Origin: Acidobacteriota bacterium | GTDB taxonomy: Bacteria > Acidobacteriota > UBA6911 > RPQK01 > JAJDTT01 | Direction: 5' to 3' | DNA length: 64,000 nt | Assembly (NCBI GenBank): GCA_965209055.1 | Contig: OZ242374.1 | Location: 2,464,001 to 2,528,000 of the forward strand | Shown here: positions 1-64,000 of the stretch, piece by piece | Layout of the letters: the number at the start of each line of letters is the position of its first letter | Numbering within the stretch: the stretch's first letter is position 1 | The notes under the pieces: generated by a model | The model's input: the letters and a program-made list of their open reading frames with translations, nothing else | The model's database searches: none | What the model was told of the DNA's origin: nothing | Translations under genes and position numbers: made by a program

Positions 1-65
1 AGCTGGGCCGTCGCTTCCTGGAGGCTGCCCGCGGGAATTCCCAACGTCAGGATTCGTTCGCTCAT
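1..65 (-). CDS. hisG: ATP phosphoribosyltransferase, N-terminus only (runs off the window start)
   Basis: Translates [22 protein letters not shown], like the HisG N-terminal LGIPKGSL motif; its ATG overlaps the hisI stop (ATGA). Confidence 0.75.
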
Positions 66-460
66 TTGGATTTCCCGCTCCCGTAGACCTCGGATGGATC
101 GAATACCGGCTCCGCAACGACGGACAGCTTGCCGTCATCCACCACTCGAAAAAAACAACTCCTGTAGCCCTTGTGGCAGGCGGCGCCTCCCACCTGAGTG
201 ACCCGGACCAGAATTGTGTCGGAGTCGCAGTCCACATGAACCGAATGGATCCGCTGCACGTGTCCGCTCTCTTCTCCCTTCCGCCAGAGGCGGTCGCGGC
301 TGCGCGAGTAATAGCAGACCCGGCCGGTGCGGAGCGACTCCTCCAGCGCCTCCGGGTTCATGTAGGCCAGCATGAGGACGTCGCCCGTCTCGTCATCCTG
401 GGCGATGACGGGGACGAGCCCTCCCTGCTTGTCGAAGTCGATCTGGTCCTGAAGCGACAC
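62..460 (-). CDS. hisI: Phosphoribosyl-AMP cyclohydrolase
   Basis: Motifs [45 protein letters not shown]; GTG start at 460 after a GAAAGGAAGG RBS. Confidence 0.95.
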
Positions 461-462
461 GT

Positions 463-1503
463 TCAACCTTCCTTTCCCGCAGTGTCGAACATGGGTGCCA
501 AGTCCCGGTGGTGATAGAAGAGCGCCGGTGTTCCGCCGGTGTGCACGAAGACGAGATTCTGGCCCTTCCGCCACCGGCCCCGCCGAACGTCCGCCACGAG
601 AGCCCCCATGGCCTTGCCCGTATAGATGGGATCCAGCAGGATCCCCTCCTGCCGGGCCAACAGCGAGATGGCTTCCAGTCCTTCGGGGGTCGGGATACCG
701 TATCCGGCGCCGATGTAATCGGGGCTCGCCTGAATGTCCTCCAGCGTCACGGCCGGTTCGAGTCCCATCAGCTCGGCCGCGCCGTTGGCCAGTTTGGCCA
801 TGTACTCAGCCGTATCGAAAGGCCATTCGATGGGCATGATCGCCTCCAGAACCGCCTCCCATTGAAGCAGTTTCCGGCCCAGGAACATCCCCGCTCCGGT
901 GGAGCCGCTGGAGGAGAAATAGACGGCGTCGGCCCGGACGTTCTGCTCGTCCAACTGGTCCCGGAGCTCCATAAAAGCCCCGGTGTAACTCACGGAGGCC
1001 GCGAACCGCGACGGCGGGTCGGCGATGGTGAAGACCCTTTTCCCCTCGTCCCTCAGGCTGTCGGACTTTTCCTTGATCTTGTTCCAAAGCGGGGGACCCA
1101 TGGGTTCCGAGTTGAGCTCGATCCGGGCCCCGACCAGATGATCCAGGAGGAAGTTTCCCTGGAACTCCATCTCGGCGTGATCCGTGGTCAGGACCAAGTG
1201 GCATTCCAGGCCGAGCTTGGCCGCGGCGGCGGCGGTCTGACGGCAGTTGTTGGACTGGATTCCGGCTCCCCAGACCAACGTGTCGGCGCCTTCCTCCAGG
1301 GCCCGGCCCAGGATGAACTCGTTGTGCCGGGCCTTGTTGCCGCCGAAGGCCAGACCGGTGCAGTCGTCCCGTTTGATGAAGATCCGGGGACCGCCCAGCG
1401 CGGCGCTCAGCCGCGGAAGTTCTTCCAGAGGTGTGGGCAGATGGGCCAGGGAAACCCGGGGAAGACGGTCAATCCTGTCTCGAAGTTCCTGGGGACTGAT
1501 CAT
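463..1503 (-). CDS. D-cysteine desulfhydrase / ACC deaminase family PLP enzyme
   Basis: [39 protein letters not shown] motifs. Confidence 0.9.
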
Positions 1504-1662
1504 TTCGGGAGTCGATGGTTTGGAGTTTAGAAACTGCGACGAAACTTTCCGTGTTGCCGGCCGAGGCGCCCGCCGACGGCTGACGCCCCCTAGTTTAACA
1601 GCCTGTGGTGAAACTACCCCAAGAGTCGGTCGTATTTCGGCGGAAAATCGGGTCGCGCGCCG

Positions 1663-3252
1663 CTATTGGGGCGCGGCCTCCCTGGCGTGGGTGTACAGCA
1701 ACCTGCCCTTTTCGTCGTAGAAGGTGAAATCCATGCGGGCCCGCCCCTCGCCGGTCCGGCCGATCTTCATGAGCAGGAAACCGCCGGTGGGCTCCTCGTA
1801 GTGGTAGGGCTGTTTCACTTTTCCCTCGGGGTCCGAAGACTTGGGGTCGCCCGGAAAGTACCCGATGATGGCGTTGGCGTCGATCATCGCGCCGACGGAG
1901 AATTCCTGGAAGCCGGAGGGGTGGATGGCGTGGTATTGCCAGTGGCGGTCCCCGCAGATGATGACGAATCGTTCGGGAGAGAACCGGTTTTCCGTCAACC
2001 AGCGGAAGAACTCGTTGCCTTCATGGCGGAATCCCCCGGGATTGACGTGGTTGTCCCGCTTATACTCGTAGCCGGGTCCCACCATGGGGGTCGCGGAGAG
2101 AAGGACCTTGAAGGTGGCGTCGCTTTCCAGCAGGGTCCGCTTGAGCCACTCCTTTTGCTCCTTTCCCCAGATCGTCTTCTGGGGACCGTCGGGAAAGTCG
2201 TTGGGGCTGCGGTAGTCGCGTCCCTCCACCATCCAGATCTGCAGGTCCCGGTTCACTCTTCTGGTGAAGTAGGTCACCGTATCGGACCCCTGCGGATCGA
2301 CGACGGGATACTGTTCCCTGAACATCCGGACCCCCAGCTCGTGGGAAGGAGCGTGGCCGGATCCGGAGTGCGTCGGGTAGAGGTTCTCCTTGGGGTAGGC
2401 CCCGATCCTGTCCTGGGCGTAGACGCGGACCGGGTTCACCGGATCGGAGTCGTTGAACCGGTAGTCGTGGTCGTCTTTCATCCAGTAGGTGGCCACCTGT
2501 GCGAACAGGTCCAGGAATCTTTGCTGCGAGTACTGCTCCTGGTGCTTCATCCGCAACTGGTGCTGCGTCTCCGCCCGTCCTCTCATCTGGTGGCCGCTTC
2601 CGGGGCCGTCGTAATAGACGTTGTCTCCCAGTCCCACGAAGAAATCGGGCTCCAAGGCCAGGATTGTCGCCAACGCCGGATAGCCCAGCGCCTTGTCCGG
2701 TCCGCTGTAAGGCGGTTGGGAACCGCTGCCGGTGTAGTGGAATTTGCTGTAGTGCATGCAGGTGGAGAGGGCGAAGCTGTAGGAGCCCTGTCCGGTTTCC
2801 CCGCCCAGGGTGGTGAACGCCGCCGCCGCCGATTTCTCGAGACGTGACTTGTCCGGTCCGTAGGCCAGGCGGTAGTGGTAGCGGGTTTCCGGCCGCAGCC
2901 CTTCCACCTTCACCTTCACGATGAAGTCGTTTTCCGGGAGGGCGGTGAGCCATTCGGTCCGGATCGGGTCCTTGAAATCGGCTCCCATCGCCACCTCGAA
3001 GCGGGCGACTCCCTCGATGCCCAAAACCCCCGACCAGCGGCGGTCGACGACACGGTTCGTCGAGGTCAGGCGCGACTGGAGGATGGCCGACGTGTCATCC
3101 ACGGCTCCCGCCATCAGACCGTGGCCCAGTTCCATGGGAAAGGGGTCGCCGGACTGGGAGAAACCCAAGGTGCCCGGGACCAGGAATGCAACCAGCGTGC
3201 AGATCCGGGCCAGGCGGCCGATTCTTTCTGTAAGTTCCTGGAAAATGATCAT
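1663..3252 (-). CDS. PhoD-like alkaline phosphatase D family protein (paralog 1)
   Basis: Signal-like N-terminus, fibronectin-like GLRPETRYHY domain, GDNVYYD, DDHD and GDRH metal motifs. Confidence 0.85.
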   Translation of the reverse strand: MIIFQELTERIGRLARICTLVAFLVPGTLGFSQSGDPFPMELGHGLMAGAVDDTSAILQSRLTSTNRVVDRRWSGVLGIEGVARFEVAMGADFKDPIRTEWLTALPENDFIVKVKVEGLRPETRYHYRLAYGPDKSRLEKSAAAAFTTLGGETGQGSYSFALSTCMHYSKFHYTGSGSQPPYSGPDKALGYPALATILALEPDFFVGLGDNVYYDGPGSGHQMRGRAETQHQLRMKHQEQYSQQRFLDLFAQVATYWMKDDHDYRFNDSDPVNPVRVYAQDRIGAYPKENLYPTHSGSGHAPSHELGVRMFREQYPVVDPQGSDTVTYFTRRVNRDLQIWMVEGRDYRSPNDFPDGPQKTIWGKEQKEWLKRTLLESDATFKVLLSATPMVGPGYEYKRDNHVNPGGFRHEGNEFFRWLTENRFSPERFVIICGDRHWQYHAIHPSGFQEFSVGAMIDANAIIGYFPGDPKSSDPEGKVKQPYHYEEPTGGFLLMKIGRTGEGRARMDFTFYDEKGRLLYTHAREAAPQ

Positions 3253-4851
3253 TTAGTCTGGTCCGGCCTCCTTGGCGTGGGTGTAGAGGACATGGCCCTT
3301 TTCGTCGTGGAAGGTGAAATCCATGCGGGCCCGTCCCCCGCCGGTCTGGCCGATCTTCATGATCAGGAAACCGCCGGTGGGTTCCTCGAAATGATAGGGA
3401 TGCTTGATCTTTCCCTCGGGGTCCGACGATTTGGGGTCGCCGGGAAAGAATCCCAGAATCGCATTGGAGTCGTCCATCGCGCCGACGGAGAATTCCTGAA
3501 AGCCGGAGGGGTGGACGGCGTGATACTGCCAGTGCCGGTCACCGCAGACGATCATGAAGCGGTCCGGAGAGAAACCCTTGTCCGTCAGCCAGCGGAAGAA
3601 CTCGTCGCCCTCGGTTTGAAATCCTCCCGGGTTGACGTGGTTGTCGCGCTTTGCGGCGTAGTCGGGTCCCACCATGGGGGTCGCCGAGAGGAGAACCTTG
3701 AAGGTGGCGTCGCTCTCCAGCAGGGTCCGTTGCAGCCATTCCTTCTGTTCTTTCCCCCAGATCGTCTTTTGGGGACCGTCGGGGGAGTCGTTGGGACTGC
3801 GGTATTCGCGTCCCTCCACGATCCAGATCTGCAGGTCCCGGTTCACTCGCCGAGTGGAGTAGGTCACCGCGCCGGACGCCCGTGGATCGGCCACGGGAAG
3901 CTGCTCCCGGAACATCCGCGCGCCGAGTTCATGGGTCGGGTCGTGGCCGGAACCGGAGTGCTTCGGGAAGAGGTTCTCCTTGGGATAGGTTCCCGAATTC
4001 GACTCGTCATAAATATGGATACGGACCGGATTGACCGGATCGGAGTCGTTGAACCGGTAGTCGTGGTCGTCCTTCAACCAGTAGGTGGCCACTCGGGCGA
4101 ACAAGTCCGGGAACCTCTGCTGCGAGAACTGCTCGTGGTACTTCATCCGCAACTGGTGCTGCGTCTCCGCCCGCCCTCTCATGTCCTGGTCGGCGCCGGG
4201 GACGTCGTAGTAGACGTTGTCGCCCAGGCCCACGAAGAAGTCGGGTTCCAAGGCCAGGATGGCGGCCAGAGCGGGATAGCCCAGCTCCTTGTCCGGTCCG
4301 CTGTAGGGTGGTTTGGAACCGTGGCCCGTGTAGTGGAAATAGGTGTAGTTCATGCAGGCGGCCAGGGCGAAGCTGTAGGAGACCTGCCCGTCGGGTCCGC
4401 CCATAGTGGTGAAAATCGCGGGAGGCGATTTCTTGAGCCGCGACTTGTCCGGTCCGTAGACCAGGCGATAGTGGTAGCGGGTCTCCGGCCGAAGCCCTTC
4501 CACCTTGACCTTCACGATGAAGTCGTTCTCCGGGAGGGCGGCGAGCCACGCGGTCCGGATCGGGTCCTTGAAATCGGCCCCGGTTGCCACCTCGAAACGG
4601 GAGATTCCCCTGATCCCCAGGACGCCCGACCAGCGGGGGTCGACGAGACTCTCGGTCGAGGTGAGGCGGGACTGGAGAATCGCCGAAGTATCGTCCACGG
4701 CGCCCGCCATCAGACCCTGGGCCAGTTGCACGGGAAAGGGGTCCCCGGACTGGGAAAAACCCGGATTTCCCATGGCCAGGAAGAGGACAAGAGCGGGGAG
4801 CCGAATCTGGCAGGATCGGCGGGTGATATCGGTGGTCATGGCGTCCTCCAA
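3253..4851 (-). CDS. PhoD-like alkaline phosphatase D family protein (paralog 2)
   Basis: Same motifs; closely similar to the adjacent ORF along its whole length. Confidence 0.85.
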   Translation of the reverse strand: MEDAMTTDITRRSCQIRLPALVLFLAMGNPGFSQSGDPFPVQLAQGLMAGAVDDTSAILQSRLTSTESLVDPRWSGVLGIRGISRFEVATGADFKDPIRTAWLAALPENDFIVKVKVEGLRPETRYHYRLVYGPDKSRLKKSPPAIFTTMGGPDGQVSYSFALAACMNYTYFHYTGHGSKPPYSGPDKELGYPALAAILALEPDFFVGLGDNVYYDVPGADQDMRGRAETQHQLRMKYHEQFSQQRFPDLFARVATYWLKDDHDYRFNDSDPVNPVRIHIYDESNSGTYPKENLFPKHSGSGHDPTHELGARMFREQLPVADPRASGAVTYSTRRVNRDLQIWIVEGREYRSPNDSPDGPQKTIWGKEQKEWLQRTLLESDATFKVLLSATPMVGPDYAAKRDNHVNPGGFQTEGDEFFRWLTDKGFSPDRFMIVCGDRHWQYHAVHPSGFQEFSVGAMDDSNAILGFFPGDPKSSDPEGKIKHPYHFEEPTGGFLIMKIGQTGGGRARMDFTFHDEKGHVLYTHAKEAGPD

Positions 4852-5010
4852 TTCCCGGAATCATAACCGATTTGGGGCGGCAGGAGGCGTTCTCCAAATC
4901 GCCCGGTCTTCGGCACCAAATCGTTCCTCCGGAGTTCGGCGGCTAGGCAACCGCCGCTCCAAGTCGCGGCTCCAGACTTGCTATACTCGCTGATCGATAC
5001 CGGCAAACCC

Positions 5011-5769
5011 ATGTTGAACCTGGAAAACAGGACCGCCCTGATGGTGGGGACGAAGCGGATGGGCGGCGTTGTGGCGCGGCGTCTGGCTCAGGCGGGCGTT
5101 CGGCTGGCGCTCAGCTACCGGGGTTCCAAGCGTGCCGCCGAGGTGCTTCAGGCGGAGTTGGAGCCTCTGACCCGAACCTGTCTGGTCCAGGCTGACGTGA
5201 GCCGGCCCGACGACGTGGATCGTCTGATGCGGACGGTCCGGGCGGAACTCGGGGACCTCTCCTTTCTCGTCAACCTGGCGTCGGGATTTCCGCGGGCTCC
5301 CTTGGATTCGTTGGACGCGGCCGCCTGGGAAGCCGCGGAGCCGGCGGCCCGGGCCAACTATCTCCTGGCGGTCCACGCTTCCCGTATCATGCGGCGGAAC
5401 CCGGGTCCGACCCGGGGACACCTGGTCTTCTTCAGCGACTGGGCCGCCGGAGGGACTCCCTACCGGAACTACCTCCCCTATCTCACCTCCAAGGCGTCCA
5501 TCGACTTCATGACCCGCGCCTTCGCCGCCGAACTGGCTCCCCACGGCATTCTGGTCAACGCCATCGCTCCGGGCCCCACCATGCGCCCGCCGGAAATCAG
5601 CCGTGAGGACTGGGACCGCAGCGTGATCGCCCGGACACCCCTCCGGCGCGAGTCCGCTGCCGGCGAGATCGCCGAGATGATCGTGACCCTCCTGAAGAGC
5701 GAGACCATTACGGGCGAAACCATCCGGATCGACGCCGGCCGCCATCTGGCGGGTCCGGGAGTGGATTGA
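5011..5769 (+). CDS. Short-chain dehydrogenase/reductase (pteridine reductase/FolM-like)
   Basis: Rossmann N-terminus, YxxxK (YLTSK), VNAIAPG, ITGETIRIDAG. Confidence 0.85.
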   Translation: MLNLENRTALMVGTKRMGGVVARRLAQAGVRLALSYRGSKRAAEVLQAELEPLTRTCLVQADVSRPDDVDRLMRTVRAELGDLSFLVNLASGFPRAPLDSLDAAAWEAAEPAARANYLLAVHASRIMRRNPGPTRGHLVFFSDWAAGGTPYRNYLPYLTSKASIDFMTRAFAAELAPHGILVNAIAPGPTMRPPEISREDWDRSVIARTPLRRESAAGEIAEMIVTLLKSETITGETIRIDAGRHLAGPGVD

Positions 5770-5838
5770 TTCCCCCGCCCGCACATTCGGTCCGCAGCCG
5801 AAACTTGCAAGTTCAAGACCGTAATTGCAGTCTAAGCA

Positions 5839-6849
5839 ATGATGTTGCGGTTGATCGGCGCATCGTGTTTTTCACTGATTCTCGTGGCCGAAGCCGTCTC
5901 CGGGGAGACCTCGCTCACCTGGTCCAGGGGCCCCGATCTGGACCTTCCCAGGGGCGGCTACAGCGCCGTCGTCTACCAGGAGGGAATTCTCGTCGCCGGG
6001 GGAGCCTACTGGCGGGAAGGCGAGAAACTCTGGACGGATCGAGTCGACTTCTACGATCCGGAAGCCGAAAGGTGGTCCCAGCGGCCGTCTCTGCCGGAAC
6101 CTCTGGGTTACGGTGGAATGGTCCGGATCGGGGAGGAGATCTACCTGTTGGGCGGAGGCAACGGTCCGCAGCCGCAACGCCAGGTCTTCAAGCTGACGGA
6201 AGGAGGCTGGTCCGTGGCGGGACAGAATCCGGCGCCGCGCTATTTGGCAACGGTGGTGGCCGTCGGATCCACCATCTACCAGGTGGCGGGAAGCCACAGC
6301 ATGACCGATCTGGACCGTTGTACCGATGAGGTCTGGTCCCTGGACATTGCGACCGGCGATTGGCAGAGGTTGGCGCCGATTCCGGGACCGCCCCGGATGA
6401 TTCACGCAGCCGCCGTACTCGGGAGCTCGGTGTACATCTTCGGAGGCTCCACCAAGGAACTGGGGCAGCAGTTGCGGAACCTGGACGACGCCTACCGGTT
6501 CGACACCGGGACGGGGCAATGGAGCCTGTTGGGTCCGGCTCCGGTGGCGGCCCGGGCCTGGTGGGCGGAACCGGTGGGCGAACTGATCTACCTGTCCGGC
6601 GGGTACGCCCGGACGTTTCTGGGAACCGTCTACGAATACGATCCTTCCGGAGACACCTACACCCTGGTTTCCAGCTTTGAGCCGGGCCTGGCGGATACCG
6701 AGTTCCTGCACCTGGACGGAGCCTTCTACGGAATCTCCGGCGAAGACAAGGGCCGGTCCCGCTTCCCCGGGCTTCTCGTCGGCCGATTTCCGGAGGACCC
6801 GTCCGGGGAGGAGTCCGCAGAAGAGTCCGGGGAACCCTCCGGCGAGTAG
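5839..6849 (+). CDS. Secreted Kelch-repeat beta-propeller protein
   Basis: Signal peptide; repeated GG..Y..W Kelch units (IYLLGG, VYIFGG, IYLSGG). Confidence 0.85.
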   Translation: MMLRLIGASCFSLILVAEAVSGETSLTWSRGPDLDLPRGGYSAVVYQEGILVAGGAYWREGEKLWTDRVDFYDPEAERWSQRPSLPEPLGYGGMVRIGEEIYLLGGGNGPQPQRQVFKLTEGGWSVAGQNPAPRYLATVVAVGSTIYQVAGSHSMTDLDRCTDEVWSLDIATGDWQRLAPIPGPPRMIHAAAVLGSSVYIFGGSTKELGQQLRNLDDAYRFDTGTGQWSLLGPAPVAARAWWAEPVGELIYLSGGYARTFLGTVYEYDPSGDTYTLVSSFEPGLADTEFLHLDGAFYGISGEDKGRSRFPGLLVGRFPEDPSGEESAEESGEPSGE

Positions 6850-6900
6850 CCGAAGGACCGCCTTTCCCGTTTCCAGAGCCTCATTCATTCCCGGTGGCCG

Positions 6901-9330
6901 ATGCGCCTGACGAGCGACGGACAGAATGAATCCCGGTGGAAGGATTTCATTCGGCGCTGCGGACTCCGGTACGCGGGATTCTGGCTTGTGGTCCTGGCAT
7001 GGGCGGCCTGCTACTCGCCGCTCTTGAGTGGCTTGAGGGTCGTCACCTACGACGCCCTGGCTCAGAATTTCCCCGCCGCCGCGTTTTCCGCGAGAGCGAT
7101 TCAGCAGGGAGATTCACCCCTTTGGAATCCGAACCTCTTCGCCGGGCATCCCGCGTTGTCCGATCCCCAGATGTTCCTGTTCTCTCCCCTGTTCATGCCC
7201 TTGATGGTGCTGGGGGACCCTCACGACATCCACTGGTTCACCCTGGTCGTGGCGCTCCACGTGCTTTTGGGCGGGATCGGCTTTTACGTCCTGCTCCGGC
7301 GTGAGGACGTGGCGTTGTTGCCGGCGGTGCTGGGCGCCGCCGTCTTCATGTTCGGCGGGTACGCCCTGACCCGGCTGCAACACACGACCATGATCTTGAG
7401 CTACGCCTACTTCCCGTGGGCGCTGGTGCTCTTGCGCCGTCTGTTGAGCTCTCCCCGGGTTGGCGTTGCGGCAGGTTTCGGTGTCGCCGCCGGGGGCATG
7501 GCGGCGCACGGCAACCAGGTGGCGTACCTGCTGTCGCTGGTTCTGGCCGCCGTCGCGGCGGCGGCGTTCTTCAGGGCGCCGGACAAGGTGGCATTTCTAG
7601 TGCGGAGACTGCCCTGGCTGGCCGCGGCCGGGATCCTTGCATTCCTGGTTCTGCTGCCCCAGCTCTACGGCATCTTCCTGTTCCTGGATGACAGCAACCG
7701 TCCCCATTACGAGTACGCGTTCGGGGCCCGGCAGTCCATGTGGCCCTATATTCCGGCAACGCTGCTGGCGCCGGACCTCTTCGGCGCTCTCGGCGACAAC
7801 TATGTCGGGGCGGATGATCGGACCGAGTCGTTGTTGTACGTCGGAGGCCTCGGTGTGTGGGTGCTGGGGTTCTGGGGCTTGTGGCGCGGAGTCCTCTGGA
7901 GGCGCCGCAACCTGTTCTTCCTCGCCATGCTGGCGTTTTCGCTCCTGTACATGCTTGGCGACCTGACGCCGGCGTACCGTTTGTTCTACGAAGTCATCCC
8001 CGGCGTCGCGCTCTTTCAGCGGCCCCTGGACGGCGGGTTTCTGCTCAATATCGCCTTGGCGGGCCTGATCGCCCTGGTGTTGGACGAGGTGTTGCGAGGG
8101 GACCGGGAGAGGCTTCCGTCGCGGCCGATGCAATTGGCAGGAAGGGTGTGCCTGGCGTTTCTGGGGACGGCTTTCACAGTCGCCGTATGGAAGGGCGTGA
8201 CTCTGCACCAGGATTGGCGGCCGGTGCCGGAGGCCCTCGCCGCGGCCGGGGCCTGGGTGTTCGCATCCGCAGTGGTCCTGTTTCTGTTGTTGCGTTACCA
8301 ACAACTGCGATGGCCGTTGTCTCTGACCCTCACAGCCCTTCTGGTGGCCAACCTGGGATGGGTGAACCTGAACCGCAGGATCAATGTGGTGCCGACCGGA
8401 AAAATCAGCCATCCCGGCGGCTTGCCCAAGGCCCACCGGCAAATCGTGGAGTTCATCGGCGAAAATACGGCTGCCGGAGAGAGCGGCGCTCCCCCTCGCC
8501 GGGTCGACCTGATTTACGCCGGTGCAGAGATGTCGAATCTGCCCAATCTCTATCCGATTCATTCCATTTCGGGCGCCAATCCGTTTGTATCCGGCCGCTA
8601 CCAGATGTTTGCGGGCAAACGAAACGTCTACTCGGGACCGCCGCTGTTTTCACCCATGATGCCCGGCTATGCATCGGAAGCACTGGACAGTCTCGACGTG
8701 AAATATGTGATCACCGCCCTGGACCTGGAAGAGTACGATTCGACCTACGATGCCGCCGATCTGCCGCTGGTGGAGCGCTTCGCCAACATCTCGGTCTACG
8801 AGAATCCGGATGCGCTTCCCCGCGTACGCCTGCTGAACCGGTTCCAGGTCGCCTGCAGTCGAGAGCAGGCGGCGGAACTGCTGTCCAGCCCTTCCTTCTC
8901 CCACCACGGCAATGCGGTGGTCGAACTGCGGGATGATCCGGTCCCCGAGTTGCAACGAGTCTTCGGCGCCGGAGGAGCCCCGCCGTGCGCTGACGGCTCG
9001 AGTATCGAGATTTCAACCGAGCCGGGCGGCCCGGATCAGGTCCGGATCGTGAACTATGAAAACGACCGGGTCGAGGTGGTGACCGACAGCAGGCATCCGC
9101 GCCTGCTGGTCCTGGCGGATGTCCTCACCGAGGGATGGAAGGCCTCGCTGGACGGTCGGGAAGTGCCGATCCACTACGCCAACTATGCTTTCCGGGGCGT
9201 GTTTTTGCCTCCGGGACACCACGAGATCAGCTTCCGGTTCCGGCCGTTCGACGCCGACGTCGCCGTCCGTGTCCTGCGGAGAATCTTATCGGGCCGCGAC
9301 GAGAACCCGGTGCCGATTCGTTACCGTTGA
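6901..9330 (+). CDS. YfhO-like polytopic membrane protein (GT-C-type glycosyltransferase)
   Basis: PLWNPNLFAGHP motif, many TM helices, C-terminal GWKASLDG...ANYAFRGVFLPPGHH. Confidence 0.85.
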   Translation: MRLTSDGQNESRWKDFIRRCGLRYAGFWLVVLAWAACYSPLLSGLRVVTYDALAQNFPAAAFSARAIQQGDSPLWNPNLFAGHPALSDPQMFLFSPLFMPLMVLGDPHDIHWFTLVVALHVLLGGIGFYVLLRREDVALLPAVLGAAVFMFGGYALTRLQHTTMILSYAYFPWALVLLRRLLSSPRVGVAAGFGVAAGGMAAHGNQVAYLLSLVLAAVAAAAFFRAPDKVAFLVRRLPWLAAAGILAFLVLLPQLYGIFLFLDDSNRPHYEYAFGARQSMWPYIPATLLAPDLFGALGDNYVGADDRTESLLYVGGLGVWVLGFWGLWRGVLWRRRNLFFLAMLAFSLLYMLGDLTPAYRLFYEVIPGVALFQRPLDGGFLLNIALAGLIALVLDEVLRGDRERLPSRPMQLAGRVCLAFLGTAFTVAVWKGVTLHQDWRPVPEALAAAGAWVFASAVVLFLLLRYQQLRWPLSLTLTALLVANLGWVNLNRRINVVPTGKISHPGGLPKAHRQIVEFIGENTAAGESGAPPRRVDLIYAGAEMSNLPNLYPIHSISGANPFVSGRYQMFAGKRNVYSGPPLFSPMMPGYASEALDSLDVKYVITALDLEEYDSTYDAADLPLVERFANISVYENPDALPRVRLLNRFQVACSREQAAELLSSPSFSHHGNAVVELRDDPVPELQRVFGAGGAPPCADGSSIEISTEPGGPDQVRIVNYENDRVEVVTDSRHPRLLVLADVLTEGWKASLDGREVPIHYANYAFRGVFLPPGHHEISFRFRPFDADVAVRVLRRILSGRDENPVPIRYR

Positions 9331-9467
9331 CGGCTCCACCCGTCCGGTTTGGAGGCCTTCGGCCGCCACCGAAAAGGTCCATCGATCCAACTCGTAGCGC
9401 GCCCCTGCGGTATGATGCGCAACGAACGAATCTTGCCCGCACAAGCGGAGGACAGGAGAGACTTCCC

Positions 9468-10460
9468 ATGACCGGTTCGATAGTTACGATTATTTTTTCG
9501 CTCGTGTTGAGTGCCCCCGGTTTCGCCGGCCGGCTTCCCGCGGAGACCGCGGCGGGTCCGGGCCGTCCCGGTTCGGCAGCCGAATCCGCGCCCGAGGGGG
9601 TCCGCTGCAAAGGCCAGCCCCAAGGCACGTCCTGCTGGATGGAGTTGGCCAACCAGCCGGGATGTTACGTCTGGAACAGCTACTTCCAGGAGGACGAGGC
9701 CCTGACCTGGACCGCAGAGTGCGTCGAGGGCTTGGCTCACGGCAAAGGCACGCTGACGGAGGCCTGGGACGGGGGCAAAAAAAAGGAGGAAAAAACCGGG
9801 CGCATTGTGAAAGGAAAGGCACTCGGGAAATGGGTCTACCGCGACCAGGATGGGAACGTCTCGGAGGGCCCGTTCAAGGAGGGCATGCGTCACGGAGACT
9901 GGGTCGAGCGCCTGGCGGGAGGGACCGTCCAGGAAGGGCCGTATGAGGCGGGGAAACGGCAGGGCAAGTGGTCTCTGCGCTTCGCTACCGGGACCGTCAT
10001 GGAGGGCTCGTTTGCGAAGGGGTACCAAGAGGGCAAGTGGGTGTTGCGTTTCGCTAACGGAAACGTCCATGAAGGCCCGTACAAGGTCAACAGGCGTCAC
10101 GGAGACTGGGTCGAGCGCCTGGCGAATGGGACCGTCCAGGAAGGCCCGTACGTGAGAGGGAGACGGCAGGGCAAGTGGGTGTTGCGTTTCGCTTCCGGCA
10201 CTGTGATGGAAGGCCCGTTCGTGGCCGGGAAGCGTCAGGGTCATTGGGTCGAGCGCTACGCGGATGGGGCCGTCCTGGAAGGCTCGTATGAGGCGGGCAA
10301 GGAGCAGGGGCATTGGGTCGAGCGTTTGGCGGACGGGACCATCCAGGAAGGCCCGTATGAGGCGGGGAAGCGCCACGGATGGTGGTTCAAGCGGAGGAAA
10401 GGGGTCGTGGTTGAGGAAGCGTACTTTGTGAAGGGGGAAGGGGCGTGGGGCCAAAGCTAG
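9468..10460 (+). CDS. Secreted MORN-like repeat protein (paralog A)
   Basis: Signal peptide, Cys-containing N-domain, 8 tandem 23-aa repeats GTVQEGPYxxGKRxGxWVxRxAx. Confidence 0.8.
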   Translation: MTGSIVTIIFSLVLSAPGFAGRLPAETAAGPGRPGSAAESAPEGVRCKGQPQGTSCWMELANQPGCYVWNSYFQEDEALTWTAECVEGLAHGKGTLTEAWDGGKKKEEKTGRIVKGKALGKWVYRDQDGNVSEGPFKEGMRHGDWVERLAGGTVQEGPYEAGKRQGKWSLRFATGTVMEGSFAKGYQEGKWVLRFANGNVHEGPYKVNRRHGDWVERLANGTVQEGPYVRGRRQGKWVLRFASGTVMEGPFVAGKRQGHWVERYADGAVLEGSYEAGKEQGHWVERLADGTIQEGPYEAGKRHGWWFKRRKGVVVEEAYFVKGEGAWGQS

Positions 10461-10516
10461 CAGCCCGTGGTAAAAGTCATCACGGCATTCGACCGTCCCT
10501 GCATCCCGGCGGACTG
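10457..10516. repeat. Left part of a palindromic MITE-like element split by island 1
   Basis: Begins CTAGCAGCCCGTGGTAAAAGTC, a 20/22 inverted match to the end of 21341-21458; ends in the 12-bp att core CCCGGCGGACTG. Confidence 0.75.
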
Positions 10517-10685
10517 ATTCCAAAAATTCCGTAAACTATTCAACTTAAAAGAGTTACGAATATTTCTTCGACTCTCTTCCCCCCATTATTTCCACCTGAT
10601 CGAATCGGATGCCATTGGCCCTTCGTGGCCGTAAACGGAGTAACCGTTCGGTCAGGCCGTGGAAGAGCGGTCGGTCGGCATCCGC

Positions 10686-10868
10686 TCAAGCAGTGCGACG
10701 GCCGGTGCCCTCGATACCGTGGGGTAGCCGTCTAGAAACTCGCCGAGCTGGTCGCCGACTTCGAGGTGCGATCAGCATGCGCACCGGAACCCTGGTCCCC
10801 GAGAATACGGGAGTCGTCCAAGATGGCAGGATTTCTGCAGGATTTCTGTTAGTGAGCTTCTCGGTCAT
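10686..10868 (-). pseudogene. DUF433-family antitoxin remnant
   Basis: NRNPAEIL...TPVFSGTRVPVRML matches the DUF433 GxPxxxGTRVPV motif, then degenerates. Confidence 0.55.
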
Positions 10869-10940
10869 TGTGACCTCCACTCGCGTCCGTCCCGTGTATC
10901 GGTCTGCCAAGCACCCACGCTCGCTCGAATGGGGAGTCTA

Positions 10941-13900
10941 CTATGGCAAGCTGGAGGATGACACCAACAGCAATGCGGCGATTCGTCGTGCGGTGTCGGC
11001 GAAGTGCTGAACTTCCTCGGAACGAAGACTCCTGCCCAGAACCTCGTTCTCCCGGTAGGACAACCACTTCTTGAGCACTTGGTAGCCGCCAAGCCGGTAG
11101 TCCCAGACGGCGGAGGGTAGGTTGCGCCAGTACGCCTCCCCATTCAGGTAGACATCGCAGGTGGTCTCACCAAGGACGGCAAGGTGTTCTGCCAACGCTG
11201 CGCGCTCCTCAGGTCGATAGGGACGCTCGACGATGTGGCCTCTGCCGGGCATCACGGCATCGCCCGCTCCGAAGTGGCCCCAGCCCGCGGTCACGGCGAA
11301 GTCCTCGCCCGCCATGTAGCGTCCCGTAACGGTGTCGGGCACCGCGATCTCGGGACGTAGGGGCGTCCCGGTCCCGCTTGACACAGGCAGTTCCGAGTCG
11401 AGCAGTGCGGCGACCATACGGCCTCTGGTCGCTGATCCAGCGAGTGCTTCCGCCGCTCCTTCGGACTCCCCGTCCGGCCAGCCGGGCAGCGGAATGCGCG
11501 GCCATTCCATGCGCAGCGCCCCCGCGTTGGCCTCCCGATACGCTGGATCGTGAAGGGTGGCGAGCACATGGTGGAACAGATCCTCGACACCGAGACCGAG
11601 GCGGGCAAGATACCGTTGCGCCTTCCCCGAGAGATTGGCACGACGTTCCGTGCCGGTTGCCGCGCCCAAGCCGTCCTCGCGAAGCCATGCCGGGAAGCAG
11701 GTGGCGCTACGATCCATTAAATCGATGCACCCGATCTGAGAGATGACTTGGGGCGGTGACCATTCCCGGCGTGGCTTTCGCTGCGTCACAAAGAACTTGT
11801 TTCCCGTGAAGACATGCGGTGGGTAGCGAGGGCTCTTCTCGCGCAGCAGCTTGGTATCGCGTTCCCAATACAGCCACCGGCTGTCGAACGGTCGGTACGC
11901 GTAGGCAACAAACCCCTCTTCAGCGGGTCCACCTCGCGCGAGCAGTGTGTTTCGGACTCCTCGCGCATCGAACCGTCTGGTGTCCTGCATCACGCGTGGG
12001 TAGCGCCGCGCAATCTCTTCGTGCCTCACCATCGGGTCGAAGTACTCCTCGATGCGTGCCCTGAGTCGGTTTAGGTCCACGTCGACGAGGAACTCGTCGC
12101 GACCGGTCTGGACACCCGGAAACGAGACCGGGAACAGGTCGGGCAGCGCGGGCCAATCGAACCAATCGGGGCTCACCGCAGTCTCCGCGAACGGCAGGCC
12201 CAGCGGCAGAAGCGGTGCGACTTCGGAGTAGAGCGTGTCCGGTTCCGCGTCGGCCGTGGCGGTCAACTCCGTCGGTTTGGACTGCCCCCACAAGTGCCGG
12301 AACGCAATGGCTTCGGTGGGTTCGTGGTTCCTCTTGCGCACCAGCGTCGCGATGGCCGTACCCACTTGGATACCGACCGGATCTCCCTCGGTCGAAAAGA
12401 TGCTCGGGTCGGGCGATCCGTCCGGCGCGACCTTGCCCGTCTTGTACTTGTCGCCGTTCAGACAGTCGATCCGGATCGCGTCGAACGCTTCGAGGTAGCG
12501 CTCCCGCATCCCAGTGAAGGACAGCCCGTCGAGCCACGAGTAGTTGGAGATGAAGCAGACGACGCCCTGTCCGGTCTTCTCCGCGATGCGGCGCTCCGCC
12601 ATTCGGAAGAACCGGACGTATAGGTCATTCAGGCCCTGTCCTTCGGGCTTCCGCACGCGCTCTGTCGTGCGGTACGCTTCCGAGAGTTCACGTTCTTCTT
12701 CCACTGCCATGCCCGCGAACCCGTTGTAGGGCGGGTTGCCGAGGATCACCAGGATCGGGACGTCCTGCTTCACTGCTTCCGCGAGGTCGCGCTCCTCTTC
12801 AAGCTCCGGGAACGGCAACGGCTTGGTCGTGTGCGGTTCCCAGCCCGTCAGAGCGTTGGTGAGAAACACCCCGGCGCGCTCCGATCCGTCCTCCGCCAGC
12901 GGTGCGCCCAGATTCTGCATGGTTAGGCCGACCTGCAAATGAGATACGACGAACGGCGCGGGCATGATCTCGAACCCGAACACTCGCTCGATTGCCGCCC
13001 TCCTGACCTCCGCGCCCGCGAGCGCCCCGAGGCCCTGCTCCCCGAGATTGACGGCGATGCGCCGGAGCACCTCTGCCAGATAGGCCCCCGTTCCACAGCA
13101 GGGGTCCAGCACATAGACGTTCTCGGCTGCGAGCCCCGCTGGAATCCCCAGATCGTCCTTGAGCGCCCTGTCCACCCGCGCGACCATGTAGCGGACCACT
13201 TCGGTCGGCGTGTACCACACCCCCAACTGCTTTCGGAGAACAGGGTCGAAAGCTTCCAGGAACGGTTCATAAAAGTACGGCACGGCCTCGCCTTCGTTGA
13301 ACCGTGAGAAGAACGCCGTCCGGTCCACGCGGTCGAGCGCCGCCGATGTCCAGTCCAATACCTCGACCAGGCCGAGCGACATCAACCGGCCCGGGTCGGC
13401 CAACTGTTGGAATAAGGCCCGCAGCACGGGTGCGCGCAGGTGCCAGACCGCCTCGCGCCACCGGAACCGCTGGGGACCGTAGTGGTCCTGGAACAGCGGG
13501 CCGTTCCTGTTCTGCTCGTGGCGGGACCACAGCACCCACGCGGAGAAGATGCCGTAGAACAGCGTCTGGATCAGGGTCGAACGGAAGAGACGTTCCCCGC
13601 GCTCGTCCTCGAAGCGAATCCCGAGCGCTTCCTCCATCGCCGAGCGGACGGCCACAAGCGATGGAACATTCCCCGCGGCCTCGACGCGGGCCAAGCCGTC
13701 GCGGGCGTAGGAAGCCAGCAGCCACGCCAAGTCCTTCGGCTCCGCCAGGGCGGCCCGATGCGACAGCGCCCGCGCTAGATACTCGCCGAGGCCCGCGCCG
13801 ATCTCGCGGGCGAAGGCGCGAGGAGTCTCCACCCGGCGCCAGAAGTCGTCCGCATCCTTGGCCAAGCGGTAGGTTTCGAGCTTGGCTGGGCCTCCCCTCC

Positions 13901-14306
13901 CGTCCGCGCCCACCAAGACGAAATTCCGTAGGTTCGTAACCAGCACCAGCCGGTAACGGCCCCAATAGCGGCTCACCTGATCGGATTCCGCCGTCAACCA
14001 GGCATTGTCACCAACGCCCTTGACCTCGACGACGCCACGCTCTGGAACCTGCCCCGGCCTCGGGCGGCCCCTCTGAACCTGCCTCGCCGTGTACAGGGCA
14101 CAGTCGGGATGGCCAGCCCCCTGATCCGCGGGTTCCAAAACGCAGAACACCTTGGGTCTCAGTGTAGCCCCGACCGCCCGCAGCAAGCTCGCCAGCGCCG
14201 GATAGTACGAGCGCTCGCCCGTAGCGCCGCCCGATGCGCGCACGCGCCGGAGTTCGCCGAAATACGCCTCCACTGCGGCGGCTAACTTCTTGTTCGGTTG
14301 GGCCAT
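10941..14306 (-). CDS. Single-chain restriction-modification enzyme (N6-adenine MTase with type ISP-like specificity domain)
   Basis: N-terminal PD...EVK nuclease motif, VLDPCCGTG (motif I), GNPPY (motif IV), YRPFD and YRLGGYQVLKKWLSYR typical of the ISP C-terminal domain; start at MAQPNKK. Confidence 0.85.
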   Translation of the reverse strand: MAQPNKKLAAAVEAYFGELRRVRASGGATGERSYYPALASLLRAVGATLRPKVFCVLEPADQGAGHPDCALYTARQVQRGRPRPGQVPERGVVEVKGVGDNAWLTAESDQVSRYWGRYRLVLVTNLRNFVLVGADGRGGPAKLETYRLAKDADDFWRRVETPRAFAREIGAGLGEYLARALSHRAALAEPKDLAWLLASYARDGLARVEAAGNVPSLVAVRSAMEEALGIRFEDERGERLFRSTLIQTLFYGIFSAWVLWSRHEQNRNGPLFQDHYGPQRFRWREAVWHLRAPVLRALFQQLADPGRLMSLGLVEVLDWTSAALDRVDRTAFFSRFNEGEAVPYFYEPFLEAFDPVLRKQLGVWYTPTEVVRYMVARVDRALKDDLGIPAGLAAENVYVLDPCCGTGAYLAEVLRRIAVNLGEQGLGALAGAEVRRAAIERVFGFEIMPAPFVVSHLQVGLTMQNLGAPLAEDGSERAGVFLTNALTGWEPHTTKPLPFPELEEERDLAEAVKQDVPILVILGNPPYNGFAGMAVEEERELSEAYRTTERVRKPEGQGLNDLYVRFFRMAERRIAEKTGQGVVCFISNYSWLDGLSFTGMRERYLEAFDAIRIDCLNGDKYKTGKVAPDGSPDPSIFSTEGDPVGIQVGTAIATLVRKRNHEPTEAIAFRHLWGQSKPTELTATADAEPDTLYSEVAPLLPLGLPFAETAVSPDWFDWPALPDLFPVSFPGVQTGRDEFLVDVDLNRLRARIEEYFDPMVRHEEIARRYPRVMQDTRRFDARGVRNTLLARGGPAEEGFVAYAYRPFDSRWLYWERDTKLLREKSPRYPPHVFTGNKFFVTQRKPRREWSPPQVISQIGCIDLMDRSATCFPAWLREDGLGAATGTERRANLSGKAQRYLARLGLGVEDLFHHVLATLHDPAYREANAGALRMEWPRIPLPGWPDGESEGAAEALAGSATRGRMVAALLDSELPVSSGTGTPLRPEIAVPDTVTGRYMAGEDFAVTAGWGHFGAGDAVMPGRGHIVERPYRPEERAALAEHLAVLGETTCDVYLNGEAYWRNLPSAVWDYRLGGYQVLKKWLSYRENEVLGRSLRSEEVQHFADTARRIAALLLVSSSSLP

Positions 14307-14367
14307 CCTGCCTTCCTGGTGATTCGGACGCGCCTCCGCATTGAGGCTGCCCTCTGGCGATTCAATC

Positions 14368-14600
14368 GTGACCGTAAGCACTCTAACAAAGGCGGCGCTC
14401 GTGGAGAACGTGGCCAACGTCGCCAACCTCACGAAGAAGCACTCCGGAAGTCGTCGTCGAGACCGTGTTCAGCAACATCGCCAAGGCGCTTCTCGGCGGG
14501 AGAAGGTCGAACTTCGTGGCTCCCGGCAGCTTTCGCCTCCCGCGCCGCCGAGAGCCGCCAGGAGCCTCAATCCCACGAAGCGGTCCAGCAGGCCGTAGCA
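14368..14600 (+). pseudogene. Integration host factor / HU pseudogene
   Basis: Across frameshifts reads LTKAALVENVANVANLTKKHS / VVVETVFSNIAKAL / EKVELRG / GSFRL..RR..NP. Confidence 0.7.
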
Positions 14601-15069
14601 TCGAAGAACGGTGCAGGCTGGAGCCATCGTCGGTGCCTTGGTCGGCATCGCGGGAATCGTAGTCAGTGTCCTCAGGTTGTACGGTTGACAGCCCTTACGA
14701 AGCTACCGGCTGCCGCTAGTACACAGCGATTTGCGATGCCTGAAACCAATGCCGCAGTGGATTCTCCAGACTGCGCCAGATTGTCCTTTCCGCCGCAATC
14801 TGTTGGTGGAACCCGCGATGTGGCACGCCTGAAGGCGACGGCCGACGTGCTCGGGGATGTGTCCGCGCTCGTTCTGGGTGACCGGGCCAACAGGTGCCGG
14901 TCCTTGCATTAAGTGCTGCGAACTGCGGCTTCTGGAGCAGATGCCGGCGATTAGTTCTCCATGTGGAACCTGCGGCGCACCCGCGCACCCAAACGCCGCG
15001 GACTTGGTATGGCAGATTGCGGCTTCATCACGTTTGTCGCTCGCGGTTCAGCGCGTGAGATCGCCGGAC

Positions 15070-15318
15070 ATGGCAGAGCCGGAGGTTGACGTTACCTTGG
15101 TCTACGCGCCGCAATCTGGGAAACGGTCTTGGCTCCGGCTGACCGGTCGGCGCGACGAGATACCAGCGGGTGATCGGTACCGGTTGCTGATCCATGTCGT
15201 GGTCAAGAGCCTCGCAAAGTATGAAGTCGTCATCGACGTGAAGGGCCGGAATGACGACCCGATTTCTCGCAAAGTCATAGCTGCTCTGGAGCTTGAGTTG
15301 GTGTCCGTGTACGACTAG
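15070..15318 (+). CDS. Hypothetical protein (82 aa)
   Basis: Protein-like composition from MAEPEVDV; converges on and overlaps the stop of the next ORF. Confidence 0.4.
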   Translation: MAEPEVDVTLVYAPQSGKRSWLRLTGRRDEIPAGDRYRLLIHVVVKSLAKYEVVIDVKGRNDDPISRKVIAALELELVSVYD

Positions 15319-15815
15319 ATGGACAGTTCGATTATTCCACTGTCTGCTCCGCGTCCGCACAATAGCCAAATTTGCTCGAAGGGATGTTCACCGAAGATGA
15401 TACTCTTATCTGCAAGATAGGATTGGAAGTCGGCATACGTCCACAGTGGATTGGCGTTTCGAACCAGGAGCCACACTGGAGTCGTACTGTACGTCTTCTT
15501 GCACTTAGACTGAAGCACTCTCGCCAGGCTGTCGCCAATTCGGCTACTCAACGGGGTAAGTCGTGCTTGCTGCTGCTCTTCCTCACTCGGGTAGGAATGG
15601 CCTCGTCTTCCAAGAAGTCTCTTTGCGTCAGATGGGGGACCATATACGTGAGCAACTTCAATGTAGACATCTTCGCCAGCCAATGTGCATCGCGTGTCTG
15701 GGCGAGGGGGTTGGCAGCATTTCTTATACTCTAAGTGGCGTCCGGGATGCCGCCGGTTGTACGCCTCACAGAACTCGATGACCCCGAACTTCTCAAGATC
15801 GGATTTTTCAGACAT
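15315..15815 (-). CDS. Hypothetical protein with PD-(D/E)XK nuclease-like motif
   Basis: PRPDTRC.....VYIEVAH pattern followed by KCKKTY..PVWLLV, as in restriction-endonuclease-like folds. Confidence 0.55.
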   Translation of the reverse strand: MSEKSDLEKFGVIEFCEAYNRRHPGRHLEYKKCCQPPRPDTRCTLAGEDVYIEVAHVYGPPSDAKRLLGRRGHSYPSEEEQQQARLTPLSSRIGDSLARVLQSKCKKTYSTTPVWLLVRNANPLWTYADFQSYLADKSIIFGEHPFEQIWLLCGRGADSGIIELSI

Positions 15816-16007
15816 TCGTTGCTCCGGCGGCTCTCAGTTCGAAAAGCTCGTGTCGTCCACGACATAGGACTACACGCTTGGCAGGTCGCGACTATAGCAG
15901 GCGCACGACTCGGGTGATCACCGCGCTGGCCGCCCATGGGCTGACGACCACGCACGGCTGCAACCGCTACGCGACGCGTAATTACGATCCGTGAAAGTCG
16001 GCTCGTA

Positions 16008-18353
16008 TCACGACTCCATCATGGATGATGCTAGCTGCCGTCGAACACGCTCGATTTCCGTCGCACGAACCTCGGCGGCCTTCGCTTCGGAGGATCTTCC
16101 GAGACCTTCGTCGACCATGGCCAAGAGTCTCCATGTCTGTGCCCTCCAAGGAGCCAGTTCCACCGCCCGTTCAGCGTGACCAATGGCACTGCGAAAATCA
16201 CGCGTTCGCCACCGGAACGAGGCTCGCTGAAACGGAATTTCCCAATATCGTGGATAAAGCGCTTGGGCTTGATCTAGGACTGTTTCGGCTTCCTCGTATT
16301 GTTCGGTCCATTCTTGCAACCGCGCCAAGTAGCAGAAGTCACCCGATTCCCTCAGCTTTTCGTCCTGAACAATTCGAGCAAAGAACTCCACGGCATCGGG
16401 CACAATCACCCGCTTACCGGCCGACGTTATTCTTCCGATGCAGAAACCGTCAGCTATCGTACTCGCTCGCACACGTTCGAGCCTGACAACGTTGTATCGT
16501 TCCCTCAGGTCCGTATCGCTAAACTCGGAAATCTTCTTCAGCCAACCGTCACAGAACTTCAAGCAATCGTGATGGGCGTTGACTCGATCCAAACAACGCG
16601 CCATCAGGTAAGCGATAAAGATACGATCGGAATTATGGATCGGCAGGTCCTGCATCTCGCGGAGTTCGTTGGAGCATTGAGCGTAGGCGGTCATCGCCTC
16701 AAGCACAATCGTCAATTGAAGCCGAGCAGGAAGGTACCGCGAATTATCCTTCTTCGCTTCGCGAAGGAGGCTAGCGGCGTATTTGAATCGTTTCACCGCC
16801 AATGGCCAATCGGTTTCGCGGATGCTCTCAGCTGCCTTGAAATATAGAGTCCCGACCTCTTGCAACGAGTGGACATCACGTTGTTGCGCGAGCCGGGTTT
16901 TGGCCGTCTCGAACGCGTCGTCAAAGGCACCCATCGCGGTTTGTGCAACGAGGAGGTTGCCGGTGAGATCTCGGTCACGACGATATAGTCGCAACCCCTC
17001 AAGTGCGACCGTGGCTGCAGCACGATGGTCAGAGGTTCTAATCAGGGCAAGCGAGAGATTGACGAAGTACTCGGCTGGTTTATCGATCGCAGCTGATATG
17101 CACGCGAGAACTTCAGTTGCCTCGTCGGCGCGGCCGAGGTGGATGAGGCACAAAGCATAGCAAACCGTGACGGCTTGATTGTAAGAGTAGTCTGGGGTGG
17201 CCACCACCATTTCCGGCACGAACAGGCTGCGTAGGATCGCCTCAGCTTTGGTGTAATCACCGACGGCGATGAGGGCGTCGGCTTCCCGCATGAACGGTTC
17301 CAGGTCGGATCCCTCGACAACACGATGAGTGCCCGCGTCGTTGGTTACGCCTCCCGCCACTCTGGAAAGGTCGCGATGAGTCTTTGCGCCGACCATGGAT
17401 ATTACGTATCGGCTAGTGGGTAGGAATCTTCGATAAGCTACCCGCCTTTTCTTCGCAGCTTCGGCGAGGGCAAGATCGATCGAGGCATAGTCAGGCGGTC
17501 TCTTCCTAGGGTCCTTTTCAAGACACTGGCGTATCAACCTCTCGGTGCCGAACGTGGTCTTCTTGAAGAGGCCCCCGAGCGGGGACGGTGCTTGGGACAA
17601 GTGCTTGAAAAGCACCTCGGCCACCGTAGTACCGACGAACGGGCACCTCCCGCATTCCCATTCGTACATGAGGCAACCCAAGCTGTAGATGTCGCTTCGG
17701 TGATCAACGTCACCACCCCTGCCGAGCTGCTCTGGAGAAGCGTAAGAGACAGTCCCCAAGATTTGCCCAGCCGCGGTGAGGCCGGGGTCTCCGCCGTCCC
17801 GTGCGGCAGCGGAGCCGTCGGTTTGCGTCGTGGGGTTGGCGACTGTAAGGGGTCGGGCTAAACCCCAGTCGGAGACGAATGCGAGATTGCGTTCGTCGAG
17901 CAAGATGTTGTCCGGCTTAAGGTCGCGGTGAATAACAGCGTGCTCTTGGTGCGCCCAAGCGAGGGTTCCGACGATACGCGCCATAACCGAGAAAAAGAAA
18001 TCCGGGGATCGGTTCTTCAGGTGTACACGGAGATTGCCACCCGGCATCCAGCGTGAGCATACAACGGGGACTTCATCGATCCGAGTGATGCACAGCGCTT
18101 CGACAACGCCATCACAGGCAGAAAGCGTGGTCCAGACGCGGACTTCACGGAGATATCGGGCCCAAGCGTCAGAATCATCAATGATTTCGCGTTGGATTGT
18201 CTTCAGAGCAAACGAAGCGCTACCCTGCACGACGCGGATGCACTCACCCATGCCGCCCCTCAAGATCCGATCAACCCTGAATTCCGCTGATGGCAATCCC
18301 AGGTGCGCGGCGAGTTCGGGCAGCGTTAGAATCTGACTCGGTCTAATAATCAA
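16008..18353 (-). CDS. Cytoplasmic Ser/Thr protein kinase with C-terminal TPR repeats
   Basis: GGMG, ALK, HRDLKPDNILL, DWG, GTVSYASPEQ, DIYSLG; TPR-like helices; no TM segment seen; TTG start. Confidence 0.9.
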   Translation of the reverse strand: MIIRPSQILTLPELAAHLGLPSAEFRVDRILRGGMGECIRVVQGSASFALKTIQREIIDDSDAWARYLREVRVWTTLSACDGVVEALCITRIDEVPVVCSRWMPGGNLRVHLKNRSPDFFFSVMARIVGTLAWAHQEHAVIHRDLKPDNILLDERNLAFVSDWGLARPLTVANPTTQTDGSAAARDGGDPGLTAAGQILGTVSYASPEQLGRGGDVDHRSDIYSLGCLMYEWECGRCPFVGTTVAEVLFKHLSQAPSPLGGLFKKTTFGTERLIRQCLEKDPRKRPPDYASIDLALAEAAKKRRVAYRRFLPTSRYVISMVGAKTHRDLSRVAGGVTNDAGTHRVVEGSDLEPFMREADALIAVGDYTKAEAILRSLFVPEMVVATPDYSYNQAVTVCYALCLIHLGRADEATEVLACISAAIDKPAEYFVNLSLALIRTSDHRAAATVALEGLRLYRRDRDLTGNLLVAQTAMGAFDDAFETAKTRLAQQRDVHSLQEVGTLYFKAAESIRETDWPLAVKRFKYAASLLREAKKDNSRYLPARLQLTIVLEAMTAYAQCSNELREMQDLPIHNSDRIFIAYLMARCLDRVNAHHDCLKFCDGWLKKISEFSDTDLRERYNVVRLERVRASTIADGFCIGRITSAGKRVIVPDAVEFFARIVQDEKLRESGDFCYLARLQEWTEQYEEAETVLDQAQALYPRYWEIPFQRASFRWRTRDFRSAIGHAERAVELAPWRAQTWRLLAMVDEGLGRSSEAKAAEVRATEIERVRRQLASSMMES

Positions 18354-18745
18354 TTGGAGAATCTCGCTGTCACTTGCGTCGTTTCGCGTGTTCTAGCGCA
18401 TGCATACCGGATGAGCCGATCCGACAGGCCCCAGCCGCATGTATCAGCGCTCGTCTGGTGACACCGATACCGCACGATAGTGAACGTGTGGATTCGATGG
18501 CAACTGGTTCGATCCGCAACATCTCCGTCGTCTTGCGCCGAATCTTCGTTGCTGCCGACTGCATACTCGGAGGCGACGGGTGGCTCCCGACACGTTTGGG
18601 TGTCATGAGCCAGCCTATCCAATGTAATACATTGGGGCTGGTGAGGGGATGCTACGCTACCCTTCGAACCCCGCTCGAAGTTCCGGCCAGTGGAGCCGGA
18701 GGCCCGACCGGCCGGTTGATCCGCCGCGTTCTCAGCAGCGCTTCG

Positions 18746-18868
18746 AGGCCTTCCCGCCAGGGATATATTGGACGGGAGCGACCCCCCCAGGGGGTGTGGC
18801 GCAGATGTAAATTGCGCCACACCCCCGCGCCCGCACCGGGCAGGAAAAAGGGGGGGTCGCTCCCGTCC
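18746..18868. promoter_or_regulatory. Nested inverted-repeat element, putative oriT-like site (copy A)
   Basis: Perfect 19-bp IR 18770-18788/18850-18868 enclosing a perfect 14-bp hairpin 18790-18826; related to 19582-19714 and 58182-58317. Confidence 0.5.
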
Positions 18869-19079
18869 ACCTCCGATTTCCCCGTGCGGGCACGGCGGAG
18901 CCGGGAATGTGGCCGTAACTGCATGAGCGACAAAGAGATCGGGGAAAGCGGAGGTGAAAGTCAAAAGGCTGCCGGGATGTAAGTCGCGTCCTTTGTCTCC
19001 CTTACACTCCCGGATCGACACCGGGAAGCCCTTTCACCTCCCCATGAACCTCGTCGATCCGCAAGTGACGCAGCTGTTG

Positions 19080-19400
19080 CAAGCGCTGGCGGCGCTTGGC
19101 CTTTCCCGGCGGCTGTTCCCGTGCCGCCACTATGCCGGCCATGTCCAGGGACGGCGCCGGTACTTCCCCCGCAAGCTCCCCCTGGCCCTGGAGGAGGACC
19201 GGGCGACCTTCGTCTATGTCGATCCCGGTCGGGATACCGACTCGGAGCTGCTTTCGTGGAGGGCGGAGCACGCCCCGATCTGGGCCGGGCTGCGCGCACG
19301 AGAGCGCCCGGTGCACGTGGTCGCGGTGGCCCGCGACGACCTCCGGCGGGAGCGGGCCGGGAAGATCCTGCGGCGCTGGGCCAGCCCGGACCCCGAGGCC
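19080..19400 (+). pseudogene. Fragment of the Rep/relaxase-like domain of the 58609-60573 protein
   Basis: LGLSRRLFPCRHYAG...YFPRKLPLALEEDRATFVYVDPGRDTDSELLSW is nearly identical to the C-terminal domain at about 58860-59170. Confidence 0.75.
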
Positions 19401-19714
19401 GTGTTCCACTTCCGGTGGGCCGGTCCGGAGAAGTCCCAGGATGTGAAACACACATGGGGGAGTGTGTTCCACTCTCGGAGCGGCGAGTTTCACAAGCCCC
19501 CTTTCCGTCATCTTGTTGAGCCCCTTCGGGTTGTCCCCGTCCTTCCGGAGGAGGCGCGCCCGGACGGGGAGTCCGGGTAGGAGAAGTGAGCGACCCCCCT
19601 GTTTTCGTGCCTCGCACGTCACGCAAGCGCTGCCAGTGTTCCACTCCGTTGGACACCAGCGCGGCATGCGCGGGGGGGTCGCTCACTTCTTCATTGATCC
19701 CTGCGGGAAGGCCT
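19400..19714. repeat. About 310-bp non-coding segment repeated in inverted orientation at 58182-58500 (copy B)
   Basis: Near-identical sequence; 18-bp IR AGAAGTGAGCGACCCCCC at 19582-19599/19673-19690; three GTGTTCCAC boxes. Confidence 0.8.
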
Positions 19715-19955
19715 CTGCGAAGATGGGGACGGGAGAATTCCAGTCTGTCGTGAGAGAATGCCCCGCATGGGAGAGGACAACGTCCAACGGCCTATCCCGA
19801 ACCCTTGGCCCGGTCTCACCAAGCCAACACAGGCGAAATGGCGGGCTTGTTTTTTCGGGAATTCTCGAAGACTGCGCCTGAGTGGGTTTCAGGCGGCGAA
19901 TCGGCGGGCTATGGCTTCGCGCAGGCCTTCAAGCAGGCGCTCTGCGCACGGCGGA

Positions 19956-21179
19956 TCAACGGAGCAGTCCGGCCGCCGAGTCTCGACTCTCGCCAGCCAG
20001 GTAGTCCGCCCATTCGTCCATGAGCCGACGCCGGCGCTCGAACAGGTCCGTGCGTCGGTAGGCCGCCTCGATCGGGTTGCGCACCTTGTGCGCCAAAGCC
20101 GCCTCCGCCACCTCGCGCGGATGATCCGTCTCCTCCGCCGCCCAGTCCCGGAAACTCGACCGGAACCCGTGCGGTACCGCCGCGATCCTCAACCTCCGGA
20201 GCAGCTCCGCCATCGCCGTGTTCCCGACTGGCTTTCCGCCCACGCTCGGAAACACGAGGGGTCCGATGCCACCGAGGGCCCGCGCCTCCTCCAGGATCTC
20301 CAACGCTCGCCGGGACAACGGGACCCGGTGCTCCCGATTCCCCTTCGTACGCCGGGCCGGGATGGTCCACACCCCCTCCTCCCGGTCGATCTCCGTCCAC
20401 GCGGCCCTGCGGACCTCGCCGGAACGTGTCGCCGTCAGCACCAGGAACTCGAACGCCAGCTTCAACACCGGCCGCGCGTTGGACGCCTGCACCGACTGGA
20501 GCGCGGCTGCAACCTCGCGGTGGGGCAACGCCCGCATGTGACGCACTACCTTCCCCTGCGCACCAAGCACCGGGCCGATCCGGTCACAGGGGTTGTCGGG
20601 CCGAAGATCCATCGCCACGGCCCACTCCAGGACCGCGCGGATGCGCTGGCGCAGCTTCCGGGCCGTGGAGGCCTTCTCGTGCCAGATCGGAGCGAGGATG
20701 CCGATCACGTCGGCACTCGTCACCTCCGCAATCGGCATCTCGCCGATGCGAGGGAAGGCGTGGTATTCCAGGCTCCCCAGCCAGAGCCGCGCATGCCGGG
20801 CGGAGCGCCAGCCCGGCCGCAGTTGCTTCCAGACCGTCCGGGTGGCGTCCGCGAACGTGGGCATCGCGACGGACTCCCGCTTCCCGGCCCGGGGATCGCC
20901 CCCCTCGCGGGCCAGCTTGCGGTTGGCGAACGCCTTCTCTCGCGCTTCCCTGAGCGAGACGAGGGGGAATCCACCGAGTCCGAGCTCGGCTCGGCGGCCA
21001 CGGATCGTGAGGCGTTGAATCCAGCCCCGGCTGCCCGTGGGCCGGACGTCGAGATAGAGACCCTGGCCGTCGCAGTAGCGTCCGGCCTGACTCACGTTGC
21101 GGACAAAGACCGGTGTCAGGGCGTTGAGGGGATGCCGGCCGCGCGGCTTGCGTTTCGGGGGACGTTTCACAAGTGCCAT
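19956..21179 (-). CDS. Tyrosine recombinase/integrase (P4-like, arm-binding domain)
   Basis: DGQGLYL arm domain; catalytic R (TRSGE), K (TKGNR), HGFR, LAH, AY. Confidence 0.95.
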   Translation of the reverse strand: MALVKRPPKRKPRGRHPLNALTPVFVRNVSQAGRYCDGQGLYLDVRPTGSRGWIQRLTIRGRRAELGLGGFPLVSLREAREKAFANRKLAREGGDPRAGKRESVAMPTFADATRTVWKQLRPGWRSARHARLWLGSLEYHAFPRIGEMPIAEVTSADVIGILAPIWHEKASTARKLRQRIRAVLEWAVAMDLRPDNPCDRIGPVLGAQGKVVRHMRALPHREVAAALQSVQASNARPVLKLAFEFLVLTATRSGEVRRAAWTEIDREEGVWTIPARRTKGNREHRVPLSRRALEILEEARALGGIGPLVFPSVGGKPVGNTAMAELLRRLRIAAVPHGFRSSFRDWAAEETDHPREVAEAALAHKVRNPIEAAYRRTDLFERRRRLMDEWADYLAGESRDSAAGLLR

Positions 21180-21340
21180 ACCCACCACTATACCCCCACA
21201 ATATCGTGGATGCAAGGGGACGAAGCGGATCGGTATGGGACACCATTGGGCGTCAGAAATCCTGATAAATCAATGAAAAACAGACACTTATGTACAGCAC
21301 TGGACATATCTGGACGCTATGTCCATCTCACAAACTACAG

Positions 21341-21458
21341 CCCGGCGGACTGCGTTGCGATTCGGGCACATACTCAAGGTATGCACCCGAATCGCGCCTT
21401 GTCCGGCGGGCGCAGGAACGGTCTCGGTGCTCGCGGGACTTTCACCACGGACTGCTAG
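21341..21458. repeat. Right part of the palindromic MITE-like element
   Basis: Starts with the att core, contains the central hairpin GCGATTCGGG...CCCGAATCGC, ends GACTTTCACCACGGACTGCTAG. Confidence 0.75.
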
Positions 21459-21559
21459 GCCGTTCTCCCCGACGGGAGATCGATGAACCCGTGGAACACT
21501 CCTTCGGATCGGCCGTTTTCCATTCTTCACCTCCAGCGTAATTTCATATACTTCGAGCC

Positions 21560-22162
21560 ATGTCCAAGGAGGCCGTCCCGCATCATCCCGTTCACAGATT
21601 CATCTCGGCGCGCTGGAGTCCATACGCCTTCTCGCGGCGGCTGATCCCTCGCGAAGATCTGCTGTCCATCTTCGAGGCGGCGCGCTGGGCGGCATCCTCG
21701 TTCAACGAACAGCCCTGGCGCTATCTCGTCGCGAGTCGCGACCGGAAGGAGGAATTCGAGAAGGTCTTGAGCTGCCTGCTCGAGGGCAACCAGGCCTGGG
21801 CCCGCGAAGTTCCGACGCTCGCGCTCGGGTGCATCAGGACAAGCTTCACCCACAACGGCCGGTTCAACCGCGTCGCACAGCACGATCTGGGACTGGCTTC
21901 CGCGAGCCTCACGTTCGAGGCGACGAGCCGGGGAATCTACGTGCATCAAATGGCCGGAATTCGGCCCGACAAGGCGCGGGAGGTATTTTCCATCCCGGAC
22001 GGGTTCGAGGCAGTAACGGCGCTGGCGCTCGGCTATCGGGCCGATCCCGGCGCTGGAGCCCCGAAATTGCGGGCACGAGACGAAGGTTCGCGCACCCGCC
22101 GGCCCCAGAGCGAGTTCGTGTTCGGCGCCGAGTGGGGAAAGCCGGGTCTTGGATCCACGTAG
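21560..22162 (+). CDS. Nitroreductase family protein
   Basis: RWSPYAF, AARWAASSFNEQPWR, HQMAG motifs. Confidence 0.9.
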   Translation: MSKEAVPHHPVHRFISARWSPYAFSRRLIPREDLLSIFEAARWAASSFNEQPWRYLVASRDRKEEFEKVLSCLLEGNQAWAREVPTLALGCIRTSFTHNGRFNRVAQHDLGLASASLTFEATSRGIYVHQMAGIRPDKAREVFSIPDGFEAVTALALGYRADPGAGAPKLRARDEGSRTRRPQSEFVFGAEWGKPGLGST

Positions 22163-22264
22163 AGAGGTGGGCAGCGGTTCTCGACGATCGATTGCCCATC
22201 GGACCCCTTGCCTATATCGTGTCGGATATCCTCCCGCCACCTGTCGAGAGTAAGGAGAACGTCG

Positions 22265-22678
22265 ATGAAGCTCCTGTCGCTGGCCCTTTCCGTCATCCTG
22301 GTGCTGTCGTCCAGCCTTCCTGCCGCCCCCGGGCCGGACGCGGTTCACATCGTGTCCATTGAAGACCTGAAAGCCGAGATCGCGGCAGGCAATGCCGAAC
22401 GCGCCGGCGACATCCGCGAAGTTCTGACACTGCTCCAACGTCCGGAGGTGCAGAAACTTGGCCGCCATTTCGACCTGGAGAAGATCGAAGCGGCAATCCC
22501 GGCACTCGATGACGACACTCTGGCCCGGCTGGCCGATGAGAGCGCTCGGATGAACGAGCAGTTTCGGGCGGGAGATTCGGAACCGCAATGCGGATGCGAC
22601 TTGAAGAGAGCCATCGCCTTATGGACCATCTTTTGGGGCTCCATAGTGGCCATTGTCGCGATTGCTGTTCTTGGGTAA
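22265..22678 (+). CDS. Exported/membrane hypothetical protein (PA2779-like)
   Basis: Signal peptide, helical middle, C-terminal TM; AAGGAG RBS upstream. Confidence 0.6.
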   Translation: MKLLSLALSVILVLSSSLPAAPGPDAVHIVSIEDLKAEIAAGNAERAGDIREVLTLLQRPEVQKLGRHFDLEKIEAAIPALDDDTLARLADESARMNEQFRAGDSEPQCGCDLKRAIALWTIFWGSIVAIVAIAVLG

Positions 22679-22859
22679 CGGCAGCTGTCGTACAGGCGTT
22701 GGACAGAGTGGTCGAAAACGAGCAGACGTTCTGACGAATTCTGATCCGTTCCCACACCGGGACAGCCCGCCCGATGCGCTTCCCGGCGGTGCTCGGCTTC
22801 GGTAAGATCAAGAGCAATCGATCCTTCTCCGAGCGCGCCCAGGACAGTTGGGAATGCCC

Positions 22860-24011
22860 ATGCCAGGTCCGATTCGCACTCTCGTTGTTTTCCTCCTGTT
22901 GATCGCTCCCGGGTTCGCCGGTCAAGAGTGCCAGGTTCCACCGGAAGCCCTCGTGGAACCGGGCGGTTCCGGGGCGGTTCCAGGACCTCCCCCCGTGGGT
23001 TTCCGGTGCAAAGACCAACCCGAGGGCGCGTCCTGCTGGATGGAGTTGGCCAACCAGCCGGGATGTTACGTCTGGAACAACTACTTCGAGCCGGACGAGA
23101 ACGTGACCTGGACGGCCGAGTGCTCGGAGGGGTTGGCTCGGGGCACCGGCACGCTCAGGGAGGTCTGGGAGGCGGGCAAGAAATCCCAGGAAAAAACGGG
23201 GTCCCTCGAAGGAGGCAGGGCACAGGGCCAATGGGTTTACCGCGACAAGGACGGGAACATTTCCGAAGGCGCCTATGAGGACGGGAACAAGCACGGCCAT
23301 TGGGTGGAGCGCCTGGAGAACGGCACGGTCCAGGAAGGCCCCTATGAGTCGGGGGAGCGTCATGGCGATTGGGTCTTGCGATTCGCTTCCGGGACTGTCA
23401 TGGAAGGCCCGTTCGCGGCGGGGAAACAGCAGGGCCGGTGGGTCTTGCGTTTCGCGTCCGGGAACGTCTCGGAAGGTTCCTATGATGCGGGTCAGCGTCA
23501 CGGGCATTGGGTCGAGAAATTCGTTTCCGGGACCGTCCAGGAAGGACCGTACAAGGAAGGGAACCGCCAGGGCCGGTGGGTGTTGCGCTTCACTTCCGGG
23601 ACCGTGATGGAGGGCGCGTTCGCGGCGGGGAAGCGTCACGGTCATTGGGTGGAACGCTACGGGGACGGGGGTGTTCAGGAAGGCCCGTATGAAACGGGGA
23701 AGCGCCACGGTCATTGGGTGGAGCGCTACCCGGACGGGACCGTCCTGGAGGGTCCGTACGAGGCGGGGAAGGAGCAGGGCCATTGGGTTTTGCGTTTGCC
23801 GGACGGGGGCGTGCAGGAAGGTCCGTACGAGGCGGGGAAACGCCACGGCCGGTGGGTCGAGCGCGACGCGGACGGTTATGTCCAAGAAGGCCCCTATGAG
23901 GAATCGCTGCGTCAGGGTTGGTGGGTGATGCGCAAGAAGGGGCTCGTGGTTGACATGGCGTACTTTACGGACGGGGAAGGCCAGTGGACATTAGGCCGTA
24001 CTCCCCGATAA
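22860..24011 (+). CDS. Secreted MORN-like repeat protein (paralog B)
   Basis: Same CWMELANQPGCYVWN N-domain as paralog A; 10 tandem 23-aa repeats. Confidence 0.8.
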   Translation: MPGPIRTLVVFLLLIAPGFAGQECQVPPEALVEPGGSGAVPGPPPVGFRCKDQPEGASCWMELANQPGCYVWNNYFEPDENVTWTAECSEGLARGTGTLREVWEAGKKSQEKTGSLEGGRAQGQWVYRDKDGNISEGAYEDGNKHGHWVERLENGTVQEGPYESGERHGDWVLRFASGTVMEGPFAAGKQQGRWVLRFASGNVSEGSYDAGQRHGHWVEKFVSGTVQEGPYKEGNRQGRWVLRFTSGTVMEGAFAAGKRHGHWVERYGDGGVQEGPYETGKRHGHWVERYPDGTVLEGPYEAGKEQGHWVLRLPDGGVQEGPYEAGKRHGRWVERDADGYVQEGPYEESLRQGWWVMRKKGLVVDMAYFTDGEGQWTLGRTPR

Positions 24012-24191
24012 GAGGGCCGGATCAGAAGCGTCAACCCGGCAACACCTGAAGGAAGGGGGCCCTGTCCAGTGGAATCCGCCGGGGAGGCGTCATCGGACCT
24101 TCGCCCGAGACGAACTCCAGGTTCGATCGACCTGCCGTAGGTCCTGGCTCCCTGCCAATCTTTCCCGATTCCAACGCCGGCGGATGCTTCG

Positions 24192-24407
24192 TCAGTCACC
24201 CTGTAAATCGCGCGCTCGCCGCCGGGCCTGCGCTACGAGTACGCCGCCGAGCCCCAGTACTCCGCCGATCAGTACGAACGCCGGCGTGTCCGCGCCTTGA
24301 TCGCCGAGCGAAGCATTGAACGCGCCGCCCGCCAGCATGCCGATCAGCATTGCAAGCAGAGCTCTCACCATGTCGCGCTTGTCCGGAAGGAATCTTCCTT
24401 TGGTCAT
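24192..24407 (-). CDS. Small two-TM membrane protein
   Basis: Two hydrophobic helices; ATGA overlap with the upstream GNAT gene. Confidence 0.6.
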   Translation of the reverse strand: MTKGRFLPDKRDMVRALLAMLIGMLAGGAFNASLGDQGADTPAFVLIGGVLGLGGVLVAQARRRARDLQGD

Positions 24408-24904
24408 TTTTCAGTCTCCAATCGCCGAGCCGCAATCTGGTGCTCCCGGGCAATTACGAAATCAACTTCGTACATGTGAAACACTGCCCGGGCCATTCCC
24501 AGTTGCCGGTACGCCTCCTGAGCCGTGCGGTTCTCGTTCTCGACATAGAGCCGAATCCCACACACGCCACGGTCCTTGGCCATTTCCAGAACCTGTCCGT
24601 AAAGCGCGCGCAGAACCCCTTGGCGCCGGAATTCAGGACGCACGTAGACACTTTGAAGCCACCAGAACACTCCGTTCCTCCAGTCGCTCCATTCGTAGGT
24701 CAGCCCCAGTTGGCCGGCCGGCCCGGACCCCGACTCCGCGATGAAGTAAAGGCCCAGTGCCTCGTCACGCAACATCGCGGCGACCCCCGCTCTCAGCCGG
24801 TCCATGTCCAAGTCCACTCCTTCGGTTTCCTGCGCCAGACGCGCGTTGAATTCAACGATGGTTTCGAGATCGGACAGTGCTGCGGGACGGATCTTCACAG
24901 TCAC
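24404..24904 (-). CDS. GNAT family N-acetyltransferase
   Basis: VYVRPEFRRQG acetyl-CoA motif; N..AQ..Y..LG. Confidence 0.9.
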   Translation of the reverse strand: MTVKIRPAALSDLETIVEFNARLAQETEGVDLDMDRLRAGVAAMLRDEALGLYFIAESGSGPAGQLGLTYEWSDWRNGVFWWLQSVYVRPEFRRQGVLRALYGQVLEMAKDRGVCGIRLYVENENRTAQEAYRQLGMARAVFHMYEVDFVIAREHQIAARRLETEK

Positions 24905-25067
24905 GAGGATAGACCACGGGGAGATTGGCTATCCACCCTCACAGCCGTACGACGCGGCCCGCTCCGGCCTGGTCGGCAGACGGCCGAGTTCCCGGCGTTT
25001 CACGTCGTTTTCGAATGAAGGGGGCCGCAGGGTCCAACAGGTCCCTCGATGCAGCCCCGGGGCAGAC

Positions 25068-26294
25068 CTAACGCCGTTTCACCTCGATCATCCGGCCATA
25101 GATCCGGCGGGAGGGGGAGGTGTAGAAGTCGTCCCGCTTGTCGTAGACGACAAACAGCTTGCCGGGACTGATCTCGCGAACCGTGGTGTAGGCGCCGGTG
25201 ATGTCCATGGCGAGCCGCGTCACCTGGGTCCAGGAATGGCCCTGGTCCAGACTGAAGGCCACGAAGATCCCGTCGTCCTTGAAGTCGGGCTTGTGCCCGA
25301 AGCTGGCCACCAGGGTGCCGTCCCACATCTCGATCAGGTCGGGATCGACACCCACGATGTCCCGCCACCTGCCCCAGCGGCTGTACTGCCAGCGCATGGG
25401 CAGGGCTTGGCTCCAAGTGGTCCCTTCATCGTCCGAGTGGGCCTGGTAGAGGGGGTTTTCCCTTCCGGTCCGCATCAGGCAGACGAGCCGTCCCTCGTGC
25501 CGCCCCCGGCTGAGGCGGACGATCACCGGCTCGTTGAATCCCTCCTGACCCATGGGCCCCGCGGCGATGGTGGAGACGTAGGACCAGTTCTTGCCCACGT
25601 CCGTGGAGCGAAGCAGCAACGCGCGGAATTGCTTCATGCTGGGCCGGTACTGGCTCGGGGTGTTGTCCTCCTGGAAGACGCCGTAGATGCCGGCCAGAAG
25701 GTCTCCGTCGGGCATCTCCAGAATGGTGCGGTGCCACAGAATCCCGGTGGGGACGGTGTCTCCCCGGTCGTCGCCGAGATTCGGTTTGGCCCGGGGAACG
25801 TGGGCGATGTAGGGCGAGGGCGTCACCGTCCGCCACTGGTCGTCGGAGTGCCAGACCTGACCCTGGAAGCGGCCGTCCCCGATGTGCCGGCTGTAGTAGT
25901 CGTAGATCAGGATCCGGCCGGACCGCAACTGGAGGGTGCATCCGGAGATGATGGGTCCGTCTCCCTGTTCCTCCGTGGGGAACCAGAGTTCCCAGGACTT
26001 GCCGCCGTCGGTGGAGCGCACGGTCCTGGGAATGTCCCGCGGGTAGTTGGGTCCGGTGTACGACTCGGGATTGGGCCGGAGGACGGTCCCGACCACGATG
26101 ATGGTCCCTTCCCGGGTGGTGGTCATGTAGGGGAAGATGGCGTCCTCCATGACCACCGTCTGGGGGCCGACGCGGATTTCCAGAGCCTCGTGTTCCGACC
26201 CGGTCGCGCCGACCGCCGGGATCAGTGGAGTGCACAACGCCAATATGTACACCATCGAGGCGATTCGCAACCGCTCTGCCGTCATCACGTTCAT
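25068..26294 (-). CDS. Secreted sialidase-like BNR (Asp-box) repeat protein
   Basis: Asp-boxes STDGGKSW, SDDQWRT, STDVGKNW, SDDEGTTW, SLDQGHSW; signal peptide. Confidence 0.8.
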   Translation of the reverse strand: MNVMTAERLRIASMVYILALCTPLIPAVGATGSEHEALEIRVGPQTVVMEDAIFPYMTTTREGTIIVVGTVLRPNPESYTGPNYPRDIPRTVRSTDGGKSWELWFPTEEQGDGPIISGCTLQLRSGRILIYDYYSRHIGDGRFQGQVWHSDDQWRTVTPSPYIAHVPRAKPNLGDDRGDTVPTGILWHRTILEMPDGDLLAGIYGVFQEDNTPSQYRPSMKQFRALLLRSTDVGKNWSYVSTIAAGPMGQEGFNEPVIVRLSRGRHEGRLVCLMRTGRENPLYQAHSDDEGTTWSQALPMRWQYSRWGRWRDIVGVDPDLIEMWDGTLVASFGHKPDFKDDGIFVAFSLDQGHSWTQVTRLAMDITGAYTTVREISPGKLFVVYDKRDDFYTSPSRRIYGRMIEVKRR

Positions 26295-26628
26295 TGCCTC
26301 CTCCCAGGTAAATCGAAGGAATCAATACCTGAGAAAAACGCCCGGATTCTACTCGGATTCACTTACGGGCTCCAACCGGCTACAGTTGATTCTCGAGTAT
26401 TTACCGCCGGACGAGTTGTATTTCGACCGTGACCTTCAAGATACAAATACTCTGAAGTACGGAATCAGAATGCAGGCGGCTATAGTTGATCGTTGAAGTT
26501 TCACTTGGCAACCGTCGCGGTATCCTCGTCCGGCTATTGGCGCCGGTGGCGGCCACGATACGTGTCGGAGTCTGAATCAAGCTGTTGTCAGAAAGGGATT
26601 CCTGAATGGCCACACGTGAGGAATTGAA

Positions 26629-27699
26629 ATGACCGGTTTATGGATCAACTCGTCAGAGGGATGGAGGTTGGAGTCGCCCGAAGTGTTTGATGACGAAGAG
26701 GCGCTTCACGGATTGGTAATCGACAACCCGGAGTTGCTACCGCTGTATGGGTCTCCTCGCCTTACGGTCTTGGGCAAAGAAGTCGTTCTCGGAAACGGAT
26801 ATGCGGATATCTTGGCAGTCGAACCGTCGGGGCGCCCCGTGATCATCGAAGTGAAATTGGGTCGCAACCCTGAGGCTCGCAGGGCCATTGTGTCGCAGAT
26901 CATTGCCTACGCGGCTTTTCTTCACGGGTTCGATGTCGACGCCCTTGAGCAAGGACCTCTCCGCAGACATCTCGCAGATGCCGGTCATCAGTCCATTCTC
27001 GACGCTGTGCGGGCGCAATATCAGGGCGGGTCCGTGGACCCCGGGTCATTCATAACTTCGTTGCAAGAGAGTCTGAACACGGGCAGTTTCAGATTGGTCT
27101 TCGTTCTGGACGACGTTCCGGCCGAACTGGAACGGATCGTTGCCTATTTGGAAACCGTGACGGTTCCGCAACTGACGATTGACCTGATCACCCTAAGGAC
27201 TTACGAGATCAACGAAGCGCTGGTCGCCTTGCCCCAACGGGTTTCACCGGGTTTCCAATCGAGCGGTCCCAATGTTGGCCCTGGCGGTTCGAGGTCTGCG
27301 GTATCCGATGGGGTCCTCTCCAACGGCTCAGGTGCGTTTAGAGCTTCGATCGCAAGCTCCGCCGAACAGGACCGTGCAGTGTTCGAGCAATTGATTGCAT
27401 GGGCGGAGAAGTTGGCTGAACTGCCGAACGTGCGTCTTCTGACCAACTCCTACCCTGATACGATTAATCTACTCCCCGCAGTGAAGCCAGCCAATGCCAG
27501 CTTGGCGTACATAGCGAATTACAAGAGCAAACCAAGCCTCTACGCTTATCGCAGCGTGATCGACCGAGTGGCGCCTGACTCGATTGAATCTATCGAAAGA
27601 GCAGTGGGGACATCGATAGGGCAGGGAACCAGGCTGCCGATAGAGCGTAATATCTTGAACGCCTTGGAATCAGCCTATCGAGAGGCAAGCGGTCACTGA
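26629..27699 (+). CDS. NucS/EndoMS-like PD-(D/E)XK nuclease domain protein
   Basis: E...L...P, ADILAV...PVIIEVK, QxxxY motifs; visibly lower GC than its neighbours. Confidence 0.65.
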   Translation: MTGLWINSSEGWRLESPEVFDDEEALHGLVIDNPELLPLYGSPRLTVLGKEVVLGNGYADILAVEPSGRPVIIEVKLGRNPEARRAIVSQIIAYAAFLHGFDVDALEQGPLRRHLADAGHQSILDAVRAQYQGGSVDPGSFITSLQESLNTGSFRLVFVLDDVPAELERIVAYLETVTVPQLTIDLITLRTYEINEALVALPQRVSPGFQSSGPNVGPGGSRSAVSDGVLSNGSGAFRASIASSAEQDRAVFEQLIAWAEKLAELPNVRLLTNSYPDTINLLPAVKPANASLAYIANYKSKPSLYAYRSVIDRVAPDSIESIERAVGTSIGQGTRLPIERNILNALESAYREASGH

Positions 27700-27979
27700 T
27701 GTCCCGACCGGGGAACAGGCTACAGCAATTGCAGTCAATTGGTGGTTGGTAGTCGATTAAGTTCACCGGGCCAACTGAGAATCCGTTCGTCAGCAGTTTC
27801 CTGCCGGTGTCCATCAAACGCCGTTGCGACGATCAGACGGTCTGGCGGGTCAGCTCTGTAGACGAGGTCGAACCCGTTGGGGTAGACAAAGGAACACACG
27901 AATCGCGCCGAAAAAAGCAAGGACCTCCGAAGAGGCCCTGCGCCCTGCGGTCGAAACCGCAAGGGGAGTTGCCGCAAAT

Positions 27980-28432
27980 CTACGCGCCCGAGCCGAAGAT
28001 TTCCAGCAACTTCTCCCGCCGGTAGTCGAAGATCCGCTTCACGTCTCTCCCGACTGCCAGCCAGTTCACCAGGGCGCCGCCCCAGACGGCGTAGCGGACC
28101 GTGTCCTCGCAGATCGCACCATTTCCCGAGTCGCGAAATCGATGTTCGTGGATCCAGAGGCGGTAGGGGCCCTTGACCTGCCGGTCCACGAATCGATGGG
28201 GTGGTTCCCAGGCCGTGATCTCGCTGATCCAGCGGACCGGCACGCCTCGGAGGCGCAAACGGTACTCGATCCGGGTTCCCTCCTGCATCCGGATCGGTCC
28301 GGGCGTGAACACCTGGAAACGGAGCCAGGGAGGGGTGAGCCTCTCCAGGTTGAAGGCGTCCGAGAAGAAGGGGAAAACGTCTACGGTCCGGCGGGCGACC
28401 TCGACCTCGCTGTTCAGTTCGAAAATTCTCAT
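27980..28432 (-). CDS. SRPBCC family protein
   Basis: VFPFFSDAFNLERLTPPW, FVDRQVKGPYRLWIHEHRF, IFDYR. Confidence 0.85.
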   Translation of the reverse strand: MRIFELNSEVEVARRTVDVFPFFSDAFNLERLTPPWLRFQVFTPGPIRMQEGTRIEYRLRLRGVPVRWISEITAWEPPHRFVDRQVKGPYRLWIHEHRFRDSGNGAICEDTVRYAVWGGALVNWLAVGRDVKRIFDYRREKLLEIFGSGA

Positions 28433-28655
28433 ACGGGTCCTGTCCGTGGCTCGACGATCCCACGGGTCGGCCGAAGTGATGGTGGCGGGCACTGCCGGAA
28501 CCGTACACGTCCCCGATCCACCAATCAGTCTATCCAGTTCGGAATTCCCGGGCCCGGGTACCGTCTGACCGAATCCCGAAAACGCGAAGGGACGGTGCGG
28601 GGCTGGCCGCCGATGCTCCCTCCTGGGTAAACTTGGCGCCGGATCGGAGGCATCG

Positions 28656-29441
28656 ATGGCCCACCTCGTTTCGGATCGACTCGAAGAACTGCTCCAGGAA
28701 CATGAACATCTCTACGGCGTCCTCTGCCGGGACGCGACCCTGACCGACATCGAGTTGATGGCGCAGGCCGGTTACCACGTCGTTTGGCTGGACCTGGAGC
28801 ACTGTCCCCAGTCCATTTCCGAGCTGATCCGGCTCACGCGGAGCATCGAGCATCTGGGGATGGTGCCCCTGGTGCGGATCCCCGAGCTGCTGCGAACCAA
28901 CGTCCAGCCGTTGCTGGACGGGGGCGTCCGCATCGTGACCCTGCCGGACGTCCGGACCGTGGAGCAGGCCGCTCGCCTGGTTCAACTGGGAAAGTTTCCG
29001 CCCCTGGGACAGCGGGGCGTCTCCTCCACCGGCGCCGGTACCGGCTTTCAGCTCGGCCCCGATTCCCTGGAGACCCTGCGCCAAGCCGACCGGACGGTGC
29101 GGATGATGGTCATGTTCGAGAGCGATGAGGGTTACGGGAACCTGGAAGAGATCGTCGGCCTCGACGGAATCGACATGGTCTCCGTGGGTCCCGGGGACTG
29201 GGCCACCGGCCTGGGTCTCAGCGGCCGGGAGGCCAAAGAGTATCTGGCCCCCAGGATCGAGCGCATCCTGCGGGTGACCCGGGACGCCGGCAAGATTTCG
29301 GTCATGTCCGCGTCCGGACCCGCTGATGCGCGTTACTATTCCGATCTGGGCGTCCGGATTTTTGTCGTGGGCGTCGACGTGGCCATGAAGCGCATGGCGC
29401 TGGTGAAGACGTTGCGCCAATTTCAGGGCGGGGAGGTGTGA
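28656..29441 (+). CDS. HpcH/HpaI aldolase family protein
   Basis: WLDLEH, LVRIP, LDGG, FPPLGQRG, VGPGD. Confidence 0.85.
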   Translation: MAHLVSDRLEELLQEHEHLYGVLCRDATLTDIELMAQAGYHVVWLDLEHCPQSISELIRLTRSIEHLGMVPLVRIPELLRTNVQPLLDGGVRIVTLPDVRTVEQAARLVQLGKFPPLGQRGVSSTGAGTGFQLGPDSLETLRQADRTVRMMVMFESDEGYGNLEEIVGLDGIDMVSVGPGDWATGLGLSGREAKEYLAPRIERILRVTRDAGKISVMSASGPADARYYSDLGVRIFVVGVDVAMKRMALVKTLRQFQGGEV

Positions 29442-30193
29442 TGACGGTTCGACTCGAGTTTGTAGGGCATGCCTGCTTTCGTGTCTTGGAAGAGGGAAGG
29501 CCGACGCTGGTCACGGACCCGTTCACCCTGACCATTACGGGTCTCGGTAACGACGGCATGAGTCTGGACGGGGATGTCGTGATCGTCAGCTCGCTGACCG
29601 ATGAATTGCATGACAACGTGTCCCTGGTCGGGGGAGAGCCGCACGTCATCAACGCCCTGGACGTGGCCAATGGCCGGGCGGAGGAGACCATCAACGGCCA
29701 ACCGGTGGCGGCCATTCCGGCGGCGGAGACGCCGGATCATCCCGACGGTCCGGAAGACAACGCCCTCTACGCCTTCCAAGCCGGCGGCCTCTGGTTCGCG
29801 CACATGGGAGACGTGGGATACGAACTGGGACGGGAGGAGTTGGCCCCGTGGGCCGGCCGGTGCGACGTGCTGCTGGCGCTGGTGGGCGAGGGGTTCACCG
29901 TCCCCTTGGATGCCCTGGACCGGATGATCGATATCCTGCAGCCCACCTGGATCGTTCCCATGCACTACGCTCTGCCGCCCTTCGGATTCCGGGGGGTTCC
30001 CGGCGGGAACATGAGTCCGGTGGACGTCTTTCTGAATCGGCGCCCGCGCGATCCGGTCATCCTCGCCCGCCATCACACCATTTCGTTCCCGACGCGGCGC
30101 GACCGCAACGGACGACCAACCATCGTGGTCCTGGAGCCGTCGGGCTATCAGGCAACCGCAGGCCTTCCTGAATTCCGGGTCGCCCCCTATTGA
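29438..30193 (+). CDS. MBL-fold metallo-hydrolase
   Basis: GHACF, TDPF, HMGD, VPMHY; GTGATGA-type overlap with the aldolase stop. Confidence 0.8.
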   Translation: MMTVRLEFVGHACFRVLEEGRPTLVTDPFTLTITGLGNDGMSLDGDVVIVSSLTDELHDNVSLVGGEPHVINALDVANGRAEETINGQPVAAIPAAETPDHPDGPEDNALYAFQAGGLWFAHMGDVGYELGREELAPWAGRCDVLLALVGEGFTVPLDALDRMIDILQPTWIVPMHYALPPFGFRGVPGGNMSPVDVFLNRRPRDPVILARHHTISFPTRRDRNGRPTIVVLEPSGYQATAGLPEFRVAPY

Positions 30194-30444
30194 ATCCAGC
30201 GGCCGGGAAGCGCACTGATAAGAAAAATGGGCGAGAAAGATAGACGCACCGGGAGTTTGGTGGGTTGGCCCAGCCGGTACATAGTGCGCCGGCCCTACAA
30301 CCCGCAAGACTGATGTTCCCACCGTAGCGCCCCGAGCCAAAGGAGCCGGTCGAGTTCGTATCCAGGAAGATAGATCGGGAGAAAGTGATGTCCGCACCCC
30401 CACGCGGACTGGAAAAATCCGATTAAATGTAGTAACAATAAATC

Positions 30445-30714
30445 CTGCTCATCGAATTCGACGAGACCAAGCGCGCGGCGACTTTGGAGGCCCGAGGGTT
30501 GGACATGGCCCTCGCCGGAGAGGTGTTCGCCGGCAATACGCTCACGGTCGAGGATGATCGTCGAGACTATGGCGAGGACCGTTTCATCACGGTCGGCTTT
30601 CTCGACGAAACGATGGTAGTTCTGGTCTGGACGCCCCGCGCCGCGGCGTATCGGGTCATTAGCATGAGGAAGGCCAATGAACGCGAAAGGAAGCTCTATT
30701 CCCCAAGATTTTGA
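30445..30714 (+). CDS. brnT: BrnT family toxin (no ATG start; CTG or downstream TTG)
   Basis: IEFDETKR..TLEARGLD, DYGEDRFITVG, RVISMRKANERE. Confidence 0.8.
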   Translation: MLIEFDETKRAATLEARGLDMALAGEVFAGNTLTVEDDRRDYGEDRFITVGFLDETMVVLVWTPRAAAYRVISMRKANERERKLYSPRF

Positions 30715-30934
30715 TCTGGACACGGCGCCGGACCTTTCCAGGGATGGCTGGCCGGAGAAGTTTGCGAAGACGGCGGTTCGCCGCGGGCGCCCCCCTCTCG
30801 CCAGACCGAAAGTGTCCACCACTATTCGACTGTCGCAGGATGTGATCGATCATTTCCGCGCCGGCGGACGCGGCTGGCAGACGCGGATAGACGAAGCTCT
30901 TCGCGAGTGGATCGGGAAACCCGACACGGCGTAA
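30677..30934 (+). CDS. brnA: BrnA family antitoxin
   Basis: RGRPP...K..TTIRLS.DVIDHFRA.GRGWQTRIDEALR. Confidence 0.9.
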   Translation: MNAKGSSIPQDFDLDTAPDLSRDGWPEKFAKTAVRRGRPPLARPKVSTTIRLSQDVIDHFRAGGRGWQTRIDEALREWIGKPDTA

Positions 30935-31056
30935 GAGGGAATGCCAACGCTTCACCTGGACCCGTTCTCCTGGATTAACATCCATGCGGCCGGCGACTGT
31001 CGGTCATCCCGAGTTCCTTGTGTCGCCCTATCGACGCCGGCGGACGCAAGAATCGC

Positions 31057-31545
31057 ATGACTCAAGTCACCACATATTACTTGGAGATGAGACGGTCTTC
31101 CTGGCTCAGGGGCAAGAGGAAGCCTGGAGGATTGCGGGTATCTGAATGTGAAATTAAAGCTTATCAATTGAATCGATTTTTGTATCAATATGTTGGAGGG
31201 GCCTGGGAGTGGACCGATAAGCTCTCCTGGTCTGAAGAACAATGGGAGACCTACGCGGAGAGCGACCACCTTCGAACCTGGATGGCCTACTACAGGGGAT
31301 CCCCGGCTGGTTACTACGAACTACGGCAGGAAGACGGCGATGTGGAAATCGCCTACTTCGGCCTGGCGCCGGGATTCATCGGCCGGGGTTTGGGAGGCTA
31401 CCTCCTGTCGCACGCTATCGAGTCGGCCTGGGCGTGGAAGGGAACGACAAGGGTGTGGGTCCACACCTGCACTCTCGATCATCCGAACGCCTTGCCCAAC
31501 TATAGGGCAAGAGGCATGAAGGTCTTCCGGACGGAGACTTGTTAG
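31057..31545 (+). CDS. GNAT family N-acetyltransferase
   Basis: EIAYFGL.PGFIGRGLG, VWVHTCTLDHPNALPNY. Confidence 0.9.
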   Translation: MTQVTTYYLEMRRSSWLRGKRKPGGLRVSECEIKAYQLNRFLYQYVGGAWEWTDKLSWSEEQWETYAESDHLRTWMAYYRGSPAGYYELRQEDGDVEIAYFGLAPGFIGRGLGGYLLSHAIESAWAWKGTTRVWVHTCTLDHPNALPNYRARGMKVFRTETC

Positions 31546-31615
31546 CGGGCTCCCGGGAGGAAAATCAAGATGGTCCCCGCAAGGTGACGGGGACGATATA
31601 CAAAACCGGCCACGC

Positions 31616-31870
31616 CTAAAATCTTTGCTCGGTTTGTTCCCGAAAATAGGTCTGGGCCTTGTTGATCTCGCTCATGATCTTATCGTCGGGCACGTCTCCC
31701 CGAACGAAGATGAGTACTGACGCCGGATCGGAACCATCAATATCCAAGTGCATCGCCCACAGGTTGAAACCACACTTGCCTGTAGCAGTGCCGTAGCGGC
31801 GCTTGAACAGCAGGTCCTGATTGGCTTTTCCCCGGCGCATCAGAGCGTAGCAGAAAGGATTCTTTTGCAT
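31616..31870 (-). CDS. Hypothetical protein
   Basis: 84-aa ORF with an AT-rich upstream region; no motif recognised. Confidence 0.4.
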   Translation of the reverse strand: MQKNPFCYALMRRGKANQDLLFKRRYGTATGKCGFNLWAMHLDIDGSDPASVLIFVRGDVPDDKIMSEINKAQTYFREQTEQRF

Positions 31871-31967
31871 CTTTCGTCTTCGATTCTCTAGTAATTTATG
31901 TTTTCACCTCGGGCATTCAGGATAATCACATAATCCAACAATTATTTATGTTACCCTCGCCGGCCGG

Positions 31968-33332
31968 TTATCCGGCCCCATAGGCCCCCCAGGGGTTCTT
32001 GTCCAGGACCCTCTCCAGAAACCGCAGCGCATTACCGCCCAATATCTTCCGAATCTCCTCGTCGCTGAAGCCGCGGGCCACAAGGCCGACGGTCCAGTAG
32101 GGCCAGTTGCTCCACTCCATGGGCCGGGCCGAATAGTTGGGAATATAGGTCAGGTCGGTGCCGATGCCGACATGGTCGATGCCGGCCACCTTGACGGCGT
32201 GTTCCAGGTGGCGGGCGAACTGTTCGAACGTCGCTGGACGGGGCGGATCGCTGTTCCAATTGGAACGGTTCGACGGGTCCCCCTGCTCCCAGAGGCGGTG
32301 GTCGATGATGTAGATCCCGATGAGGCCGCCTTTTCCCGCCACCACCCGGAGGTAGTCGTCGTCCACGTTGCGCTGGTCGATGTCCCGGTAGACGGCGGAA
32401 CAGCCGGTGTGACTGTTGATCACCGGCTCTTGGGAGATCTCGGCCGCATCCAGAGCGGTCCGGCGGGCGGCGTGGGAGAGATCGACGGCGACGCCGAGTT
32501 CATTCATCCGGCGCACGACTTGGCGGCCCTCCCGCGAGAGGCCACGGTCGCGGTGCCAGAGCTGGTAGGCGTCCCAGCCCACGGCGTTGGAATGGGTATG
32601 GGTGAGTTGAGCCATGCGCACGCCCAGTCCGTAGAACAGGTCAAGGTGCTCCACCGACTTTCCGGGGACCCAGAGCGCGTGGACGCCCTGGAGCTGGGAG
32701 AGAACGCCCAACTTCCCCTGGCTGCGGGCCCTGCTCAGGTCCTTGGCGCCGGCAATCCGCACCACGTCCGGCAAGCGGGCGTAGGCCAGATTGGAGGTGG
32801 CCATCCAGCGCAGGCACTGATCGAAGGTGTAGTGTCCCGCGTTGTCCTCCACCGCGAGGTCCAACCCCGTGAGCTGGTAGAGAGCTCTCCAGTCCTCCTG
32901 CCAGCCGTTTTCGAAGGCGGACTCCAAGGGTTTGTGGTTCCACCAGGTCTGGCGCACCTGGCGGGAGGCCTCCCTGGGTTCCAGGCCTTCGGCTTCCAGC
33001 TCCCGCCGGTCCCAAGCGAGCTTGTGCTGGAGCCTCGGTCCCGGCTGTCCGATGGCAGCGGCCACGTAGACCGCGCCCATAAGATCGGCGACGTAGGCGT
33101 CATGGTGGAGTTGCAGGCCGTGTTCCAACTGTTTCGGAGTCGGCTTCAACTCGTCCAGGATGGTCGCTCTTCCAGCCATCACGCGTGACCGGATCGGTTC
33201 CCTCAGCGATTTTCCGGTCAGAGCCTCGGGTGTGGGGACGGCTCCGCGCGAGTAGACATATGGCGCCGCGCCGAGGCCGCCGGCGAGAGTTCCCCGCAGG
33301 AGCGAACGCCTGGAGAACGGAAATTGCTTCAT
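31968..33332 (-). CDS. Tat-exported membrane dipeptidase (peptidase M19, amidohydrolase fold)
   Basis: SRRSLL Tat motif; MNELGVAVDLSH, SHT, RNVDD, DHVGIGTD, ILGGN. Confidence 0.85.
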   Translation of the reverse strand: MKQFPFSRRSLLRGTLAGGLGAAPYVYSRGAVPTPEALTGKSLREPIRSRVMAGRATILDELKPTPKQLEHGLQLHHDAYVADLMGAVYVAAAIGQPGPRLQHKLAWDRRELEAEGLEPREASRQVRQTWWNHKPLESAFENGWQEDWRALYQLTGLDLAVEDNAGHYTFDQCLRWMATSNLAYARLPDVVRIAGAKDLSRARSQGKLGVLSQLQGVHALWVPGKSVEHLDLFYGLGVRMAQLTHTHSNAVGWDAYQLWHRDRGLSREGRQVVRRMNELGVAVDLSHAARRTALDAAEISQEPVINSHTGCSAVYRDIDQRNVDDDYLRVVAGKGGLIGIYIIDHRLWEQGDPSNRSNWNSDPPRPATFEQFARHLEHAVKVAGIDHVGIGTDLTYIPNYSARPMEWSNWPYWTVGLVARGFSDEEIRKILGGNALRFLERVLDKNPWGAYGAG

Positions 33333-33372
33333 GGCCCGTTTCCTCGGTGGGACGTTACCTCTCGGTGGGACG

Positions 33373-35268
33373 TCATCTCTCAAATCGGCGAAGCCATCCC
33401 GATTCGGGATTGGATTCCATCGACCCCCAGCTGGACCGCCACCAGATGTCCGTCCGCGCCCCGGTGGGAGTGTCCACGTCGCGAACCATCAGGTTCGTCC
33501 GCAAAGTCCGCCAGGTGCCCCCGGCGATCCCGTCCAAAGAGGCGTGGGGGATAGCCACCTCCAGCGTATATCCGGCCGGGTTGGGAGCGCTCCAGGCCCG
33601 CAGGCCGTCGATGGGGTCCCGTCCCCGAAAGACGATGGCAGCTCCCGGCTGGGAATCCGGGGCGAGACGAACCGTTCGGTCGGTCCCCTTCGTCCCGGCC
33701 TCATCGGACTGGTCCGTGCCTCCACCCGCTTCGGCTGGCCGGGGATCCAGGTACAGGACCACGCTGTCTCGGAGTGAGGATCGCCTGCCGGCCAGATGAA
33801 TCCGCCGGTCATCCCGCACCTCCACCCCCAGGTACAGGTAGGCCGAGTCTTGAACCAGGCCGAACCGGACTCCGAGGTCGTCAGGACCGGTCCAGTTGGC
33901 GGGGGTTCCGGTCAACTGCCGGGGGCGGGCCATGGACACGGCCAGGGACGGCCAATCGTCGAGTCGTCCGTCCAGCGTCGGCGGACCGTCGTCCAAGTTC
34001 GCGATTAACGGCCGGTGGTCCGGCGCGGCGTAGATGGTTCGCGTCCAGGAGACGGGCCGGGGGAGCTGTTCCGGCCGGTACGTGGTCCGGACTTCTGCCG
34101 CCAAGGCGTCCTCGGCAGTGGGTTGCCAGGAGTCGGCCCAGTTCAATGCGACCTCCAACCTCTCGGTGGAGTCGGGCGCCAGCGTCTTGACGACAGCATA
34201 GGGAGACGGCGTTAGACGCGGATGGGCTTCCCAACGAACGCGGACTTCGAGCGGTATGCCGGCGCGGTTTTCCATCGTAAGCGAGGTTCGTCCCCGCCCC
34301 GGGGAATCGGTTGTGATGGGTGCGAGTTGAACCGCATGTTCGCCTTGGAGCCGATTCGTGAGGCGCTCCATAGCCTCGGTCCGCACGTCCTCTCCCAGAA
34401 TCCCATCCAGCTTCAGGTTGGCCATCACCGGGCCGGCGTCGGTCATGGTGACCCAACTGACGTGGTCGAACCGGCCGTGAGCTAGTCCGGAAAGCGGACT
34501 CCCTCCGCCGGTGGTGGCCAGTTGGTAGTACTTGTACTGGGCGCGCTCGTAGCGGACATAGCGGTGCCGATGGCCGGCGAAGACCGTGTGGGGCCGGCCG
34601 GCCAGGGCCTTTTCCACCGCTTCCCACCCCGAATCCACCTGGTAGTCCCAAAGGGGCTTGTGGAGGAAGACCAGGGTCCAGCGGACCTGGGTATTGGCTT
34701 CCAAAGTCTGCCGCACGAACGCGATCTGTTCGGGGCCGATCCGGCTGGGAGCCCCGTCTTCGGTATTCAGGCAGAGGAAGAGGACCCCCTTGTAGAGGAA
34801 GTGGTAGTAGGTGGGTCCGAACCGCTTCGTCCACTCCCGCCAGGCCGTGTCGTCCCAGATGTCGTGGTTGCCGGGCACGTAGAAGAACCGCATCCGGAGG
34901 ATGTCGACGGCGTCCCGGAAATCGGACCACTCCCGCTCGACCTGATCCAGGTCGTCCGTCGCCCCCTCGATGAGGTCTCCCACGCTGACGACGAACTCCG
35001 GCCGCAGATGGTTGATCTTGCCCATCGCGCTGCGAAAGATGCCCTCGCGGTGTCCGCCGGTGCGGTCGGAGACGATGATGAATTGGAAGTCCTCGGGCCT
35101 GTTCAGCAAACCCTTGGCGGTCCACGGCGTGGGTCCCTCGATCTCGGGGAAACGGGTCGGGTGCTTCCCCGAGTCCCGGCTCGGCGGGGTCCATGCGGCA
35201 ACCAGTCCCAGTCCCGAGAGCACGCCCAGGATGAACAAACGGCGGATGGTGGTGTTTCCTGTCTTCAT
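33373..35268 (-). CDS. Secreted metallophosphoesterase with C-terminal CBM9/DOMON-like domain
   Basis: GD, PGNHD, HKP, FAGHRH; C-terminal PTLDGRLDDW...YLYLGVEVRDD...YTLEVAIP. Confidence 0.85.
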   Translation of the reverse strand: MKTGNTTIRRLFILGVLSGLGLVAAWTPPSRDSGKHPTRFPEIEGPTPWTAKGLLNRPEDFQFIIVSDRTGGHREGIFRSAMGKINHLRPEFVVSVGDLIEGATDDLDQVEREWSDFRDAVDILRMRFFYVPGNHDIWDDTAWREWTKRFGPTYYHFLYKGVLFLCLNTEDGAPSRIGPEQIAFVRQTLEANTQVRWTLVFLHKPLWDYQVDSGWEAVEKALAGRPHTVFAGHRHRYVRYERAQYKYYQLATTGGGSPLSGLAHGRFDHVSWVTMTDAGPVMANLKLDGILGEDVRTEAMERLTNRLQGEHAVQLAPITTDSPGRGRTSLTMENRAGIPLEVRVRWEAHPRLTPSPYAVVKTLAPDSTERLEVALNWADSWQPTAEDALAAEVRTTYRPEQLPRPVSWTRTIYAAPDHRPLIANLDDGPPTLDGRLDDWPSLAVSMARPRQLTGTPANWTGPDDLGVRFGLVQDSAYLYLGVEVRDDRRIHLAGRRSSLRDSVVLYLDPRPAEAGGGTDQSDEAGTKGTDRTVRLAPDSQPGAAIVFRGRDPIDGLRAWSAPNPAGYTLEVAIPHASLDGIAGGTWRTLRTNLMVRDVDTPTGARTDIWWRSSWGSMESNPESGWLRRFER

Positions 35269-35478
35269 GGGCTCAATTCTATGCGCCTTCCTGGGACTTC
35301 GTCACGAACGAAATGTGAGAAATAGACGAATTTCGGGAATTCGGCGATTGGAATGCCGCCGCTCCGGGTTCTTTCGATGGCAACACGGCGCCGGAAAGGA
35401 AAATGGTGGGCCTAAGTACTACCGAAAAACAATCTTAAGTAATTGATTTCAAAGAAAAAATGGAATCTATCTTTGTTA

Positions 35479-35502
35479 CGTTGCCCCCATCGTTGCCCCC
35501 AT
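35479..35502. repeat. Tandem CGTTGCCCCCAT x2, probable integrase arm-type sites
   Basis: Matches TGCCCCCA repeats at 62261-62290 inside the other island end. Confidence 0.65.
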
Positions 35503-35784
35503 ACGATCAATTGTCACTGCCGATCGCGACCTGTTAGGTCGCCCGTTGGGCCAAATCATCTCCGCCTGCGCCAGCACGGTCCGCGTCACTTTTCCTGTCT
35601 ATCCGGTGGTTAGCCATGTTACCGCACAATGTGCGTAATGGGCACGCACAAATGCGCTGGCGAGTTTTCTCGCAGCATCCGGTCGATGGTGACGGTGTTG
35701 CGATTGGAAATCCGTTACTCTGTCCAGATGAGCTACTGGCGTGATCCTTTAGTTTCAACAGGTTATCCTGATACACGCCTCTAA

Positions 35785-36640
35785 TCATCGCCCCTTGTTT
35801 CCTACCTGTTGCCTGCCTGTAGCCTGTTGCGTATGTGAGTCTTCGTTAGCCTGTGCCTCCCGAATGCTGGCAAGCGCGTGCGAACTGACGTACCCCGCAT
35901 AGCGCATCGTCGTGCTGATCGTCGATTGGCCCATCAGCTTCTGCACCCTCCTCACGTCCACCCTCTGTATCAGCCAATGGCTGCACCGGAATCACCTCAG
36001 ATCGTGAAATCCGACCTTCAATCCCACCCGGTCGGCGGCTCGCCGTAGCGGCTTGTCGGGATTCACTAATCTCATGCGTGTCCGGGTGTTGACGAAGACG
36101 GATGGGGTGTTCAGGTGCCGGGGGAGCCCCGACAGGCATCCGGTAGCGTACTGCGAGAGCGGAATCTCTCTCGGCTCGCCGTCCTCGGTGAATTCCACCC
36201 AGAGTAATTTGCGAACCAAATCCGCCCGTGCCAGGTGAGCGACAACGCTTCGCCGTTTGGAATCCCAGTCTCGACAATCACTGCTACCATGGCTTGCAGG
36301 TAGCGATTGTCGACCGCGTCGACCAAGTCGCGGAACTGTTGAACCGTTAAAGGCCGGAAGATCTTTTTGGCCTCCTTCAGTTTGGGGAACCAAACCAGCG
36401 GGTGCGTGTCCACTGCCCCGCACTCCAGCGCGTGGAAAAACAGCTTGCTGATGGCGGTGGTGCCGCGGTTCACCGTGGCCGGTTGGGCTTGTTTATTCCT
36501 CAGTGCGACGTGGTGGTGCAAAACTTTGCGTAGGAACTCCTTCAGGGGAGTGTTCCCCAGCATGGTGTAGAGGCTCTTGAACGATAGCGCATAGCCCCGT
36601 CAGGAGCGCATGCGAGGTTTGCAGTGTTCCCTTAACCTCT
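35785..36640 (-). pseudogene. Degraded tyrosine recombinase
   Basis: ATVNR, ETG...GEAL.LTW, FHDLR followed by TGA, then QKLMGQSTISTTMRYA; split across frames. Confidence 0.8.
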
Positions 36641-36767
36641 CCGGCGAACCATGCTTTGCGGTCCAGACGGACTTAGTGGGTTCACGAAATCGCGGTTTGC
36701 GGATCATATAAGACAAAGGGGCTGGCAAGCGCAGTTCGGATCTACGTAATGCCAGCGGTCAAACGAC

Positions 36768-37274
36768 ATGATTCCATTCGCAAAGAGACCGGCCGATATC
36801 AGCGCCAAAGCCATCGACGATTACGGGTGCTTGGTCCTCAAGGTCGCCTATAGTTATGTCCCGAACCCGAACCCGGACCAGGCCCAAGAGATCCTCCAGG
36901 AGACCTTCCTCCGCTTCCACACCGCTTGCACTCGCGGAAAGGTAATCGCCTATTCCACGGCATGGCTCTGTCGAGTGGCGACCAACGTCGCCTTCAAGGC
37001 GCGTCGCCGGCAGCGAGCGATGCTTGCCATAGAAGAGGACACTGCGGTGGAAGCCAACGCCAGCAGAGACGTGGAGCGTCACTTGCTCATGGACCGGGTG
37101 CGCGACTTGGCAGCCGATTTGCCCGAGCGCCAGCGAACCGTCTTTGCCCTGCGCAACTTTGAGGGATGGACCTTCGCCGAAATTGCTGCGCAACTGGAGG
37201 GCAGCGAGAGTGCGGCAAGGTCCAGCGAGTACAAAGCACGGAGGAAGATCCGAGCTTGGATGAGAACCGTCTGA
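36768..37274 (+). CDS. ECF RNA polymerase sigma factor
   Basis: AQEILQETFL, AWLCRVATN (region 2); LPERQRTVFALR..EG..FAEIA (region 4). Confidence 0.85.
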   Translation: MIPFAKRPADISAKAIDDYGCLVLKVAYSYVPNPNPDQAQEILQETFLRFHTACTRGKVIAYSTAWLCRVATNVAFKARRRQRAMLAIEEDTAVEANASRDVERHLLMDRVRDLAADLPERQRTVFALRNFEGWTFAEIAAQLEGSESAARSSEYKARRKIRAWMRTV

Positions 37275-37287
37275 GAGGACCAGAACA

Positions 37288-37720
37288 ATGGACAGAATTG
37301 GTTTTGAGAGGAGATTGGGCGATTACGTGCGGGGCGAGGTGCCGGATGCGGTCGCGCGGGAAATCGATGACTACCTGGCCGCTCACCCGGAGGCGGTTGA
37401 CGATGTCGAGGCTGTACGCACCATACTGGAACTGAGTATTGACATCGGCGCCACGGAGCCACCCGCCCAGCTCCTGGCAGCCGCACGCGCCAGCACGCTA
37501 AAGGCGATTCGCTCGGAGAGCGAGCCACAGTAGCGGCCGAGATCTTGCCCTATGGCTGCCACGGGCAGCCTGGAATAAGGCGATTGCAATCGTTCTGGCT
37601 CCCGTATTCCTAGATGTCTTCTGGCGCGGAGCCTCCACTCCAGCTTGGGCACGCGTAGTCGAAGAAGTGCGCAAGCTCTCTCCGGTGCACACGGTGGACT
37701 GCTTCCGTGGGAAAAAGTGA
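37288..37720 (+). pseudogene. Anti-sigma factor, truncated
   Basis: N-terminal anti-sigma-like helix (LGDYVRGEV...IDDYL); TAG at 37531-37533; a hydrophobic segment and AWARVVEEVRKL continue in another frame. Confidence 0.55.
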
Positions 37721-38309
37721 GAGTGGGTGCCGGTGAAGCACTAGATTAAGGCTCGGCATTTTTGCCGCGCCGGAATCTCTTCAATACGCCATCTGCGGAG
37801 AAGGTGTCGGCAATGCCGTTGATGTCGGCCGTTCAGGCATTCACCCCGGCCTGATTCGAGCAGCGTCAGGATTGGCTGGCTCACTACCCGCTAGGCGGGA
37901 CCTGTTTCTCATCTACCGGCATCGGATCCTGGGCTTGTTCAGAGCTAGAAGATTGAATCTAGCAAGAGGTTGACGCGGGCCATGTAGCCTTACGAGGGGA
38001 GGGACGGCCGTCGAGAAAGCGGACCGGGCTCGGGAGGCCCTCAGGGGCGCCGTAGGCAGCAGCCCCACAGTCGGATCTGCTCCGCCTCCTGAGGACGAGA
38101 AGTAGGCGTCCCGTCACGAGGAGGAACCTGTGTACCTGAGCCCGGCGGCCCTCGAATATTCCTTGAGATGCAACCACCAATAGCGCCGTGACGACCGGCA
38201 GCAGAAGAATCCACTTCACGGAATAGGGTTTCCTCAGCCTTCAGTTGTGAGAGGCAGAGTCCCGTTGAGGGTTCAGTGTCCCCTCACCATGGCTTGGCCG
38301 GTGGTCGCG

Positions 38310-38513
38310 GTCTCGGTATTGCTGTTTCAACAGTCCCAGATTCAGCCGTCCGGTCTCGCGGTCCAGATTGGACACCGGTTCGTCCGTGAGGATCAGACTC
38401 GGTTCCATGATGAACGCCCGGGCAATGGAAATCCGTTACCGTTGACCGCCCGAGAGCTGCGTGGCCCTCCGGTAGAGATGCTCTTCCGCCAGTTCAACCT
38501 GATCCTGAATCAT
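38310..38513 (-). pseudogene. ABC ATPase fragment
   Basis: [32 protein letters not shown]: signature and Walker B with an in-frame stop at 38436-38438. Confidence 0.7.
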
Positions 38514-38672
38514 GCCGGCCCGGCGGCGGTGGTGGGTCGGGAACCCGCCCAGCAGGCCGCGCTAGCGCAAGTTGGAAAACTGGGACAGGGTTCCGCAAAG
38601 AACGTTCCCCAAGACAGTTTCCCGTCAGACGCTGACACTGAACCAGATTCCCGTTGTTTCTACTCCCCTAGG

Positions 38673-38811
38673 GTGTCCGATATCGGACACTGAATCCCAA
38701 AACCGGACATCCGAAGTGTCCATCGCCGCAACTAAGATTCTCTTGGGATTCTCTAAGGTATTGCAATATAAAGAGATATACGAATGTCTCAGGATTGGCA
38801 CACTGATTGCT
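38673..38811 (+). promoter_or_regulatory. Sigma54 promoter with upstream activator palindrome
   Basis: TTGGCACACTGATTGCT (-24/-12) at 38795-38811; perfect palindrome GTGTCCGATATCGGACAC at 38673-38690. Confidence 0.85.
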
Positions 38812-38850
38812 TGGATGTTTCACATGAGGAACAACCAAGAAGGGGGTGTG

Positions 38851-40188
38851 ATGATGTCCAAGATCCTGATGGCCGCATTTTCCGTCCTCATCGTTAGTAG
38901 CGCTTGCTACGACAAACAGCAGATTTCGTGGAGCCGGAGTGGCGAGTTCGAGTGGCGGCATGGACCGCGTACCGTCTTTGTGAAGCATCTTGGTGAAATC
39001 GGGTTCGCAGACAATGACGAAGACGTGCTGCGAGTTTCCACTGGGGGGTACCTGTTCATCCAGGAATCGGCACTTTTGGACTCAAGGAGTATGGAATTCA
39101 CTCGCCAGCCGGACGGCTCGGTCGGTCGTCGGTTCGTCGTCAATGGCGAGGAGACAGCCGTGGACCGGGATGCAAGGGAGTGGCTGGCGCGAATGCTTCC
39201 GGAGATTTTGAGGCGGACCGGCATCAACGCCAGCGAAAGAGCGACGCGAATTCTTGATCGCCAAGGATTTGAGGCCCTATTTGCAGAAGTGCGCCTGATG
39301 CCCAGAGATACCGACCGGGTCCGTTATCTTCAGGAAGCGATCGAGTCAGGGGGCCTAACCGAGGACCAAAAGCTACGGATTGTCCACGATGTGGCGACTA
39401 CGTTTTTTATGCCCGACTCCAAGAAGTCGGCAGTGCTTTCAGACTGGGCTCACAAATACAGCGAAGTCGAGCTTCTGGCCGGTCTCTTGAAAGCAGGAGA
39501 AACCATTGGTGCCGACAGCATCAAAGCACGCTTTGTACTCAGTCTCATCGAGCTGCATTGCGGTTCGGCAGAAAAGATGGGAATGATCCTCAATTCGGTG
39601 AAGGGAATTGGATCGGACTCACACAAGGAGAAGGTGCTTGGTGTGGCCACGGACTGTCTATCCCAAGACGATCACTTTCGAGAAGCATTCTTCGATTCTC
39701 TGAACAGTATCCTTTCGGACAGTCATAAGTCGAGTGTGCTGCGCAGGGTCGTCGAAAAATCTGCCGTTACTCCGGTCTCATCGAGTGTTGCCCGGAGCGC
39801 CGAGTTGGGCAAACAACTCGGCGCTAATGAGACTGTGGCGTCGGCACGAGTCAATGGAACCCATGACGTTTACATCGAAGATCCGGGGGTCAGTAAAGAA
39901 TTCTATGGGGCAGTGGACCGAATTGGCTCGAACAGTATTCGGGCGAGTGTTCTCTTGGCAGTTGTACGCCAGTCCGCTTTAGGAAAGACGACCCTCTTGC
40001 GAGTCATCGAATCTGCCGAGTGCCTTCTGAACGATTCCATCAAGGCGGATGTGCTGACGCAGATCGCTCACGTCGCCAGCGACGACGCTGAGGTTTCGAT
40101 GCGAATTCGACAGGCCGCCGAAACGATTGGGTCCAGTCATCTCTTCCGCACGGTTTTGTCGCAACTCGAAGCGAACTCGTCGAGGTAA
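38851..40188 (+). CDS. Exported (possible lipoprotein) helical-repeat protein
   Basis: Signal ending SSAC; about 8 repeats of IxSDSxKxxVL. Confidence 0.7.
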   Translation: MMSKILMAAFSVLIVSSACYDKQQISWSRSGEFEWRHGPRTVFVKHLGEIGFADNDEDVLRVSTGGYLFIQESALLDSRSMEFTRQPDGSVGRRFVVNGEETAVDRDAREWLARMLPEILRRTGINASERATRILDRQGFEALFAEVRLMPRDTDRVRYLQEAIESGGLTEDQKLRIVHDVATTFFMPDSKKSAVLSDWAHKYSEVELLAGLLKAGETIGADSIKARFVLSLIELHCGSAEKMGMILNSVKGIGSDSHKEKVLGVATDCLSQDDHFREAFFDSLNSILSDSHKSSVLRRVVEKSAVTPVSSSVARSAELGKQLGANETVASARVNGTHDVYIEDPGVSKEFYGAVDRIGSNSIRASVLLAVVRQSALGKTTLLRVIESAECLLNDSIKADVLTQIAHVASDDAEVSMRIRQAAETIGSSHLFRTVLSQLEANSSR

Positions 40189-41042
40189 AAAAATGGAATG
40201 GAAGGGATTCGACGTCATTAAGCTGAACTGTTGGAAATTCGGATCAGTAGTCGGTGGCACATCATGAGAAATTTTCTTGAGAGTTCTCCCTTGAGCATAG
40301 GCGCCTTGGCTTTTCTGATTGGTCTTCTTCTTTTCCAAAGAGCCGAAGAGTTTGATCAACATCATAGTCATCATTCCTCTAATTCTCCCCTGACGGACCT
40401 GTTAGAACTGGAGACCCCGTTCGCAGAGACTATGCTCAAAACTCAGGATGGAGCTGGGTTGGAGTTGTTAGATCGTTGGACGTTTCTAATATACTCAGGT
40501 GCTCTGGACGAGCGTGGTTTCGACTATCCTGCCGTTTTGCTGAACCGGTACCATAAACGTGGGCTTAATTTTGTGTACGTTATGCCCTCAGCTAGTAACC
40601 CTGCCTGGCTACGATCCGTTTCAAGTTCTCTTAATGGCAGAGCACAAGGCTTTTCTATCGCTTTAGACGAGAGGGGAACGTTTGCAGAGTTGTTAGGTGT
40701 TCCGCGCGGCAGTCATGAGACATATACGGTTTTCGTAGGACCCGACACCCGAGTCAGGTTTGCTGTCCGGAAGAGTCTCCCATCAGATGTCATGCGCCAA
40801 CTCGTAGAACGCAATATTTTGGGGACGATAGACTACAGTCCTCCTTCTCCTCCTCCGGGCTATGTTGTTGGTTCACCGGTCCCCGAAATCGCTGTGCGCA
40901 ATGCCAGGACAGGGAGATCCATTCCTTTATCTACGCTTCTACAAGGACAAGGAACAGTATTGTTCTACCGTGCCAATTGCACGTCGTGCGGGATCGAATC
41001 TGAGATTCACAGACTCGCTACACTGGAAAGAACGGGAATTAA

Positions 41043-42231
41043 GGAAGGTCTGAACAAGTCGATTCAAGGGACGTGAGAGCCGTTATTGTTTCGGCTTTGC
41101 GGTGTCCAAACCTTCATTATGAGGAGTACCACCCTGGCAAGGCTCTGGGTGCCCCCATTCTCAGACTGATTCCCCGAATCTCGACGCACCTCTCCCGCGC
41201 CCGGATCAGGCGTTCACGCCAGAGCGCTCGGCGATCATCAGATTGGCGAACCCCACCAGCAAATAGATCCGTTGGGTGTTTTTCGCCAGCCCCCGGTAGC
41301 GCACCTTCGCGTAGCCGAAATGCCGTTTCAGGTACCCGAATACATGTTCTGCCTTGGCCCGAACCGACGCTTTGCGCCGCTCGGCCAACGCCGCCTCACT
41401 CTCCGGTGGCAGCCGCCAACGCTTCCCCGGCTTCATCATCACCTGCCAATCCACCGGCCGATCTCGATTCTCCGACCGCTTTCCCACTCCCTGGTATCCC
41501 GAATCCCCCCAAACTTGAGACTCCGAGCCGTGCAGCAACTCACCGGCTCGCGTCACGTCATGCTCGTTAGCCGGCGCCGTCACCACCGTGTGCGCCACCC
41601 CCGTCTGGGCGTCCACCCCCAGGTGGGCCTTCATTCCGAAATACCACTGTTTTCCCTTCTTCGTCTGATGCATCTCCGGGTCCCGCGCCCCCTCCCTGTT
41701 CTTGGTCGAGGAAGGCGCCGCCAGGATACTCGCGTCCACGATCGTCCCCCGGCTCAGCCGCAGGCCTTGCCGCTGCAGGTGAGAACCGATCTCCTCGAAC
41801 AGCGCCTCCCCCAGACCATGCTCCTCCAGCCGATGACGGAATTTCAGAATCGTCGTCTCGTCCGGCAGCGGCCCCGTGAGCTTCAGGCCCACGAACCGCC
41901 GCACCGACTCCACCTCATAGAGCAGATCCTCCATCCCCGGATCGCTCAGGTTGTAAAACAGCTGCACGCAGTGGATCCGAAGCATCGTCGAGAGCGGGTA
42001 GGGACGCCGTCCCCGTCCCGCTTTCGGGTAAACGGGCCGAATCCGGGCTTCCAACTGCTCCCATGGAATCAACCGGTCCATCCGGGCCAGAAATCTCTCC
42101 CGACGGGTCACCCGCTTCTTGCCGTCGTATTCCAGATCTGCGAACGTTCGTTGCGACATCATCTATCCTCCATGCAGTGATGATGGAAGAATTATCGTGC
42201 AGAACGCTGACTCGACTTAATCAGACCTTCC
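41043..42231 (-). mobile_element. IS5 family insertion sequence (1189 bp)
   Basis: IRs GGAAGGTCTGAACAAGTCGA / GGAAGGTCTGATTAAGTCGA (18/20); TTAA target duplication at 41039-41042 and 42232-42235. Confidence 0.95.
41206..42162 (-). CDS. IS5 family transposase
   Basis: PDETTILKFRH, IVDASI, YFGMKAH, GDSGYQG, RAKAEHVF, RYRGLAKN. Confidence 0.95.
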   Translation of the reverse strand: MMSQRTFADLEYDGKKRVTRRERFLARMDRLIPWEQLEARIRPVYPKAGRGRRPYPLSTMLRIHCVQLFYNLSDPGMEDLLYEVESVRRFVGLKLTGPLPDETTILKFRHRLEEHGLGEALFEEIGSHLQRQGLRLSRGTIVDASILAAPSSTKNREGARDPEMHQTKKGKQWYFGMKAHLGVDAQTGVAHTVVTAPANEHDVTRAGELLHGSESQVWGDSGYQGVGKRSENRDRPVDWQVMMKPGKRWRLPPESEAALAERRKASVRAKAEHVFGYLKRHFGYAKVRYRGLAKNTQRIYLLVGFANLMIAERSGVNA

Positions 42232-42576
42232 TTAACATAGCCGAGCTGAAAACCTATGCCATTTTCAGTTACAGCTATTCGTGGCTAGACTTTAAGAGTG
42301 CCGCCGCGCGGTCGGGCGTTTCGTCTGAGATATACGTAGCAACTCATCTTATAACGGAATGGGAAGATCCGTATCGAACTGCGACTGAGCTTAATAGGCC
42401 CATGGCAATAGAAATCGTAGACAACTACATCGCTAAATCTACACCCCTGCCAACATGGATGTCAGCGAAAATCGCAGGCCACAGACAACGGACGTCGGTT
42501 GTCGCGCAACCAGGTCGAATCGGTGAAGACAGATGATTCGTAATCGAATTGAGTTACGGCCGACGTATCAACGTGG

Positions 42577-43620
42577 GTGGGCTCATACCGTAACAATGAG
42601 TTAGGAGATACCATGCTCGGATTCCTGTTAATGTCTGCCACCATTGTATTTTCAGTCGGAGTGCTGGGAGCTTCATCGAGTGCCTCGACGGTAAGTTCAA
42701 TCGGTATAGAATCAATGTGTGCTGGCGACTTGTTCGCTTGGACTGGGGCGATTCAGAAATTCCAATCTGGACTGCTTGTGCTCGATCAGACAAATCACAG
42801 AATTGTTGTTGTGGGCAATGATGGAACAGCCAAGAATCAGTTCGGGGAGATCGGTCAAGGATACGGGGATCTATTGTTTCCTGAGGCGTTAGCGACGGAC
42901 ACTCATGGGCGCATTTATGTTGTGGACCATGGAAGTTCCTTTATCAAGATTCTTAACGTCGATGGCCAACCGATCACGAGATTTCCTATCGACACTTTCG
43001 TTGATAGCGTGACAGTAAATAGCCGTGGGCACATTCTCGCCAACACACCAAGAAAGGGAAGAATCGTTACCGTATATTCTTTTGACGGGGCTGAGATCAC
43101 GCGCTTTGGGGGACTGATGCCTCTAGATCTGGCGTATCCGGATCAAAACAATGAAGGCAATACAGAACACTGGACAATTCCACTGTCACGGGCGCATGTA
43201 GCAGTTGGTCCAGAAGACGAGATATATGTTGTCTTTAGACATGTGCCGATTGTCCGGAAATACTCCTCTTCAGCTAAGTTATTGTGGGAACACCGCATGA
43301 TGGGAGGGCCGATAGATTCACTCGTGAAGACATTTTGGTCGGAACCCGACTCCATACCTACCACGTCCGCCCGTAACGTGGATGGAGTTCAGTTGAGCAA
43401 CATAGTTATGGACGTTAGTCTGAGCGGTCACGATAATCTGGTGGTCTTGCTTGCTAATGGCGCCTTGTGCGCAATTGATCCTGAGGGGCGTCAGTTGTTA
43501 CTAGCCAAGCTTACGGGCGCCGCTCCACGTGTATATCGCAGTATAACAATCGTCCGGAACTCGTTGGTTCTGGTCGATAGGAGCACATGTTATCGCAGCA
43601 CAACACCCATCGAATTCTGA
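42577..43620 (+). CDS. Exported NHL-repeat / 6-bladed beta-propeller protein
   Basis: Signal peptide; FGEIGQGYGDLLFPEALATDTHGRIYVVD NHL unit; the start could be 42613. Confidence 0.8.
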   Translation: MGSYRNNELGDTMLGFLLMSATIVFSVGVLGASSSASTVSSIGIESMCAGDLFAWTGAIQKFQSGLLVLDQTNHRIVVVGNDGTAKNQFGEIGQGYGDLLFPEALATDTHGRIYVVDHGSSFIKILNVDGQPITRFPIDTFVDSVTVNSRGHILANTPRKGRIVTVYSFDGAEITRFGGLMPLDLAYPDQNNEGNTEHWTIPLSRAHVAVGPEDEIYVVFRHVPIVRKYSSSAKLLWEHRMMGGPIDSLVKTFWSEPDSIPTTSARNVDGVQLSNIVMDVSLSGHDNLVVLLANGALCAIDPEGRQLLLAKLTGAAPRVYRSITIVRNSLVLVDRSTCYRSTTPIEF

Positions 43621-43742
43621 CGTAGTACCGTCTCCCATGAGGAGAAAATATGAAGATCAAGGATGCTGTTGCTAGAAGTCCCCCGCCCTCGCTATGGATA
43701 GAGAGGTTTATCATTCATGCTTTGACGAAGGAGGATAAGATC

Positions 43743-43955
43743 ATGTATTCCATTCCGCGAAAACTGGGAACTGTTTCGTATCTGGCGGTGTGTGTATGTA
43801 TGTTGGTGGTGGGAGCCGCACGGACCAATTCTATCTTGGCTTCCTTTTGTTCTGTCAACTGTTCAGATGGCAGCAGTTGTTCAATTTCATGTAGTAATAA
43901 CGCCAATTGTGGTTGCAGTTGGTGGTCGGGCGCCTACTGTTATTGTGACAGCTAA
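43743..43955 (+). CDS. Small secreted cysteine-rich peptide (70 aa)
   Basis: Strong AAGGAGG RBS; signal peptide followed by SFCSVNCSDGSSCSISCSNNANCGCSWWSGAYCYCDS (8 Cys). Confidence 0.8.
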   Translation: MYSIPRKLGTVSYLAVCVCMLVVGAARTNSILASFCSVNCSDGSSCSISCSNNANCGCSWWSGAYCYCDS

Positions 43956-43983
43956 CGACAGCAGCACTACACCGGCATGACAG

Positions 43984-44021
43984 GTGCGGCGGCGGCGATG
44001 CATCGTTCGCCGCCGCCGCAC
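43984..44021 (+). terminator. Perfect 15-bp GC hairpin after the peptide gene (terminator or mRNA stabiliser)
   Basis: GTGCGGCGGCGGCGA-8 nt-TCGCCGCCGCCGCAC; no U-tract. Confidence 0.6.
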
Positions 44022-44085
44022 GTAGCCTAGTGTTCGCACAGGTAGCGAGTTCGGTATTTTGGTCGAAGCAACGGAGCTCGGATCC

Positions 44086-44547
44086 ATGAAGATATATCGA
44101 CGGTCTCCGATCATATTTGGTGTGCTGGCAGTAGCATTGAGTGGGGGGATAACGGTGTTGGTTATGCTCCTCCTGCAGGGTGACGGGCCACATTTGTCAT
44201 TTGATGAGAGGGTTGTCGATTTTGGCACTTTCAATCATGACAGTAAGATCGAACACAAATTCTCTTTTACAAACCGGGGCGATGCGACCCTGAAGATACT
44301 ACGTGTAGTGAGCGACTGTGGTTGCACGGTATCCACGGTAACCTCCAGGCGGTTGGCTCCGGGGGCCTCCGGAGCGATAACTGTTGCCGTCGAGCCACCA
44401 ATCAACGCTCCTGCCTATATAAATGCTCCCGAATCCGAAACTGTGTGGAGAGAGGTCCGGGTGTTCAGTAACGATCCCCAGGAACCATTGCAAGTGTTAG
44501 TGCTCAAAGGTGAGATGGATCGTCGGGATCCTTCTCTTTCTAAATGA
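44086..44547 (+). CDS. DUF1573 (Ig-like) domain membrane-anchored protein
   Basis: FTNRGDATLKI..V.SDCGCT......LAPGASG.I.V. Confidence 0.85.
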   Translation: MKIYRRSPIIFGVLAVALSGGITVLVMLLLQGDGPHLSFDERVVDFGTFNHDSKIEHKFSFTNRGDATLKILRVVSDCGCTVSTVTSRRLAPGASGAITVAVEPPINAPAYINAPESETVWREVRVFSNDPQEPLQVLVLKGEMDRRDPSLSK

Positions 44548-44574
44548 TCTGCAACCGTAATGGGAGGCTGACGA

Positions 44575-46140
44575 GTGAATATAGGTTGGGTTAAAACAGT
44601 GCTCAGGACAGGTTGGATATCGGGCTTCTGCCTGGTCGTACTGTTCGGACTTTTGGTCCGGACATACAATCTTGGTGAGGCCGGACTATCGTGCAACGAA
44701 TTCGTAACCATACTCACATCACTTCGAGAGGATAGGGAGATAGGCAGCCAATCCAATACACCGTTCACACCAATAACTCTAGATCACGCGGCGGCCACCG
44801 TTACGCCGAGCTCAGATTCCGGAATGCTCAGTGTCGCCGAAGCTGCTAGAGAGAAATGGCAGTTGCCTATGTATTTCTGGATGATGAATGGATGGATTAA
44901 ATTATTCGGAAACTCAGAATTGAGCATCAGGCTGCCTGCGGCACTTATGGGGTCCTTCTCTATCGTCCTAGTGTTTTTGATTTGCAGGCTCATTTTCGAC
45001 ATACGAGTTGCGATTCTTGCTGCTCTCTCCGTCTCCGTCCTGGCAGGTCACATTGAGTTGTCACGAGAAGCGACTTCGCATGTGTTCCTTCTGGGAGTAA
45101 TCCTAGCATCGACATTCTTGGTGCTTGTTTCATGCTTCCAGTCAGCGTCACGTGTTGCATTCGGCGCATACTTGATTACTTCGATCATTGGCATGTTTAC
45201 ACATTATCTCTATCTCCCATACGCTGCCTGTCATGTGATGATCATGCTCTATGGCCTTCGGATGCCAAAGTCACCCATTAATACACTGAAAGCATCGGTA
45301 TCCGTAATAGTATTTTTACTCGGGGTTGTTGGCGTATGCATTATGACACCCTTGTACAGTTCTACGCCATGGCAACATTTGGCACCATTGAAATCGGATA
45401 GTTACATTTACGATGTAGGTAGTGGGGCAGTGGGCGTGATATGGTCCAAGGGCCTGCCCCTTCTCGCAAACTCGTTTGACATTGTTGTCGCGATTACTCT
45501 TATTGTTGTGTCTTTTCGGCTTCTTTCCAAAAGAGAGTCCTCTGCCGTAGTCTTAGGTCTGTGGTTTGCAATACCATTGATCGTTGTTGCGGCGTTGGAT
45601 TTTACCAGTGGGACTGGATTCTTGGGATTGCCGGAATTGTGGATGATACTCGGTTTTCCCGTTCTGCTGGTCATTGCATCGGGCATGGATTGGCTGTTCA
45701 ATAAACCGCTAGGTAGGGAGGCATTGATAGTGTATCTTTCTTGTCTTACCGCTAGTGGCCTGTGGGTCCATGTCAGCGCAACGGATGGACAAGTTGACCA
45801 GCATCGGCAGTTGACGGAGTTTATTGAATCCGTCACGGATACAAATAGCGATGACATCACAATTGTAGAAGGCGGTGAAATCGCCAAGGGAGCAATCGCC
45901 TATTATGCCCGGAGAAATCTGACTATGAAGATATGGGAACCAAACACATTGATGTCACCGTCGAGTTCTGAACTTGATGAGTTTCTTTTGCCCGCTGCCA
46001 TGCGAGGTGCGAAAATTCGATTGGTCACTTTCGGGAATAGCGACGGTAACATAAGACGCCGGGTGGAAGAAGTGGGATTTCGGACCACTGGAGACGACAG
46101 GCGATTTGGCCATGTAAATGTCTATCAATATACATGGTGA
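44575..46140 (+). CDS. GT-C glycosyltransferase (ArnT/PMT, family 39-like)
   Basis: PMYFWMM..WIKLFGNSELSIRLPAALMG, many TMs, FTHY. Confidence 0.8.
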   Translation: MNIGWVKTVLRTGWISGFCLVVLFGLLVRTYNLGEAGLSCNEFVTILTSLREDREIGSQSNTPFTPITLDHAAATVTPSSDSGMLSVAEAAREKWQLPMYFWMMNGWIKLFGNSELSIRLPAALMGSFSIVLVFLICRLIFDIRVAILAALSVSVLAGHIELSREATSHVFLLGVILASTFLVLVSCFQSASRVAFGAYLITSIIGMFTHYLYLPYAACHVMIMLYGLRMPKSPINTLKASVSVIVFLLGVVGVCIMTPLYSSTPWQHLAPLKSDSYIYDVGSGAVGVIWSKGLPLLANSFDIVVAITLIVVSFRLLSKRESSAVVLGLWFAIPLIVVAALDFTSGTGFLGLPELWMILGFPVLLVIASGMDWLFNKPLGREALIVYLSCLTASGLWVHVSATDGQVDQHRQLTEFIESVTDTNSDDITIVEGGEIAKGAIAYYARRNLTMKIWEPNTLMSPSSSELDEFLLPAAMRGAKIRLVTFGNSDGNIRRRVEEVGFRTTGDDRRFGHVNVYQYTW

Positions 46141-46225
46141 TATGCCGTGCGTTCGAACGAGTCCGTTGTCCGATCACCCTGTAAGCGCAACATTCACGAG
46201 TAGGAATTTCAGGAGTAGCAGGGCC

Positions 46226-47053
46226 ATGAAAGTAAATGGAACAGTATCCCCGGAACGTAAAGTGGCGATTGTTGGGTTCGCGCCGACAACGAGGCATCAA
46301 GCACCGTTTTTCGACGATGAGTTCGAGATATGGGGGTTGAACGAATTGTACATGTTCATCCCTCGATTTGACAGGTGGTTTGAGATGCATAGGCGTGACG
46401 AATTTGAGAATAGCATAAGAAACAATCGGCACTTGGAGTGGTTGAGGAAGTGTAAGAAACCTATCTATATGCAGGAGCATTTCGATGATATTCCGGGATC
46501 GATTGAATATCCGAAGGAGCGAATGGTCAAGGCCTTTGGAAACTACTTTCGTAGCACTTTCAATTATATGCTGGCCTTGGCAATTGATGAGCAATTCACT
46601 CATATTCACCTATACGGGATTGATTTGATAAGCAAGGGTGAATACATTGAGCAGCGGCCGAGTGGAGAGTACTTTTTGGGTATAGCAAAAGGTAGAGGCA
46701 TTGAAGTCCGTGTTCCCCCCGACTCGTCCCTTCTGAGGGAGGGTGCGTATGGATACGATCAGTATACTGTGGCGGAACAATACGAGATCCGGTTAAACGA
46801 GCTGACAATTCGCAAGCGGAAACTGGAAGGTGATCTCAATCAGGTCATGGGTTCTATTGGAGAATGCCAAGGGCAAACGAAGGTTGGGGCTCCGGGTGTA
46901 TCGTCGGTTACGCAGCTACTGAAGTTGTCGTTAAGTAGTAAACTGCGGCTGAGGATCGAGGCGTTACAGGACCAGCATCGCGTCTTGGCAGCGGAACTCA
47001 ATGTTGTCCTGGGTGCAATTAATGAGTGTAAGTATTGGATGTCACGAGGATAG
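46226..47053 (+). CDS. Hypothetical protein, sialyltransferase/Maf-like fold with coiled-coil tail
   Basis: KVAIVG, IWGLN, YMLALAI....HIHLYGIDL pattern; AGGAG RBS. Confidence 0.55.
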   Translation: MKVNGTVSPERKVAIVGFAPTTRHQAPFFDDEFEIWGLNELYMFIPRFDRWFEMHRRDEFENSIRNNRHLEWLRKCKKPIYMQEHFDDIPGSIEYPKERMVKAFGNYFRSTFNYMLALAIDEQFTHIHLYGIDLISKGEYIEQRPSGEYFLGIAKGRGIEVRVPPDSSLLREGAYGYDQYTVAEQYEIRLNELTIRKRKLEGDLNQVMGSIGECQGQTKVGAPGVSSVTQLLKLSLSSKLRLRIEALQDQHRVLAAELNVVLGAINECKYWMSRG

Positions 47054-47212
47054 ATGTGCCACGTAGTCGGACGGAGTATCTGCAAAGTTGTGAGAATGAG
47101 TGAGCCAAGGATAAAATGTACGCGGCCGTATCCGGCGGGGAAAGGGAGAAACCTGACGGGGGTGGTTGCTGGTGAGGGGTATGTACACAAGTGTGAAAGG
47201 GTGAAGAGCTTG

Positions 47213-47923
47213 ATGAAACCGATTTGCGTGGTTCCGGCTAGGGGCGGGTCTAAGCGACTTCCTCGAAAGAACATAATTGAGCTGGCGGGTAAGCCATTGG
47301 TGGCGTGGGTCATTGGCGCCGCGAGGAGATCCGGCATATTTGCTCATGTATATGTTTCGACCGAAGATGACGAAATCAAGGCGGTTGCCGAGCGTTATGG
47401 CGCGGAGGTCCCGTTCCGACGACCGCGAGACTTGGCGAATGATTCGGTCAGTGCCATAAAAGCAGCTGCACATATGGCTGACACGCTACGCAAGATGGGA
47501 GAAAGGTTTGGAACAGTTTGCGTCAGTGCACCGACCGTACCGCTATTGACGGCAAGAGAGTTTTGCTTCGCCTATGAAATGTTTCGGTCGAGTGGGGCGG
47601 ATGTTCTGTACAGCGTGTGCAAGATGGAAGAGCCACCGCAGTGGGCTCTCAGGCGCAGTGGTAGATGGCTTACACCTTTATTTGACGGCGACAGTTTCGA
47701 AAAGGAGTCGCAAGACCTCGAACCTGCTTACCGAATAGTCGGAGGAATCCAGTTTTTCCGTGCGGATCATCTCAGGCGGAACAGCAATACGTACATAGCC
47801 GATAAAATGATCGGTTACGTGATTGGGCCGGAGATAGGAGTGGAAATCGACACAGCGGAGGATTTACGCAAAGCGCACTATTATCTTCAGCGGCGGGCGT
47901 CGAGGGAGATTGGGTCGATGTGA
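47213..47923 (+). CDS. Acylneuraminate cytidylyltransferase (NeuA/PseF family)
   Basis: VPARGGSKRLPRKNI, VSTED, RPRDLAND, EIDTAEDL. Confidence 0.9.
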   Translation: MKPICVVPARGGSKRLPRKNIIELAGKPLVAWVIGAARRSGIFAHVYVSTEDDEIKAVAERYGAEVPFRRPRDLANDSVSAIKAAAHMADTLRKMGERFGTVCVSAPTVPLLTAREFCFAYEMFRSSGADVLYSVCKMEEPPQWALRRSGRWLTPLFDGDSFEKESQDLEPAYRIVGGIQFFRADHLRRNSNTYIADKMIGYVIGPEIGVEIDTAEDLRKAHYYLQRRASREIGSM

Positions 47924-48071
47924 TGGAATCGCTATGGAGGCGGCGAGTCCATCTGATTTCTGGTGATGAGGGAGAACATGTGTGCTGAAGGCGAGCCTGA
48001 CCGGCGAGAGCGTGTCTAAAGCAGTTTGCTTCCTGGAGGGGGGTGAAGACGTCGGGCTGGAACCTCACACC

Positions 48072-49385
48072 CTACGCCACGGGCAACACTAGCACTGCTC
48101 TGCAGCCCGGCGCCTGCTTCCGGTTGGTCAGGCTAAGGGAGCCGCCGTGGGCTTCGGCGATCTGCCGGGCCAGGACCAGACCGATGCCACTCCCCTGGGG
48201 TTTGGTTGTGAAGAATGGGACGAACAGGTTGGCGGTGTTGGCCAGGCCTTTTCCCTCGTCCTCAACGTAGACTTCCAATTGTTCGCCGACCCGCCTCCAG
48301 CCGATGCTAGCGCCCCCTCCGGTTTCCGATGCCGCGTCAACCGCATTGTGAACCAGATTGATCAGCAACTGCTCCAATTGATCCGGGTCAGCGGGGAATA
48401 GGACCGGTGGCCCGGCGCGAACCACGACCGGCATCCGGGTCTCTAGGCCCACGACCTTCCGGACGGAGTCTTCGATGGAAACCGGGCGCTTGTCCGGGGC
48501 CGGTAACCGGGCGAGCCGGGAGTAGGCACCCATGAACCGGCTCAGAGCCTGGGCCCGCGAGGAAATGACGCGCAGACCTTCCCGCAGGTCATGTTCCCGG
48601 TCCGAATTCGAGATGTCCTGCTCCAAAATGGATTCGAGACTCCCGGCGATGGACTTGATGGGGGTCAGCGAGTTGTTCAATTCATGTCCCAAAACCCGGA
48701 TCAGCCGGCGCCAGGCCTGCCGCTCCTCCTCTCGGAGCGTCTGGTTCAAATCCGTCAGGACCACCAGGTGATGGGGCCGACCCTCCTCGCGAAACACGAT
48801 CCGGTGCATTCCCCAGCGGCCGCTCCCCCCGGGCAATTGGATTTGGAGCGTCTGGACCGGGTCTCCTTTCAAGCAGTCCTTCAGTTTCAGCTCAGCCGCT
48901 GACTTGCCCAACGCTTGGTCTCCCGGAATTCCTAGGAGTCTCTGCCCGGCTCGGTTGATGAGTCGCAGGCACCATCCGTCATCGAACGCGAAGACCGCAA
49001 CGTCGATCTCCTTCATCACCTTCTGCAGCAGGGCGGCCGCCTCGACCGCTCCCAGGCGTTGTCGCCGTAGGACCTCACCCAGAATGTTCAGTTCCGCGGC
49101 AAACTCGCCCAGTCCCTTGTCGGTCCCACTCCGGGCCCGGATGGAGAAGTCCCCTTCTCGAATCGCCGATACCACGTTGGCCAGTGTCTGAAACTGAAAC
49201 GTCAACTTCCGATACAGTAGGATCAGGCCGCCTGACAGGGCTCCCACGGCCAGCAGCGAGAGGCCGTAACGCACTCGGGGATCGTGATCGCCGGTCCAGA
49301 GCAGGACCAGTAGCGCGGCACAGGAGGGGAGGCCGGCGGCAAGAGAGATCAAGATGATCCGCGCCTGAAAGCCCAGCCGATTCAT
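48072..49385 (-). CDS. Sensor histidine kinase (TM-HAMP-PAS-HisKA-HATPase)
   Basis: HELNNSLTPI, QLLINLVHNA, DEGKG, FVPFFTTK, GSGIGL. Confidence 0.9.
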   Translation of the reverse strand: MNRLGFQARIILISLAAGLPSCAALLVLLWTGDHDPRVRYGLSLLAVGALSGGLILLYRKLTFQFQTLANVVSAIREGDFSIRARSGTDKGLGEFAAELNILGEVLRRQRLGAVEAAALLQKVMKEIDVAVFAFDDGWCLRLINRAGQRLLGIPGDQALGKSAAELKLKDCLKGDPVQTLQIQLPGGSGRWGMHRIVFREEGRPHHLVVLTDLNQTLREEERQAWRRLIRVLGHELNNSLTPIKSIAGSLESILEQDISNSDREHDLREGLRVISSRAQALSRFMGAYSRLARLPAPDKRPVSIEDSVRKVVGLETRMPVVVRAGPPVLFPADPDQLEQLLINLVHNAVDAASETGGGASIGWRRVGEQLEVYVEDEGKGLANTANLFVPFFTTKPQGSGIGLVLARQIAEAHGGSLSLTNRKQAPGCRAVLVLPVA

Positions 49386-50752
49386 AGCCCGAGTTTTTCT
49401 ATGCGCCGGTAGAGGGCGGTTCGGCTCAGCCCCAAGCTTCGAGCGGCGTGGCTCACGTTGCCGCCGACGCGGGCCAGCACCTTGCCGATCAGGACGCCTT
49501 CGGCTTCCTCCAGGGTCATCATCTCCAGCGGATTCGAATCGGGCGAGTCCGCAGGGAGGCTCAGATCCTCCACCGAAATGGAGGACTCCCGGGCAAGTAG
49601 GACGGAGCGCTCCACCACGTGACTGAGTTCCCGGACGTTTCCCGGCCACGAGTAGTGAGCCAGTGCCGCCAGTGCCGGTTCGCCGAATCCTTCCAGATTC
49701 CTCCGGTATTTCTGGTTGTATCGGCCCAGGAAGTGGTTGGCCAACAGAAGGATGTCCTCGCCCCGGTCCCGGAGTGGTGGCAGGTGGATCTCCACTGTGT
49801 TGAGACGAAACAGGAGATCCTCCCGAAACCGGCCGCGGTTCACCTCCTGCTTCAGGTCGGCGTTGGTGGCCGACAGCACCCGCACGTCAACGTTTCTGGT
49901 TCGGGAGGAGCCGACTCGCTGCATCTCTCCGCTTTCCAGGACCCGGAGGAGGTTGGCCTGTTGGCTCACGGGAATGCTGGTGACCTCGTCCAAAAGCAGC
50001 GTTCCTCCGTCGGCCAGCTCGAAGCGGCCGATTCGATCGGTACGGGCGTCGGTGAAGGCGCCCTTGACGTGGCCGAACATCTCGCTGACGAAGACACCTT
50101 CAGAGAGTCCTCCCAGATTGACGGCTACAAGAGGCATTGAGGCGCGAGCGGAGACCGAATGCAGAGTTCGGGCCACCACTTCCTTGCCGGTGCCGTGGTC
50201 TCCTGTGATCAGCACGTGGGCGTCGGAGGGTCCTACCCGGGTGATCAGATCAAGGACGGGCCGCATGACCCGCGACTGTGTGATCAGACGAACGTTTTGC
50301 CGAGAGCGTAGGACCCGGTTCTCCTCCTCCAGACGGCGGCCTAGCCGTAGCGCCCGCCGAATTTCGATCTGGCTCTTCAAGACTATGAGCAGTCGCTCGT
50401 TCTCCCAGGGTTTCGGAATGAAGTCCCGCGCACCGCGCCGCATGGCTTCCACAGCCAGGTCGATTGTGCCCCACGCGGTCATAACGACCACGCGCAGCGA
50501 GCTGTCCACCGACAGCAACTGCGTCAGAAGATCGAGTCCCTCCCGGCCCGAAGTCGTGTCCCGAGCATAGTTCATGTCCATCAGAACGACATCGAGGTCG
50601 AGACGCCGCGCGCACTCCAGGATACGGTCCGGAGTGTCGGCGGTGGTGATTTCGTAGCCCTCGCTCTTTAGCAGGAGGCGGAGGGAAAGGAGCACGTCGG
50701 CCTGATCGTCGGCGATCAGAACGCGGGGTCTTTTGGAACGGGTATTTGTCAT
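49382..50752 (-). CDS. Sigma54-dependent NtrC-family response regulator
   Basis: REC domain, GDHGTGKE, GAFTDA loop, WPGNVREL, Fis-type HTH. Confidence 0.95.
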   Translation of the reverse strand: MTNTRSKRPRVLIADDQADVLLSLRLLLKSEGYEITTADTPDRILECARRLDLDVVLMDMNYARDTTSGREGLDLLTQLLSVDSSLRVVVMTAWGTIDLAVEAMRRGARDFIPKPWENERLLIVLKSQIEIRRALRLGRRLEEENRVLRSRQNVRLITQSRVMRPVLDLITRVGPSDAHVLITGDHGTGKEVVARTLHSVSARASMPLVAVNLGGLSEGVFVSEMFGHVKGAFTDARTDRIGRFELADGGTLLLDEVTSIPVSQQANLLRVLESGEMQRVGSSRTRNVDVRVLSATNADLKQEVNRGRFREDLLFRLNTVEIHLPPLRDRGEDILLLANHFLGRYNQKYRRNLEGFGEPALAALAHYSWPGNVRELSHVVERSVLLARESSISVEDLSLPADSPDSNPLEMMTLEEAEGVLIGKVLARVGGNVSHAARSLGLSRTALYRRIEKLGL

Positions 50753-50780
50753 CTGGTTCGTTCGTCACGGCGGCAGACAG

Positions 50781-53291
50781 TCATTCGTGGCGTAGCGCCT
50801 GCATCGGTTCCAGCTTGGTGATTCTATAGGCTGGAACCCCGGACGCCAGCAGGGATACAGACAATACCACTAGGGTGGCGATCAAATACGTCACCGGACC
50901 GAATGAGTCCAAATCGGACAGGAAGGAACTCATCAGTTGACTTAGGCCCAATGCCAAACCCAACCCAATGAATAGACCGATGGTCACCAGCACGAGGGAT
51001 TGTTTGAGGATCAGCCAAACCGCATGGTTCCGTGTTGCTCCCAGCGCCAACCGAACTGCGATCTCACGGGTTCGTCGTACGACCGAATGGGAGAGGACAC
51101 CGTAGAGTCCAACCGAAACCAAGATGAGGGCCAACAGGCCAAAGGAGCCCAACAGGAAATTCACGCGTAGCCACAGGGCGACGCTCTCCGCGATCGTTGC
51201 CGATAAGGATGGCGGTCCGTAGGTCGGCAGATCGGGGTCCAACTCGTGGACCGCTTGGCGCATCGAGGCAACCGTGCCGGAAGTCTGCTGTTGTCGCGAT
51301 CGAGCCAGGGCGGTGAAAGTTCCCTGATATTGCTGGAGCAAGGAAAAGTACACATGGGGATTCTGGTGGCCTCCCAGCCGGCGATGCCGGATCTCGCCGG
51401 CGACTCCGACCACTTCCCAGCGTCCTGAGTCGGAAAAGATCTGCCGCCCAATGGGATCGGCGTTGGGCCAGAATCGCTCGGCCACCGGCTGACTGATGAT
51501 GGCGACCAGCCGAGAGTCCTGATCGTCTGTCCAACGAAAGTCGCGACCCCGGATCAGTGGAATACGGATCGTGTCGAAGTATCCAGGGCCGACGGAATTT
51601 GATTCGATTTGAATCCGTTCCTCATTATTCTTGCGGATGGAAGTCCCGTAATAGCTTTTGGCCGCAGGGGAGAATTGCGCCAGGGTCGCGGATTCTATTC
51701 CCGGTGCCGACTCGATCCGTCGCAGAAGTTGTCGTTGGAACAGTGCGCCTCGTGTCTCGTCGTACCCCTGGGTGGCCACGTCAACGGACATTGAGCCCAC
51801 ATTTGCCGGGTCGAACCCCAAATCCTGAGCGAGTCGATCTCCCAGCGTCCGGATGGAAAACCCGGCCGTGACCAGAAGTGCAAAGGACAATGCCACTTGG
51901 ACGATGACCAGACGATGCCGCCAGCGACCATACTGGGTACTACTGGACGCCCCTGTGGCCCTGAGTACCGAAAAGAGGTCGATTCGGCTGGATTGAGTCG
52001 CTGGAGCGAGACCGAAGATGATGGCAGTTACCGATGAAAGGAACATAGTGAACAACAGCGTGCGGTTGTCCAGTTCCAAGCCGAAGTTCAACAGATCCGG
52101 CCGGACGAGATGGTCGGGGACCGAGAGCACACTGGTCACTGCTATGATCCAGGGTGCCACTATGGTCGCGGCGACGCCTCCGGCAAGAAAGAGCATGGTG
52201 GTTTCGGTGAGCAGGTAGCGCAACAGACGCCGCCGACTGGCTCCGGCAGCCAGACGAATTGCCATCTCGAGCCTTCTTTCCCCGGCGCGGGAGAGGAGTA
52301 GATTGGCGACGTTGGTGCAAGCAATGAAAAGTACGGAGCCCATGATCACACTCAGGATGATTCCGAAGATCCAGAGTTGGGGGCCTGTTTGTTGGCCAGT
52401 CGTTCCCCGGTGTCCTGGAGCCAGGCGCAGGACTCGATCCTTCCAGCCGGAGTCTTCCAGTTCCAGTTGGGGAACAATCGCGGCCAGACTGGATTGAGCA
52501 CCTTCCAAATTGATATCGGATTTGAGCCGTCCGATCAGGTTTAGCCACGGGTGGTTCGCCTCGTCGAGGCGATTCGGCGGCGACACTTGTGGCTGCATCA
52601 TTATGGGCACCCACAGGTCTGGTTCCCCGGAGATTCCTTTGAAATGCGAGGGCATGACTCCCACCAGAGTGAATGGGTGGCCGTTCACCTTTACGGTTTT
52701 TCCAACAATCTCTCGATCGCCGTGAAACCGCGTTCGCCAAAGACGATCACTGATCATGGCCACCGGATGCAGTCCGGGAGCTTGTTCCTCCTCCGATAGA
52801 AAGCCCCGGCCGACGCTGGGCTCAATCCCCACGACCTCAGTGAAGTTGGCCGAAACCATTTCTCCTGGAAGCCTTTCCGTGAATCCATCGGCGCTAAGGT
52901 GGGCTCTGAACGGGCTCCGTGCAATCAGACCCGAGAAAGCTTGGTTGGCCTCCCTGATCCTGAGGTAGGCGGGAAACGAGAAAACTTGGTTGGTGCTGTC
53001 GTGCCGTCTTTGCCCGGCAGAACCGAGACTCACGATCTCGTGGGGATTCGGCACTGGTAGTGGGCGAAATAAAAGGGTGTCGACCAGAGTGAACACTGCC
53101 GTATTCACACCGATCCCCAGAGCCAAGGTCGCAATGACGACGACTGTGAAGCCAGGTTTCCTGGCTAACGTCCGGAACGAGAGCCTGAGATCCCGGACGG
53201 TGTCCTCCAGATGGAGAAGCAGGCTGCGCGACTGTTTGTTCGGCATCGTATGGGTATCATTGGGAGAGACGGGGCCGGAAAATCCATTCAT
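50781..53291 (-). CDS. ADOP/MacB-type duplicated ABC permease
   Basis: LALGIGVNTAVF, IACTNVANLLL, EMAIRLAAGA, REIAVRLALGA, PMQALRHE. Confidence 0.9.
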   Translation of the reverse strand: MNGFSGPVSPNDTHTMPNKQSRSLLLHLEDTVRDLRLSFRTLARKPGFTVVVIATLALGIGVNTAVFTLVDTLLFRPLPVPNPHEIVSLGSAGQRRHDSTNQVFSFPAYLRIREANQAFSGLIARSPFRAHLSADGFTERLPGEMVSANFTEVVGIEPSVGRGFLSEEEQAPGLHPVAMISDRLWRTRFHGDREIVGKTVKVNGHPFTLVGVMPSHFKGISGEPDLWVPIMMQPQVSPPNRLDEANHPWLNLIGRLKSDINLEGAQSSLAAIVPQLELEDSGWKDRVLRLAPGHRGTTGQQTGPQLWIFGIILSVIMGSVLFIACTNVANLLLSRAGERRLEMAIRLAAGASRRRLLRYLLTETTMLFLAGGVAATIVAPWIIAVTSVLSVPDHLVRPDLLNFGLELDNRTLLFTMFLSSVTAIIFGLAPATQSSRIDLFSVLRATGASSSTQYGRWRHRLVIVQVALSFALLVTAGFSIRTLGDRLAQDLGFDPANVGSMSVDVATQGYDETRGALFQRQLLRRIESAPGIESATLAQFSPAAKSYYGTSIRKNNEERIQIESNSVGPGYFDTIRIPLIRGRDFRWTDDQDSRLVAIISQPVAERFWPNADPIGRQIFSDSGRWEVVGVAGEIRHRRLGGHQNPHVYFSLLQQYQGTFTALARSRQQQTSGTVASMRQAVHELDPDLPTYGPPSLSATIAESVALWLRVNFLLGSFGLLALILVSVGLYGVLSHSVVRRTREIAVRLALGATRNHAVWLILKQSLVLVTIGLFIGLGLALGLSQLMSSFLSDLDSFGPVTYLIATLVVLSVSLLASGVPAYRITKLEPMQALRHE

Positions 53292-53330
53292 AATCAGTAC
53301 GCTCCCTTCCGATCAGTAGCATCCACGGTT

Positions 53331-54029
53331 CTATGCTGCCTCATTCTCGTCGACGATCTGACCGTCGAAGAGGTGGACGGTCCGCTCGGCATGTTCGGCA
53401 TAGCGGGGATCGTGGGTCACGATGCAGACGGTCGACCCTTCCTGGTGCATCTTTCCTAGAAGTTCCATGACGGCTCCACCGTTTCTGGAGTCCAGATTCC
53501 CGGTAGGCTCGTCCGCCAATAGAATCGCCGGTCTGCCCACCAACGCCCGCGCCACGGCGACGCGCTGTTGTTGACCGCCCGAGAGCTGCGCGGGGTAGTG
53601 GTTCATCCGGTGGGACATGCCGACCCGCTCCAGGGACTCCTCCACGCGCCGGCGCCTCTCGACCCGTTTCAGGTTGCGGTAGGTCAGCGGCAACTCCACG
53701 TTCTCGAATACCCGGAGATCGCCGATAAGGTTGAAGTTCTGGAAGATGAATCCGATCTCCCGGTTTCTCAGGTGGGTCCTCTGGGCGAAGGAGAGGCCTG
53801 CCACCGGGTGGCCGTGGAGGTAGTATTCCCCGGCCGTGGGAGCGTCCAGCAGTCCCATGATAGAGAGCAGTGTGGACTTGCCGCAGCCCGAAGGGCCGGC
53901 AATCGAGACGTACTCACCCTTCCTCACCCCCAGGTGGACCCCGGACAGGGCGTGGGTCTCCACCTCCTCCGTCAGGAAGATCTTGGTGATCCCGTTCATC
54001 CGAATCAGCCATTCTCCGTTTCCATTCAT
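53331..54029 (-). CDS. ABC transporter ATP-binding protein (LolD/MacB-type)
   Basis: GPSGCGKST, LSGGQQQR, LLADEPTGNLD. Confidence 0.95.
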   Translation of the reverse strand: MNGNGEWLIRMNGITKIFLTEEVETHALSGVHLGVRKGEYVSIAGPSGCGKSTLLSIMGLLDAPTAGEYYLHGHPVAGLSFAQRTHLRNREIGFIFQNFNLIGDLRVFENVELPLTYRNLKRVERRRRVEESLERVGMSHRMNHYPAQLSGGQQQRVAVARALVGRPAILLADEPTGNLDSRNGGAVMELLGKMHQEGSTVCIVTHDPRYAEHAERTVHLFDGQIVDENEAA

Positions 54030-54059
54030 CGGTTCTTCTCCTTGGTCTGATCTCTGCGC

Positions 54060-55313
54060 CTATTCCAGTCGGATCCGGTCATGATCTTTCCATTGGGCCA
54101 TGTCCGAGAGCACCACATGATCTCCGACGTTCAGGCCCTCCATAACTTGAATCTCGCTGACCGAGCTGGCCCCCAATTCGACGCGGACCCGGTGGGCGTG
54201 AATCCTGTCCGGCTCGATCCGGAAGACGCTGGCGGAGCCGTCCTCCTGGCTGAAGCCGGGCCGCGGCATATAGACGACGTCGGCTAGATGCTCCAGTTCC
54301 ACGGTTCCGTCCACGCTCAGGTCGGGGCGCGCCCCTCGGGGCAGTTCTCCCTCCAACGCCACGTCCACAGTGACTAGCCCCTCCTTCACTGCAGGGGCGA
54401 TCCGCGAAACCCGTCCTGGGACGACGCCGTTTCGAGTATCGATCTCCGCCTTTTGACCCACCTCAAGATCCCGTGCTTGGGTCGCCGCCACCTCGATCTC
54501 CGCCTTGAGCCGGCTGGGTTCGGCGATGCGGAGCAAATTCGTGCCCGGAGTGACCTGCTGGCCGACTTCCACCTCCACCTGTTGCAGCACTCCGGAGATT
54601 CCGGGACGCACTCGCAAGGACTCCAGTTGGCTCCTCCGCAGTGAGTGGAGCAGACGCCGCTGCTCGACCTCGGCCCGCTTGGCCTCCAGTTGGGCCTCCA
54701 GAGATTTGGAGAAGATGTCCGTCCTTCTCTTTTCCAGCAGACGTTGAGTCTCAAGGGCCTCGGCTTTGCTTCGGCTGATCTTTGTATCCATCTCCGAGAC
54801 TAGGCCCTCGCGAAGCAGAGCGGCGTCCGCCTCCGCCTTAAGGGTCGCCTCCAGATAATCTGACTCGACGCTGGCGGCGTCGGCTTGGCGTTGCATCTTC
54901 TCGCTTTCGAGCTGGATCCGGAGATGGGCCATCTCCGCTTCGCTCCGTTTCAACTGGCTCTCCGCATCCAGAGCCTGCTGCTCCAGCTCGGGATTGCTCA
55001 ACTCCAGGAGAACCGTCTGGGGAGTGACCCGTTCTCCCGGGTTAATCAGGATCCGCTCGACGCGGCCCTGGGTGGCGGCGGGAATCCAGCGGATGATCTC
55101 GGGGATCAGCTTGCCCAGGCCGCGAATGCGGCGGGTGAGTTCGCCCCGCTTGACCTCCCCCATCCAGAGGGTGGATCGGTCGACACGGGGAGCGGCCGGC
55201 TCCAGGCGGGAAAGGCCCGCGCTGATGGCGGCAATGGAGACGATCACCGACAGCAGGTAGAGAGTGTGTCTGATTTTGCGTCGGCGGGCGGCGAAAGGTC
55301 TTTGGATGTCCAT
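54060..55313 (-). CDS. HlyD/MacA-type periplasmic adaptor subunit
   Basis: N-terminal TM, lipoyl halves and coiled coil; AAGGAGG RBS before MDIQRP. Confidence 0.9.
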   Translation of the reverse strand: MDIQRPFAARRRKIRHTLYLLSVIVSIAAISAGLSRLEPAAPRVDRSTLWMGEVKRGELTRRIRGLGKLIPEIIRWIPAATQGRVERILINPGERVTPQTVLLELSNPELEQQALDAESQLKRSEAEMAHLRIQLESEKMQRQADAASVESDYLEATLKAEADAALLREGLVSEMDTKISRSKAEALETQRLLEKRRTDIFSKSLEAQLEAKRAEVEQRRLLHSLRRSQLESLRVRPGISGVLQQVEVEVGQQVTPGTNLLRIAEPSRLKAEIEVAATQARDLEVGQKAEIDTRNGVVPGRVSRIAPAVKEGLVTVDVALEGELPRGARPDLSVDGTVELEHLADVVYMPRPGFSQEDGSASVFRIEPDRIHAHRVRVELGASSVSEIQVMEGLNVGDHVVLSDMAQWKDHDRIRLE

Positions 55314-55340
55314 GCTGTACCTCCTTGTGCTGTACATCCT

Positions 55341-55470
55341 AGCAATCAGTGTGCCAAGTTTAGGGAAAGAGTCAAATGTATGTAATTCAATGACTTATAC
55401 GAAATCGGACATTTGAGTCCGAAACCCCGAGTGTCCGGTTCCGGGATCACGCGTCCGGTATCGGACACTT
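55341..55470 (-). promoter_or_regulatory. Sigma54 promoter with activator sites for the adaptor-ABC operon
   Basis: TTGGCACACTGATTGCT (minus strand, 55341-55357); GTCC-N-GGAC palindromes at about 55430-55468; AT-rich IHF-like stretch between. Confidence 0.85.
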
Positions 55471-55584
55471 GGACCATAACGGGGAGAAGGACTTCGAGTA
55501 AGTAGAAAAAAACAGATCGGCACGGTCCGGATGCCTTAGGACCGGCGGGATGTGGTGCTGCTCAACCACCGGAGAGCCTCCCAT

Positions 55585-57321
55585 CTAATCACGGCGGGCC
55601 AGTACGATGTCGTTGCTGTCGACGAGGGTGTACATGGCCTTCTCCAAGTCGGTCACGGCCTGCTGATAGTCCACGCGCGCCCTCAGCTCCTGCACCTGCG
55701 ACTGGCTGAGATCACGCTGATACCGGAGCACCTCGAAGTTGGTGGACAGGCCGGCCTGGAAACGCTTGTTCTCCCCCTCCAACTGCGCCTCTGAGAGCTG
55801 TCGAGCAACGCGGGCCGCTTCCAGCCGCTTCCTCTGGGTGGCGATGCTCTCGTAGGCGTTGCGCACTTCCACGATGATCATCTGCTGCTGGTTCTTGCGC
55901 TGACTGGCGAGTTGGCGGTCCCGGATCAGCAGGCTGGCCCTCTCCGCCTTGTTGGCACGGTTCCTCAGGGGAATCTCCACGCTGACGCCGAGAGTGTAGT
56001 TGATGTAATCGAACCCGAAGACCTGACCCCATGAATTTCCGAAGCCGCCGAAAAACGGATTCGACGGCTGGGGCACGTTCTGCAAACGGGTGTCTGGGAC
56101 GCCGTCTCCGTCCGTATCCACGAACTCGCTCCCGAAGATCTCGCCGGCCCGCCCCGTATTGGTCAGGCTCGCCACCAGGTCCACGATGGGCCTGCCGTCC
56201 TGTTTGTAATACTCCCGATCCACTTCCACCTGTTCCCGGAGCAGCCGGTTCTGTTCCAGTTCTGGACGCCTCTCCATGGCCCTGGCGATGGCCTCATCCA
56301 GCGTGATGGCCAGGTCCTGGACTTGTGGAAGCTGAGTCGGGATCAAGGTCATATTCCAAATGGGTGCCGTCGGGTCGGGCGCCAAATGGCGCTTGAGTCC
56401 ATTCTGCGCGGTGATGATCTGGACCTCCGATTGGATCATCTCTTGCTCTCGCGTGGCCACCTCGGCCCGGGAGGCGGTGATCTCGATGGACGCCATGACG
56501 CCGATCCGGACTCGCTTTTGATTGTTCTCGTGCTGGATGATGGCCAACTCCATGGACTTGCGAATAGCCTCGTAGCTCTGAATGGCGAACACCAGCTCCC
56601 AATACTGGTTCTGCACCTGTTGGACGATCTCCGACACCTTCTGTTGGAACTGGCTTTCGCTGATTTCCGTCTCCAGGTTGTAGAGCTTGAGCTCGCGCCT
56701 GGTCTGGGTCTTACGGAATCCCCTCCAAAGCGGCTGGCGTAGCGAGACTGCGAAATTGGATCCGAAAGAGGGGTTCATGAAGGAGAAGGCGCTGTTAGTG
56801 CTGAAGCGGTTGTTGTTGAAGTTCAAAGTGAGGCTGCTTCCGTTGGGCAGATTCTGCACCAGCGACGTATCGAAGTAGATGAGGCCCGTCGTGTTCACTG
56901 GGATTCCCTGACCGGCGTCCAGGATGGACCGGGCCGGGTTTTCGGTGGCCGTCCAGCCTACCTCGACCCGCAGCCGGGGATCGTAGAAGCCCTTGCTTCT
57001 GAAGATATTCTGGCGGTTCAGATCCTCGTTGTAGTCCTCGATGGCGATCTCCAGGTTGTTGGTCAGCGCCAGACGGATGGCGCCCTTGACGCTCAACTCC
57101 CGCACCGGACTCTCCCGGCGCATCCGGTCCGCCCACGACTCGGGCCTGTCGATCGCTGGCATTTCTGATTGGGCCTGATCAAAGGCCATTTTCTCTAGAG
57201 GACCAGCTCGCAAGAATGGCACGGTCAACACGAGAAGAATCGGAAGGACGATCCCCGCAAGCGGATCGTGGGTGCGTCTGATTCTGCCTCGGCGATCGGC
57301 GAATGGTCTTGGGATATTCAT
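55585..57321 (-). CDS. TolC-family outer membrane protein
   Basis: AIRLALTNNLEI, LRQPLWRG, VEIPL, EVRNAY, RFQAGLSTNFEVL. Confidence 0.9.
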   Translation of the reverse strand: MNIPRPFADRRGRIRRTHDPLAGIVLPILLVLTVPFLRAGPLEKMAFDQAQSEMPAIDRPESWADRMRRESPVRELSVKGAIRLALTNNLEIAIEDYNEDLNRQNIFRSKGFYDPRLRVEVGWTATENPARSILDAGQGIPVNTTGLIYFDTSLVQNLPNGSSLTLNFNNNRFSTNSAFSFMNPSFGSNFAVSLRQPLWRGFRKTQTRRELKLYNLETEISESQFQQKVSEIVQQVQNQYWELVFAIQSYEAIRKSMELAIIQHENNQKRVRIGVMASIEITASRAEVATREQEMIQSEVQIITAQNGLKRHLAPDPTAPIWNMTLIPTQLPQVQDLAITLDEAIARAMERRPELEQNRLLREQVEVDREYYKQDGRPIVDLVASLTNTGRAGEIFGSEFVDTDGDGVPDTRLQNVPQPSNPFFGGFGNSWGQVFGFDYINYTLGVSVEIPLRNRANKAERASLLIRDRQLASQRKNQQQMIIVEVRNAYESIATQRKRLEAARVARQLSEAQLEGENKRFQAGLSTNFEVLRYQRDLSQSQVQELRARVDYQQAVTDLEKAMYTLVDSNDIVLARRD

Positions 57322-57333
57322 GCGGAACATCTC

Positions 57334-57465
57334 AGCAATCCGTGTGCCAAGGTGGGACGAGATCTACATCTGCTGTTATGTCAATAAGATACTGGAATCC
57401 AAAACGAACGGACGCACGATCCAAGTGTCCGTTTCCGGGACAAAGTGTCCGTTATCGGACACTTT
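57334..57465 (-). promoter_or_regulatory. Sigma54 promoter with activator palindrome upstream of tolC
   Basis: TTGGCACACGGATTGCT (57334-57350); AAAGTGTCCGTTATCGGACACTTT at 57442-57465. Confidence 0.85.
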
Positions 57466-57566
57466 TCCGGTTGTCCTCTACCTGGAACGCCCAGATGGTA
57501 GCGTCCGGGTATTAGGAACTACAGGCGGACAGCCCTGCCTTTCAATGCGGCGAGAGAACGGCCCTT

Positions 57567-57990
57567 CTAGGTCACCGGGTGAGCCAGACGGTCCCCCCAG
57601 TTTTCGTCGCAGACTTCGCGGCGAAATCCGTCCACCTTCTGCTCGGCGACGCCGATGTATTGGCTCATGTGGACCCTCTTCCCGGTGACGAACTGCCTCG
57701 CCGTGGGGTCCACCACGTCGAACCGCAGTTCCCCGCCGACTTGGGTGCTGTCGACCAACTCGTCCCCCTCCACCACGATCGGTCGGTTCAGAATGACCTG
57801 CTTTCCATCCGGCCGCTCCCGACCGCCCCGAAGATCAGGACGCCGGTATAGAGGCCCCGCTCGGGAATGACCAGCCACGACGGACCGGTGATCTCCCGTG
57901 CTTCCACGGGATGGTGCACTTCACCCACCACGACGGATGGCGCCTCGGCTTCGGGGGCAATCGGCCACTCGGGAAGGTCTCCTCGCATTT
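57567..57990 (-). pseudogene. Type IV coupling-protein fragment joined to another gene remnant
   Basis: WLVIPERGLYTGVLIFGAVGSG, truncated at Walker A; continues in another frame as an unrelated KQVILNRPIVVEGDE... fragment. Confidence 0.55.
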
Positions 57991-58181
57991 TTCTGGCGCT
58001 TGCTTTTGGCTCGAACCAAACGCGCCAGACGGATAGCGAAATCAGTCCGGCGAGCAGGACGGCGGCGCCTGGCGCGCTAGATCATCGCCGCCGCACCGGC
58101 TAGAACGAGCACCGCGTGCCGCCATTCATCGGGTCTTTCTCTAATACGTCAGCGCGGCATTCGTGGGCCATTTCCTAGTCC

Positions 58182-58500
58182 AGGCCTTCCCGCAGGGATC
58201 AATGAAGAAGTGAGCGACCCCCCCCCGCGCATGCCACGCCGGTGTCCAACGGAGTGGAACACCGGCAGCGCTTGCGTGGACGTGCGAGGCACGAAAACGG
58301 GGGGGTCGCTCACTTCTCCTACCCGGACTCCCCGTCCGGGCGCGCCTCCTCCCGAAGGGCGGGGACAACCCGAAGGGGCTCAATAAGATGGCGGAAAGGG
58401 AGCTTGTAACACTCGCCGCTCCGAGAGTGGAACACACCCCCCCATGTGTGCTTCACATCCTGGGACTTCGCCGGCCACGCCCTTCGGAGGTGGAACACGG
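58182..58500. repeat. Non-coding IR-rich segment (copy C), homologous to 19400-19714 and 18746-18868
   Basis: AGGCCTTCCCGCAGGGAT...AGAAGTGAGCGACCCCCC...GGGGGGTCGCTCACTTCT. Confidence 0.8.
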
Positions 58501-58608
58501 CCCGGGAGCGGTCCGCCACATTGCCGTCAATGGGACTTTTCGTGCTCTTTGCAGCCCGTGGATGCCCGACATCCACAGGGTCCACCCGGACCCGGCGCGC
58601 GCGGCCAC

Positions 58609-60573
58609 TTAGGCGGTCCACAACACTCCCCCCGGTTCCGCTGGAATCCGGACCGAGAGCCAGGTCCGGCTCCGGTCGATGCGGATGCGGTTTTGGGGGA
58701 TGGGGGCGGTGGCCCGCTCCAGCAACGCCTGGCGTTGGTCCAGGGCGTTCAAAAAGCCACCGTAGCGGGCGAGGCACTCCCGGTCGTTGGTCCGGACGGC
58801 CTGCCCGATGCGGCGGATGACCTGCTCCTCCTCCGGGGACAGGGGCTCGAACTCGGCCTCGGGACCCGGGCCGGCCCAGCGCCGCAGGACCTTCCCGGCC
58901 CGCTCCCGGCGGAGGTCGTCGCGGGCCACCGCGACCACGTGGACCGGGCGGTCTTGTGCGCGTAGCGCCGTCCAGAGCCGGGCGTGCTCCGCCCCCCACG
59001 AGAGCAGCTCCGAGTCGGTGTCCCGGCCGGGATCGACGTAGACGAAGGTCGCCCGGTCCTCCTCCAGGGCCAGTGGGAGCTTGCGGGGGAAGTAGCGGCT
59101 GCGTCCCTGGGCATGGCCGGCATAGTGCCGGCACGGGAACAGCCGCCGGGAAAGGCCCAGCGCCTCCAGCGCCCAGGCCTTCTCCCGCCCGGTGGGAAGC
59201 CACCGATGATTGGGGTGATCGAGAACGTAATCGAGCGAGAGCAGCCGGCGGAGCCGGACCCAGGCGGAAGATCCGGGGTGCGGGACGCGCTCCAGGTCCA
59301 GCGCCCGGTACAGGGCCTTGGCGGCGATGCGGCAGGTCCGGGTGGTGGTGGGCAGGCCGTCGAGGTCCTCCTCGACGCCGTGGCGGCGTGCGACGAGGCG
59401 GCGGACGAAGCGCAGGGCGCGGTTTCTCCGGCAGCGGAAATGGGCGCAGAACTGGGCGCGGGTGAACCAGCCGCCGTACCGGCAGACCAGGGCGATCCAC
59501 TCGGCCTCGGGACCGTGCCAGCCGAAGCGCTCCAGCATGTCGGCGCCCGGCGCCGGACGGGGCGGTCCCAGAATAGGGAGCGGAGGGGAGACGAGCGCCG
59601 GGTCAATCTGGCGGAGACGGATACGCGGTGCCTCCTGGACGCCGGGACGGCCGGAGGACGGCTCGGCGGTCCGCTCCTTGAGCTCGCGGGCGCCGGCGAG
59701 CAGGGCCTCGCTCATGCGCCAGGCGTCGGCAGCGGCCCGGACCAGTTCCCGGGGATCGGACTCCAGGAGTTGGATCCAGCGTTTGGTGTAGAACTCCCCA
59801 TTGCGGGGCCGGTGGCCGAGGCCGATCCGGACGCCGGTCATCAGGGCCGCGATCTCGGCCCGGAGATCTTCGCGGGCGGCAGCAGGCGAGGCGGTCCCGT
59901 CCCGAAGCGCGGCGGCGAGGCCCGGGCGGTTCAACCGGTCCGGGTGGCCGGTCCCGTGGCCGAGTTCGTGAAGAAGGGTCTGGTAATAGCGCTGGGCGCC
60001 GACGAATTGGGAGGGTGGCGGCAGGACGATCCGGTCCTCTTCCAGGTGGTAGTAGGCCCGGTCGCCGGGTTCGTGGCGGCGGCCGACGCCGCTGGCTTCG
60101 AGCAGGCGCTCGACCCGTTCGTGGACCTCCCAGGAAGGCGGGGGCCGGTCGTCGCGCGGTGGGAGGAACAGGCCCTCGGTCTGCTCGACGTTGAAAAGAC
60201 CGACCGAGCCCTCTTCGGAGCCGTCCTCCGCTGGGGGGCTCTCTGCCGGCGGGGAATCAAGATCCCGAGTCGGGAGGGGGAGGACGCCCTTCTGGTCCTT
60301 AGAAATTCGGCCCCCGGCGGCTTCGATCCGGTCCCGGGTGCCCCAGCGGGGATCCGAGTATCCCCGCTCGACGGCCAGGCAGAGAAGGTGGAGTCCCTGG
60401 ACCCCGTCGTAGTACTGGCGGGAAGGGAAGCGCTCGGGCCAGATCCGGTCCTCGGAAGACTGGTGTTGTTGCCAGGGGGACCGGCGGTTGCGAAGCTGGG
60501 CGAGGACCCGCAGGACGAAGGTCTCCAGGACCGGCCGGGGTTCGGGGGGTGGGACTCGGCGGCGCCAGAGCAT
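58609..60573 (-). CDS. ArdC-like antirestriction protein (ssDNA-binding plus zincin) fused to a Rep/relaxase-like domain
   Basis: PW, GYSDPRW, FNVEQ, AYY...DRIVLP..QF, YYQTLLHELGH.TGH..RLNR, EDLRAEI; C-terminal wHTH-like domain (FTRAQF, RRLLSLDYVL). Confidence 0.75.
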   Translation of the reverse strand: MLWRRRVPPPEPRPVLETFVLRVLAQLRNRRSPWQQHQSSEDRIWPERFPSRQYYDGVQGLHLLCLAVERGYSDPRWGTRDRIEAAGGRISKDQKGVLPLPTRDLDSPPAESPPAEDGSEEGSVGLFNVEQTEGLFLPPRDDRPPPSWEVHERVERLLEASGVGRRHEPGDRAYYHLEEDRIVLPPPSQFVGAQRYYQTLLHELGHGTGHPDRLNRPGLAAALRDGTASPAAAREDLRAEIAALMTGVRIGLGHRPRNGEFYTKRWIQLLESDPRELVRAAADAWRMSEALLAGARELKERTAEPSSGRPGVQEAPRIRLRQIDPALVSPPLPILGPPRPAPGADMLERFGWHGPEAEWIALVCRYGGWFTRAQFCAHFRCRRNRALRFVRRLVARRHGVEEDLDGLPTTTRTCRIAAKALYRALDLERVPHPGSSAWVRLRRLLSLDYVLDHPNHRWLPTGREKAWALEALGLSRRLFPCRHYAGHAQGRSRYFPRKLPLALEEDRATFVYVDPGRDTDSELLSWGAEHARLWTALRAQDRPVHVVAVARDDLRRERAGKVLRRWAGPGPEAEFEPLSPEEEQVIRRIGQAVRTNDRECLARYGGFLNALDQRQALLERATAPIPQNRIRIDRSRTWLSVRIPAEPGGVLWTA

Positions 60574-60781
60574 GAGGATCGCACCTCTTCCGGGAATGCG
60601 GGTCTGGAACCAGGATCTCGTGGATTGAGGATACACTCCGGAGAAAACCCCTGTTGGGATCTTCCCTGGCTGTTGGAGACGGATTCGCCGGTCGGGGAGG
60701 CCGGAACCGTCGGTGGTGGCTTCCGGGCGCGCTTCCTGGATATGATCGGTTCGCCGGTCCCCGGTGGAGAGGTGGATGGAT

Positions 60782-60868
60782 GCCCGGGTGGCGAAACCGG
60801 CAGACGCGCGGGACTTAAAATCCTGTGGAGGTTCTCCCTCCATGTGGGTTCGACTCCCACCCCGGGCA
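60782..60868 (+). tRNA. tRNA-Leu (anticodon TAA), CCA not encoded
   Basis: Acceptor stem GCCCGGG/CCCGGGC-A, anticodon loop CT-TAA-AA, long variable arm, GGTTCGACTCC T-arm. Confidence 0.9.
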
Positions 60869-60979
60869 CTCTTTGAAAGCCCCCCGCCACAGGCCGCCCA
60901 GGAGATTGAAAGCCGGTTCCGTTCCCTTCCAGGCGATCTCTGGATGTCTTGGGTTTTTTCAACGGGAAACGAGCTGGCG

Positions 60980-62230
60980 CTAGAGACCACCGCTCAGGTG
61001 GATTCCTGAGTCTTGATCCAGTCGCTTTGGATGCGTCGGAACGGCATCAGTTTTCAGTTGATCGAGGTAGTCGGCCCACTCCTGCATCATCTTTCGCCGT
61101 TCCGGCAGATAGGCCGTGCGGTTGTAGGCTCGGCCGTTGGGGTCCCGCACCGCGTGTGCCAACTGGTGCTCGATGAAGTCGGGACGAAAGCCCAGCACCT
61201 CATCCAGGATCGTTCTTGCCATCGCCCGAAACCCATGGCCCGTCATCTCCTCCTTGCCGACACCCATACGCCGCAGGGCGGCGAGAACGGCATTGTCGCT
61301 CATGGGCCGGTCTCCCCTCGGAGTGCGGGCACTCGGAAACACATAGCGCCCCTGCCCGGTCAGAGGGTGTAGTTCGCGCAGGATCTCCACCGCTTGGCGG
61401 GAGAGCGGAACGATATGGCGAATCTCGGTCTTGCTGACTGTGTAGCGCCACTCGGCCGCCTCCAGATCGATGTCCGACCACTGAGCTTGGCGTAACTCTC
61501 CAGGTCGAACGAAGACCAGCGGAGCGAAGCGCAGGGCACAGCGCACGATCAGTGTCCCTTGGTAGCCGTCCAAGACTCGCAGCAAGGGACCCACCTGCTT
61601 CGGTTCGGTGAGCGCTGCAAAGTGTTTGGTCCTGAACGGCGGCAACGCACCCCGTAAGTCACCCGAAGGGTCACGCTGTGCCCTTCCAGTGGCCACGGCA
61701 TAGCGAAATACTTGGCCGCAGATCTGAAGCGTCCGGTGGGCACTCTCCAGAGCCCCCCGTTGTTCGATCCGGCGAACGACCGTCAACAATTCGGGTGCGG
61801 TGATGGTAGACGCGGGGTTGCTGCCCATCCACGGGAAAACATCTCGCTCCAGTCGGCTGAGGACCCGGCTGGCATGACTGGTGGCCCAGTTGAGAGAATG
61901 TTTGCTGAACCATTCCCGCGCCACGGCTTCGAAGCTGTTGGCGGCCCCTTGCTCTTTCGCGGCCTTCTGCGCTTTGCGGTGCTCGCTGGGATTGATCCCC
62001 TGAGCCAATAGCCGGCGAGCCTCCTGGCGCCGAGTCCGGGCTTGTTTCAGAGATACGTCCGGATAGACACCCAGGGAGATCCGCTTCTCCTTGCCTGCGA
62101 AGCGGTATTTCAGGCGCCACCACTTGTTGCCGCGGGGAGTTAATTCCAAGTACAGACCGCCTCCGTCGAACATTTTTCGGGTCTTCGGCGAGGGTTTGGC
62201 ATGACGGATGGCAATGGCGGTGAGTGGCAT
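60980..62230 (-). CDS. Tyrosine integrase (P4/IntA family)
   Basis: DGGGLYL, WRLKYRF.GKEK..SLGVYP, VRPGE, HGFRAMART, QLAH, AYNR. Confidence 0.95.
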   Translation of the reverse strand: MPLTAIAIRHAKPSPKTRKMFDGGGLYLELTPRGNKWWRLKYRFAGKEKRISLGVYPDVSLKQARTRRQEARRLLAQGINPSEHRKAQKAAKEQGAANSFEAVAREWFSKHSLNWATSHASRVLSRLERDVFPWMGSNPASTITAPELLTVVRRIEQRGALESAHRTLQICGQVFRYAVATGRAQRDPSGDLRGALPPFRTKHFAALTEPKQVGPLLRVLDGYQGTLIVRCALRFAPLVFVRPGELRQAQWSDIDLEAAEWRYTVSKTEIRHIVPLSRQAVEILRELHPLTGQGRYVFPSARTPRGDRPMSDNAVLAALRRMGVGKEEMTGHGFRAMARTILDEVLGFRPDFIEHQLAHAVRDPNGRAYNRTAYLPERRKMMQEWADYLDQLKTDAVPTHPKRLDQDSGIHLSGGL

Positions 62231-62392
62231 GGGGGCAACTCCTCTCGACAATTTCTAATCTGCCCCCAATATTGCCCCCAGATACCCCCGGATGTCAAGA
62301 ATACTATTGGAATAGGATAGGCGAAAATTCGAGCTAAATAGCTGTTGAATAGATACTTGATGGACTTTCATGGATCTCTATGGAAGAGGAAT

Positions 62393-62469
<77 letters not shown>

Positions 62470-62553
62470 TTGCAGAAACGAAAATTATAGCCCAGCCCGG
62501 AAGAACCTGGCAACCGGCCCCGGCCCCGTGGAGGCGCCTCCCGCTAGGGTAGA

Positions 62554-63018
62554 ATGAAGCCTGTGGCCAGGAACGTGGGGGTCGAAATACCTGAACGGAT
62601 CATCGCCGAGATCCGCAAGGATCCTCCGGTTTCCGAGGCCGTTCCGCTCGTCAGCGTCGACCCGGATGGGTATCCTCATGTCGCTCTCCTGTCCTATCTC
62701 GAACTGTTCCTCCAGGACGGGTCCCTCTGCTTTTTCGTCCACGGCGGGAGCCGTACGGGACGCTTCCTCAAATCCGGCCGACGCTGTACTCTCCTGTTCG
62801 TGAACCGCGACTACGTGGTCTACGTCAAGGGACGGGCTCGTTGGCAGGGGGACCGGGAGTCCTGCTCCGTTTTCCGGCTCCGGGTGGAGGCGGTGTTGGA
62901 AGACTCTCCGCTGCCCGAGGAAGGGGACGTGTTCCTGCAAAGCGGAATCCGGTTCGGAGCCGGTGAAGAATGGATTGAGAGTCGAGTCCGGTTGAGACGG
63001 AGGATGGTATGGAACTGA
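62554..63018 (+). CDS. Pyridoxamine 5'-phosphate oxidase-like FMN-binding protein
   Basis: LVSVDPDGYPHVALLS, SRTGRFL, VYVKG. Confidence 0.7.
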   Translation: MKPVARNVGVEIPERIIAEIRKDPPVSEAVPLVSVDPDGYPHVALLSYLELFLQDGSLCFFVHGGSRTGRFLKSGRRCTLLFVNRDYVVYVKGRARWQGDRESCSVFRLRVEAVLEDSPLPEEGDVFLQSGIRFGAGEEWIESRVRLRRRMVWN

Positions 63019-64000
63019 CGAATCACCGGGCCGACGCCGTTGTGGTCGGCGCCGGTCCCGGAGGCTACGCGGCCGCGTTCCGGGCGGCCGATCTGGGGCT
63101 CAAGGTGATCCTGGTGGACGCCCGGGGACGGCCCGGAGGCGTCTGTCTTCACGACGGCTGCATTCCCTCGAAGACGTTGCTCCATGTGGCCGGCCTGCTG
63201 GGACAGATCCGCGAGGCGGATCGGCTGGGGATCGAGGTGGGAGAGCCGAGGGTGAATCTGAAACGGCTCCGGGCCTGGAAGACCTCGGTCATCGACCGGC
63301 TCGCGTCCGGAGTTGCGGATCTGGCCCGGCGGCGCGGCGTGCAATCGATGTGGGGAAGAGCTCGATTCCTGTCCTCGGGCCGGCTCGCCGTGGAGGGCGA
63401 GGAAGCTGCGGAGATCGCCTTCGATCACGCGGTCCTGGCCACGGGGTCGCGCCCCGTGGTTCTGCCGGGCATGCCGCGAAACAGCTCCCGCCTCCTGGAC
63501 TCCACCAGTGCCCTCGACCTGGAGACGATTCCCGAAACCTTGTTGGTGATCGGCGGTGGCTACATTGGCCTGGAGCTGGGGACGGTCTACGCGGCTCTGG
63601 GAAGCCGGGTCACCGTGGTGGAGATGTTGGACGGGTTGCTTCCCGGCGTCGACCGCGATCTGGTCCGGCCTCTGGCGAAACGCCTTCAGAATCTATTCGA
63701 GGCCATCCATCTGCGGAGCCGGGTCGGCCGCGTTCGGGAAACGGACGGGGGACTGGAGGTCGATCTGGAGTTGCCGGGCCAGGCGGTTTCGCTCGTCTTC
63801 GATCAGGTGCTGGTGGCGGTGGGCCGCCGTCCCAACTCGGAAGGGCTGGGTCTGGAGAACACGGGGGTGAGGGTCGACGCCCAGGGCTTCATCCGGACCG
63901 ATTCCCAGTGCCGGACCGATGATCCGGCCATCTTCGCCATCGGCGACGTGGCAGGCCAACCCATGCTGGCTCACAAGGCGACGAGGGAAGCCAAGGTGGC
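63009..64000 (+). CDS. lpdA: Dihydrolipoyl dehydrogenase (runs off the window end; absent from the ORF track)
   Basis: VVGAGPGGYAAAFRAADLG, GGVCLHDGCIPSK, IGGGYIGLE, FAIGDV, MLAHKA. Confidence 0.95.
   Translation, partial: MELTNHRADAVVVGAGPGGYAAAFRAADLGLKVILVDARGRPGGVCLHDGCIPSKTLLHVAGLLGQIREADRLGIEVGEPRVNLKRLRAWKTSVIDRLASGVADLARRRGVQSMWGRARFLSSGRLAVEGEEAAEIAFDHAVLATGSRPVVLPGMPRNSSRLLDSTSALDLETIPETLLVIGGGYIGLELGTVYAALGSRVTVVEMLDGLLPGVDRDLVRPLAKRLQNLFEAIHLRSRVGRVRETDGGLEVDLELPGQAVSLVFDQVLVAVGRRPNSEGLGLENTGVRVDAQGFIRTDSQCRTDDPAIFAIGDVAGQPMLAHKATREAKV

Follow-up and report, generated by a model that had tools for sequence, protein, structure and literature searches.

Genes for tRNA and tmRNA are the characteristic targets of the P4-type integrase class. 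Members of the same broad integrase family, among them the dusA-specific integrases and SGI1, which inserts at trmE, use non-tRNA sites. Homing to dispersed palindromic repeats is known from other kinds of elements: IS1397 and ISKpn1 insert into REP/BIME sequences, IS110/IS1111-family elements into REP sequences and the Neisseria Nf prophages into dRS3. Repeats that are palindromic over their whole length include ERIC, YPAL and the Rickettsia RPE.

The locus described here lies within the window, as we call the whole 64,000-nucleotide (64-kb) stretch of DNA that was analysed, and combines features of these systems (Table 1). With the P4-type tRNA/tmRNA islands it shares a three-domain integrase, whose gene lies about 125-160 nt inside one of the two junctions and is read away from it, as well as a short direct repeat at both ends, AT-rich arms and defence cargo. 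In contrast to those islands, which occupy the 3' ends of RNA genes, this one sits in the non-coding arm of a transposon. The target is left split and not rebuilt, with identity limited to 12 bp (16/18), and it is multi-copy and fast-evolving. The dusA-specific integrases and SGI1 likewise belong to an integrase class that is not tied to tRNA genes, but their sites are single-copy conserved protein-coding genes, whereas here the site is a dispersed mobile repeat. The elements homing to REP/BIME and dRS3 follow the logic that an earlier, sequence-only reading proposed for this island, in that a repeated intergenic hairpin sequence offers many harmless landing sites; they use DDE/DEDD transposases, whereas the present element has a lambda/P4-type tyrosine integrase and a multi-gene island. 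In the open-access literature we found no report of a tyrosine-integrase island targeting a MITE. The explanation that we favour, with slightly better than an even chance of being correct, is that two mobile elements inserted in succession, first a MITE and then an integrase island into the MITE arm.

Table 1. Features of the nested insertion and of the second P4-type island in the window
Feature	Position	Strand	Remarks
Upstream host gene	9135-10460	+	Secreted-looking protein with 23-residue MORN-like repeats; 69-nt DNA repeats
Left CTAG, MITE target-site duplication	10457-10460	.	Identical 4-mer at 21455-21458
Left MITE part	10461-10516	+	Terminal inverted repeat CAGCCCGTGG... and left arm through att core
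attL core, CCCGGCGGACTG	10505-10516	+	Element positions 49-60
Inserted island	10517-21340	.	10,824 bp (10,836 bp if one core is counted)
Predicted Type IIG restriction-modification enzyme	10941-14432	-	Single chain, 1163 aa; Pfam, PADLOC
Ser/Thr protein kinase	16008-18353	-	781 aa, C-terminal TPR repeats; Pfam Pkinase 7e-31
Small inverted-repeat element	18769-18869	.	Terminal repeat ..GAGCGACCCCCC; unrelated to MITE, within island
Small inverted-repeat element	19582-19690	.	GAGCGACCCCCC type, second island copy
P4-type tyrosine integrase	19956-21215	-	419 aa from TTG start; transcribed away from attR
Integrase-proximal arm of former attP	21216-21340	.	AT-rich
attR core, CCCGGCGGACTG	21341-21352	+	Second copy of 12-bp repeat
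Right MITE part	21353-21454	+	Central hairpin, right arm, right terminal inverted repeat ...CCACGGACTG
Right CTAG, MITE target-site duplication	21455-21458	.	
Downstream host gene, nitroreductase family	21560-22162	+	Pfam Nitroreductase 3.8e-17
int2, in second, canonical P4-type island	60980-62251		Beside tRNA-Ile; 14-bp repeat at 35404-35417 and 62393-62406

To rebuild the target, we joined 10457-10516 to 21353-21458 in silico. The sequence-only reading had proposed that removal of the island through the 12-bp repeat would yield an element of about 166 bp, and the product is indeed a 166-nt sequence that forms one long, near-perfect hairpin (minimum free energy of -104.9 kcal/mol for the + strand and -121.8 for the - strand), in whose predicted fold the nested arms and central hairpin appear as that reading had described them. 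Its CTAG-ended terminal inverted repeats, given as matching at 20 of 22 positions, are confirmed (90.9% over 22 by blastn-short). Compared over all 166 positions with intact copies elsewhere, the rebuilt element is 97.6% identical to L041, 97.0% to L031 and 92.7% to both L016 and L003. This end-to-end alignment indicates that the junction restores a real, independently attested sequence, and removal of the island restores the MITE exactly. By nhmmer, the left part aligns from 10458 to 10516 with HMM positions 2-59 (E = 1.2e-14), and the right part from 21335 to 21458 with positions 42-166 (E = 7.3e-29). Set against 200 shuffles, an intact copy has a z-score of -14.3 when folded as RNA and of -8.8 when folded as DNA, and no shuffle folded equally well. 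The MITE measures 158 bp without the CTAGs and 166 nt with both, giving a net insertion of 162 nt or 54 codons, for which one frame is free of stops; some MITE copies are therefore read through inside predicted proteins, as reported for the Rickettsia RPEs.

Both host genes point in the same direction, the nitroreductase gene starting 101 nt past the MITE. The TAG that ends the upstream open reading frame (10458-10460) lies within the left target-site duplication; the earlier reading had noticed that the element's TAG doubles as this stop codon. The same reading called the upstream gene a MORN gene. The protein does have 23-residue MORN-like repeats, but Pfam MORN_2 reaches only E = 0.13; the NCBIfam LIC20035 adhesin profile gives 7e-09, which is below its cut-off. 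The true start of this gene is likely Met112, near 9468.

Scanning genomes with the MITE gave at least 121 loci in at least about 80 MAG assemblies, counted from accession prefixes, with the window's own genome absent from the set. The repeat is far from single-copy: at least 36 of the 121 loci are near-full copies (≥150 of 166 positions), which represent at least 35 distinct sites across genomes. A transposase homologue is present at no fewer than 29 of the 121, and other or partial elements sharing the terminal repeat at 56 or more. Several genomes have at least 2-4 sites (CBDANA01, for instance, holds L059/L060, L111, L117 and L121). The flanks of the copies are mutually unrelated, and among the matches listed none of the 121 loci is similar to the island or to the sequence that flanks the MITE in the window, and no orthologous empty site was seen among them. 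Identical flanking 4-mers are found in 16 of 30 copies (11 CTAG, 3 CTAA, 1 ATAG and 1 TCAG), and in a further group the two end 4-mers differ at one base. As other copies have CTAA/CTAA or ATAG/ATAG, the 4-mer co-varies between the MITE ends.

Full insertion sequences with the MITE termini could also be delimited. The 16 examples, such as L001, are 1442-1535 bp long, and in 15 of them the flanking 4-mers are identical (12 CTAG, 2 CTAA and 1 TTAG). They carry an ORF of 450-490 aa with DUF772 and DDE_Tnp_1 above the Pfam cut-offs. In NCBIfam this transposase scores first with IS1182 (180 bits, cut-off 270) and second with IS5 (90 bits, cut-off 140), below cut-off in both cases, and the partner of the MITE is thus best described as a predicted IS5/IS1182-type element. 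IS5 is described as duplicating Py-T-A-Pu, with CTAG as the most frequent sequence (PMC5493358). The present family resembles the IS5-family MITEs and palindromic repeats in its small size, terminal inverted repeats, Py-T-A-Pu 4-bp duplication and whole-element hairpin, but differs from the former in a partner that ranks IS1182 over IS5 and below both curated cut-offs. Sequence comparison thus identifies the target element, which had been called MITE-like, as a true MITE: dispersed through Acidobacteriota genomes, with sharp ends, target-site duplications and a presumably autonomous insertion-sequence partner with common termini.

The alignment of 28 full-length copies shows terminal columns that are invariant or nearly so, and MAGs with labels of several different phyla share one identical 19-nt terminal repeat. 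In the stem, the share of paired cells is 94.9%, compared with 83.5% in shuffles, both sides have changed in 19 of the 44 pairs, and the covariation score of 0.294 (0.107 in shuffles) was reached by none of 500 shuffles. Judging from this alignment, the stem is maintained through compensatory changes. The cross-phyla identity of the terminus and the unusually clear compensatory change of the stem distinguish this family from known palindromic MITEs. The strong conservation of structure, together with the better folding of one orientation in 26 of the 28 copies and the position of the element directly after a stop codon, would also suit a structured RNA gene or transcription terminator that is no transposon, the integrase then targeting an RNA gene in the manner of a tRNA. 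We consider this explanation very improbable. The best Rfam scores are 13.9 bits for the junction and 24.5 for an intact copy, against gathering thresholds of 41 and 64; moreover, the copies are surrounded by unrelated sequence, their 4-bp duplications co-vary, their termini recur in an insertion sequence that encodes a transposase, and some copies lie within predicted coding sequences. The MITE may nevertheless also act as an RNA hairpin, so that the two readings are compatible.

The 12-bp repeat CCCGGCGGACTG has only two matches in the window when up to one mismatch is allowed. Two or more matches were also obtained in 25 of 100 shuffles, and the pair count alone is therefore not significant. 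Identity extends imperfectly beyond the core, with 16 of 18 bases matching between 10499-10516 and 21335-21352, that is, 4 of the 6 extra positions. The attR core with its three preceding bases (21338-21352, CAGCCCGGCGGACTG) forms an imperfect 15-bp palindrome. GC content is uneven along the island (0.55-0.71 per kb), and its termini immediately inside both cores are AT-rich. N-terminally extended homologues of the integrase keep the translated 21216-21340 arm, which indicates conservation of this stretch as DNA. In agreement with the sequence-only reading, which had placed the insertion outside a tRNA, ARAGORN and Rfam find neither a tRNA or tmRNA nor a member of any other Rfam family at the two junctions, and the attP region (21216-21352 plus 10517-10560) shows, as judged by eye, no likeness to a tRNA 3' end. 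Over the 64 kb, Rfam finds only two tRNAs.

In the scenario of two successive insertions, the non-autonomous IS5/IS1182-type MITE would have entered a CTAG that overlaps the stop of the upstream host gene, duplicating the CTAG and leaving both neighbouring genes intact. A circular 10.8-kb element with the integrase, the Type IIG enzyme and the defence-type Ser/Thr kinase would then have integrated into the left MITE arm by site-specific recombination between its attP and the matching 12-bp stretch at element positions 49-60 (16/18 with flanks), which would leave the core at both junctions and attR at some 125-160 nt from the integrase gene. A repeat as short and perfect as this one could also be read as the target-site duplication of a transposase-driven insertion, in which the integrase would be a passenger. 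This we find scarcely credible. No inverted repeats were seen at the island ends (only three 8-mers recur in the two 200-nt arms, none of them common to both), no transposase was found among the island ORFs, the imperfect similarity past the 12 bp is expected of an att core and not of a duplication, and an intact integrase sits at the usual distance from the junction.

Apart from the integrase, the island encodes predicted defence functions. The 1163-aa enzyme has N6 methylase (N6_Mtase), Eco57I-like and Type ISP C-terminal specificity (Type_ISP_C, 3.8e-40) domains and matches REase_MTase_IIG of PADLOC with 1.6e-83; no nuclease domain or motif was separately identified in it. The 781-aa kinase is similar to PD-T4-6 (9.8e-46) and mad6 (1.9e-37) in PADLOC and to MAD6 in NCBIfam (1.2e-21, below cut-off), thus resembling defence-associated kinases in sequence. 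A third copy of the GAGCGACCCCCC inverted-repeat element is located outside the island, at 58206-58317.

The integrase adjoining attR is intact, as judged from its domains and motifs. Three Pfam domains score above their cut-offs, Arm-DNA-bind_3 (PF13356, 7.5e-17), Phage_int_M (PF22022, 2.8e-24) and Phage_integrase (PF00589, 4.9e-15), and the NCBIfam match is PRK09692 (2.6e-42). By eye we read the motifs TATRSGE, HGFRSSFR, LAHK and AYRR, which in this family would hold the catalytic Arg, His-x-x-Arg, His and Tyr. In the PDB, the relatives of this protein are represented by their N-terminal and central domains only. Homologues begin at the Met equivalent to 21179, so that the distance from the start to the attR core is about 125-161 nt. 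The spacing is similar in the second P4-type island of the window, where the start of int2 lies about 140 nt from the 3' end of tRNA-Ile; the two integrases are 31% identical. We infer that the integrase of the MITE island catalysed its insertion.

Whether the MITE-borne sequence is the regular attB of this integrase is a separate question, to which we give about even odds. The earlier reading had proposed that the integrase uses a dispersed repeat as attB and so has many landing sites. The target is indeed a dispersed MITE, but the core is exact in only one of the 28 aligned full-length copies (L003), differs by one mismatch in three and by two or more in 24, and no second occupied copy was seen. 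The core sits in the most variable, compensatorily evolving helices of the MITE. Among the matches listed, none of the 121 loci (80 with 2-kb flanks and 41 with ≤300 nt) shows similarity to the integrase by tblastn, and none is a MITE split at positions 49-60 by an island. An attR-type junction of island arm and MITE was likewise absent from 71 MITE-derived ORF matches in protein libraries (0/23, 0/6 and 0/42), a search of low power, given how seldom MITE copies are called as ORFs. A single occupied MITE copy is known.

These results bear on a substantial alternative, to which we assign somewhat less than an even chance, namely that the insertion was a one-off event at a secondary site, the regular attB being elsewhere, for instance within a tRNA gene or at some other conserved site, and the MITE having no general role. 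The absence of a second occupied MITE from the 121 loci listed and the 71 ORF matches, the location of the core where the MITE is least conserved, and the preference of the P4-type class for tRNA and tmRNA genes, shared by the other P4-type integrase of the window, are consistent with such an event. However, the cores are identical over 12 bp with four of six further matches, and no tRNA-like sequence is seen in the attP region nor any tRNA fragment at the junctions (ARAGORN, Rfam). A one-off event also accounts less easily for the distribution of the integrase lineage. Among the matches listed there are 120 homologues with 78-95% identity. The phage integrases of the phage collection are at most about 40% identical. 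Different integrase clusters fall on chromosome-scale records of equal size, for example 4839169 (three clusters) and 6077182, 6039435 and 3653534 (two each), with pairwise identities of 83-97%. Taking equal record size as a proxy for the same chromosome, the lineage probably occurs 2-3 times per chromosome, which fits a multi-copy target and is more easily explained by one. Near-identical integrase paralogues are also found at identical multi-copy tRNA genes, as at pheU and pheV of E. coli and in the asn tRNA islands. The broader proposal, that an abundant and highly conserved P4-type integrase lineage of Acidobacteriota has shifted from tRNA genes to attachment in MITE arms, appears to us possible but rather unlikely.

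If the MITE sequence is the regular attB, a transposon would be creating and multiplying the targets of a tyrosine-integrase island, one parasite using the copies of another as landing pads. Extra, largely neutral sites would then be available only in the young MITE subfamily that still carries the core. With every burst of MITE transposition, further attB sites of nearly neutral effect would arise, giving defence islands many harmless entry points and explaining how several near-identical integrases share a genome; several related defence islands could reside on the same chromosome. Divergence of integrase specificity would be driven by the rapid compensatory evolution of the helix that bears the core, and a whole class of islands in soil Acidobacteriota would escape island finders that start from tRNA genes. 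The integrase with its 12-18-bp core would also make up a compact system whose multi-site targets occur naturally. If the insertion was a one-off, what the locus offers is a well-resolved case of nesting between mobile elements. In either case the MITE family merits description, for its cross-phyla 19-nt terminus, its 54-codon net insertion with one frame free of stops and its compensatory stem.

The 12-mer CCCGGCGGACTG stands at both ends of the integrase-bearing island, with an extended match of 16 of 18 bases around the two copies, and these are the only matches in the 64-kb window when up to one mismatch is allowed. Taken alone, two copies in the window are unremarkable (at least two matches were obtained in 25 of 100 shuffles), and we regard the repeat as real because excision of the island rebuilds a coherent element of 166 nt. 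The two flanking parts, joined by script, fold as a single long hairpin, whose energy is −104.9 kcal/mol for the + strand and −121.8 for the − strand; the terminal inverted repeats match at 20 of 22 positions and have CTAG ends. Among the matches listed, uninterrupted copies align with the rebuilt element over its full length at 97.6% (locus L041), 97.0% (L031), 92.7% (L016 and L003) and 91.1% (L012), and the fold of one intact copy was equalled by no shuffle (z = −14.3 for the RNA fold, −8.8 for the DNA fold). The sequence-only reading was right in describing a palindromic MITE-like repeat split by the island; "MITE-like" is an understatement. Within the window, blastn-short and nhmmer detected no further copies of the element, and its right half gave no matches in the plasmid collection. 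No orthologous empty site or second instance of the island was found among the 121 listed loci, to none of which the window flanks or the island show similarity.

The attP-side 15-mer CAGCCCGGCGGACTG consists of CAGCCCG, G and CGGACTG, of which the first is identical to the outermost 7 nt of the MITE on the left and the last to the outermost 7 nt on the right. It is a 6/7 palindrome, as if both transposon tips stood adjacent, and the internal site of the MITE differs from it by one base (CATCCCG...). This likeness to the tips may reflect a subterminal repeat of a transposase site, or coincidence.

The island measures 10,824 bp; its ends are AT-rich and its GC content is uneven. Its integrase is transcribed away from attR, with catalytic motifs that appear to be present on reading by eye. 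Homologues point to an integrase start at the Met corresponding to 21179, 161 nt from the core. Apart from the integrase and the two defence genes, the ORFs of the island have no family assignment, and the small ones drew no matches from PHROGs or Pfam. There is no tRNA or tmRNA at either junction, and in the search of the attP arms for arm-type repeats only three 8-mers recur, which is unconvincing. We conclude that this P4-type integrative element has its attachment site in the arm of a MITE. Another small inverted-repeat element, roughly 100–112 nt long, has (A)GAAGTGAGCGACCCCCC as its terminal repeat and a variable interior, and occurs both inside and outside the island; exact GAGCGACCCCCC has six matches in the window, all at termini of this element, where 1.6 are expected by chance. 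Its distribution suggests long residence of the island in the host, or origin in a related host.

Features of the island, the split MITE and the second integrase region (window coordinates)
Feature	Position	Strand	Remarks
ORF upstream of the MITE	9135-10460		TAG stop codon within the left CTAG
MITE, left part	10457-10516
MITE, outermost 7 nt, left	10461-10467
attL core	10505-10516		CCCGGCGGACTG
Island	10517-21340
Small inverted-repeat element	18769-18869		in island
Small inverted-repeat element	19582-19690		in island
P4-type integrase	19956-21215	-	intact, all three Pfam domains
attP-side 15-mer	21338-21352		CAGCCCGGCGGACTG
attR core	21341-21352		CCCGGCGGACTG
MITE, right part	21353-21458
MITE, outermost 7 nt, right	21448-21454
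Type IIG restriction-modification enzyme			island cargo, 1163 aa; PADLOC 1.6e-83
Ser/Thr kinase with TPR repeats			island cargo, 781 aa; PD-T4-6 9.8e-46, mad6 1.9e-37
Nitroreductase	21560-22162	+	downstream of the MITE
Repeat of tRNA-Ile 3' end	35404-35417		TGGTGGGCCTAAGT
Second island (far boundary uncertain)	35404-62406		about 27 kb
Small inverted-repeat element	58206-58317		outside island
tRNA-Leu	60782-60869	+
int2, second integrase	60980-62251	-	P4-type; NCBIfam PRK09692 7e-76
tRNA-Ile(GAT)	62393-62469	-

The window also holds a second integrase, int2, which is 31% identical to that of the island and lies about 140 nt from the 3' end of tRNA-Ile(GAT). The last 14 nt of this tRNA (TGGTGGGCCTAAGT, + strand) are repeated once more (blastn-short E = 0.02), followed by AT-rich DNA, and GC falls to 0.47–0.58 over 35–48 kb. 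This region is read as a second, canonical P4-type island. Among its putative cargo would be an ADOP permease, a MacB-type ABC exporter and genes for a sigma-54 two-component system; such a set has more the look of host DNA, which makes the far boundary uncertain.

A genome scan with the 19-nt terminal-repeat pattern of the MITE returned at least 121 loci, the listed ones in about 80 MAG assemblies (accession prefixes counted by eye). Their bin labels are mostly Acidobacteriota (Vicinamibacterales, Bryobacterales, Terriglobia), with a minority of Planctomycetota, Myxococcota / "delta proteobacterium", Binatia and Gemmatimonadales. Beyond Acidobacteriota, the exact 19-nt repeat is present in MAGs that bear the labels Planctomycetota, Myxococcota, Binatia, Syntrophobacter, Gemmatimonadales and Brocadiaceae; the loci concerned are L006, L010, L027, L029, L033, L044, L048, L051, L061, L073, L083, L087, L090, L099, L103, L104, L113, L115 and L116. 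This points to horizontal spread of an IS/MITE family, or to binning errors. When the listed loci were sorted with a profile of full copies, 36 of 121 carried near-full MITEs (150 or more of the 166 positions, E ≤ 1e-10), which represent 35 distinct sites because L059 and L060 overlap; 29 have a transposase homologue, and in 56 the common terminal repeat belongs to some other element, to a longer or truncated one, or to one at a contig end. Among the matches listed, several genomes have 2–4 separate sites each. That the repeat is multi-copy, as had been proposed, is borne out by at least 35 distinct near-full sites in other assemblies and by these genomes.

The MITE copies have sharp ends at CAG...CTG and unrelated flanks, and the same 4-mer is found on both sides in 16 of 30 copies (11 CTAG, 3 CTAA, 1 ATAG and 1 TCAG), which identifies it as a target duplication rather than element sequence, since non-CTAG pairs also match. 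In the 29 listed transposase loci an ORF of 450–490 aa with DUF772 and DDE_Tnp_1 domains begins just inside the terminal repeat (24 of the 29 were grouped by ORF clustering). At least 16 complete transposase elements of 1442–1535 bp were delimited (for example at L001), and their flanking 4-mers are identical in 15 of 16 (12 CTAG, 2 CTAA, 1 TTAG). The IS5 target duplication is described as Py-T-A-Pu, most frequently CTAG, in a passage of PMC5493358. In NCBIfam the partner transposase is matched first by IS1182 and next by IS5, both under the cut-off, and for this reason we name it IS5/IS1182-type. A known RNA family was rejected as an identity for the hairpin, as no Rfam family fits it. Being dispersed, with target duplications and a transposase partner that has the same termini, and lacking an Rfam fit, the element is a bona fide MITE.

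In the window the MITE inserted at a CTAG over a stop codon, without damage to either neighbour, the ORF upstream or the nitroreductase gene downstream. A role as two-way terminator between convergent genes was rejected, the true downstream gene being the nitroreductase on the + strand. An enrichment of MITE ends on the stops of long ORFs was also considered, counting by eye the frames of at least about 86–100 codons closed by the duplicated TAG or TAA. Such a frame is closed at about 16 of the 60 ends, and the two other frames give about 12 and about 10, an unconvincing excess. High-GC DNA yields spurious long frames. At L032, an element of greater length that shares these termini (2001–3674) contains a nested IS630-type insertion sequence (about 2261–3424; DDE_3 and HTH transposase, own terminal repeats) and another CTAG-bounded palindrome. 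This stack of nested mobile elements directly follows an RNase J gene, whose stop codon is inside the duplicated TAG.

For the alignment of 28 full MITE copies, RNAalifold gave 44 pairs, in 19 of which both sides have changed in a compensatory manner. Paired cells amount to 94.9%, compared with 83.5% in shuffles, and the covariation score is 0.294 versus 0.107, matched by none of 500 shuffles; this control overstates significance because the copies are related, a weakness from which the control with slid partners (0.04–0.07) is free. The terminal helices are invariant, and the variable, compensating ones are helices 4–6. Compensatory maintenance of a stem, here over element positions 24–145, is unusual for a transposon interior. 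The fold is more stable in the window − strand orientation in 26 of 28 copies (mean −101.6 versus −92.7 kcal/mol), a bias that may be due in part to shared ancestry. The compensatory stem suggests either that the hairpin is under selection, as RNA or as single-stranded DNA, or that its two arms evolve in concert.

Dozens of public "proteins" (within P0124–P0177, library proteins resembling MITE-derived ORFs) are translations of the MITE, reading ...QPVAKVVTAFDRPCIPADCVAIRAHTPGMHPNRALSGGRRNGLGARGTFTTDC... An insertion adds a net 162 nt (54 codons) and has one frame free of stops, so that some copies are read through within otherwise plausible genes. Examples are P0154 and P0159, which resemble outer-membrane proteins, P0170, which resembles a dehydrogenase, and P0161 and P0165, which resemble transposases (labels guessed by eye). 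Such in-frame read-through resembles the Rickettsia palindromic elements, which sit in frame within genes. In P0124 the translation, which comes after what at the protein level would be a small ribbon-helix-helix-like ORF, implies a putative MITE copy in which about 35 nt, starting at the att core, are duplicated internally in tandem; its contig (length 7012273) has the same size as that of the integrase homologue P0018.

The sequence-only reading had further proposed that the integrase uses the dispersed repeat as attB, with many landing sites. The att core corresponds to element positions 49–60. These belong to helices 5 and 6, where the MITE family varies most. Of the 28 aligned copies, one (L003) has the exact core, three (L041, L031 and L016) differ from it at one base and the other 24 at two or more, and since so few copies have an exact or near-exact core, only a young MITE subfamily could serve as attB. 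Library ORFs reading ...IPADC..., with codons that fit the core, suggest that this subfamily is itself dispersed. No integrase similarity lies beside the other copies (0 of 121 listed loci), and no MITE split at the core was found among the listed loci when partial nhmmer matches were examined. A candidate island-broken half at L059 (1998–2056) is a plain truncation. Candidate junctions at L034, L081, L108, L046, L047, L100, L118 and L104 were also rejected; they are weak nhmmer alignments, from about HMM position 51–59, to longer elements with the common terminal repeat. Protein libraries were queried with attR-crossing ORFs (82 aa on the + strand, 80 aa on the − strand), and no attR-type junction, joining the island arm to a MITE, appeared in the 23, 6 and 42 rows of overlapping lists. 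P0168 and P0176 match short repetitive stretches only, and every other match represents a translated MITE copy, either intact or with an internal rearrangement. These searches for a second occupied copy are low-powered because the right core is rare among the loci and MITE copies are seldom called as ORFs. Systematic use of the MITE by the integrase, with many landing sites, is about an even bet.

The integrase itself belongs to a large lineage, with 7960 of 8000 scored candidates at E ≤ 1e-30. The best 120 clusters (P0004–P0123), already collapsed at 90% identity, are 78–95% identical to the window protein, and the lineage is strikingly common and conserved, and unusually uniform. In the homologues the integrase-proximal attP arm, upstream of the start codon, is conserved as DNA, as their N-terminal read-through extensions show; none of these reaches the core. 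Distinct clusters with 83–97% pairwise identity occur on equal-sized, chromosome-scale contigs (three clusters at a length of 4839169, two at each of 6077182, 6039435 and 3653534). If equal size marks the same contig, several integrase paralogues share a chromosome, and a multi-copy attB would account for this. Searches of open-access text brought up no earlier report of a tyrosine-integrase island that has a MITE as its target. Transposases that home to REP-type repeats are known, as are integrases of this class at non-tRNA genes.

Follow-up and report, generated by a model that had tools for sequence, protein, structure and literature searches.

The window analysed here, a 64,000-nt stretch of acidobacterial DNA, contains a run of genes on the + strand that begins downstream of a sigma54-type -24/-12 element (TGGCACACTGATTGC; TGGCAC-N5-TTGC; 38796..38810, + strand). 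The first gene (38851..40188) encodes a 445-aa lipoprotein-like protein with the N-terminus ...LIVSSAC and a hydrophobic segment at residues 1-20; family-model searches gave it no match, and in the Atlas it falls in unnamed clusters only, with a low recognition score. It is followed by a thioredoxin-like CxxC gene in two parts (40231..41042 and 42236..42536) and by the genes for an NHL six-bladed beta-propeller with an N-terminal signal or anchor (42577..43620; likely start M13 at 42613), a 70-aa peptide precursor (43743..43955), a TM-anchored DUF1573 Ig-like protein (44059..44547; likely start MKIY at 44086), a GT-C fold glycosyltransferase (44575..46140), a cytoplasmic GT42 sialyltransferase-like protein of MptE-like fold (46118..47053; likely true start M37 at 46226) and a CMP-sugar-forming cytidylyltransferase closest to the PseF/NeuA/KdsB types (47054..47923; likely true start M54 at 47213). 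A single N-terminal hydrophobic segment is present in each of the four envelope proteins and in the peptide. Family models bore out the propeller, DUF1573, GT-C and NeuA-like neighbours named in the first-pass annotation (NHL repeat, 25.4 bits against a cutoff of 20; DUF1573, 70.3 against 26.1, with a C87-G-C89 motif; PMT_2, 46.7 against 26.1; PF02348, 76.7 against 22.6).

The block had been described as mobile, and its composition and position agree with this. In 1-kb windows from 39001 to 48000 the GC content is 0.475-0.546, with a sole outlier (41001-42000, 0.612) that corresponds to an insertion sequence, whereas the flanks lie at ~0.57-0.67. GC3 is 0.46-0.57 from the redoxin gene through the cytidylyltransferase, intermediate in the first operon gene (0.62) and 0.66-0.82 in the pump, regulator and host genes. 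The claimed co-oriented low-GC run thus stands as a GC dip and a GC3 drop, but an IS5 element in the opposite orientation interrupts it, and it starts at the redoxin gene (40231), downstream of the promoter and the first gene. By their GC3, the module and the pump and regulator genes have different origins, and base composition indicates that a three-part module (peptide, Trx/NHL and DUF1573) was acquired horizontally. The block lies inside a putative tRNA-Ile island of ~27 kb, from a putative left att repeat (35393..35417; 21 of 25 nt matching 62382-62406) to the right end at 60980..62469, which comprises an integrase (60980-62251, - strand; Phage_int_M, Arm-DNA-bind_3 and Phage_integrase matches) and tRNA-Ile(GAU) (62393-62469, - strand). 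The 14-nt core of the repeat is identical to the 3' end of the tRNA; as an exact match of 14 nt is by itself not rare at such a scale, the att reading draws its weight from the position at the tRNA end beside the integrase.

The redoxin gene is split by an IS5-family element (41043..42231, - strand) that was absent from the first-pass annotation. Its transposase (41206-42162) matches NF033581 with 334 bits against a cutoff of 140, its inverted repeats have 28-nt arms (89%) starting GGAAGGT, and it is flanked by a 4-bp TTAA target duplication (41039-41042 and 42232-42235). The truncated 5' part (likely start M12 at 40264) encodes a TM anchor, a first Trx-like domain and a RANCTSCGI motif and matches residues 13-261 of P0007 (30% identity, E 2e-40); the 3' part, with a WEDPY motif, matches residues 267-321 (E 4e-10). 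In a virtual read-through, removal of the element and one TTAA copy brings both parts into phase as 370 aa with 0 internal stops. The insertion is recent. Since it splits the redoxin gene, the module is probably disabled or impaired in the present genome.

The propeller matches P0002 with 92% identity. Relatives of 670-700 aa, 35-41% identical to the window propeller, carry the redoxin and the propeller in one chain: among the 150 matches listed, an N-terminal RAxCTxC redoxin is present in 8 of the 38 that are no longer than 750 aa, and members of this fused family include P0007, P0016, P0023, P0036, P0066, P0083 and P0134. Their redoxin consists of two thioredoxin-fold domains with the RAxCTxC motif. 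The propeller-family profile matches NHL propellers in the PDB (down to E 5.8e-43) and SOQ1 (E 1.2e-9). The window redoxin has no family match by sequence; its earlier label as a CxxC redoxin holds at the level of fold, as the orthologue described below folds as thioredoxin-superfamily domains. The redoxin half of this orthologue was modelled at a pLDDT of 77.1; C239 and C242 lie where helix 240-256 begins, following strand 231-235, and its best Foldseek matches are peroxiredoxins, DsbE and ResA (prob 1.00; TM to target up to 0.74). TlpA/ResA/peroxiredoxin-like folds usually belong to periplasmic reductants, so that oxidative folding is not implied by this protein.

The 70-aa precursor (43743..43955, + strand) comprises a Sec-type signal peptide and a mature part of ~36-44 aa with eight cysteines. 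The features first ascribed to this ORF are all present: the ribosome-binding site (GAAGGAGGA) lies 7 nt upstream of the ATG (43743), the hydrophobic N-terminal segment spans residues 7-28 and the cysteine spacing is exactly C-x3-C-x5-C-x3-C-x5-C-x-C-x7-C-x-C. The mature part, taken as residues 35-70 (36 aa), is Ser/Asn-rich as described, with 10 Ser and 4 Asn. Translation may instead begin further upstream, at an ATG (43650) likewise preceded by a GAGGAG ribosome-binding site; this would give a 101-aa form, which corresponds to database entry P0001. Directly 3' of the stop codon, a hairpin (43984..44021, + strand) with a perfect 15-bp GC-rich stem and no U-tract has a folding z of -3.87, with 0 of 200 shuffles as good, and is possibly a transcript stabiliser or attenuator; strong hairpins are often found 3' of precursor genes. 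Of the 914 stop-to-stop frames in the window that are 40 aa or longer, 4 reach eight cysteines within 37 aa. Such a cysteine density by itself is thus not rare, and the ORF rises above chance through the combination of its ribosome-binding site, its signal peptide and a slot that is kept in a second locus.

This second locus (L001), the one homologous locus retrieved, is a 5.1-kb contig of a Candidatus Angelobacter MAG that ends 52 codons into its third gene; synteny is thus seen across n = 2 loci. Redoxin and propeller form one gene here (2414-4513), and the next ORF, of 65 aa, has a ribosome-binding site (GAAGGGAG), a signal peptide ending ...AMSARA and 10 cysteines in a 37-aa mature part. 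Of the 79 L001 frames that are 40 aa or longer, 1 reaches this density, the runner-up having 6. The third gene is TM-anchored, and its start aligns with that of the window DUF1573 domain (8 of 24 residues identical; pairwise E 2e-4); Pfam does not recognise the 52-codon fragment as DUF1573. The slot between the propeller and the DUF1573-type gene measures 436 nt in L001 and 438 nt in the window. The homologous cluster thus has a small Cys-rich ORF of its own, and comparison of the two loci (n = 2) supports a conserved slot for the peptide between the redoxin/NHL propeller and the DUF1573-type gene. The occupants themselves differ: the cysteine frameworks have 8 and 10 residues with different spacing, and the mature parts contain 10 Ser in the window and 2 in L001. 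In a shuffle test the mature peptides reach z 1.9 (102 of 2000 shuffles score as well), and the z of 5.8 for the full-length peptides is chiefly due to the signal peptides; by alignment, the mature parts are not demonstrably homologous. The hairpin is not kept in L001 (z -1.06). Among 2, and then 5, candidates, the only database match to either peptide was the window's own entry, and searches of Pfam and NCBIfam with both peptides gave no model at E<=10. The proposed analogy to NVEALA-type proteins is not supported, and the literature searched contained no mention of NVEALA.

Co-folding of the peptide with the propeller, suggested in the first-pass annotation, was run on the intact L001 pair (P0008 residues 45-699 and peptide residues 29-65). 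The complex scored 0.43 (runs 0.43, 0.48 and 0.27) against 0.02 for the best of three controls, with a partner pLDDT of at least 56 and a contact agreement between runs of at least 61%. In calibration, 58 of the 80 solved complexes reached the mark, as did 2 of the 110 mismatched pairs, and 7 of the 80 solved complexes and both passing mismatches did so with scores of at most 0.60; these counts are approximate, as our own alignments were used here. For a score in the range of 0.43, a pass is more likely to be wrong than right unless the prior is high. The model stands clear of its controls and points, weakly, to binding of the peptide by the redoxin-NHL protein.

We therefore favour, at even chances, a horizontally acquired envelope module as the core of the locus. 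Its parts would be a Cys-rich peptide exported by Sec, a periplasmic protein with a membrane anchor, two Trx domains (one CxxC) and an NHL propeller, and a membrane-anchored DUF1573 protein with a redox-type CGC motif, inserted downstream of a sigma54-driven gene in the tRNA-Ile island. The precursor would cross the inner membrane through Sec and lose its signal peptide, after which the mature peptide may bind to the propeller and to the Trx-like domain that lacks cysteines. Its eight cysteines could then undergo thiol-disulfide exchange with the CxxC domain and the CGC of DUF1573, by oxidation, isomerisation or reduction. As judged from sequence, the three-gene arrangement, which recurs in one other acidobacterial genome, hints at a rare, undescribed triad of a peptide and thiol-redox proteins. 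Family-model searches found no classical RiPP enzyme among the module proteins, in line with the earlier claim that the locus does without them.

The regulation of the locus bears on how far the module extends. TGGCAC-N5-TTGC occurs at 38796 (+), 55342 (-) and 57335 (-), three times against 0.05 expected (0 of 100 shuffles reach 3), and the site at 38796 is 96% identical over 24 nt to 55334-55357. A perfect palindrome (GTGTCCGATATCGGACAC; 38673..38690), 106-123 nt upstream of the first element, is found at three window sites only (38673, 55451 and 57445; 0.11 expected), ~95-125 nt upstream of each sigma54 site; the aligned promoter regions have the palindrome, a putative enhancer-binding-protein site, and a second common element, CCGGACA. 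The two remaining promoters (sigma54 sites 55342-55356 and 57335-57349, - strand; palindromes 55451-55468 and 57445-57462) belong to a tripartite MacB-type pump (50781..57349, - strand) composed of an ADOP duplicated permease (50781-53291; TIGR03434, 793.8 bits against a cutoff of 622.3), an ATPase (53331-54029), an HlyD-type adaptor (54060-55337) and a TolC-like OMP (55585-57330). A PAS histidine kinase (48072 to ~49380; listed ORF start over-extended) and a sigma54-dependent NtrC-type response regulator (49382-50752) form a two-component pair (48072..50752, - strand), and the regulator probably activates all three promoters; its best models and those of the kinase (PEP-CTERM-box RR, AtoC, ZraR) all score below cutoffs. 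The sigma54 promoter first reported for the run and the exporter is thus real as a sequence element. Because the palindrome is common to both, the adjacent two-component system probably activates the pump at the same time as the peptide operon, which is presumably co-transcribed. Nevertheless, the native gene behind this promoter differs from the module in GC3, and sigma54 sites are not significantly enriched in L001 (9 loose matches, 6.2 expected), so that the tie to the pump may have arisen by chance through the insertion.

ZraSR controls a periplasmic metal-binding chaperone, and ZraR and ZraS are among the next-best models of the regulator and kinase. The peptide might accordingly stay in the periplasm as a buffer or carrier rich in thiols, either metallothionein-like or oxidant-scavenging, that the Trx-like and DUF1573 proteins maintain in reduced form or recycle, with the sigma54 system and the pump as an envelope-stress or metal-detoxification regulon. 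The peroxiredoxin-like and reductant-type (DsbE/ResA) fold of the redoxin half, the SOQ1 match and the selenoprotein forms of DUF1573 (PMC9312934) would suit such a role, and a metal or thiol buffer tolerates variable cysteine spacing better than a fixed disulfide fold does. However, family-model searches found no metal-transport or metal-sensing domain in the module, the regulator matches lie far below family cutoffs, the pump link may be accidental and the results fit a reduced and an oxidised peptide alike; we consider this reading rather unlikely.

A wider reading would recruit every gene of the block: the cytidylyltransferase would activate a nonulosonic-acid-type sugar, the GT42-like protein would handle it, the GT-C enzyme would glycosylate the peptide in the periplasm and the ADOP/MacB-type pump would expel a bioactive bacteriocin- or signal-like product. 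The genes indeed run in one direction with short gaps inside a single low-GC3 block, with a strong hairpin 3' of the peptide gene, and the pump genes have the same sigma54 site and palindrome; a review describes export of the Sec-translocated, Dsb-folded periplasmic peptide STII by MacAB-TolC (PMC5985334). The sialyltransferase-like label is upheld at fold level: the top nine matches in a PDB profile search are GT42 (E 0.02-0.14), and the model (pLDDT 87), which has a C-terminal coiled-coil hairpin, matches Cst-II (E 1.3e-5, prob 1.00, TM 0.40-0.50). Beside a CMP-sugar synthetase (175.7 bits to the PseF model, below its cutoff of 205.7) this makes a coherent pair, and the GT-C protein, for which sequence searches found no PDB match, has at least seven TM-like segments. 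However, the sugar genes are tied to the peptide by adjacency in a single locus, L001 ending before them, and Ser-richness is not kept. The GT42-like family is mostly phage-borne and unannotated (335 uncharacterised homologues; P0152, 275 aa, 95% identity), and a scan of the module ORFs and 36 other long window ORFs turned up neither a nonulosonate synthase nor any other gene of sugar biosynthesis. GT-C enzymes use lipid-linked donors and GT42 enzymes CMP-sugars in the cytoplasm, and one common substrate is not required. The pump has host-like GC3 and the module does not. The peptide glycosylation first proposed is thus not borne out, and we regard the whole pipeline as improbable.

That the small ORFs are not genes at all, the Trx-NHL and DUF1573 proteins serving envelope redox in general and the Cys-rich frames being coincidental, would agree with the want of database homologues, the non-significant similarity of the mature parts and the three frames outside the peptide ORF that also reach eight cysteines in 37 aa, but it is very unlikely, as both ORFs have a strong Shine-Dalgarno at the correct spacing, a canonical n-h-c signal peptide ending A-x-A-type, cysteines packed only after the cleavage site and the same ~437-nt slot between the same two flanking gene types, which as an untranslated spacer would be unusual in an otherwise tightly packed operon.

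If the envelope-module reading is true, the locus would represent an undescribed peptide-maturation module, broken here by an insertion sequence. The DUF1573 protein matches the OS_HP2 (seleno)protein model with 60.5 bits, below the cutoff of 100; a DUF1573 selenoprotein form with UGC has been tabulated (PMC9312934), and the CGC of the window protein agrees with a redox character. The window keeps redoxin and propeller as two genes, while the relatives have one fused gene. SOQ1 likewise combines Trx-like and NHL domains: one preprint places them in the lumen, and a second presents the protein as a lumenal methionine sulfoxide reductase.

The best-supported core of the locus is a conserved triad made up of a Cys-rich Sec peptide, a protein combining two thioredoxin (Trx) folds with an NHL propeller and a DUF1573-type protein, a reading whose chances of being right or wrong we hold to be evenly balanced. 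It is drawn from two loci (n = 2), namely the window, whose copy is broken by an insertion sequence (IS), and L001, a related locus on a contig of a Candidatus Angelobacter MAG. Beyond this core lie the redox direction, the function of the peptide, glycosylation and pump export, all of which we infer.

The co-oriented gene run that the first-pass annotation placed behind a sigma54 promoter was borne out, with plus-strand ORFs reading from 38851 to 47923. The sigma54 element TGGCACACTGATTGC (38796-38810, +) precedes a good ribosome-binding site (RBS) and the ATG at 38851, where a 445-aa lipoprotein-like protein of no known family begins (38851-40188, +). On the same strand follow a CxxC protein (the redoxin, 40231 onward), an NHL propeller (42577-43620), a 70-aa Cys-rich ORF (43743-43955), a DUF1573 protein with a CGC motif (44059-44547), a PMT_2 GT-C enzyme (44575-46140), a 311-aa protein of no family (46118-47053) and a cytidylyltransferase (47054-47923). 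The low GC content ascribed to the run also held: it drops to about 0.48-0.55 in the 39-48 kb stretch. The genes from the CxxC protein through the cytidylyltransferase have a GC3 of 0.46-0.57, compared with 0.66-0.82 for the surrounding genes and an intermediate 0.62 for the 445-aa first gene; by this profile, the foreign block starts at 40231 and not at the promoter. Searches of Pfam, NCBIfam, PHROGs and PADLOC placed the 445-aa protein in no family, and an Atlas search returned only unnamed clusters with a low recognition score. By eye, the motif (G/L)-S/N-D/N-S-x-K/R-x-x-V/L-L recurs along it at intervals of ~35-45 residues, so that it may be a helical repeat protein. PHROGs matched none of five module proteins and PADLOC none of eight proteins, which gives no indication of a known defence system.

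The redoxin gene of the window is interrupted by an IS5-family element (41043-42231, −; transposase NF033581, 334 bits), which had been overlooked previously. The element has 28-nt terminal inverted repeats starting with GGAAGGT and is bordered on both sides by a 4-bp TTAA duplication. When the IS and one TTAA copy were deleted in silico, 40231-41042 and 42236-42536 joined into a single 370-aa frame containing no stops; the CxxC gene was thus whole until a recent IS5 insertion. In this genome, loss of the redoxin and likely polarity on the downstream genes have probably impaired the module.

In relatives of the window genes, the redoxin is fused to the NHL propeller. A search with the propeller returned 17,133 proteins at E <= 1e-3, mostly generic NHL proteins. 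Among the 150 matches listed, 38 are no longer than 750 aa, and in eight of these 38 about 380 additional N-terminal residues contain the motif RAxCTxC; seven of the eight fused proteins also contain WE[DN]P. The two pieces of the window redoxin matched one database relative, P0007, at E 2e-40 and E 4e-10, and the stretch RANCTSCGI is letter-for-letter identical between them. On these sequence grounds we take the redoxin and the propeller to be one unit. P0007 found just two unrelated NHL matches in the plasmid collection, with 28% of the query covered.

By sequence, no Pfam or NCBIfam model matched the window redoxin, and a PDB sequence search with its N-terminal piece gave nothing useful. 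The N-terminal 370 aa of the L001 orthologue were modelled from an eight-row alignment as two alpha/beta domains (pLDDT 77.1), with an invariant C239-x-x-C242 at the N-terminus of helix 240-256, right after strand 231-235. Foldseek retrieved peroxiredoxins, DsbE and ResA with this model (prob 1.00), and the protein classes with the Trx-fold thiol-disulfide oxidoreductases (TlpA/ResA/DsbE-like), an assignment that applies to the model of the intact L001 orthologue and not to the broken window gene. The redoxin-NHL family has two Trx-fold domains, of which the second alone carries CxxC (CTSC in the window); a weak match of the family profile to AhpC covers the first. The NHL repeat in the window propeller scored 25.4 bits against a cutoff of 20, and the family profile matched solved NHL propellers at E-values down to 5.8e-43 over 3-5 stretches. 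Through the propeller it also matched SOQ1 (E 1.2e-9) and NHLRC2 (E 6.4e-5).

A genome scan gave one related locus, L001, the single confirmed case among 49 pattern matches. On this 5.1-kb contig, the fused redoxin-NHL gene (2414-4513) is identical to the database protein P0008, and 90 nt after it starts a 65-aa ORF with the RBS GAAGGGAG, a signal peptide ending in AMSARA and a mature part of 37 aa holding 10 Cys. A TM-anchored ORF begins 148 nt past the 65-aa ORF and runs off the contig; its start is identical to that of the window DUF1573 domain at 8 of 24 positions (pairwise E 2e-4). Since Pfam makes no DUF1573 call on this 52-aa fragment, the DUF1573 identity of the third ORF is tentative. 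The distance between the propeller stop and the start of the third gene is nearly the same at the two loci (L001, 436 nt; window, 438 nt). As to the density of Cys, one of 79 frames in L001 reaches 10 Cys in 37 aa (the runner-up has 6), and at least 8 Cys in 37 aa are found in 4 of 914 window frames.

Complex prediction with residues 45-699 of P0008 and the mature L001 peptide (residues 29-65) scored 0.43 (runs 0.43, 0.48 and 0.27) against 0.02 for the best control, a verdict of weak support. The runs share at least 61% of their contacts, and the peptide has a pLDDT of about 56-62 in them. Of 80 solved complexes, 58 reach the pass mark, as do 2 of 110 mismatched pairs; scores of 0.60 or lower account for just 7 of these 80, plus both mismatches that passed. 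The counts hold only roughly here, since our own thin alignments went into the prediction. A pass in this band is rated as false more often than true if the pairing was not already likely a priori, and we read the predicted complex of P0008 with the L001 peptide as a small positive for their partnership.

Whether the two peptides are homologous is a separate question from the position that they share. The RBS, hydrophobic N-terminus and Cys spacing of the window peptide are exactly as first described. Used as a query, this peptide matched solely its own database entry, and a profile of the window and L001 peptides again found just that entry. Both contain a local CSVN(G)C element and end in Cys-x-Cys-Asp or Cys-x-x-x-Cys-Asp; their Cys frameworks are unlike. 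In composition-preserving shuffles of the mature parts, z was 1.9 and 102 of 2000 shuffles scored equally well, so that the similarity is not significant, and the z of 5.8 for the full-length peptides is driven by the signal peptides. As far as these comparisons reach, we consider the two to be positional equivalents, without demonstrated homology. No Cys-rich tail was found fused to a propeller protein, as none of the 38 matches of up to 750 aa (among the 150 listed) exceeds 4 Cys per 37 aa. A hairpin after the window peptide gene is not conserved in L001 and was consequently left out of the module definition.

The proposed analogy with NVEALA-type proteins was not borne out: neither peptide matched any Pfam or NCBIfam model at E <= 10, and the NVEALA motif is absent from the window peptide. 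The view that the locus works without classical RiPP enzymes agrees with our searches, in which the module proteins matched no RiPP-tailoring family (radical SAM, lanthionine synthetase, YcaO etc.). The locus is not a classical RiPP cluster, and its precursor has a Sec-type signal peptide and not a RiPP leader. A peptidyl-amidating lyase (PAL) role, raised by a match of the NHL profile to PAL (E 1.4e-4), was set aside because neither peptide ends in Gly.

The third member of the triad matched the DUF1573 model (PF07610) at 70.3 bits, compared with a gathering score of 26.1, and carries the motif C87-G-C89. To our knowledge, DUF1573 is a large family without an assigned function, some members of which contain selenocysteine. 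Residues at which Cys and Sec replace each other are, as a rule, redox-active. A DUF1573 selenoprotein with a UGC motif is entered in a table of one review (PMC9312934), and the match of the window protein to the OS_HP2 (seleno)protein model of NCBI is below cutoff. A PDB sequence search with the window DUF1573 gave nothing useful. The DUF1573 protein, the redoxin, the propeller and the peptide have one N-terminal hydrophobic segment each, and all four should therefore face the periplasm.

The sugar genes behind the triad form a distinct part of the run. For the 311-aa ORF, M37 (46226) is the probable start, since a relative with 95% identity is 275 aa long. It has 335 homologues, which are uncharacterised. 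This protein had been called sialyltransferase-like, and the name holds at the level of the fold: a model of the 46226-47053 product (pLDDT 87) found Cst-II and Cst-I as best matches (E 1.3e-5, prob 1.00, TM 0.40-0.50), followed by GT29 sialyltransferases and MptE-type folds. By sequence, the top nine matches of a profile to the PDB are all GT42 sialyltransferases, at E-values of only 0.02-0.14; identity to the Cst enzymes is 14-19%, there is no Pfam match at E <= 10 and a PDB sequence search with the 311-aa protein gave nothing useful. Members of this GT42/MptE-like family are mostly phage-borne, unnamed proteins. The one match in a phage collection was a Microcystis phage gene (PP496355.1, 3905-4708; 35% identity), which is labelled as a methyltransferase and lies directly before terminase genes. 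The cytidylyltransferase belongs to PF02348 (76.7 bits; cutoff 22.6) and is nearest to PseF (TIGR03584), although at 175.7 bits it falls below the equivalog cutoff of 205.7. Together, the GT42-like protein and the cytidylyltransferase form a coherent pair of cytoplasmic proteins. The PMT_2 protein (PF13231; 46.7 versus 26.1 bits), a GT-C enzyme, is polytopic, with at least seven TM-like segments; a PDB sequence search with it gave nothing useful. Nothing except adjacency at the window locus ties these three enzymes to the peptide.

Control of the run is shared with other genes of the window. Three sigma54 sites were found where 0.05 were expected, and they front the peptide operon, an adaptor-ATPase-permease-regulator operon and a TolC-like gene. 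The palindrome GTGTCCGATAnCGGACAC lies ~95-125 nt upstream of each; these three are its only sites in the window, compared with 0.11 expected. The response regulator encoded at 49382-50752 matched Sigma54_activat (205.5 bits) and HTH_8. The arrangement is that of sigma54-dependent promoters with a putative upstream activator site and a nearby bEBP gene, and this NtrC-type response regulator, with its PAS kinase, is the obvious candidate for the activator of all three promoters. Adjacent genes encode MacB_PCD, FtsX, ABC_tran, HlyD_3 and OEP domains, which together describe a MacB-type tripartite pump. A MacAB-TolC-like exporter under the same promoter type, as originally noticed, is indeed present, as the pump genes carry the sigma54 sites and the palindrome of the peptide operon. 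The permease of the pump reaches a full score as an ADOP duplicated permease (TIGR03434; 793.8 versus 622.3 bits). ADOP is an acidobacterial family, which would fit an acidobacterial host and the source of L001, and we know of no cargo for its permeases, which are abundant acidobacterial paralogues.

MacB-type pumps can take the Sec-exported, Dsb-folded STII from the periplasm, as set out in a passage of a review (PMC5985334), and with this precedent export of the peptide by the pump is mechanistically conceivable. Several observations speak against an intrinsic link between the module and the pump. The GC3 of the module differs from that of the pump and regulator, and the promoter natively fronts the 445-aa gene of intermediate GC. 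L001 has no significant sigma54 site, with nine loose matches where 6.2 were expected. Just upstream of the promoter, and divergent from it, lies the remnant of a second ABC ATPase (38310-38462, −). The remnant shares 41% amino-acid identity with residues 147-197 of the ATPase encoded at 53331-54029 (E 1.3e-10), has a stop codon directly after the LSGGQR signature and is also joined to that ATPase gene by a 52-nt DNA repeat (77%). Most simply, the low-GC module would have been inserted behind a pre-existing member of the sigma54 regulon of the island.

The island itself is marked by a 25-nt direct repeat at 35393-35417 and 62382-62406, which matches at 21 of 25 nt and contains an exact 14-nt core identical to the 3' end of tRNA-Ile (62393-62469, −); a P4-type integrase is encoded at 60980-62251 (−). 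Repeat and integrase suggest a frame of ~27 kb that holds an ECF sigma gene, the peptide module, the two-component system and the pump. With this frame and the low-GC block inside it, the earlier description as a mobile locus is reasonable on two levels. When the ATPase, integrase, adaptor and ADOP proteins were compared with 35300-38850 by tblastn, only the ATPase remnant was found, and integrase fragments suspected at 35846-36563 are without support. The ECF sigma factor gene (36768-37274, +) lies upstream of the peptide operon and is followed by a small ORF in anti-sigma position (37288-37533, +). An inverted repeat at 58206-58317 has 34-nt arms (79% complementary), a 44-nt spacer and a C/G homopolymer run. 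Rfam found two tRNAs only in the window. One of them, tRNA-Leu(UAA) (60782-60868, +; ARAGORN and Rfam, 55.4 bits), lies inside an ORF with ArdC-N and MPTase-PolyVal domains (58609-60990, −), the 5' part of which is probably over-called. Elsewhere in the window are a large ORF (10941-14432, −) with a Type ISP C-terminal specificity domain and N6_Mtase and Eco57I methylase domains, by which we assign it as a Type ISP/IIG-like restriction-modification enzyme, tandem PhoD-like phosphatase genes (1663-3252 and 3253-4851, −) and, in the host part, a Ser/Thr kinase with TPR repeats (16008-18353).

A literature search, largely of sources other than subscription journals and supplements, returned no description of the peptide/Trx-NHL/DUF1573 module. 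Titles and abstracts on DUF1573 describe no such module and do not pair DUF1573 with 'cysteine-rich'; the same arrangement was not described in the retrieved records on NHL, thioredoxin-like, Cys-rich peptide and periplasm, and those on ADOP held nothing specific. In the most far-reaching reading, which we think improbable, Acidobacteria would possess an unrecognised class of ribosomal, Sec-exported, hypervariable multi-disulfide peptides that are matured in the periplasm by the Trx-Trx-NHL protein, as substrate clamp and CxxC catalyst, and by DUF1573, as CGC/UGC redox partner; here the system would be wired to a sigma54 two-component switch and to an ADOP-type pump expelling the product. Were this so, DUF1573 and the orphan ADOP permeases of Acidobacteria would gain their first substrate-level function. 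SOQ1, NHLRC2 and other Trx-NHL proteins matter biologically, and the abstracts consulted name no physiological substrate for them. The triad, with a Cys-rich peptide between Trx-NHL and DUF1573, offers a concrete and testable substrate hypothesis for both families; for the ADOP permeases, a weaker hypothesis follows from the shared promoter elements. It also points to small, fast-diverging secreted peptides of Acidobacteria that homology-based genome mining misses, as neither peptide has a database relative.

Several known systems resemble parts of this locus. The 46226-47053 fold followed by a PseF/NeuA-type cytidylyltransferase recalls the pairing of Cst-I or Cst-II with a CMP-nonulosonate synthetase, although the window protein has an extra C-terminal coiled-coil hairpin that the Cst enzymes do not. 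DUF1573 and a six-bladed propeller beside a small exported protein also resemble the Bacteroidota neighbourhoods of NVEALA-type proteins (Pfam family PF14055) that the first-pass annotation brought up; unlike in these NVEALA/DUF5128 neighbourhoods, the window propeller matched DUF5128 at only 16 bits (cutoff 22.9), and our literature search found no mention of NVEALA. SOQ1 of plants, with its lumenal domains, and human NHLRC2 likewise combine, on the non-cytoplasmic face of a membrane, a Trx-like domain and a six-bladed NHL propeller, and the descriptions consulted raise a possible disulfide exchange for SOQ1. The window family is instead bacterial and has two Trx-fold domains and an N-terminal TM anchor; in the window it is divided over two genes, and the same descriptions of SOQ1 and NHLRC2 contain no small Cys-rich partner or DUF1573 neighbour.

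Another parallel is the route of E. coli STII, a small Cys peptide with a Sec signal that undergoes periplasmic thiol-disulfide folding and uptake by a MacB-type pump, as described in part of a review (PMC5985334). The MacB-type pump of the window likewise shares promoter elements with the peptide operon. However, STII has two disulfide bonds (four Cys) compared with 8 Cys in the window peptide, and the window locus has dedicated redox proteins and an ADOP duplicated permease, whereas the STII route uses the housekeeping Dsb system. As in bacteriocin loci, a gene for a putative secreted Cys-containing peptide in the window travels with a candidate dedicated disulfide enzyme. The loci of sublancin (BdbA/BdbB) and pediocin (PedC) have their own thiol-disulfide oxidoreductases, and systems of this type use double-glycine or other leaders and ABC exporters in Gram-positive bacteria. 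In the window, which derives from a diderm, the peptide instead has a Sec signal and is accompanied by a Trx-NHL protein and DUF1573, and no immunity gene or leader peptidase was identified at the locus. Overall, we rate the module as falling within a known kind of system, that of a secreted Cys-rich peptide with dedicated thiol-disulfide partners.
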